Below, in pieces: positions 1 to 15,988 of a DNA stretch of 15,988 nt; positions within the stretch are counted from its first letter, which is position 1, and each line of letters opens with the position of its first letter. The translations under genes and the position numbers were made by a program. Under the pieces are notes generated by a model. It searched no databases and was not told where the DNA came from. It worked only from the letters and a program-made list of their open reading frames with translations. This stretch comes from Candidatus Hodarchaeum mangrovi (GTDB taxonomy: Archaea > Asgardarchaeota > Heimdallarchaeia > Hodarchaeales > Hodarchaeaceae), in NCBI GenBank assembly GCA_016839515.1, contig JAEOUE010000295.1, positions 1-15,988 of the forward strand, given 5' to 3'.

Positions 1-2
1 CT

Positions 3-1664
3 GTAGTTACAGATAATTTTCCTGAAATATACAACGGAACAGGCGTTAAATCAGTAACAGTTAGATTGACTGTACAAGATGCTCAAGGCCCTTCTAGAAA
101 TGCTCATTTATTGACCCTTATTGAAAGCACTGATTTGTATGATGTATATTATGGAATTATAACAACTGCTACTGATCCTATTGCTTTTCCAAGAGACTAT
201 TTCTCATTTAACCAAACAATTAAATATACAATCAATGTTACAGATAATTTAGGTAACTGGCAAATTAAAGACGGGTTATCACTCCTTAATAAAGATTCAG
301 AAGGGCCTTTTATTAATCGAACAGAAATACTTTATTCCCCAGAGATGGATGGTTTATTAAGTATAGTCATTAATGCTACTGATCAATGGTCAGGAGTGAA
401 AAATGCCTCTATCCGAGTTTATTACCCATTAAATAATCAATGGTCTTCTACTTATTTAATGACAAAATCTGATCTTTTTGTAGGTTATGGATCGCAATAT
501 TACTTCATTAATGAAAGTTTCAATGTGGGTGAAATAATCACATATGAAATTATATTATTTGATAATGGGGGAAATTCTTATCGTGAAATTGCTGATATTG
601 GTGTTGAGGATAAATCAGGACCTCAATTATTATCTGGATCTAAGATTAAATACAGTGAAAATGGACTTGGAGAGTTTTCCCTTATAATTAACACTGGGGA
701 CAATGGTTCAGAAATTACTAGAGCTATTCTTCATTATTCCTATACGATTGGTACTTCTATATTAAGTAGGTCTATCAATCTCACAGAATTGGTTTCCGGA
801 GGTGGGTCAGGGGCCAATATCGAAAATTACAAGTTTCGGAAGACTTTTTCCCAGAAATTCAACATCCCACTTGATTTTACTAGATCAGGATATATAAAAT
901 TTAGTCTAGAACTCTTTGATACCGAGGGTAATTCTCGTTTATATTCGCATGTAGATCTAGAGGACAAAGAGATATTTGATGATAGTTTTACTCAGTTATT
1001 GGATTCTGTTGCGATTGATCTTCTTGGGAATCCAATTTTCTTATTTTTCCTATTCATTTTTGTTGTATCTCTTGCTTATGTTACAATTAAACGGTTACGA
1101 ACTATAAGTGGTTTTGACAAGGAAAAGGTATTAGCAGAGATGACTCGAATTAGTGATAATGAGGTTTGGGAAGAAAATGATAAAATCTCTATTGGATTAT
1201 ATGCTAATTTCTTTGACCAAATAAGAGGTCCAGTTCCAATTATTTGGCACCCCGAAAAAGTAGGGGTATCGGAAAGAGTCCGATTTGCATTAGCTGACCG
1301 ATCTTTCTCAACTTTAGGCTTTGTCTCAAAATATACTGAAACTAAGGATGCAACATTCAAATTTACTTATACAGGAGAAAATTGCACAGTATTTGGATTT
1401 GCTTTTGCTATTGTAAAAGCAGAAGCTCGTGGTGGCCAAGAGAATTTATCAATCTGTTTTATGATTCGTCCTCCCTATGGAAATCTTGAAAACCTTAATA
1501 AATTCCGAGGTGAACTGATAGAACACCTTGAAAAAATCTCTCTGTTGATAAAAAGAGATGAAGATATCAAAATAATTCAAAGAGAAATGCAGAAGACTCG
1601 TGAATTCTTTACTAGAGCTATGATCACCTTTCGAAAGAAATATGGGAGGGAATTTTTAGAGTGA
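3..1664 (+). CDS. 5'-truncated single-pass membrane protein: Ig-like repeat ectodomain, TM helix and cytoplasmic FLCN/SMCR8-like longin (uDENN) domain (receptor A)
   Basis: The frame is open from base 3 (VVTDNFPEIYNGTGVKSVTVRL), upstream of the ORF-track TTG at 66, so the gene starts before the window. Ig-repeat motifs: DSEGP, EDKSGP, TDQWSGV, TDNLGN, FDNGGN, FDTEGN. TM PIFLFFLFIFVVSLAYVTI (~1032-1088) is followed by KRLR. Cytoplasmic motifs: FFDQIRGPVPIIWHP (1209-1253) and EARGG (1422-1436). Confidence 0.8.
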   Translation, partial: VVTDNFPEIYNGTGVKSVTVRLTVQDAQGPSRNAHLLTLIESTDLYDVYYGIITTATDPIAFPRDYFSFNQTIKYTINVTDNLGNWQIKDGLSLLNKDSEGPFINRTEILYSPEMDGLLSIVINATDQWSGVKNASIRVYYPLNNQWSSTYLMTKSDLFVGYGSQYYFINESFNVGEIITYEIILFDNGGNSYREIADIGVEDKSGPQLLSGSKIKYSENGLGEFSLIINTGDNGSEITRAILHYSYTIGTSILSRSINLTELVSGGGSGANIENYKFRKTFSQKFNIPLDFTRSGYIKFSLELFDTEGNSRLYSHVDLEDKEIFDDSFTQLLDSVAIDLLGNPIFLFFLFIFVVSLAYVTIKRLRTISGFDKEKVLAEMTRISDNEVWEENDKISIGLYANFFDQIRGPVPIIWHPEKVGVSERVRFALADRSFSTLGFVSKYTETKDATFKFTYTGENCTVFGFAFAIVKAEARGGQENLSICFMIRPPYGNLENLNKFRGELIEHLEKISLLIKRDEDIKIIQREMQKTREFFTRAMITFRKKYGREFLE

Positions 1665-4600
1665 CGAATATTGGTAGAGGAATAATGACGTATAGATTTA
1701 ATGACATGAATATGGTGTTGCTTATACTTATTTTCATTTCTATTGTTCCAACTCTTAATTTACAATCAAGGACGACGCATACAATCGATTATTATCTCAA
1801 TTCTGAAAACGAATCTATCGTTGTTGATCGTTTGATGAGATCTAATTCCTCAGTTCCTGAATCTTTAGAATATGGACATTTGAAACCAATTGGATTTATC
1901 CCGACATCTCATCAATATTTTACTTCATCTAATCAGTCTACAATTTTTGAGTCCTCCAATTTTAGTGATGATGATCTTATTATTCCTCAAACCAAGATAA
2001 TGGCTCAATTTGATGTAGTTATTGACGAGATTTATCCTAAAGCTATTGAAATTAATTCATCTCAAACAGAGTATCGATTGAATTTCTCAATAGTAGATGG
2101 CCAAGGACTTGATTCAAGCATTATTATAAATTTAACCTTAAGGCGCTCAGATAATCCCCTAGAAAATTATTTAATTACTACTTGGTACAATTTCTGGTAC
2201 AAGGGAGAACCCAGTTTTGATTATTCCTTGTTTTTCACTCTTAACAATTCGATTATTTCATCTCTCTCTTTCGCTTTATATTATTTCGAAATTCACACTT
2301 TAGTTTTAACTGAAGAAAGTGTTTCATCAATTAATTTACCAGTAAAAGATCTCCAAGTTTCTATTTTAAGCTTGGTTCCAATAGAGTTTAATAACAAATT
2401 TGATTATAACCAGACATTTGAGATCCAAATTGAGGTTAAGGAGTTTAATGGGATTTCATATAATCCTGTAACTTTTCTACCAAGGCTTCTTGATTCTAAT
2501 TCAAGATTGATAAATCCCAATGTTACAATTTTATCTTCGACAGACCAAACAAGGGTGGAATTGTACTTTTTCTCCTTTATTACAAATTCTTCGGCTGAAG
2601 GGACATATACTTTTAATACTACACTTCTTCCTGATGATGCTCGCCAATTTGAAGAAGCAAATCATCAATTGTCAGTCGTTGTAACTTCAAATGATGGGAT
2701 TCAAGCATTTAATTTGGAACTAATACAAGCCAAAAGTACTGTACTATTAGTTCGATTAAAGAAAATTTATATTGAATCAGAATCTTTTGATTGGGATATA
2801 TTAACTAATAATGGAAAGGAACATAAAATTTTCAGGATAAATATTAATTCCTCATTTTTAGTGACCTATGAAATATACGAACAAGAATCAGGAATTATAG
2901 ATGACACTGCTGGAGATATAATTAGTTTTCAAGATCCGAATAAACCTAAAGATCCATTTGCTATTCTTCAGAATGTATCATCAGCAGATGGATCTGATTC
3001 AATAGATCTTACTTCCAACCGAATTTCTCTTCCTGAAGGGTATCCTTTGTTTTTATATGTAAGAGGTCACCGCACTTCACAAGAAGATGAATTATCCAAT
3101 ATTACGATCTATTGGGATTCAATTGATTATAATCTTAACTATTATGATGATAAAGGTGAATCAGGATCAAAGGGATTAGGGTTAGATATTGGAGCGACTT
3201 GGGCTTTAAATTTATCACTTATTTATGTTTCTGACTCATCTCCTGCATATAGTTCGTATATCCAATATAGATATCCTAGTGAAAGTCCTACTTGGGTTGA
3301 CTTGATTGATGGGATAGGGAATGACGAATTAGATGGTCAATTTTCACTAAATAGAACAGAAAATAATCCTATTGTTCTTTTATTGGAAATTCGAGTTGTT
3401 AATGGATCGTTAAGAAGTGTAAGAGAAACATATTTTGTTGATGCATCTTATAATACTGATTTATTTTCATTGGTTGTGACTTGGACTTATTTGAAGATAG
3501 ACCTCTCCTCTACAGAGGAAGATGGTCGATTAGGTATAGGTAAATCTGCTAACATAAACATTACAGTTAAATGGGCACATAATGAATCTTTACCCTTTAG
3601 TGGATATATAAGTGCAAGAGACTGGAAAAATTCTTTTTCCTTAAAACAAATAGTAAATGGATTTGGTATTTGGATTGGTGTTACTAATAATAATCCAGGG
3701 TTATATCAGTACCGAATCGATACAATAGTAGATGACCCATTATTTGGGGTTACCAAATTTTTTAATATATCCAACGGTGAGGATGTATCTATTAGTCTTA
3801 TTTGGGATTCTATCGAGTTTACATTTTCTAATACCTATAATAGTTCTTTAGATCCCTCCTTACAGATATGGGAAGCCTCTCTAGAGTATACTTGGAGTTT
3901 TTTTGCCAATATTAATACTAATGCTACTTTATATATTTATGGTTTTCATACTTATGATAATACTCCATTCCAAGGAGTTGCTGAATTAGCTTCAACTTCT
4001 CCTGATGGAGATATTATTGTTCTTTATTTTAATTCTAAGGGAATAGCAATTTGGACGGGTGATTATACAGAATTTAATATACCTATTGAGTTTTTCATAA
4101 ATTCAATAATTAATTCAGCCGAAAATGATTGGGAAATATACGAACCAGGAAATCCCCATTTTGTAGAAATCGTTTGGGATAGACTGGTGGTTACATTATC
4201 TGCAAATCGGGCGTATTCTCATGGTACATGGGCTGATATTTACATTAGCTATTCTTATGCTATAAGTCCTAAATCTGTAAATCCTTCAGACGTAACATAT
4301 GATTTTACCTTATATAATGGAACACTGACAAATGTTTCTCTAACTCATTTTCGTGACTTTAGTTTAAGCCCTATAGAGAGAACTTATTATCTAACAAATT
4401 TCTTTGAGGCAACTACAGGACTGTTAGGTGCAGATATTCAATATCGATGGACAGGATATGAACCAAGGCTAGGGAATCTAACTATTTATTGGATTGATGA
4501 TCGTCAATCACGAATTATTGACCGTTATATTCGAGATTTAGGAAATGGAACTATTCTCATTATAATTCATCTCACTGATAATTCAGAAGATTGGATTGGA

Positions 4601-6211
4601 ACTGGTATTCAATCCGTTTATTTACGTGATGAAAGAGAAAATGTCCTCGACCAATTTCCCACCCCAGCAGAAATAACTGAATTTTCTCCTGGAATATATC
4701 AATGTATTTTTCGGTATATTTTCAATCAATCTGATCAATCTAATGGGTTTAGATTTTCATTTAATGAAACTTTAAGATTTTCTTTAAATATAACAGAAAA
4801 TGAAATCCCTAGTTTTCCTGAAGACTTGGGTAAATCTCGTACTTATCTATCACGAGTTTTTACTGTTCAAGCCAAGTATGATTTCATTCTTCCCAAATTC
4901 ATTGACCAAGGTGGGATGATTATTAATATTACTTATCTTACAAATGGAACTGATGGGTATATTCTTGTAAAGACAATGGTTCAAGATGAATTTTGGTCTG
5001 GATTGGGAGATAATTCCGTCATGTTATTAATTACTACCTTAGATGATGATTTAGTTTTTGAAGGAGTTATGAATCCAGCACAATTAATTCAACCGAACTT
5101 AAGGAGGTCTATCCTTAAATTCCAAACACTTGTGTATTTGGATGTTCTCAAGACTTATATTTTTACGGTCGTCGCTACCGATATTTCAGGTAATAAGAAT
5201 AGCTATCAGATTGAATTAGTAGTTGAAGATCGTGTGGCTCCCCGTGTAATTGAATTTAATAGTGAAAAAACGGACGATCGGCAATTACGTGTGAACGTCA
5301 CACTTGAGGAAAATGGTCTTGGAATTGACTTTATTCGTATCAGGATTCGTGGATATAGTATTTGGTACGATTTACTACCCGTTGGAGGAAGCGGGGCTGA
5401 CGAAACAGCCCAACGTTTTATCTATTCAGGCTTAATTCCTCTTATTCTTGATCTCAATAATATTATCGGATTTAAAGTGGAATTCGATGTCTGGACCATG
5501 GATCGTTTAGGCAATCAAAAAGAATTTTTGCTAGAAAATTACCAATTTCTGCTTGAAACGATATTCCTTGAGCCTTTTGTGTTAGGTTCTCTTGTATTTC
5601 TATTAGTAATCGGCATTATAATTGGGATCAGAGTAACTTCTCGCCATGAAGGCTATGATATGCAACGAATCTTCAAGGAAGGTGAACAAATCTCAAGAGA
5701 GGATATTTTGATTCAGATGGATGAATTTGCTTTGGGAGTTACAATTAATTTCTTTGATCAAATTCAAGGTCCTGTTCCTGTTATCTGGGAGCCTCCACTT
5801 CTAGAGGATCAACAACAAGTCATGCTTGATCTTTCGGACAAATCATTCTCAACTCTTGAGTTTGTAGGCACTGATGAATATGAACGAAGTGGAACATTTG
5901 ATTTCTCAACGGGAAGTTATGAATGTACGGCTCTTGGTTATTCATTTGCAATTGAAAACCCAGAGGCTAGAGGAGGCAAAGAAAATCTCACGATCGTTTT
6001 ATTACTTCGTAGAGAATGGGGAGAAAACCTACTAGTATTTCAAGACGAGCTAGTTGAAAAACTAAGACAAATCCGTATTTTGGTTGAAAATAGGAAACCA
6101 GCGTCTGAAATCGAGAGGACATCGCGCGAATTACGTGAAATGGTTTCTCGGTTAATGATTGCATTTAATAATTTGTATTTAAAACAAGAAAAAAGTAATG
6201 AAAAAAGATAG
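1661..6211 (+). CDS. Large single-pass surface protein: signal peptide, beta-sandwich repeats, TM helix and cytoplasmic FLCN/SMCR8-like longin (uDENN) domain (receptor B)
   Basis: 1516-aa ORF. The GTG start overlaps the upstream stop (GTGA); an alternative ATG at 1685 has GAGG just upstream. N-terminal hydrophobic stretch MVLLILIFISIV and many N-x-S/T sequons. TM PFVLGSLVFLLVIGIIIGI (~5573-5629), then FFDQIQGPVPVIWEP (from 5750) and EARGG (5963-5977). The cytoplasmic domain aligns without gaps to receptor A from the juxtamembrane linker through the EARGG region. Confidence 0.82.
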   Translation: MTNIGRGIMTYRFNDMNMVLLILIFISIVPTLNLQSRTTHTIDYYLNSENESIVVDRLMRSNSSVPESLEYGHLKPIGFIPTSHQYFTSSNQSTIFESSNFSDDDLIIPQTKIMAQFDVVIDEIYPKAIEINSSQTEYRLNFSIVDGQGLDSSIIINLTLRRSDNPLENYLITTWYNFWYKGEPSFDYSLFFTLNNSIISSLSFALYYFEIHTLVLTEESVSSINLPVKDLQVSILSLVPIEFNNKFDYNQTFEIQIEVKEFNGISYNPVTFLPRLLDSNSRLINPNVTILSSTDQTRVELYFFSFITNSSAEGTYTFNTTLLPDDARQFEEANHQLSVVVTSNDGIQAFNLELIQAKSTVLLVRLKKIYIESESFDWDILTNNGKEHKIFRININSSFLVTYEIYEQESGIIDDTAGDIISFQDPNKPKDPFAILQNVSSADGSDSIDLTSNRISLPEGYPLFLYVRGHRTSQEDELSNITIYWDSIDYNLNYYDDKGESGSKGLGLDIGATWALNLSLIYVSDSSPAYSSYIQYRYPSESPTWVDLIDGIGNDELDGQFSLNRTENNPIVLLLEIRVVNGSLRSVRETYFVDASYNTDLFSLVVTWTYLKIDLSSTEEDGRLGIGKSANINITVKWAHNESLPFSGYISARDWKNSFSLKQIVNGFGIWIGVTNNNPGLYQYRIDTIVDDPLFGVTKFFNISNGEDVSISLIWDSIEFTFSNTYNSSLDPSLQIWEASLEYTWSFFANINTNATLYIYGFHTYDNTPFQGVAELASTSPDGDIIVLYFNSKGIAIWTGDYTEFNIPIEFFINSIINSAENDWEIYEPGNPHFVEIVWDRLVVTLSANRAYSHGTWADIYISYSYAISPKSVNPSDVTYDFTLYNGTLTNVSLTHFRDFSLSPIERTYYLTNFFEATTGLLGADIQYRWTGYEPRLGNLTIYWIDDRQSRIIDRYIRDLGNGTILIIIHLTDNSEDWIGTGIQSVYLRDERENVLDQFPTPAEITEFSPGIYQCIFRYIFNQSDQSNGFRFSFNETLRFSLNITENEIPSFPEDLGKSRTYLSRVFTVQAKYDFILPKFIDQGGMIINITYLTNGTDGYILVKTMVQDEFWSGLGDNSVMLLITTLDDDLVFEGVMNPAQLIQPNLRRSILKFQTLVYLDVLKTYIFTVVATDISGNKNSYQIELVVEDRVAPRVIEFNSEKTDDRQLRVNVTLEENGLGIDFIRIRIRGYSIWYDLLPVGGSGADETAQRFIYSGLIPLILDLNNIIGFKVEFDVWTMDRLGNQKEFLLENYQFLLETIFLEPFVLGSLVFLLVIGIIIGIRVTSRHEGYDMQRIFKEGEQISREDILIQMDEFALGVTINFFDQIQGPVPVIWEPPLLEDQQQVMLDLSDKSFSTLEFVGTDEYERSGTFDFSTGSYECTALGYSFAIENPEARGGKENLTIVLLLRREWGENLLVFQDELVEKLRQIRILVENRKPASEIERTSRELREMVSRLMIAFNNLYLKQEKSNEKR
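3101..4500 (+). repeat. Protein-level tandem beta-sandwich repeats in receptor B, delimited by [IV]-x-W-[DT]-like motifs
   Basis: ITIYWDSI (W at 3113), LVVTWTYL (3482), ISLIWDSI (3803), VEIVWDRL (4175), LTIYWIDD (4490). Spacings are 123, 107, 124 and 105 aa. Confidence 0.6.
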
Positions 6212-6224
6212 AGGTTGAAGAAAA

Positions 6225-9176
6225 ATGAAAAAATATGTAAGTAAAATGACCAAGATATTGTTAATTCTTTTTATTTTACAATATGCCTTAATTTATGATT
6301 TATTTCCAGATTTAAGTAAGTCTTCCTCCTCTATTTTTGCAGATCCTCTTAGATCACAAGGATTTCCTGTTTACGAGTCTAGTTCTTCTTGTTCTGACTT
6401 TCCTGATGTGATTGAAATTGATACAACAAAATCTCTTCAACAGACTACTTATGATATCTTTAATCTTACAGGAGTAAAAAATCCATCTCTAGTTCAATTT
6501 ACTGAAAACATTTGGACTGATGTCTTAGGTACTGATAGTTTAGCTCTTCAAAATAGCGAGATTTTCCAAACTGGACTGATAGTAACGAATTCATCAGTTG
6601 GAAGTCAATTAGAGGAGGAAGTCAATAATTCATTATTTGTAAGAATTGGAAATACTGGTTATGGGTTACCTGTTCCTGAGTCAGGATTCAATCCTGATTT
6701 AAATGAGAACGAAGGTTGGAGTATTTCTTCAGGTCTCTCTGCTGGTTGGAAAATACCTTTCACAATTAGTAGCGAATATGAAGTGGTTAATATAAGTTTT
6801 AATTGGCGTTTTGACGCTATAGACGGAGCTTTTGATTATGATCGTTACGAATATTCCCCAGGAGTCTTTCTCGATGAGAATCCAGATTTTCAGGAGGTAA
6901 GAGCACGTATTTCCCATATCAATCCAGTAAATTCGTTCTGGTTGGAAAATGATCGATCTCCTTCTAATCCTAATGGCACAATTTATTATCGTCGTGGGCC
7001 TGTTGTAGATGGAGATGAAGTGTGGTATCAATTTAATTACTTATTTCAGGTGTCTCCTGATGATTATACATTAGAGCTAGGGGCTTATCTTAATACGAGA
7101 GAGTTTGAACTTGAATATTTCGATGTTTGGTTTGATGAAATCTATATTCAAGGGATAGATAATCTCACTGATAATCTAGCTCCTGTACCAAAGGAGTCGG
7201 GATTGAATAGAACAGCAGATATTACTCAATATGAATTTTTTGCTACTTTTAGAGAAGGATTATGGGAAACACCAGTAAAGAATGTCACAGTTTTTTACAA
7301 CACATCATCTGGTCTGAATACTACCGCCTATAATTCGACTTTAAGTCTTGTTCAGACCTCCTATATAGATAATGCAGGTTATAATAACTCCTATTGGAAT
7401 TTTTCAACTATTTTTCAATTCAATGATTCTATTAGTTATTATTATCTTACATACGATTATCAAGGAAATAATTATGTAAGTCAGAATTATTACTCGGTTA
7501 TTAATGATACAGTTGCTCCAAAGATTACAAGCTCACTTAGTATTACAAATCCCTCATTTATTCGGCAATTAGGGAATGGAAGTTCATTAATCTGTGTCAC
7601 AGTCTATGATTGGGGAAATAATACTGAAGAGGTTAAACTCTGGTATCGGATTGGCACAGGAGACCTTCAGTCGCAGTTATTCCTATTTAATGGTACTCAT
7701 TATATTACAAAAGTCACCTTCGGATTTCTCCAAACAATCTATTTTAATATAACTTTGAAAGATGGTGCTGGTAATTCTAACACCTATTCCGGGTACTCCA
7801 CGAAGAACACTATTGATTCCATCGCACCCACTATAATTTCTAATAGCTTAGTGATATATCCCAGCAAAATTACAGAGAACAAAAACCATGTAAATATATC
7901 TGCTTTTGATCCGTTTGGAGAAATAAGAAGAGTGTTTGTCGAATTTTGGGATCTTCAGGGAGTTCTAAAATTCAATGTAACATTAACTTCCCGTGGAGTA
8001 TTAAATCAGTATTTCTTAAGTCAACCATTAGATTTACCCTATAATCAGTCGTATATTGCTCGTGCTGTAGTTCGTGATCAAAGTGGCTTGAATGCTACTG
8101 CAAATATCACCTATACAGCATTGGATAGCGTGGTACCCCAGTTAGATATTCAAGAAAGTGAATATTTCGAACCTGGAAAGCTAAAGGTGTTCCTTATATC
8201 AAGTGATACTGGTAGTGGCTTAAAATCTTTAGAATATGCTATTTACACACCTACTGGTTGGTCTTCAAGTAAAAGCATTGAATTAACAGGAGCTCGTTAT
8301 TCATTTACCATTCATTCGGAGTTTATAGGGAATGAACGAATCGAGATTCGAATTAGTGCTATTGATAATGCAGGTAATGAAAAAATACTTACGAAAGTTT
8401 ATACAACCAGTTTATTCTTTTTGACCCCCTTTGGATTATTGTTTACTGATGGTTTCATAACCTTTGTGTTTGTTTTTGGCTTTACCATGGTTAAAATTAT
8501 TCAAGCCCGACGAGTTCGTGTTGTACGCCGTAAACGGTTTGATGTAGCCCTCAGTCGGAGTGAACGCTTAGCCTATCTCGGAGAAGAAGCTATCTTTGGA
8601 TTTATTGCTGCTTATGGTCAGAGAGAAGGGAGTTCTAGTGTTTTACTTTGGGAACCCCGTTTAATAGGTGGTTTCTATCAATATCTGAAGGAACTTGTAG
8701 AGAAAGCACACTCACGAGTTGATTTTATCATGCGAATGAAACCAAAGGAAATGGTATCGTATATTGATTTTAATATTGAGGATGTAGCTTGTACTGCTAT
8801 TCTTTTTGCCTATCCTGCTCCTACGTTACCACAACAATGGTTATCAACAATTAGTTTAGACCAAGTGCCTTCTGGACCTGGACAGGGGATTTTACTTATA
8901 ATGTTACTAATGAGAGAACAATGGAACACTGTATCTCAAAGTTTTCAAGAGGAAATTACTGAAGGAGTTCTAGATGTTAAAAATCGGATTCTTGCAGGAG
9001 AAACTAAAGAATCAATACTTGAACAAGCTAGAAACTTTCGTAGATTTATTTCGGAGACCATTGAAGTCCTTGACGAGATAGAAGTTGAATCAGAGGATTT
9101 TGCTGATTCGATTATGGATGGTTTTGAGAATACGTTATTAGAGCAGGATTCGGAGAAGAAAGAAGATAGAAGATGA
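6225..9176 (+). CDS. Single-pass surface protein: signal peptide, CBM-like jelly-roll, Ig-like repeats, TM helix, divergent longin-like domain and acidic tail (receptor C)
   Basis: 983-aa ORF with GAGGT upstream of the ATG and a signal-like N-terminus MKKYVSKMTKILLILFILQYALI. Repeat motifs: DNLAP, DTVAP, DSIAP, DSVVP and DYQGN, DGAGN, DQSGL, DNAGN. TM at ~8412-8500 is followed by RRVRVVRRKR. The tail shares WEP, DF...CTA and LLMREQW with receptor B (WEP, DF...CTA, LLLRREW). Confidence 0.75.
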   Translation: MKKYVSKMTKILLILFILQYALIYDLFPDLSKSSSSIFADPLRSQGFPVYESSSSCSDFPDVIEIDTTKSLQQTTYDIFNLTGVKNPSLVQFTENIWTDVLGTDSLALQNSEIFQTGLIVTNSSVGSQLEEEVNNSLFVRIGNTGYGLPVPESGFNPDLNENEGWSISSGLSAGWKIPFTISSEYEVVNISFNWRFDAIDGAFDYDRYEYSPGVFLDENPDFQEVRARISHINPVNSFWLENDRSPSNPNGTIYYRRGPVVDGDEVWYQFNYLFQVSPDDYTLELGAYLNTREFELEYFDVWFDEIYIQGIDNLTDNLAPVPKESGLNRTADITQYEFFATFREGLWETPVKNVTVFYNTSSGLNTTAYNSTLSLVQTSYIDNAGYNNSYWNFSTIFQFNDSISYYYLTYDYQGNNYVSQNYYSVINDTVAPKITSSLSITNPSFIRQLGNGSSLICVTVYDWGNNTEEVKLWYRIGTGDLQSQLFLFNGTHYITKVTFGFLQTIYFNITLKDGAGNSNTYSGYSTKNTIDSIAPTIISNSLVIYPSKITENKNHVNISAFDPFGEIRRVFVEFWDLQGVLKFNVTLTSRGVLNQYFLSQPLDLPYNQSYIARAVVRDQSGLNATANITYTALDSVVPQLDIQESEYFEPGKLKVFLISSDTGSGLKSLEYAIYTPTGWSSSKSIELTGARYSFTIHSEFIGNERIEIRISAIDNAGNEKILTKVYTTSLFFLTPFGLLFTDGFITFVFVFGFTMVKIIQARRVRVVRRKRFDVALSRSERLAYLGEEAIFGFIAAYGQREGSSSVLLWEPRLIGGFYQYLKELVEKAHSRVDFIMRMKPKEMVSYIDFNIEDVACTAILFAYPAPTLPQQWLSTISLDQVPSGPGQGILLIMLLMREQWNTVSQSFQEEITEGVLDVKNRILAGETKESILEQARNFRRFISETIEVLDEIEVESEDFADSIMDGFENTLLEQDSEKKEDRR

Positions 9177-9202
9177 TTTTATTTCTTCTTTTCTATTTAT
9201 TA
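9177..9202 (+). terminator. T-rich tract after receptor C, possible archaeal oligo-T terminator
   Basis: ttttatttcttcttttctatttatt lies immediately after the TGA. The background is AT-rich, so this is weak. Confidence 0.3.
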
Positions 9203-9227
9203 ATTCATTAGTGGATCACTTAACAAG

Positions 9228-9263
9228 TATAAAAATGCGTTTGATCAAGCAAGAAGAGAGGTA
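9228..9263 (+). promoter_or_regulatory. Candidate TATA box and Shine-Dalgarno for the 78-aa gene
   Basis: TATAAAAA at 9228-9235, about 35 nt before the ATG at 9270, and GAGGT ending at 9263. Confidence 0.35.
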
Positions 9264-9269
9264 CTAGTC

Positions 9270-9506
9270 ATGACTAAATATATGCGATTAAGAACGGAAC
9301 CATGTACTATTTGTAATAAAAAATATGCTCTTGGAATCCCAAGTGGGCAACTAGAACCAGATATTACTGGATTAGATGTCTTTCTTGATCTTCATGGTTT
9401 GGATGAAGAACTTCCACATGCTAGAATTCTCTATATTGATGGTAAGGGCTTCATTAGAACTATTTCAACAATTAAGAAGTTTACAAAAATTCTACGTGAA
9501 GAATAA
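9270..9506 (+). CDS. Small putative zinc-binding protein (CxxC...H...H-x4-YID-x2-G-x2-R)
   Basis: 78-aa ORF with an SD-like GAGGT. Contains CTIC, DLHG and PHARILYIDGKGFIR, resembling a small domain I recall as recurrent in Asgard proteomes (not verified). Confidence 0.7.
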   Translation: MTKYMRLRTEPCTICNKKYALGIPSGQLEPDITGLDVFLDLHGLDEELPHARILYIDGKGFIRTISTIKKFTKILREE

Positions 9507-9533
9507 TTAAATAAAGCTTGGTTATCCTTTGTT

Positions 9534-9977
9534 CTACATAATGTCTAAATGGATACGTTGCGCTGTTCCTCGTGTTCCTTTGCGTGAACAGGTGACACTA
9601 AAAAGTGGAATATTGAAATCCACGGCTAATAAAGTAGCATCGTCAAGATTTTTCGCTACAAGAATGTCCAGTATCGCTCCATCGGTATGACGAAATATTC
9701 TTAAATATACATCCTCAATTTGATAAGACCCTGTCTGATCCCATCCCTTTTCTACGAGTAGTAAAGTTGGCCACAATTCTCCTTTTTTAAACCATTCCTT
9801 ACGCTTTTCTACTGGAGTTTTTATATCTTTATCGGCAAGATTGGGAAAGAAATAGCGTTTATCATCCTCAATGGTATCTTCTAGCATTCTTATATGGGGA
9901 TTTTGTCGCGCTATCCAACCAAAAGTTCTAAACTGCAAGATAATCCAGTCCGTAATTCTACATTCAAGTTTAGGCAA
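9534..9977 (-). CDS. Hypothetical soluble protein
   Basis: 147-aa ORF with a TTG start and protein-like composition that fills the gap between neighbours. The frame stays open upstream to 10076 with no in-frame ATG, so the start is uncertain. No family recognised. Confidence 0.65.
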   Translation of the reverse strand: MPKLECRITDWIILQFRTFGWIARQNPHIRMLEDTIEDDKRYFFPNLADKDIKTPVEKRKEWFKKGELWPTLLLVEKGWDQTGSYQIEDVYLRIFRHTDGAILDILVAKNLDDATLLAVDFNIPLFSVTCSRKGTRGTAQRIHLDIM

Positions 9978-10122
9978 AATGCTAAAGGAGCTATAAGACC
10001 TTTCGCTGAATTTGTATAGTTTTACTTCTAACGCATGACGATTAAAAAAAACTTTTGCTTGAGAACTACTAAAATTCTAGTAAAAATTATTTAGCTATTG
10101 ATATTTCAGGCTTTATCAAAAC

Positions 10123-10641
10123 TCACATTTCTGGATTTAGAGCTGTTTCAGAGGGTTCGTGAAGATCTTTTCTTTTCTGAGGTATTTCTGAGATAATTTT
10201 TACAATATTACGACCCCATACCATGAAAAAAGCTAGTTCGAGTAAGAACATTATTCCTTGCAGGATTATGCTCTCAGAGAAGACCTCAAGTATATATGTA
10301 AGGGCAAAAAGTCCAAAAACATAAACCAAATCAGTAGAAGCTAATTTTCCAGGTGTAAAGGTAATTTCATTTGAGATCCATCTCCAAATTTCCCAATAAG
10401 CAATAATTCCTCCTAATAGGGATCCAAGGACTGCACCGACATAGATTAATGCTGGCCAAATCACAGGTAAGCTAGAAAAACTTGGTTCTTGTCTTGCTAA
10501 GTAATCAAATATACCAATTATGAAGAATACTATTATAAAACTCGAAATACATGTAAAAATAATTGCCAATATAGGACTTATTGGAAGGGAATTTTTCTGG
10601 GGATTTTTTTCCTTTGGAGAGTCAGATTTATCTAAAGACAT
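10123..10641 (-). CDS. Hypothetical membrane protein, about 4 TM helices
   Basis: Four hydrophobic segments. I moved the start from 10695 to the ATG at 10641 (MSLDKSD, 172 aa) because it has GGTGA about 8 nt upstream and avoids overlapping lysS. Probably co-transcribed with lysS (17-bp gap). Confidence 0.75.
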   Translation of the reverse strand: MSLDKSDSPKEKNPQKNSLPISPILAIIFTCISSFIIVFFIIGIFDYLARQEPSFSSLPVIWPALIYVGAVLGSLLGGIIAYWEIWRWISNEITFTPGKLASTDLVYVFGLFALTYILEVFSESIILQGIMFLLELAFFMVWGRNIVKIISEIPQKRKDLHEPSETALNPEM

Positions 10642-10658
10642 TGGGATTTCACCAAATA

Positions 10659-12314
10659 CTACTTTTTTACCGTTTGCAATCGATTTATAACCCATTCACG
10701 ATCAAGAGCAACAATAAATGGGGCAAATCGTGGGCCTTGGGGAGTACCAAGGAAGATTTGATATAGTGCTTGGAAAAAAAGGTTCATTTTCTTTTTGCTT
10801 AATCCAGTTTCTTCGCGTAGAGAAATCATACAGTTCTTAATTTCTTCTTCATTCCAAGGTATTGTCTCAAGTTTTTCAGCCATCTGAAGAATTATTTTCT
10901 GGATTTCATTATCTAGACCTATAATTACTTCATTTGGAATATCTTTCGGGATATTGATTCTTAAATAGGTTGGAGCATATTGAGAATTAACCCATGATCG
11001 TGTATGATTTAATCTTTCTTGAATATGTTCTATAACATCTTTTGAAGGGTTATTTACAAGCATTCCAGTTCCCTGTAGTTTATTGATAGCGATTTCTAAC
11101 CCAGAATTGTCTGATGGTATTAATTGGGTCAATATTAATGCATGGGAATAATCTAACTGAAATCCACGATATGGTGGTACTTGATTATAAAAAACAATCT
11201 CATAACTACGCTTAATAGCAGCTAGTTCCGCATTATCATCAAATGGCTCTAAATCGAAATATATTCGCTGTGCACGATCGTATTCTGCTACATAATTAGG
11301 TACTTTATCTAAACCCAGTATTATTCGGCGTTTTGGCGGTGTTTTTAGATATAAATATTTGAGCACTTCTGGTTCTGTATATTTTAACCAGGTTGTGGGA
11401 GTAAAACCTATAAATCCTGAGCTTGTCATATCGCCAAAGTCTTTTTTATCTTCTGAATAGCCCACCCATTCGTTCCAAAAGCCAAAAGGCCCACGTCGCT
11501 TGAGAACAGTTTCTAAAACCTCTATGCAGCTGTCTCGTGATCCACCTGGTGTAGCATGATCTTTTCCATATGGTTCAAAATGAACATTGAGGGTATACCA
11601 GATTGCTAGCCATTCTAGTCTCCATGTAAGTTTTCCTAGACTAATATCAGACCAGTCTTCTGTATTACATTCTTCGCAATGATACTTGACCTTGTAGGTT
11701 TTAAGATCGACATCAAGTGCTTTTGTTGTTCCAATTCGGTTACAACGAGTACATAAAGGATTAATAGGTATCCAATCTTCGGGAAAGGGGTTTTCTTGCC
11801 GATATTTGTTTAATATTTTTCTAACCTGATTTTTCTTTTTAATAAGCGAGATAACCGTTTTCTTCATATCTTCTCGTTGATACAATTCATGTGTTCTAAT
11901 AATTTGGATATCTTTTCCGAATTTTGGCATGGGAATTCCGAATTCTTTCCAAAAAAAGTCCACCCAAGACTTTTTTGATTCTGATGGATCTGGAACATCA
12001 ATAAGTCGCCAATTAATATATTCCTTCGCTTTTTCAGGATCTTTAAAGGCATTAAGCTGTGCTTCTTTTCCTTTCCATGGATCTGAAGTATAAAGAATTA
12101 AATAATGAGTTGCTTTATAACCACGTGCCTGAAGTTCAGTTGTCACAGCATTTGTTAAAACGATTTCACCCCTTAGACGACCGACGTGTTGTTTCCCTGA
12201 GATAGATATACCACAATTGCAATTAAATTTGGTGACATCAGGCCAATTATTAATTAAATCTGTTGTTAGTTGATCTATCCAATGTTGGGAATATTCTTTT
12301 GGACTTTCGGTCAT
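10659..12314 (-). CDS. lysS: Lysine--tRNA ligase, class I (LysRS1)
   Basis: N-terminal HWIDQL; HIGH-like GISISGKQHVGRL; CTRC and CEEC zinc knuckles; GKLTWRLEW; FEPYGKDH..PGGS; KMSKS-like DMTSS; C-terminal FQALYQIFLG..QGPR anticodon-binding domain. Confidence 0.96.
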   Translation of the reverse strand: MTESPKEYSQHWIDQLTTDLINNWPDVTKFNCNCGISISGKQHVGRLRGEIVLTNAVTTELQARGYKATHYLILYTSDPWKGKEAQLNAFKDPEKAKEYINWRLIDVPDPSESKKSWVDFFWKEFGIPMPKFGKDIQIIRTHELYQREDMKKTVISLIKKKNQVRKILNKYRQENPFPEDWIPINPLCTRCNRIGTTKALDVDLKTYKVKYHCEECNTEDWSDISLGKLTWRLEWLAIWYTLNVHFEPYGKDHATPGGSRDSCIEVLETVLKRRGPFGFWNEWVGYSEDKKDFGDMTSSGFIGFTPTTWLKYTEPEVLKYLYLKTPPKRRIILGLDKVPNYVAEYDRAQRIYFDLEPFDDNAELAAIKRSYEIVFYNQVPPYRGFQLDYSHALILTQLIPSDNSGLEIAINKLQGTGMLVNNPSKDVIEHIQERLNHTRSWVNSQYAPTYLRINIPKDIPNEVIIGLDNEIQKIILQMAEKLETIPWNEEEIKNCMISLREETGLSKKKMNLFFQALYQIFLGTPQGPRFAPFIVALDREWVINRLQTVKK

Positions 12315-12544
12315 TTTCTCTCGCCAGAATGTTTCTTATCTAATAACAGTCTCAATGAAAAAGGGTTAAAAAAACCATTTTTTCCTATCTGATAGAGCTA
12401 TTTCAAAAAAGAGGAAATATTAATTGAATAATAGCTTTAAGTGTTAAGAAGGAATTATTTCTATATAAATTTATTAGACTTAAGTACGAGACTAAATTGT
12501 ATATTTAGATTACTGTTCATTTCAAGATAGGTGAAAAATAAGAA
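12315..12544. promoter_or_regulatory. Divergent promoter region between lysS and the GlmU-like gene
   Basis: 230-bp AT-rich gap between divergent starts with TATA-like tracts (ctatataaat at 12461-12470). AGGTGA SD at 12529-12534 precedes the ATG at 12545. Confidence 0.5.
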
Positions 12545-13771
12545 ATGAAGGCATTAATTCTGGCAGGGGGTAGTGGAAAGGAAATGTTACCAATTTCAAA
12601 GTACTGTCCCAAGACTTTTTTGTCTTTACATGGCAAATTTCTTGTGGAATATGTGATTGATGGTCTAAGGGAAGCTGGGTTTGAAGAATTCGTGGTTGTA
12701 GTGGGGCATCTAGGAGAAAAAGTCGATATATTATTGGAAAAATATCAAGGAAAGAATATTATTCTTGATATTGTCAATCAAGAGGAAAAAAAGGGTATTG
12801 AAGGGGCAATCTTAGCTGGAAGCGACCATTTTTCCAAAACTGAACCATTTATATTGGCTTATGGGGATATCATTGCTCCTTCTAAATTTTATCAACATTT
12901 AATGAATTCCTACATCAATACAGCTGCTGATGGTGCAATTGCAGTCACCTTAGTAGGCAAATCCTTTGAATTCGGAATAGCTAGTCTTGATGACAGAGGT
13001 TTTATTACCAAGATTCTTCCTGAGACTTCAACGAATGGTGATGAGGCGAATTATATTTTTGCTGGAGCTTCCATTCTTCCAGGTGAATTCTTTCATGTTC
13101 TACAAGACGAAAAGAAATTAACTTCAGCTTTAGGACGATTACTCAAAGAGCAGCGGCGTATTTGTGCTTCTGTTTGGTTGAATGAATGGATAGATGTTGG
13201 GTATGGATGGGATCTTCTAGAAGCAAATAAAGACGTTTTCAAAAACATTGAATACTCACGTATTCATAAATCAGCTAAGATTTCTCCTTCTGCACATATT
13301 TCAGGATTAATATTCATTGAAAAGAATGTTACAATTGATCACAATGCCGAGATTGTTGGACCCTGTTTTATTGGAGAAAATGCATATATTGGTACCAATA
13401 GTTTAATAAGAAGTTTTTCTTGTATTGAAAAGAACTGTACAATAGGATTCTCAGTCGAGGTAAAAAATTCCGTTATTCAACCAAATGTAAAGATTGGTCG
13501 TTTATCTTATATTGGTGATAGTGTAATCGGAGAAGGAGCTAACATTGGAGCTGGAGTTACTACAATAAACTACATAAAAGGTCTTTCTCCCGATATACAC
13601 CCAATGATTATCAAAGGACGCGAGTATGACAAACTAGGGGCCATAATAGGTCCTAGAGTAGATCTTGGATCGAATACTGTTATTCTTCCCACTATTAAAA
13701 TTAATCATGACGAAATTATCCCTCCAGGTTCTGTAGTCAAATCCGATAAAATGAAAAAAAGAGAAGATTAG
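12545..13771 (+). CDS. GlmU-like sugar-phosphate nucleotidyltransferase with left-handed beta-helix domain; catalytic motifs appear degenerate
   Basis: MKALILAGGSG...P...PK, AYGD and WIDVG..WDLLEAN; hexapeptide repeats (IVGPCFIGENAYIG, LSYIGDSVIGEGANIGAG, KLGAIIG) as in archaeal bifunctional GlmU. Confidence 0.88.
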   Translation: MKALILAGGSGKEMLPISKYCPKTFLSLHGKFLVEYVIDGLREAGFEEFVVVVGHLGEKVDILLEKYQGKNIILDIVNQEEKKGIEGAILAGSDHFSKTEPFILAYGDIIAPSKFYQHLMNSYINTAADGAIAVTLVGKSFEFGIASLDDRGFITKILPETSTNGDEANYIFAGASILPGEFFHVLQDEKKLTSALGRLLKEQRRICASVWLNEWIDVGYGWDLLEANKDVFKNIEYSRIHKSAKISPSAHISGLIFIEKNVTIDHNAEIVGPCFIGENAYIGTNSLIRSFSCIEKNCTIGFSVEVKNSVIQPNVKIGRLSYIGDSVIGEGANIGAGVTTINYIKGLSPDIHPMIIKGREYDKLGAIIGPRVDLGSNTVILPTIKINHDEIIPPGSVVKSDKMKKRED

Positions 13772-14466
13772 AATTCCAGACGTTTATCTGGGACATAGGA
13801 AAGAATTCTTCTGATCTGATCTTCTTTTTTGTTTATTCGGAAAACATTTGAGATTCGATAAATACGATCGCCTGTTTCTGGTTTAATAAAGAGATCACCA
13901 CTTAAGAAAAGCATTTTCTCAAAGATATCTGGGTTGGCTTTTTCGATGTGAGCATGTTGTGCGTTTCCAAATCGTTCTTCGTCTCCTAGAATTCCTCTGT
14001 GATGATAAATTTCTGTAGGGGAAATCAACCAATAGTCTATGCGACTATAGATATACATTATAATTAAATGAGCAGCTATTAGCAAAAAGAAGAATAAATA
14101 AAATTCTTGAGATACTGTGATATTAGGCCAGCTAAGACCAAACTTCAATTCAGGAAATTGAGTTATTAAGAGAATATAAACCAATACAAAGATTATAACA
14201 CCAAAAGCTATAAGAGCTGTCTTTCCCACTCCGAAATCAAAAGCTACTATGATAAAATTAAATGCAAATACTGCAAAAAAGAACGTCCCAAGAATTACTT
14301 TTGTGTCTGTACCAAAAAGGTCTGGTAAAAAAGCTTGGATAATGAACGAAAGTAAGGCAATTATCATACTAGGATAGAAAAAGAGCGTTTCAGGATAAGA
14401 ACGAACAATAGTATATTCCTTTTCTGGTTTTTTTATTTCTTGTGTTTTAATCGCATTCATTGACAT
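13768..14466 (-). CDS. Membrane protein (about 4 TM) with C-terminal bacterial PH-like (bPH_2/DUF304-like) domain
   Basis: Four hydrophobic helices, then YWLISPTEIYHHRGILG...IFEKMLFLSGDLFI...RISNV...IRRIL, which fits the bPH_2 pattern. GGAG upstream of the start. 4-bp convergent overlap with the GlmU-like gene. Confidence 0.7.
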   Translation of the reverse strand: MSMNAIKTQEIKKPEKEYTIVRSYPETLFFYPSMIIALLSFIIQAFLPDLFGTDTKVILGTFFFAVFAFNFIIVAFDFGVGKTALIAFGVIIFVLVYILLITQFPELKFGLSWPNITVSQEFYLFFFLLIAAHLIIMYIYSRIDYWLISPTEIYHHRGILGDEERFGNAQHAHIEKANPDIFEKMLFLSGDLFIKPETGDRIYRISNVFRINKKEDQIRRILSYVPDKRLEF

Positions 14467-14584
14467 TTTTTTCTTGACTCCAAAGAGATATATGTATTTA
14501 AATGATCAACTAAATTATATATATTTTTGTATATTCTTGAATTAAAAAAGGTTCTTTCTAAAATAATCAGACCTAACTTGTTCC

Positions 14585-15604
14585 TCAGAAGACATCTTTC
14601 AAGCCATTTGTAGTAATAGCAAATACAACTTCATTTTCAGGTAACATTGGACTATCGATAATTCGTGCAATACGACGTTCCCCTTTGGATTTTCGAAGGT
14701 AGATTCTAGTATGAGTTGAATGAGCTAAGATATGTCCTCCCACAGGTGTAGTAGGATCTCCAAAAAAAGTATCAGGAGCAGTTTGTACCTGATTAGTCAA
14801 GATAATGGCAAGATTATATATTTCAGCAAGTCTTAAAAGAGAATGAAGATGCTGATTTAGCTTTTGTTGGCGTGATGCTAAGGTTTCTCGTCCCACGTAT
14901 TCTGCACGAAAATGTGTGATTAATGAGTCAATTATCAATAATTTTACATTTCTAAGAGGGGCTTCTCTCATGATTCGTTCTGTTAAAATCATTTGATGGT
15001 CTGAGTTATATGCTCTGCCATGTAGTATGTGTTTTAAGATTGATTTAATGTTTAGATCATCTGAATATTGATTTGCCATCGAAACTATTCGCTCTGGACG
15101 AAAAGAGCCTTCTGTATCAATATATATACATGTAATAGCTTCTTTTCCATCCTTAGTGATACCCCCCCTTTCACATGGAAGATGGCTAGTTACACACAAC
15201 TGGTGCGCAATCTGTGTTTTACCCGTTCCATATTCCCCATAAACTTCTGTAACACTTCCAGTTTCAATTCCTCCTCCTAAAAGATCATCTAGGGCATCAA
15301 CACCAGTAGAAAGACGCATCATACTTCTTCTTGATTCAAGAACTTTATCTGCAGATTTAAAATCAATACCAAGAGATTTTTGAGCCATCTCAATCAGTTT
15401 GAGTGCCATATTCTCTTGGAAGTTACCACAAGATGTTAATTCTCGGATACTTGCACTAGCTACTGCTTCTATAGTTGTAAATCCTCCGTCAAAGAGCTTT
15501 TTAGAAAGTAAGGGATTAATATTTGATAGGAGAGGAAGACGATCGGGATCACTATATGATAGATCTTTTTCTAATTGAGAAGGAATAATATCGGGTTTGT
15601 GCAA
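14585..15604 (-). CDS. radA: DNA repair and recombination protein RadA (or a close paralog)
   Basis: N-terminal HhH-like domain; polymerization motif FKSA; LSTG...LDDLLGGGIETG; Walker A GEYGTGKT; YIDTEGSFRPER; Walker B LLIIDS; FRAEYVGRETLASRQQKL; TNQV; GGHILAH; DSP. TTG start. Confidence 0.9.
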   Translation of the reverse strand: MHKPDIIPSQLEKDLSYSDPDRLPLLSNINPLLSKKLFDGGFTTIEAVASASIRELTSCGNFQENMALKLIEMAQKSLGIDFKSADKVLESRRSMMRLSTGVDALDDLLGGGIETGSVTEVYGEYGTGKTQIAHQLCVTSHLPCERGGITKDGKEAITCIYIDTEGSFRPERIVSMANQYSDDLNIKSILKHILHGRAYNSDHQMILTERIMREAPLRNVKLLIIDSLITHFRAEYVGRETLASRQQKLNQHLHSLLRLAEIYNLAIILTNQVQTAPDTFFGDPTTPVGGHILAHSTHTRIYLRKSKGERRIARIIDSPMLPENEVVFAITTNGLKDVF

Positions 15605-15988
15605 TCGAAGATCTTTCCAAGAGTTCTTTAATAATAACTCGAATATCCAATAATAAAGACCTGTTCAAGACAGTTCATTATTAAACTTATAAGATATTAG
15701 ATTTTGAATTACTATTTCATTAGGGAACAGTATTACAACAAGGATCTAAAATTAGGAAGAGAGAATAAACAGGTATCACACTACCCTATAATGCCTTTTT
15801 TAGAATAAAAATAGTACCTGATTTTATAAAAATGAATATAGTCGTTTATTACTCTAAGTTAGGTTAAATGGGAATGACTCAGCCTATGTGTAATTTCACT
15901 TTCAGAGATCTCTTCTATTACAATAAAATTGTTTTAAACGGATTTTTAGTTCTTAATTTTTTAATTTTGGGAAAAAAATTAACTATTA

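Follow-up and report, generated by a model that had tools for sequence, protein, structure and literature searches.

The catalytic longins FLCN, SMCR8 and NPRL2 are marked by two features, a Gly-Pro (GP) motif, which closes the beta1-beta2 loop or opens strand beta2, and an arginine in the beta4-beta5 loop (PMC12290439). The GP motif is specific for GAP-type longins and is missing from adaptins, TRAPP, DENND, FNIP2 and NPRL3 (PMC12290439). The available text of 10.1101/2020.04.16.045708 assigns SMCR8 Arg147 and FLCN Arg164 to the betaL4-betaL5 loop, states that GAP activity requires both longin subunits and describes yeast Lst7 as longin-only; FLCN Arg164 is held in the pocket of RagC according to the accessible part of PMC9473554. 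The residue numbers R164 (FLCN) and R147 (SMCR8), which an earlier note on the DNA studied here had given for the arginine finger, agree with these two sources and with PMC12290439, each in its available part. As a whole, longin/roadblock dimers are mainly GEFs or platforms and only occasionally GAPs, as the excerpted PMC10933270 puts it. From Asgard archaea, NPRL2-like longins fused to signalling domains are known (10.1101/2020.10.19.343400, available text), and a Foldseek screen of 52 Asgard proteomes against C9orf72-SMCR8-WDR41 is described, in the accessible part of PMC11914678, as having found only two candidates, both of which were judged to be without Arf-interacting regions. Furthermore, UniProt-annotated 'Folliculin/SMCR8-type' longins with GP and Arg finger have been reported from the Heimdall group, and the available sections of PMC12290439 propose for them that the catalytic loop predates eukaryotes. 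The same inference was made in the earlier note from the present sequence, but it was already in print.

We analysed a window of 15,988 nt, which is the whole stretch of DNA under study, from the forward strand of contig JAEOUE010000295.1 (assembly GCA_016839515.1) of Candidatus Hodarchaeum mangrovi. The domain discussed here is encoded within a conserved A-B-C-D gene cluster, which is new here and consists of three paralogous receptor-like genes and a small ORF (Table 1). The orthologues of receptor A have a length of 1956-3495 aa or more, and the database copy of receptor B comprises 1501 aa, starting at ATG 1706. ORF D, in which C12, C15, H42 and H50 are invariant, is possibly the fourth gene of the cluster.

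Table 1. Features of the receptor gene cluster (positions in the window).
Feature	Position	Strand	Remarks
Receptor A, C-terminal 553 aa	3..1664	+	gene incomplete, extends beyond the 5' end of the window
Receptor A, single transmembrane segment followed by basic juxtamembrane KRLR	1035..1088	+	hydropathy
Receptor A, cytoplasmic tail domain, 169 aa	1155..1661	+	folliculin/SMCR8-like by motifs
Receptor A, Gly-Pro of FFDQxxGPxP motif	1227..1232	+	
Receptor A, EARGG loop	1422..1436	+	Arg codon CGT 1428-1430
Receptor B, 1516 aa	1661..6211	+	counted from GTG 1661
Receptor B, single transmembrane segment	5576..5629	+	hydropathy
Receptor B, cytoplasmic tail domain, 172 aa	5693..6208	+	
Receptor B, Gly-Pro of FFDQxxGPxP motif	5768..5773	+	
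Receptor B, EARGG loop	5963..5977	+	Arg codon AGA 5969-5971
Receptor C, 983 aa	6225..9176	+	third paralog of the cluster
Receptor C, transmembrane segment followed by very basic stretch	8451..8501	+	7 K/R per 15 residues
Receptor C, homologous tail domain	8547..9173	+	without GP motif and without conserved Arg
Receptor C, degenerate loop VPSGPGQG	8865..8888	+	its Gly aligns to the Arg column of A/B
Small conserved ORF D, 78 aa	9270..9506	+	directly 3' of C

The EARGG motif that had been noted in the tails of receptors A and B is found in both. In receptor A, frame +3 of the window reads FAFAIVKAEARGGQENLSICF, with GAA GCT CGT GGT GGC at 1422-1436, and in receptor B the frame of the ORF 1661-6211 reads YSFAIENPEARGGKENLTIVL, with GAG GCT AGA GGA GGC at 5963-5977. 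The two proteins are homologous (26% identity over 577 columns, E 6e-40, BLASTP), and 64 of 167 aligned residues of their cytoplasmic tails are identical (38.3%). EARGG had been described as identical in A and B despite divergence elsewhere. The identity is correct, but the motif is not the only such island, as the tails also share the identical runs NFFDQI (6 residues), SFSTL (5) and GPVP (4) besides the five residues of EARGG; when the identity positions are shuffled, 2.4% of the shuffles contain at least three identical runs of at least five residues. Either CGT or AGA encodes the Arg in 12 A and B orthologues (seven loci and the window), and the neighbouring codons vary synonymously. Therefore EARGG is conserved at the protein level and not via recent gene conversion.

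EARGG forms the core of a longer loop motif found across the family, P-x-A-R-G-G-x-E-N. The tails were aligned with MAFFT in 162 rows (A, B and C of the window and 159 stored matches; 16 partial matches and the database copy of B were left out), which are not independent of each other because about 36 of them are close B orthologues. The loop Arg is present in 154 of the 162 tails, preceded by Ala in 140 and followed by Gly in the next two columns in 144 and 149, and the E-N of the motif is found in 155 and 151, respectively. The Glu of EARGG itself varies (E in 69, Q in 31 of 162 tails). The Arg loop is accompanied by a FFDQxxGPxP motif, the G of GP being present in 162/162 tails, the P of GP in 152/162 and the second Pro in 161/162, and a second Arg, located in the last helix, is near-invariant (160/162). 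In a full-length realignment of a subset of 40 members, neither the Arg nor the Gly of GP varied. Among orthologues all five A and all seven B sequences have kept both the Arg and the GP motif. Arg and GP-proline were apparently lost together (Fisher p 2.5e-7, ignoring relatedness), a co-loss that is not significant when relatedness is considered, with only three Arg-state changes on the tree. At the level of sequence, the tail domain reproduces the two signatures reported for the FLCN/SMCR8/NPRL2 catalytic longins.

The link to folliculin by profile is recurrent yet below threshold. The Pfam family Folliculin (PF11704) was matched by 12 of 90 members (5/50 and 7/40), always below the gathering score, and is the only cytoplasmic-domain family that was matched repeatedly; the best match reached 20.3 bits in comparison to a gathering cut-off of 23.3 bits (E 5.2e-4), and 78 of the 90 members had no match to it. 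In all four matches with coordinates the Arg falls on profile position ~61, a position derived by gapless extrapolation (by script for three matches, by hand count for P0143). The Pfam NPRL2 families were not matched at E up to 1 (50 and 40 members), and in the PDB tail queries, as single sequences or as profiles, matched no FLCN, SMCR8, NPRL2 or other longin. Because solved longin proteins give no significant sequence match and the Pfam matches are sub-threshold only, the tail could represent a lineage-specific non-longin fold, whose two short motifs resemble FLCN/SMCR8 by coincidence. We consider such a coincidence improbable, as the PF11704 matches always cover one common stretch in a common register, and as the order of the two independent motifs is the expected one, with a GP-to-Arg spacing of 67 residues here and 79 in SMCR8 (G68 to R147). 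Also the crude hydrophobic periodicity of the tails, strand-strand-helix-strand-strand-loop(ARGG)-strand-helix-helix, fits the longin topology beta-beta-alpha-beta-beta-beta-alpha-alpha and places the Arg in a hydrophilic P-x-A-R-G-G loop between the fourth and the fifth strand, which corresponds to the loop given for SMCR8 Arg147 and FLCN Arg164 (10.1101/2020.04.16.045708, available text). In addition, Heimdall proteins annotated as 'Folliculin/SMCR8 longin' in UniProt and carrying both motifs are in print (PMC12290439, available text).

Giant, glycosylated, single-pass type-I membrane proteins carry the domain as their cytoplasmic tail, an organization which is new here. The domain comprises about 165 aa and is always C-terminal (median 2, range 0-22 residues after the domain in 163 matches). 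A TM-like segment lies at most 70 aa upstream of it in 144 of 158 testable members, with the domain beginning a median of 18 residues past this segment; 14 of the 158 are soluble, of which 8 retain the Arg. The receptors possess N-terminal signal-like segments and a basic juxtamembrane stretch, and N-glycosylation sequons reach 25-32 per 1000 aa in the ectodomains, in comparison to 0-2 in total in the tails. Ectodomains of relatives contain Ig-like, LamG and DUF2341 modules. The tails are far better conserved than the ectodomains, with 76-79% versus 36-39% identity among receptor B orthologues and 59-61% versus 36-42% among those of receptor C. Named members belong to Heimdallarchaeota, Hodarchaeales or Kariarchaeaceae MAGs or bear the phylum-level label Promethearchaeota; two single MAGs are labelled Thor and Hermod, respectively. 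A DENN domain is missing after the longin-like domain, since the protein ends 0-22 residues later. However, since Lst7 is longin-only, DENN is not universal in this family.

A domain so close to the membrane might also use its basic loop, on a linker of ~30 residues, for binding an anionic ligand such as a lipid head group, a phosphate or a nucleotide; the role that could be inferred for it would be membrane apposition or sensing and not action on a GTPase. The median of only 18 residues to the TM segment and the Gly-rich motif surrounding the Arg (154/162 tails) are consistent with such a role, to which we nevertheless give little credence: a net charge of -9 to -14 makes the B and C tails strongly acidic as a whole and speaks against membrane binding in general, soluble members occur and 8 of these 14 have the Arg, and neither Pfam nor NCBIfam detects a P-loop-like or known lipid-binding signature.

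The third paralog of the cluster, C, which is without both motifs, had been missed in the earlier note. Homology of its tail to the A/B tails extends across 153 columns (hhalign, 97% probability, E 1e-10); the C tail has an insertion of 13 residues and, at the C-terminus, an acidic extension. GP is found in 0 of 37 readable C orthologues and the conserved Arg in none of the C orthologues. All C tails form one clade (15/15 rows, support 100), and both motifs were lost in C as one old clade, which is a new observation. C adjoins B in every readable locus, and consecutive locus tags show the same for five further genomes. By analogy to FNIP2 as partner of FLCN and NPRL3 as partner of NPRL2, C is a candidate non-catalytic partner.

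With folliculin-type glycine-proline and arginine motifs in their cytoplasmic domain, receptors A and B may be receptor-linked GTPase switches. That the tails are membrane-tethered longin-type GAP modules of receptor-like proteins is, judged from the primary structure, plausible and the likeliest explanation, to which we give slightly less than even odds. Two tails would pair into a longin dimer, with the catalytic role in either A or B and with the adjacent and co-conserved C as a candidate for the non-catalytic subunit. Such a dimer would dock a membrane-bound small GTPase, either Arf-related, Rag-like or Rab-like, and the loop Arg would enter the nucleotide pocket and lead to faster GTP hydrolysis, the fast-evolving ectodomain possibly coupling the GAP module to external contacts. 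The suggestion that both tails may be active GAPs, as made in the earlier note, is backed in part: the conservation of the Arg, its position in the loop, the co-occurrence of GP and the recurrent PF11704 matches with a common register speak for it, while the missing PDB match, the scores of all PF11704 matches below gathering and the lack of a GTPase gene nearby speak against it. Pfam identified no small GTPase among the nine ORFs of the window or among 16 flanking ORFs of seven related loci, and NCBIfam none in seven window sequences and P0113. The GAP reading is also opposed by the missing DENN domain and by the only two candidates of the published Asgard Foldseek screen (PMC11914678, in its accessible part). 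Furthermore, A and B both carry the Arg, and each eukaryotic complex has one catalytic subunit.

Alternatively, the tail could be a longin/roadblock-type platform, binding, but not catalysing hydrolysis on, a small GTPase or some other cytoplasmic partner, as an adaptor, a GEF-like protein or a scaffold; its conserved Arg would be structural or part of a binding surface. This would be the usual job of longin/roadblock proteins, for which GAP activity is the occasional case in the available text of PMC10933270, and it would suit the retention of the Arg in both A and B and the absence of a linked GTPase gene among the window and flanking ORFs. The conserved motif exceeds ARG and reaches GG-x-EN, and the Arg of the last helix (160/162) is conserved too; such a pattern is typical for structural networks and equally compatible with a structural role. 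On the other hand, GP is near-invariant in the tails although it is missing from non-GAP longins (PMC12290439), Pro and Gly-Gly flank the Arg in a hydrophilic loop, an environment more fitting for an exposed finger than for a buried residue, and the Arg-less paralog is also without GP. We regard a platform without catalysis as rather unlikely but not remote.

Comparing the putative GAP modules with known systems, FLCN/Lst7 with FNIP1/2 (GAP for RagC/D) likewise has GP before strand 2 and an Arg-Gly pair in the loop that precedes the last strand, within a domain of ~160 aa, and the sub-threshold PF11704 matches of the tails are centred on this Arg loop. FLCN acts at the membrane, where the tails are located as well, and it pairs with a related subunit without Arg and GP (PMC12290439; PMC9473554, available parts), C being such a neighbour here; the longin-only yeast Lst7 resembles the tails in its extent, as far as the accessible source goes. 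In contrast to FLCN, the present domain is anchored covalently in the membrane, being part of a giant type-I glycoprotein whose tail it forms, has no DENN domain, is present with its Arg in two paralogs of each cluster (A and B), is not found in a Rag, Ragulator or mTOR context and remains under every curated threshold of similarity. SMCR8-C9orf72(-WDR41), a GAP for Arf and some Rab GTPases, likewise uses an Arg finger in the betaL4-betaL5 loop (R147) and depends on the longin dimer in the available text of 10.1101/2020.04.16.045708, the dimer of the tails being our proposal; GP is located at 68-69 of SMCR8, 79 residues before the Arg instead of 67. C9orf72 retains GP and a WD motif, whereas C has neither, and SMCR8 is soluble and recruited via WDR41 and PQLC2, whereas the anchor is built in here. 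In NPRL2-NPRL3 (GATOR1, GAP for RagA/B) a catalytic longin with GP and Arg is combined with a partner longin without both.

Plexins are transmembrane receptors of animals whose cytoplasmic part contains a GAP domain of its own. They combine a large ectodomain with one TM segment and, on the cytoplasmic side, a GAP module of RasGAP-like fold that is regulated by clustering. This is a works-like analogy only, as the GAP fold of plexins is unrelated to longin and no homology is implied. Unlike the Asgard NPRL2-like fusions, as far as these are covered by the available text of 10.1101/2020.10.19.343400, the fusion partner here is an extracellular/transmembrane receptor-like region and not a two-component domain. 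The receptor architecture, the A-B-C-D cluster and the degenerate paralog are not described in the accessible part of PMC12290439, in which the word 'transmembrane' has 0 occurrences. Judged by the published description of 15 sequences in this part, the Heimdall longins reported there share with the present tails the lineage, the two motifs and the proposal that they may be GAPs of a kind from which the eukaryotic longin GAPs descend.

The left 9.5 kb of the window are occupied by three tandem paralogous genes on one strand, which encode the receptor-like proteins A, B and C, while the right half carries genes for a class I lysyl-tRNA synthetase, a nucleotidyl-transferase and RadA. The GC content is low (about 33%) and the best-matching database proteins come from Hodarchaeales, Heimdallarchaeota or Promethearchaeota MAGs. 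The start of B is ambiguous (1661-1708): the longest reading frame begins with a GTG at 1661 and has a 4-base overlap with the stop codon of A, and the database copy (1501 aa) begins immediately before a signal-like segment. No tRNA and no Rfam family was found in the window, and the scan for promoters and terminators used bacterial models, which are uninformative for an archaeon.

Features of the receptor cluster and its 3' neighbours (positions in the window)
Feature	Position	Strand	Remarks
Receptor A	3-1664	+	5' part beyond the window edge
Receptor B	1661-6211	+	database copy begins at ATG 1706
Receptor C	6225-9176	+	
Membrane-proximal module, A	3-1034		approximate
Membrane-proximal module, B	4570-5575		approximate
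Membrane-proximal module, C	7560-8450		approximate
EARGG loop, A	1422-1436		Arg codon CGT, 1428-1430
EARGG loop, B	5963-5977		Arg codon AGA, 5969-5971
Second Arg, tail B	6134-6136	+	Arg148 (LREM, last predicted helix)
ORF D	9270-9506	+	78 aa, directly 3' of C; invariant C12, C15, H42, H50
147-aa ORF	9534-9977	-	same position in L003-L006, 57-71% identity

The long N-terminal regions of A, B and C contain 25-32 N-glycosylation sequons per 1000 aa, compared with 0-2 in total in the tails, i.e. the C-terminal domains of about 170-210 aa which follow a single hydrophobic segment and a basic stretch. B and C also have signal-like hydrophobic segments at their N-termini. From their sequences all three are predicted to be type I membrane proteins, and by the positive-inside rule the tail would lie on the cytoplasmic side. 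The ectodomains share a membrane-proximal module of several hundred residues, with a G-G-S-G-A motif in A and B, and differ in their distal parts. None of the three window ectodomains matched a Pfam family; in relatives Ig-like (Big_13), Laminin_G_3, DUF2341, DUF7743 and PKD modules are found. Regarding net charge, the tails of B and C are strongly acidic (-9 to -14) and that of A is near neutral (-2 to +3) in all orthologues examined, i.e. in the window and in the seven related loci with DNA (L001-L007). No clear pattern of charge complementarity between the A, B and C tails was seen.

An earlier note had proposed that the EARGG loop in the tails of A and B may hold the arginine finger of a GTPase-activating protein (GAP), like FLCN R164 and SMCR8 R147, which would make its catalytic loop older than eukaryotes. 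Both genes do encode the loop at the positions given in the note, and it is identical in two tails which share 38.3% of their residues (64/167). It is not the sole identical stretch: in total four blocks (EARGG, NFFDQI, GPVP and SFSTL) are identical, so that EARGG is one conserved island among several.

When 1.84 billion cluster representatives were scanned in full with tail B (HMMER), 152 proteins matched at E <=1e-3, of which 115 reached E <=1e-10. Together with A, B and C of the window and close matches, the HMMER matches listed make up 179 proteins, 163 of which are covered over most of the tail. These 163 are 166-5809 aa long, and without exception the matching part ends the protein or nearly so: the median number of residues beyond it is 2, the maximum 22. 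Leaving out 16 partial matches and a duplicate of B, 162 rows were aligned; about 36 of them are close B orthologues and the rows are thus not independent. Arg occupies the Arg column in 154 of the 162 tails. The preceding Ala is found in 140, the next two Gly in 144 and 149, and the Glu and Asn which follow in 155 and 151, whereas the Glu of EARGG itself is variable across the family. Upstream, in the motif FFDQxxGPxP (which includes the GP motif), the Gly is present in 162/162 and its two Pro in 152/162 and 161/162 tails. When a 40-member subset was realigned over the full length, the Gly of GP and the Arg were invariant. The Arg is also kept among orthologues, as 5/5 A tails and 7/7 B tails from the seven loci with DNA retain both motifs; synonymous changes occur in the Arg codon and in the codons beside it. 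Identity among orthologues is 76-79% in the tail versus 36-39% in the ectodomain for B, and 59-61% versus 36-42% for C. The ectodomains evolve about twice as fast as the tails.

A second Arg (Arg148 in tail B) is present in 160/162 tails, including C, and the Glu-Asn directly after the ARGG loop is nearly as conserved as the Arg of the loop. Around the loop these residues might build up a structural network. A TM-like segment lies at most 70 residues upstream of the tail in 144 of 158 testable members; the other 14 (P0060, P0077, P0078, P0101, P0115, P0122, P0127, P0133, P0152, P0162, P0163, P0174, P0177, P0178) are shorter (232-588 aa) and apparently soluble, P0174 with TPR repeats. The Arg is missing in six of these 14, so that, the C clade apart, the majority of variants without the Arg look soluble. 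Joint loss of the Arg and the GP proline gives a Fisher p of 2.5e-7 if relatedness is ignored; on the tree there are only 3 state changes and 2-3 independent contrasts, and the association is not significant (p ~0.5), this comparison being underpowered.

The only Pfam family which recurs for the cytoplasmic domain is Folliculin (PF11704), found in 5/50 members and in 7/40 further members. All these matches are below the gathering score of 23.3 bits, the best reaching 20.3 bits (E 5.2e-4). The four matches with coordinates begin 12-18 residues before the Arg and extend through the next strand and helix, and in 4/4 the Arg falls at profile position ~61 by gapless extrapolation (three scripted, one hand-counted). 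The periodicity of the alignment, a crude measure, gives the order strand, strand, helix, strand, strand, ARGG loop, strand, helix, helix; this is the order of a longin domain, but it is weak evidence for that fold. A sequence search of the PDB with tail B, the two best PF11704 scorers and four family profiles returned no FLCN, SMCR8, NPRL2 or other longin. Matches to designed helical bundles, reverse gyrase, complement C3d and dynein were put down to chance. With this search on one side and the PF11704 matches and strand order on the other, we consider it very unlikely that the tail has an unrelated fold and that the likeness of the motifs is coincidental. Short soluble relatives were also looked for with a profile, which gave nothing but fragments of the same family, and NCBIfam nothing relevant. 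PADLOC had no matches, and a reading as a defence system was therefore dropped.

The tail of C is homologous to the A/B-type tails over 153 columns (hhalign probability 97%, E 1e-10), and differs from them in several respects. It has GQxEG where A and B have GP, a 13-residue insertion N-terminal to the loop, an acidic C-terminal extension, and a loop of the form VP-x-G-x-GQG, in which a Gly is aligned to the Arg column. GP occurs in 0/37 readable sequences of 38 C-type proteins. None has a conserved Arg, and 7/38 have an Arg at other columns of the 12-residue loop window. Because the C tails form one well-supported clade (15/15 rows, support 100), the motif loss is a single and old one, with the degenerate tail retained under selection.

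The order A-B-C is retained in L002, L005 and L006. L003 and L004 are truncated upstream and show B-C, and L007, truncated downstream, shows A-B; consecutive locus tags show the same adjacency in additional genomes. L001 (CP070695.1, 6635-13216, a complete chromosome) has B-C without A: sugar-metabolism genes lie upstream in its place and the downstream genes are also different. Part of the C tail of L001 is masked, with X in place of the residues. ORF D follows C in 5/5 readable loci and is annotated beside C in four genomes. Its invariant Cys12, Cys15, His42 and His50 suggest a possible small zinc-binding protein. Neither Pfam nor the PDB gave a match to it, and there is no relation to the tail domain (hhalign probability 0.2%). 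The neighbouring 147-aa ORF had no match in Pfam, NCBIfam or PADLOC, and its exact sequence is absent from the protein collection.

We tentatively read the tails as a membrane-tethered longin-type GAP module, to which we give somewhat less than an even chance. The motifs, their conservation, the predicted topology, the synteny and the degenerate partner are what the analysis shows; the fold, the pairing, GTPase binding and catalysis are inferred. Two tails would pair and dock a membrane-bound small GTPase, the loop Arg would be inserted into the nucleotide pocket, and the external input would come via the variable ectodomain. Several points speak against this. A significant sequence link to eukaryotic longin GAPs is missing, no small GTPase gene is present among the 9 window ORFs and the 16 flanking ORFs of related loci, each cluster has two Arg-bearing paralogs (A and B), and the Arg/GP co-loss is not significant on the tree. 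Moreover, conservation extends beyond ARG and, together with the second near-invariant Arg, could reflect a structural role. A longin platform without catalysis is in our view rather unlikely; that the Arg loop binds a ligand or a lipid is highly improbable. The interpretation as a GAP is partly supported, since conservation and motif context are as the note had predicted. A further reading, which we hold to be unlikely, makes A, B and C, and perhaps the small Cys/His protein D, subunits of a single hetero-oligomeric receptor at the cell surface. On the cytoplasmic side it would have a folliculin-type longin dimer, A or B being catalytic and C pseudo-catalytic, and engagement of the ectodomain would switch GAP activity towards an Arf- or Rag-like GTPase at the membrane. 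Such a receptor-GAP in a prokaryote would be a forerunner, anchored in the membrane, of the GAPs which sense nutrients at the lysosome (FLCN-FNIP, GATOR1 and C9orf72-SMCR8), and the split into catalytic and non-catalytic subunits would be older than eukaryotes.

The GAPs and GEFs native to the numerous Asgard small GTPases, Arf GAPs included, are still unidentified according to PMC11914678. The cluster offers concrete, testable candidates: the tails are short and well delimited (about 170 aa), only one Arg would have to be mutated in each, the neighbouring C is a natural Arg-less control, and the built-in membrane anchor indicates where the reaction would take place. If the tails are active, both the GP/Arg catalytic pocket and the pairing of catalytic with non-catalytic longins would be older than eukaryotes, and in Asgard archaea the switching of small GTPases would be coupled directly to receptors on the cell surface. 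If they are inactive, they would be a warning against inferring GAP function from GP and Arg motifs.

The catalytic finger of FLCN is Arg164, which was seen in the pocket of RagC (PMC9473554), and SMCR8 Arg147, its counterpart, lies in the betaL4-betaL5 loop of the longin domain; C9orf72 by itself is inactive, and so is the isolated longin domain of SMCR8, according to 10.1101/2020.04.16.045708, where yeast Lst7 is described as longin-only. Asgard GTPases and their regulators are seldom in operons, according to PMC10933270. PMC12290439 describes a GP motif at the beginning of strand 2, which FLCN, NPRL2, SMCR8 and C9orf72 possess and which FNIP2, NPRL3 and non-GAP longins lack. It also states that proteins of the Heimdall group annotated 'Folliculin/SMCR8 longin domain-containing' show the same arrangement of GP and Arg finger, and that they may have ancestry and GAP activity in common with the eukaryotic complexes. 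An Arg loop older than eukaryotes is therefore not a new idea. Archaeal forerunners of the lysosomal longin GAPs are so far no more than a proposal, made in that paper. In the same paper the word 'transmembrane' has 0 occurrences, and literature searches for membrane-anchored or transmembrane folliculin-like longins in archaea found no description. All named database members of the family are called 'hypothetical protein', except for two names derived from the ectodomain (LamG-like; Ig-like repeat). The literature searched appears to contain no description of the receptor architecture, of the conserved A-B-C-D cluster or of the pseudo-catalytic paralog. The arrangement of putative subunits with Arg and GP (A, B) beside a related one without both (C) would mirror that of FLCN-FNIP and NPRL2-NPRL3.

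Follow-up and report, generated by a model that had tools for sequence, protein, structure and literature searches.

Folliculin-type longin tails on giant surface proteins of an Asgard archaeon, and their possible connection to Rag-like GTPases

In eukaryotic nutrient sensing, the Rag GTPases are switched off by a folliculin-type longin module, and FLCN-FNIP, GATOR1 and C9orf72-SMCR8, together with the Rag GTPases, form the core of the lysosomal pathway. To our knowledge, longin and Rag homologues of Asgard archaea have each been noted before as separate soluble proteins, and we know of no described connection between the two. A gene cluster of Candidatus Hodarchaeum mangrovi raises the question of whether such a module may also sit beneath the cell membrane, as the cytoplasmic end of giant surface proteins, and if so which GTPases it would act upon.

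Three surface proteins encoded in tandem

The window, by which we mean the whole 15,988-nt stretch of contig JAEOUE010000295.1 analysed here, contains three genes, A, B and C, all on the + strand and corresponding to the open reading frames 3-1664, 1661-6211 and 6225-9176. Their coordinates bear out what a sequence-only reading of this DNA had described, namely three adjacent co-oriented genes with a 4-bp overlap (GTGA, between A and B) and a 13-bp gap (between B and C). Gene A (3..1664) is open at its 5' end and covers only the final 553 aa of a giant surface protein, truncated by the contig start and with repeats in its ectodomain; two of its orthologues are 8,821 and 8,857 aa long, and the longest reaches 10,431 aa. 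Gene B (1661..6211) encodes 1,516 aa, with an N-terminal hydrophobic signal or anchor (nt 1712-1756) and an ectodomain of ~1,270 aa, and gene C (6225..9176) encodes 983 aa, beginning with a hydrophobic segment (nt 6255-6296) and comprising an ectodomain, a transmembrane (TM) helix and a divergent longin tail. A T-rich stretch 3' of the C stop codon (9177..9230, + strand), read from the sequence, likely marks the end of the transcription unit. The order A-B-C recurs at 9 of 13 orthologous loci, and the stretch is present in 20 DNA sequencing rows from 7 studies, with no RNA row among those listed; conserved synteny and the many independent holders of the stretch rule out an assembly artefact or non-coding reading frames. 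A conserved 147-aa neighbour gave uninformative matches in the protein atlas.

Hydropathy windows reveal a single strongly hydrophobic helix near the C-terminus of each protein (A, aa 345-362, nt 1035-1088; B, aa 1306-1323, nt 5576-5629; C, aa 744-756, nt 8454-8492), followed by basic residues (KRLR in A, RVTSRH in B, KIIQARRVRVVRRKR in C). Potential glycosylation sites (N-x-S/T) lie almost exclusively N-terminal to this helix (33/34 in B, 24/24 in C). Hydropathy, flanking charge and the placement of the N-x-S/T sites predict that A, B and C are type-I single-pass membrane proteins with cytoplasmic tails, and the earlier claim of one TM helix, then basic residues, then a C-terminal tail has stood up, with tails of ~185-225 aa (A, nt 1098-1661; B, 5648..6208, 187 aa; C, 8493..9173, 227 aa; all + strand). 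The accompanying suggestion of a shared ectodomain fared less well: alignment is confined to membrane-proximal stretches (blastp E 0.001-0.01), which carry a D-x-x-(A/G/V)-P motif at 103-104 aa spacing. The ectodomain of C combines 24 N-x-S/T sites with three ~103-aa repeats, and that of B, with 33 such sites, is without a Pfam match. A Pfam search with the full A, B and C proteins returned 0 families at E<=1, and one with an A orthologue of 8,856 aa returned Big_13 alone, below threshold. Between genomes, B tails are 70-77% identical as against 39-47% for whole B proteins. As judged from these sequences, the ectodomains appear to be very large, fast-evolving, rich in glycosylation sites and located outside the cell. 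The arrangement recurs in the tail family, whose members end a median of 1.5 residues past the longin domain and carry a TM-like segment upstream in 120 of the 134 representatives that could be assessed.

Fold and motifs of the tails

The three tails are homologous (A against B, E 2e-37; C against B, E 3.5e-6), and 154 representative relatives were found at E<=0.001. An AlphaFold2 (AF2) model of tail B (pLDDT 94.7, pTM 0.89) consists of two juxtamembrane helices followed by a longin domain, with a five-stranded sheet and the element order strand-strand-helix-strand-strand-strand-helix-helix. The top match of this model in a Foldseek search of the PDB is a Lokiarchaeota longin, 8yqg (E 2.4e-5, TM-scores 0.60/0.69, rmsd 3.8 Å over 168 columns), followed by the active FLCN GAP complex (8dhb_J) and FLCN-FNIP2-Rag-Ragulator (6ulg_N/L, 6nzd_H), with SEAC chains (9h4q_T, 8adl_S) and chains of GATOR1 among the further matches. 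Tail C is modelled less firmly (pLDDT 72.7) with the same element order, and its best TM-scores are to 8yqg (0.45/0.64) and the longin domain of Lst4 (0.35/0.52). LOV and PAS chains are also found among the matches of tail B, and by E-value they come first for tail C, whose model is weaker, so that the tails might be read as PAS/LOV-like ligand-sensing domains rather than longins. We reject this highly improbable reading because of the TM-scores: against PAS/LOV chains tail B scores 0.28-0.41 / 0.17-0.43 with rmsd mostly 10-30 Å, compared with 0.60/0.69 and 3.8 Å for 8yqg, and the highest scores of tail C go to longins, not to PAS/LOV chains. Sequence profiles likewise favour Folliculin over PAS.

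Folliculin (PF11704) is the sole Pfam family to recur among the tails, with sub-threshold matches in 7 of 43 members (best E 3.6e-4); the tails reach 14.1-15.2 bits against a gathering threshold of 23.3, in contrast to a soluble 422-aa protein of the same genome (G000:C238:16177-17445(-)), which passes with 28 bits. When a tail profile was compared with the longin region of this PF11704-positive family by hhalign, the two aligned over 129 columns with 93.2% probability (E 3e-7), a value obtained against a 13-sequence FLCN-like alignment and falling to only 1.2% against a single FLCN-like sequence; the alignment places FDQxxGPVP on FDEExGP and ARGG on ARGK. Searches of PDB sequences with tail B alone yielded no match, and PDB profile searches with two tail alignments yielded coiled-coil noise only; the FLCN-like protein itself found no match in the PDB, and its profile found designed helical proteins only. 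No DENN domain follows the longin domain, as the model of tail B ends in two terminal helices only. Taken together, AF2 modelling and Foldseek, which the sequence-only reading had suggested as checks, and hhalign agree with its proposal that the fold of the tails is a longin of FLCN/NPRL2/SMCR8 type.

The same reading had placed an F-F-D-Q-I-x-G-P motif at the start of the tails. The motif is present in A (FFDQIRGPVP, FFDQIRGPVPIIWHP from nt 1209; 1209..1238, + strand), at the turn between strands 1 and 2, and in B (FFDQIQGPVP, FFDQIQGPVPVIWEP from nt 5750; 5750..5779, + strand), where G41-P42 start strand 2 (41-48), but it lies ~35 residues past the helix rather than at the beginning of the tail. 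A second motif, ARGG, contains a candidate arginine finger in tail A (1425..1436, + strand) and in tail B (5966..5977, + strand), in the latter as R108 in the loop that joins strand 4 to strand 5. Residues G41, P42, R108, G109 and G110 are invariant across 25 aligned tails, and among 152 representative domains GP is found in 131 of the 143 covered at that position, the arginine in 140 of 146, and both in 125. The arginine finger of NPRL2 is Arg78. In FLCN, Arg164 is described as the catalytic finger acting on RagC in the accessible part of PMC9473554. According to PMC12290439 (section 2.4), the GP motif of GAP-type longins falls at the loop or at the beginning of strand 2. The same paper has the arginine finger adjoining the GP motif in all three complexes, detects the pair in 15 Asgard longins, and reports the two as marks of GAP-type longins that are missing from longins that are not GAPs. 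R108 is a candidate equivalent of FLCN Arg164 (SMCR8 Arg147), an assignment that rests on motif and profile alignments.

Tail C departs from this pattern. On the + strand, GSSS replaces GP (8607-8639), SGPGQG replaces ARGG (8868-8888) and a 13-aa insert is present (8814-8852), together with a conserved acidic C-terminal motif (9105-9140). In 10/10 aligned genomes tail C is without the GP motif and without the arginine, with GSSS in all 10, and it is a degenerate longin that is probably non-catalytic; FNIP2 and NPRL3, which are non-catalytic partners, are likewise without the GP motif. A prediction of a complex between tails B and C, run without controls, scored 0.00 against a mark of 0.32 and bears neither way on binding.

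Distribution and linkage to Rag/Gtr genes

A profile search of genome contigs seeded with a 6-sequence tail alignment retrieved 58 related loci, all 58 of them in archaeal metagenome-assembled genomes and 57 with labels of the Asgard lineage. The family of these tails is restricted to Asgard archaea, and this survey accords with the earlier statement that longin/DENN-like domains occur in this group.

Of the 8 Rag/Gtr-type genes in the same genome, 3 are located <=3 kb from a tail-bearing gene; random placement averaged 0.049, and none of 20,000 trials gave as many as 3. Nine of the 58 foreign loci hold 14 Rag/Gtr-type genes, for the most part separated from the tail gene by 25-77 bp. Five congeneric genomes gave 37 Gtr matches, of which at least 7 directly adjoin a tail gene, as read from their coordinates. 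Two further families of the class show the same arrangement: at 3/3 loci fetched, tail genes (3, 2 and 1 in tandem) are followed within ~40-105 bp by a Gtr1_RagA gene, with a second, convergent Gtr1_RagA gene at 2 of the 3. Linked loci are partly orthologous copies in related genomes, and these counts therefore represent approximately three or four independent arrangements, not dozens. One Gtr cluster also includes a tubulin/FtsZ-like gene, and a 125-aa gene adjoining the Rag gene of a paralogue gave HEAT-like leads only in the protein atlas.

The trio itself has no GTPase gene in its 8-kb flanks, at 0 of 13 orthologous loci; a ThiN-type gene is situated upstream of A in the two genomes examined, and on the contig of one relative the Gtr genes closest to the trio are ~28 kb distant. 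Flanks without a Gtr gene are also seen at 36 of 45 loci outside the trio, many of which are short contigs. The proposed link to small GTPases gains support from paralogues and class-level relatives, which directly adjoin genes of the Gtr1/RagA family. One could instead suppose that the tails are unrelated to GTPases and serve as an assembly, sorting or cytoskeleton-anchoring module, which would dimerise or cluster giant adhesin- or S-layer-like proteins from inside. The isolation of the trio from GTPase genes would suit this explanation, as would its huge, repeat-rich, variable and adhesin-like ectodomains, the deposition of longin 8yqg as a dimer and the presence of a tubulin/FtsZ-like gene in a Gtr cluster. 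Nevertheless, it leaves unexplained both the conserved GP and arginine motifs and the tight adjacency to Rag/Gtr genes that is repeated across three families of the class, and we consider it quite unlikely.

A proposed membrane-held longin GAP and its relation to known systems

We slightly favour the interpretation, drawn from sequence, modelling and analogy, that the tails of A and B are membrane-held GAP-type longins for a Rag/Gtr GTPase and that C is a non-catalytic partner. Under this interpretation a single TM helix would hold the longin domain <=~30 residues from the inner face of the membrane, and the A and B tails would dock a Rag/Gtr-family GTPase, probably a pair, at the cell membrane, where their conserved arginine would stimulate GTP hydrolysis in the way that FLCN Arg164 acts on RagC. 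Tail C would most likely be a non-catalytic longin partner of A or B, in the manner of FNIP, NPRL3 or C9orf72, and the GTPase partner of the trio would be encoded elsewhere in the genome. GAP activity and dimerisation of the tails are inferred; stimulation of GTP hydrolysis is hinted at by gene neighbourhood, and a catalytic/non-catalytic heterodimer by the occurrence of motif-bearing and motif-less tails in one cluster and by the dimer in which 8yqg was deposited. If C does partner A or B, the coming together of the ectodomains would determine whether the cell interior gains a full GAP unit.

Ragulator/LAMTOR, which anchors Rag at the lysosome, and the SRX longin of SRP receptor alpha, which works with SR-beta, provide models for a different role, in which the longin tail would be a membrane tether or docking platform for a Rag/Gtr dimer or another small GTPase, without GAP catalysis, or else an exchange factor, which is what longin domains more commonly are. 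Linkage to Rag/Gtr genes fits such a role equally, tail C and six TM-less relatives are conserved although they lack the arginine, and dimers of longin and roadblock domains are described as general GTPase platforms, mostly GEFs, in the available part of PMC10933270. The GAP-marking arginine and GP are nonetheless retained jointly by most representatives, and a mere tether would not need two motifs that are invariant among the aligned tails; we judge this alternative unlikely.

Several known systems resemble the membrane-held GAP proposed here in part. The eukaryotic longin GAP complexes, FLCN-FNIP (acting on RagC/D), GATOR1 with NPRL2-NPRL3 (RagA/B) and C9orf72-SMCR8 (Arf/Rab), share with the tails the longin fold, the GP motif and the presence of an arginine in the longin domain. 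Gene linkage to Rag-family GTPases may be counted as a further likeness, and the motif-bearing A and B beside the motif-less C recall FLCN with FNIP and NPRL2 with NPRL3. Unlike these complexes, the tails are without a DENN or other C-terminal domain and are fused to an ectodomain, and they would be anchored at the cell membrane by their own TM helix, whereas the eukaryotic complexes are recruited to the lysosome. Ragulator (LAMTOR1-5) is similarly a membrane-held platform of the roadblock/longin superfamily for Rag dimers, as far as the available part of PMC10933270 describes it, yet it depends on roadblock domains and on a subunit that is lipidated, and is not known to have an arginine finger, as opposed to the TM-helix anchor and GAP-type longin seen here.

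Among archaeal proteins, the longin type itself is already known from Asgard archaea (Traffic 2025, PMC12290439). The soluble FLCN/SMCR8-type longins of that study, a kind to which the 422-aa protein above also belongs, are of the same type and phylum, with GP and ARG aligned, and were likewise proposed as GAPs for Rag/Gtr or Arf-related GTPases, but they are cytosolic, whereas the tails here make up the C-terminal ~185 aa of membrane proteins that are 1,000 to >10,000 aa long; the word 'transmembrane' has 0 occurrences in the text of that study. The Lokiarchaeota Roadblock-Longin protein of PDB 8yqg is archaeal, the closest structure to tail B and a deposited dimer, although it is only 13-14% identical to tail B and belongs to a soluble roadblock-longin fusion; a literature search found no paper on this structure. 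Asgard NPRL2-like longins fused to two-component domains (bioRxiv 10.1101/2020.10.19.343400) resemble the tails in combining a GAP-type longin with prokaryotic-style signalling, but the fusions in the accessible portion of that preprint are to two-component domains, with no mention there of a giant ectodomain with a single TM helix. In agreement with the sequence-only reading, which knew of no characterised protein with this architecture, our literature search found no description of a fusion between a longin and a surface protein, or of the Rag linkage; the supplements of PMC12290439 (Data S1) and of the asCOG preprint may list such proteins.

The tail family bears on the origin of the longin GAP/Rag machinery by putting a GAP-type longin beneath the cell membrane, as the inner end of huge surface proteins, with catalytic-type and degenerate tails adjoining within one gene cluster and with gene-level coupling to Rag-like GTPase pairs that recurs across three families of the class. 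It also supplies concrete protein pairs for testing whether Asgard longins are GAPs, such as the paralogue G000:C112:390-6806 and the adjacent Rag-like GTPase (C112:6893-7843), or the C28 pair (12572-14827 and 14986-15897). These features suggest that the module first served in surface sensing or in the control of surface proteins, not in an organelle. A bolder and rather doubtful extension is that archaea of the Heimdall group possess a plasma-membrane FLCN/GATOR-Rag axis, in which an outside contact or ligand would join the tail of A or B with that of C into an FLCN-FNIP-like GAP unit setting the nucleotide state of a Rag-like pair. If this were true, longin-GAP control of Rag would have its beginnings in outside-in signalling at the surface of the cell, predating any lysosome.

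Gene layout and membrane topology

Three plus-strand ORFs occupy nucleotides 3-9176 of the window, which is an entire contig (C289, 15,988 bp) of a 4.0-Mb genome in 348 contigs that is 91% complete: gene A (3-1664, its 5' part cut off by the contig end), gene B (1661-6211) and gene C (6225-9176). A and B share 4 bp (GTGA), a gap of 13 bp separates B from C, and a T-rich stretch lies directly 3' of C. Beyond it follow two small genes of no clear family, a class-I lysyl-tRNA synthetase, a nucleotidyl-transferase/hexapeptide protein, an unknown gene and RadA, a gene content that marks the organism as archaeal. The gene directly 3' of the trio (9534-9977, minus strand; listed at 147 aa, against 134-137 aa in relatives) is present at 57-75% identity in 10 of the 13 loci orthologous to B, while searches returned no Pfam family and only uninformative protein atlas matches for it. 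Two other minus-strand genes are conserved and of no clear family, at 10123-10695 (sub-threshold match to TMEM128, E 0.0015) and 13768-14466 (73-82% identity in relatives).

Each protein carries a single strongly hydrophobic helix near its C-terminus, followed by basic residues (A, residues 345-362; B, 1306-1323; C, 744-756), and B and C have a further hydrophobic segment at the N-terminus. Nearly all N-x-S/T sites precede the helix (9/11 in A, 33/34 in B, 24/24 in C). Taken together these sequence features agree with the topology proposed in the sequence-only reading, and fit type-I membrane proteins whose tails would be cytoplasmic. The shared ectodomain suggested in the same reading is weakly supported: likeness was detected only in membrane-proximal stretches (blastp E 0.001-0.01), where a D-x-x-(A/G/V)-P motif recurs at 103-104-residue intervals, and none of the three has a Pfam match at E<=1. 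Two relatives have full-length A orthologues of 8,821 and 8,857 aa, and the longest counts 10,431 aa; the full-length protein has essentially no Pfam domains.

Fold and motifs of the tails

The AlphaFold2 model of the B tail (187 aa; 43 aligned sequences, pLDDT 94.7, pTM 0.89) comprises two juxtamembrane helices followed by the order strand-strand-helix-strand-strand-strand-helix-helix. Its first Foldseek match in the PDB is 8yqg, the longin domain of a Lokiarchaeota Roadblock-Longin protein (E 2.4e-5, TM 0.60/0.69), followed by 8dhb_J from the active FLCN GAP complex, chains of FLCN-FNIP2-Rag-Ragulator, SEAC and GATOR1, and DENND1A. The only Pfam family to recur among the tails is Folliculin (PF11704), with hits in 7 of 43 (best E 3.6e-4) that all stay under the family's cut-off; a soluble 422-aa protein of the same genome exceeds this cut-off (28 bits). 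Comparison of a 25-sequence tail profile with a 13-sequence profile of this protein's longin region gave a probability of 93.2% (E 3e-7, 129 columns), aligning FDQxxGPVP with FDEExGP and ARGG with ARGK. Model and profile thus identify the tail as a predicted folliculin-type longin domain, as had been proposed from sequence. The 422-aa protein is itself single-copy in 20/21 genomes of the genus and 2/2 of a sister family; at its locus (C238:10907-18316) the gene belongs to a minus-strand run that also encodes a 460-aa unknown, a zinc-ribbon protein and a Roadblock/LC7-like protein, and an Arf-family GTPase (319 aa) is encoded about 4 kb off.

An arginine finger beside a GP motif has been described in all three complexes examined in PMC12290439, which also reports both motifs in 15 Asgard longins, and PMC9473554 gives FLCN Arg164 as the catalytic finger for RagC. 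In the B tail, strand 2 opens with G41-P42 and R108 lies in the loop joining strands 4 and 5; judged from alignments only, R108 would be the equivalent of FLCN Arg164. Both motifs are invariant across 25 aligned tails, and among 152 representative domains GP is found in 131 of the 143 covered, the arginine in 140 of 146, and both in 125. Six short relatives (P0109, P0115, P0127, P0138, P0143 and P0151; 184-588 aa) have neither. Five of them lack an upstream TM-like segment, P0115 being too short to assess, and the six may be soluble non-catalytic partners.

The GP signature, which the sequence-only reading saw in two of the tails, is borne by A and B; tail C has GSSS in its place and SGPGQG in place of ARGG. 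Homology of tail C to the other two is nevertheless evident (E 3.5e-6 against B, 1.4e-8 against the tail HMM), and its model keeps the element order of B (pLDDT 72.7), with best TM-scores to 8yqg (0.45/0.64) and the longin domain of Lst4, the yeast FNIP (0.35/0.52). LOV proteins head its list by E-value, as a PAS-like sensor would predict, but they superpose poorly, and for tail B PAS/LOV chains fall far below longins by TM-score, so that a sensor fits less well than a longin domain. Two more differences are an insert of 13 residues and, following the last longin helix, an acidic C-terminal motif, D-(D/S)-I-M-x-D-F-E-x-x-F-L (9105-9140; alignment A5), which looks like a short binding motif. 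Because these C-specific features are kept in all 10 aligned C tails (56-59% identical), we regard C as a maintained degenerate member of the family and not a decaying gene. In this it resembles FNIP2 and NPRL3, the motif-less partners in eukaryotic complexes.

Distribution of the tails and conservation of the trio

Searching 1.84 billion representative proteins with the B tail returned 154 relatives at E<=0.001. In the representative set the domain sits at the extreme C-terminus (median 1.5 residues beyond) of proteins of up to 5,809 aa, and a TM-like segment lies just upstream in 120 of 134 assessable members; the 14 others include five of the arginine-less proteins. For ten clusters looked up, public sources offer no name other than 'hypothetical protein'. 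Scanning one genome per species yielded 58 related loci, which all derive from archaeal MAGs, 57 with Asgard-lineage labels, including Hod-, Heimdall-, Prometh-, Thor- and Hermod-archaeota. Of 400 genomes searched within the phylum, 80 have matches at E<=1e-5: tails occur in 20/21 genomes of the genus, several copies apiece, and in 22/31 and 9/12 genomes of two other families of the class, with weak matches only in the rest. In the window's genome, five loci together carry eight or more genes with such a tail.

The trio itself is conserved, A, B and C occurring in order in 9 of 13 loci orthologous to B; three begin within B at a contig end, and one (L012) has B and C with different genes upstream. 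L012 comes from a complete-chromosome relative, has no A upstream, and its C tail is partly masked in the stored copy. The genes downstream recur in 10/13 loci. Between genomes, identity is 70-77% in the B tails but 39-47% over whole B proteins, which points to much stricter selection on the cytoplasmic part. Upstream of A, two relatives have a ThiN-type regulator, one (L070:2625-11774, minus strand) an additional protein of 3,049 aa full of Y_Y_Y, Big_3_3 and Big_7 Ig-like repeats, for which a genome search gave no tail match, and another (L069:4022-5326, minus strand) an IS605 OrfB / Cas12f1-like TNB (TnpB-type) gene two genes away.

Linkage to Rag-like GTPase genes

Eight strong Gtr1/RagA-family genes are present in the window's genome. 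On contig C112 one, encoding a GTPase of 316 aa, lies 87 bp past a 2,138-aa tail-bearing gene. It shares the interval up to the next tail-bearing gene (6893-10903), which is convergent with the first, with a 125-aa gene that has HEAT-like atlas leads and with a gene for an HEAT/TPR protein of 893 aa. On C28, two (751 and 303 aa) lie just beyond a 3,096-aa tail-bearing gene. Three of the eight thus lie no more than 3 kb from a gene with a tail, against a mean of 0.049 under random placement (0/20,000 trials reached 3), although they count as two loci, since two of the three share one. Elsewhere in this genome (C186:1-8795), a pair of Rag-like GTPase genes adjoins a 445-aa tubulin/FtsZ-family gene, with a 1,143-aa unknown and a 310-aa protein weakly matching the tail (E 0.005).

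Such genes, 14 in all, are present at nine of the 58 foreign loci, for the most part 25-77 bp away from a tail gene, and of the 37 Gtr matches in five well-assembled congeners at least 7 directly adjoin one, as read from coordinates. Two other families of the class supplied three further loci, picked by tail matches alone; their tail genes, of 1,440-1,619 aa, form tandem arrays of 3 and 2 and one single copy and encode GP and (A/M)RGG. In 3/3 a Gtr1_RagA gene follows after about 40-105 bp, and in 2/3 there is a second, convergent one. BLAST detected no similarity between their ectodomains and that of B, the common part being helix and tail only. Being related by descent, the linked loci represent a handful of arrangements and not many independent events. 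Rag-like GTPase genes, the neighbours that the sequence-only reading proposed to look for, lie beside paralogues and other-family tail genes but not beside the trio (0/13 loci), whose own partner GTPase is not adjacent to it.

A folliculin-type longin has already been described for Asgard archaea (PMC12290439), and a 2020 preprint (bioRxiv 10.1101/2020.10.19.343400) mentions NPRL2-like longins fused to two-component domains. In line with the sequence-only reading, which knew of no characterised protein of this architecture, a full-text literature search found no large ectodomain joined by a TM helix to a GAP-type longin, nor linkage of such proteins to Rag gene pairs, although supplementary lists may include such proteins unremarked.

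The gene linkage, like the architecture, fold and motifs of the tail proteins, is shown by the analysis. The main rival reading is that the tails serve as a non-catalytic tether or exchange factor, while a role unrelated to GTPases fits less well. We infer that the tails act on Rag-like GTPases; the tail arginine would be catalytic, and C would pair with A or B.

Follow-up and report, generated by a model that had tools for sequence, protein, structure and literature searches.

A conserved three-receptor gene cluster in Hodarchaeales whose third longin tail keeps the fold and carries its own motif signature

The window, a stretch of 15,988 nucleotides of Candidatus Hodarchaeum mangrovi DNA, carries three genes, A, B and C. 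They form a conserved operon, found in one genus of Hodarchaeales (Asgard archaea), that encodes surface receptors with one membrane span each; the cytoplasmic end of every receptor is a longin domain of the folliculin/SMCR8 class. The tails of A and B keep three signature motifs, FFDQxxGP, LSDRSFS and ARGG. The tail of C keeps the fold, has swapped all three motifs for an equally conserved signature of its own and has added an acidic C-terminal motif; its gene is strictly linked to the other two and tightly coupled to B. A non-catalytic role like that of FNIP or NPRL3 is well supported, because the longin fold is kept, GP and Arg are lost, the tail is conserved and the linkage to B and A is fixed. 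We therefore consider it somewhat better than an even bet that C serves as a pseudo-GAP, a longin subunit without catalysis, and is a putative partner of B and A.

Layout and linkage of the A-B-C genes

All features described here lie on the + strand. Gene A (3..1664) runs off the start of the contig and so is truncated at its 5' end, and gene B (1661..6211) encodes 1516 aa; both products combine an ectodomain and one membrane span with a canonical longin tail. Tail A (1164..1661) has both GP and Arg, in FFDQIRGP and EARGG, and tail B (5705..6208) was assigned from its AF2 model, structure matches and motif positions. Gene B starts with GTG in a 4-nt overlap with the stop of A, and the ATG of gene C (6225..9176) lies 13 nt downstream of the B stop codon. 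Open frames of A orthologues reach up to 10,431 aa.

The C open reading frame of 983 aa encodes an N-terminal hydrophobic leader, an Ig-like, sequon-rich ectodomain and a single membrane span at residues 730-759 (LFFLTPFGLLFTDGFITFVFVFGFTMVKII, 8412..8501), recognised from sequence and hydropathy. The basic stretch RRVRVVRRKR directly follows the span, which places the tail in the cytoplasm. Coordinates 8530-9176, the subject of the sequence-only reading, encode residues 769-983, the cytoplasmic tail. No Pfam family matched A, B or C at E <= 0.1, while precomputed PF12245/PF24893 annotations are present on C orthologues.

A gene with a canonical tail (B-type) is found directly upstream of C in 11/11 evaluable public loci, and all seven public loci with enough upstream DNA have the order A-B-C. 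Eight loci hold all three genes. The expectation that C-type genes would not occur independently of A and B thus held at every locus where it could be evaluated. Across loci the position of the C ATG ranges from 5 nt upstream of the B coding-frame end to 16 nt past the last B codon, and in most of them it is preceded by a GGAGG/GGTGG-like stretch within the last codons of B. Among 24 genomes from the order, 15 yielded both B and C, and scaffold gaps or contig ends account for the three that are discordant (G010, G009 and G021). In five species of the genus (G005, G006, G008, G012 and the gapped G010) the A-B-C set was not detected. The apparent B without a C tail in G010 is no counter-example, as the C ectodomain is there, matching residues 1-760 at 36% identity, and a 100-N scaffold gap coincides with the tail; likewise, the apparent C without B in G009 (locus L011) has a 100-N gap at the 5' end of C. 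C open frames are intact in 16/17 genomes, the remaining one having a TGA.

A read-through fusion of B and C was considered, since a single in-frame stop separates the two frames in 7/11 public loci, and was rejected because the genes are in different frames in the other four and in the window. Every C copy, in the public loci as in the window, has its own ATG and leader, which also counts against a fusion.

Other canonical receptors of this genome adjoin genes of the Gtr1/RagA family, which supports a GTPase-linked role of the receptor-tail family. No GTPase gene adjoins the A-B-C cluster itself: none was found downstream in the window nor, in G018 and G001, ahead of A. Downstream of C the window holds two small ORFs of unknown type followed by LysRS, and upstream of A in the two other genomes lie ThiN, a kinase-like gene and a solute-binding protein. 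Rag-like genes come no closer to the cluster than about 28-38 kb.

Fold and motifs of the C tail

The AF2 model of tail C (pLDDT 84.1, pTM 0.75) has longin topology. DSSP assigns, in tail numbering, E22-30, E36-42, H44-70, E75-83, E86-96, E121-129, H130-155 and H160-213, a predicted five-stranded antiparallel sheet in the order b1-b2-a1-b3-b4-b5-a2-a3. The longin core (b-b-a-b-b-b-a-a) spans protein residues 788-951 (8586..9077), and the tail ends 32 residues past it, so that the model consists of a longin and a long last helix only. Together with the structural matches, this topology confirms that the tail is longin-like, as had been proposed from the sequence.

In VIA-align the top rows for tail C are all longins, with Z from 14.9 to about 9. 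The best match is the Lokiarchaeal longin 8yqg_B (Z 14.9, rmsd 2.9, 138 residues aligned), and further matches are the Lst4 longin 4zy8_A (Z 12.6), 7o2w_A (12.5), FLCN in 8dhb_J and 6nzd_H (both 12.3) and 6ulg_N (12.1). C9orf72-SMCR8, FLCN, FNIP2 and Lst4 all match at Z 12-13. FLCN, FNIP2 and Lst4 differ by no more than 1 Z, and structure therefore cannot separate catalytic from non-catalytic relatives. By Foldseek E-value LOV/PAS domains come first, with TMq of only about 0.3 and rmsd of 9-30; these matches were rejected because they are driven by long helices. Longins rank first by TM-score and VIA re-ranking only, the best Foldseek TM again belonging to 8yqg_B (0.52/0.69). For tail B, modelled by AF2 at pLDDT 94.5, the top Foldseek/VIA matches are 8yqg (Z 14.8) and FLCN 8dhb_J (Z 13.5). 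Its GP opens strand 2, its ARGG lies in the loop between strands 4 and 5, and the LSDRSFS motif of tails A and B sits in helix 1.

Homology among the tails is also detectable by sequence. BLASTP aligns the B and C tails at 42.7 bits (40/182 identities, 22%, E 8e-10), and an HMM built from only the seven canonical tails of this genome matches C at 35.4 bits (E 1.8e-10). Pairwise similarity of A to C is weak (E 0.014 over 57 aa), whereas that of A to B is strong (39% identity, E 4e-46). C belongs with the Hodarchaeales receptor-longin tail family, represented here by 187 members: its domain matches the profile and stands at the extreme C-terminus of a large surface protein, after a single span. 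The link between this family and FLCN lacks statistical support in sequence searches (Pfam, phmmer against PDB, family profile against PDB). A phmmer search of PDB sequences with tail B gave 0 matches at E <= 10, the family profile found only helical chance matches in PDB (best E 0.18), and the ESM Atlas gave no usable match for tail C.

The motif strings quoted in the sequence-only reading are all present in the C translation or alignment. AYGQREGS (8610..8633) stands in C opposite FFDQIRGP in A and FFDQIQGP in B, replacing the family FFDQxxGP, so that EGS occupies the GP position of GAP-type longins such as FLCN, NPRL2 and SMCR8. WEP and DF...CTA are kept, and LLMREQW lies opposite LLLRREW. 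Where A and B have (K/N)(A/P)EARGG(Q/K)E, C has a longer, conserved loop of 25 residues, PAPTLPQQWLSTISLDQVPSGPGQG (8814..8888), which contains a short helix in place of the Arg-finger loop and has no conserved Arg. The third family motif, LSD(K/R)SFS, has also been lost and reads LVEKAHS in C.

The losses of GP and Arg are complete and specific to the C-type. Both GP and Arg are absent at the aligned columns in 40/40 C-type rows, no row having Arg at the family Arg column, and both are present in 118/126 other family rows. Among 39 C tails the two residues before an invariant Gln are AG (14), GG (11), RG (5), PG (3), PR (2), PK (2) and TH (2); in five, Arg stands one column past the canonical Arg position, and the loop contains no near-invariant Arg or Lys.

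The description of the tail as degenerate did not stand up, since it is strongly conserved among 39 orthologues, replacement loop included. In fact no other part of the protein is conserved so well: across 37 orthologues its median identity is 62.5% (59-76%) versus 39.0% (34-55%) for the ectodomain. C-type tails form one clade (support 100/100) with a stem of 2.18 changes per column and inner branches of at most 0.23; the midpoint root falls on this long stem, and the tree gives no placement of the C-type relative to A and B. The C-type is confined to one genus, has a single origin and is under purifying selection.

Possible roles of the C tail

The preferred role, as a silent partner, would work as follows. 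C would be produced along with B, and with A, and at the membrane would work alongside them as FNIP or NPRL3 does with FLCN or NPRL2. Its longin domain may pair with the putatively catalytic longin domain of B, of A or of both, and in this way C would shape or regulate the access of a small GTPase. Tails A and B would presumably act as GAPs, tail C has probably lost catalysis, and the target of the module may be a Rag-like or Arf-like GTPase. A more extensive version joins A, B and C in a single heteromeric surface receptor, in which pairing of the tails would create a catalytic/non-catalytic GAP module for such a GTPase. It would amount to a second invention, membrane-tethered, of the FLCN-FNIP type of division of labour, within the archaeal group closest to eukaryotes; we consider it less likely than not.

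A third, silent subunit is not required, since A and B each carry their own GP and Arg. The complete motif sets of these two tails suit another explanation, in which tail C alone is a non-hydrolysing GTPase-binding anchor, an effector-like sensor or decoy, competing with A and B for the same GTPase. The retained, highly conserved fold from which the catalytic marks are gone is consistent with such a role, and a conserved replacement loop is what would be expected of a binding surface. Against it, no GTPase partner was found upstream of A in G018 and G001, and the tight coupling of C to B and the unchanging gene order are more readily explained by subunits of a single assembly, though they are compatible with a solo role. 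Overall, we consider a solo binder unlikely.

Less likely again is that tail C is mainly an adaptor, the longin fold serving as a scaffold while the acidic motif and the conserved loop recruit a cytosolic factor unrelated to GTPase control. The acidic C-terminal extension (9075..9173; DSIMDGFENTLLE in the window) is specific to the C-type, with the end consensus DDIMGDFExEFLD. The motif [IV][ML]x[DS]F[EDG], which would suit an adaptor, occurs in 37/39 C tails, is doubled in four and is absent from canonical tails. The window copy has only the variant IMDGFEN, which means that the exact motif is not indispensable. In addition, AF2 shows the acidic stretch as a continuation of the last helix (pLDDT 66-79), and no candidate binder is known.

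Some GAPs use Asn or Gln in place of Arg, as RapGAP does, and C might still be a GAP in which a different residue does the catalysis, such as a Gln of the conserved LPQQW or GQG stretches. Among C tails, Q119 (tail numbering) and the LPQ stretch are indeed invariant or nearly so. Against this, the C-type tails have lost GP together with Arg in all 40 cases and the helix-1 motif SDRSFS as well; the GP is placed in the catalytic pocket in PMC12290439. Continued GAP activity is thus very improbable. That the tail is a decaying, functionless remnant, for which the loss of all three family motifs might speak, is rejected as next to impossible on its identity relative to the ectodomain and the short branches of the C clade after a long stem, and the intact open frames count against it too.

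Comparison with known longin systems

To our knowledge, all three eukaryotic longin GAP complexes for Rag/Arf GTPases (FLCN-FNIP, GATOR1 and C9orf72-SMCR8) pair a catalytic longin with a second longin that is silent or equipped differently. FNIP and NPRL3 have a further pairing domain at the C-terminus, which in FNIP is a DENN domain. Unlike these two proteins, tail C shows neither DENN nor any other second C-terminal dimerisation domain in its AF2 model. A further difference is that the C longin forms the cytoplasmic end of a surface protein with one membrane span, whereas FNIP and NPRL3 are soluble.

In other respects C resembles FNIP1/2 (yeast Lst4) and NPRL3, which share the longin fold with tail C (4zy8_A, Z 12.6; 6ulg_N, Z 12.1). 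In PMC12290439, the GP motif is reported in FLCN, NPRL2, SMCR8 and C9orf72 and not in FNIP2 or NPRL3, and the same motif pattern separates FNIP2 and NPRL3 from FLCN, NPRL2 and SMCR8. FNIP and NPRL3, like tail C, are without the GP and arginine finger that the paired catalytic paralogue keeps. C is a longin without these marks that co-occurs, and is encoded together, with catalytic-type paralogues, a further likeness to FNIP and NPRL3 and the pattern of a non-catalytic partner. The C-type arose inside one archaeal genus, and the likeness is therefore one of parallel evolution and not of descent.

Tails A and B, and 118/126 family tails, resemble the FLCN/SMCR8-type Asgard longins with GP and arginine finger described in PMC12290439, which covers 15 Asgard longins; GP stands where strand 2 begins and ARGG in the loop between strands 4 and 5, and tail C is without both marks. 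The Monosiga FLCN row in the supplement reads HFCEQHGP ... DPDARGG (PMC12290439), and its motifs resemble those of tail B by eye.

The best structural match of tails C (Z 14.9) and B (14.8), 8yqg, is the longin of a Lokiarchaeota Roadblock-Longin protein. It shares only 6-13% sequence identity with the tails, is soluble and is fused to a Roadblock domain. Its entry title describes it as dimeric, and archaeal longins of such shape can thus pair. A prokaryotic precedent is Myxococcus MglB, a GAP-type protein of the Roadblock/longin superfamily that reportedly works with a related or accessory non-catalytic partner. MglB has Roadblock and not longin topology; it is a soluble bacterial protein whose target GTPase is MglA.

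The archaeal system repeats the eukaryotic pattern, with two paralogues that have GP and Arg and one that does not, in fixed order and with tight coupling of B to C. Being limited to one genus, the C-type speaks to the ease with which such pairs evolve and not to direct ancestry of FNIP or NPRL3. The system is compact, with tails of 170-215 residues that fold confidently. If the tails pair, they would provide a simple way to study what the silent subunit does, and how receptors signal to GTPases in the archaea most closely related to eukaryotes. Should A, B and C form a GAP module, it would be a small model, suited to expression in bacteria, for the control of a catalytic longin subunit by a silent one.

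Architecture of the receptor genes and fold of tail C

By the sources of its homologues, the window belongs to a Hodarchaeales member of the Asgard archaea. The receptor genes A, B and C are arranged head to tail on its + strand, with A at 3..1664 (truncated at the contig end), B at 1661..6211, whose GTG start overlaps the stop of A, and C at 6225..9176. Their products are built alike: a large ectodomain is joined through a single hydrophobic span, with basic residues behind it, to a C-terminal tail of approximately 170-215 residues. In C, this tail corresponds to residues 769-983 (8530-9176). Open frames in the A orthologues of relatives (G019:C193, G014:C10, G018:C52, and G001:C87, given as genome:contig) span 8,821 to 10,431 aa, indicating that A is a giant surface protein. 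The downstream region (9534-15604) encodes unknown ORFs of 147 and 190 aa (the latter membrane-like), an archaeal class I LysRS, a nucleotidyl-transferase with hexapeptide repeats, a 232-aa ORF, and an archaeal RadA, and this gene order is the same in locus L011.

Sequence methods put no name on the tails of A, B or C. All strings quoted for tail C in the sequence-only reading were found in the sequence. Tail C shows 22% identity to tail B across 182 aligned residues (E 8e-10) and is matched by an HMM built solely from this genome's seven canonical tails (E 1.8e-10), canonical meaning a longin with GP (FFDQxxGP) and arginine (EARGG/ARGG) motifs as in A and B. The match to tail A alone is weak (E 0.014), and identity between tails A and B is 39% (E 4e-46). 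AYGQREGS in C occupies the place of FFDQIxGP in A and B, EARGG is exchanged for a 25-residue loop, and a third difference that had gone unmentioned is LVEKAHS in place of LSD(K/R)SFS.

The AF2 model of tail C, built on a 50-sequence alignment (pLDDT 84.1, pTM 0.75), has the order strand-strand-helix-strand-strand-strand-helix-helix, which is shared by the model of tail B (pLDDT 94.5, pTM 0.89), where strand 2 opens with GP and the loop between strands 4 and 5 contains ARGG. Foldseek placed the Lokiarchaeal longin 8yqg first for tail B, followed by FLCN (8dhb_J), FLCN-FNIP2 (6ulg), and SEA/GATOR1 complexes. For tail C, LOV/PAS proteins came on top by E-value with poor superposition (TM about 0.3), and the best TM was that of 8yqg_B (0.52/0.69). 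When the same candidates were run in VIA-align, longins ranked first for both tails: for tail C, 8yqg_B (Z 14.9), Lst4 4zy8_A (12.6), 7o2w_A (12.5), FLCN 8dhb_J and 6nzd_H (both 12.3), and 6ulg_N (12.1), then DENND1, GATOR1, SNARE and adaptor longins; for tail B, 8yqg_B (14.8) and FLCN 8dhb_J (13.5). As modelled, tail C is thus longin-like, as had been proposed. The VIA-align rows of catalytic and non-catalytic relatives are tied, so structure cannot tell these apart.

Conservation of tail C and absence of the GP and arginine motifs

Tail C is shared by 39 proteins including that of the window, at 58-72% identity, mostly of 930-1080 residues with a few fragments. Over 37 orthologues, tail identity is 59-76% (median 62.5%) versus 34-55% (median 39.0%) for the ectodomain, and the replacement loop is conserved as AYPxxTLPQQWLSxLTLDQVPxGxGQG. 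A careful tree built from 41 tails unites the C-type tails in one clade (100/100), whose stem measures 2.18 changes per column and whose inner branches reach at most 0.23; A and B are sisters (90/82), and the tree gives C no firm position relative to them. A quick tree of 138 rows is in agreement. The description of tail C as degenerate therefore does not hold: a conserved tail and loop in one clade with a long stem and short inner branches point to changed function rather than decay.

C-type tails also carry a conserved acidic C-terminal motif that canonical tails do not have. This acidic-hydrophobic end, DDIMGDFExEFLD (window 9075-9173 and orthologues P0009-P0046), occurs in 37 of 39 C-type tails, is doubled in four (P0018, P0025, P0027, and P0029), and has the variant IMDGFEN in the window's copy. 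Its form suggests a short linear motif for binding.

According to PMC12290439, the GP motif adjoins the arginine finger and is found in FLCN, NPRL2, SMCR8, and C9orf72; FNIP2, NPRL3 and other longins do not have it, and some Asgard longins carry both motifs. In the supplement of that paper, one FLCN row reads HFCEQHGP ... DPDARGG, which by eye is very like FFDQxHGP ... NPEARGG found here. The family profile served to align 189 tail segments: representatives obtained by searching 1.84 billion proteins (187 matches, E <= 0.001), the orthologues of C-type, and the tails of the window itself. GP and Arg are both absent from all C-type rows (40/40). Both sites are aligned in 126 other rows, of which 118 carry both marks, four neither, one GP only, and three Arg only; the two are mostly lost together, which fits a single functional site. 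An Arg occurs one column later in 5 of 39 C tails, at a column where the residue varies, and no conserved Arg or Lys was found in the replacement loop among these 39.

Five non-C-type family tails (P0159, P0160, P0167, P0169, and P0174) lack the arginine, four of them also GP. Such arginine-less tails group within or next to the A clade in the quick tree, pointing to independent losses.

Linkage of C with A and B

A C-type tail is encoded at 17 public loci, of which six were left out as C is truncated by a contig end (n = 5) or has a 100-N scaffold gap at its 5' end (n = 1). A canonical-tail gene lies directly upstream of C on the same strand in all 11 evaluable loci, where independent C-type genes were not seen, in agreement with the proposed co-occurrence, and the order is A-B-C in all seven loci with at least 7.6 kb upstream. 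At the B-C junction (window 6196-6240, compared with loci L009-L024), the ATG of C lies between 5 nt before the end of the B coding frame and 16 nt after the last B codon, preceded in most loci by a GGAGG- or GGTGG-like stretch inside the last B codons. A single in-frame stop separates the B and C frames in 7/11 public loci; the window differs.

Among 24 genomes of the order, 17 have the C tail, 16 a B orthologue, 15 both, and 12 an A orthologue. The three genomes discordant for B/C are assembly effects: G010 has B and the C ectodomain with the C tail falling in an N gap, G009 has a 100-N gap at the 5' end of C, and C in G021 is truncated by a contig end. Two "single-contig" genomes of this genus (G010:C1 and L011, CP070665.1) are in fact scaffolds, in which 100-N gaps fall within or next to the A-B-C cluster, and such gaps can mimic gene loss. 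None of A, B and C was found in six of the 24 genomes (63-89% complete for those listed). C-type genes occur once per genome, in 17/83 genomes of the class and 1/18 genera. G005, G006, G008, and G023, which yielded no orthologue of A, B or C, nevertheless each carry one or two further canonical receptor tails, which ties C to the A-B-C cluster rather than making it a general partner of the family.

GTPase context and the probable role of tail C

No GTPase gene was found beside A-B-C, either downstream in the window or upstream of A in G018 and G001; two relatives have Rag-like genes 28-38 kb from the cluster on the same contigs. Other canonical receptors of this genome adjoin Gtr1/RagA-family genes on contigs C112 and C28 (loci L027 and L028), and these pairings recur in relatives. 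On C112 (span 390-7843), the receptor (390-6806) is followed by a RagA-like gene (6893-7843), and on C28 (span 3276-15897), the receptor (3276-12566) by Rag-like genes at 12572-14827 (-) and 14986-15897 (+). These neighborhoods support a GTPase-linked role for the receptor-longin family; they do not name the target of A/B/C. Past its Gtr1/RagA-family gene, C112 encodes a 125-aa ORF, a HEAT/TPR protein of 893 aa, and a second receptor in convergent orientation. A 250-aa ORF (G000:C41:580-1329, -) weakly matches the first 100 tail-profile positions (E about 0.001) and may be a soluble distant relative of the tails.

The literature searches turned up no paper on longin tails borne by receptors or on Asgard longins without the arginine, the Asgard sequence set of PMC12290439 lying outside the comparison. 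Each of A and B carries the full set of motifs, so there is no logical need for a silent third subunit, and tail C lacks the second pairing domain of FNIP and NPRL3. The earlier interpretation is supported in part: tail C is a conserved and almost certainly non-catalytic longin of the FLCN/FNIP class, and C is fixed in one operon with two catalytic-type paralogues, A and B. Pairing of tail C with the A/B tails is the best explanation of this arrangement, and we lean slightly toward it.
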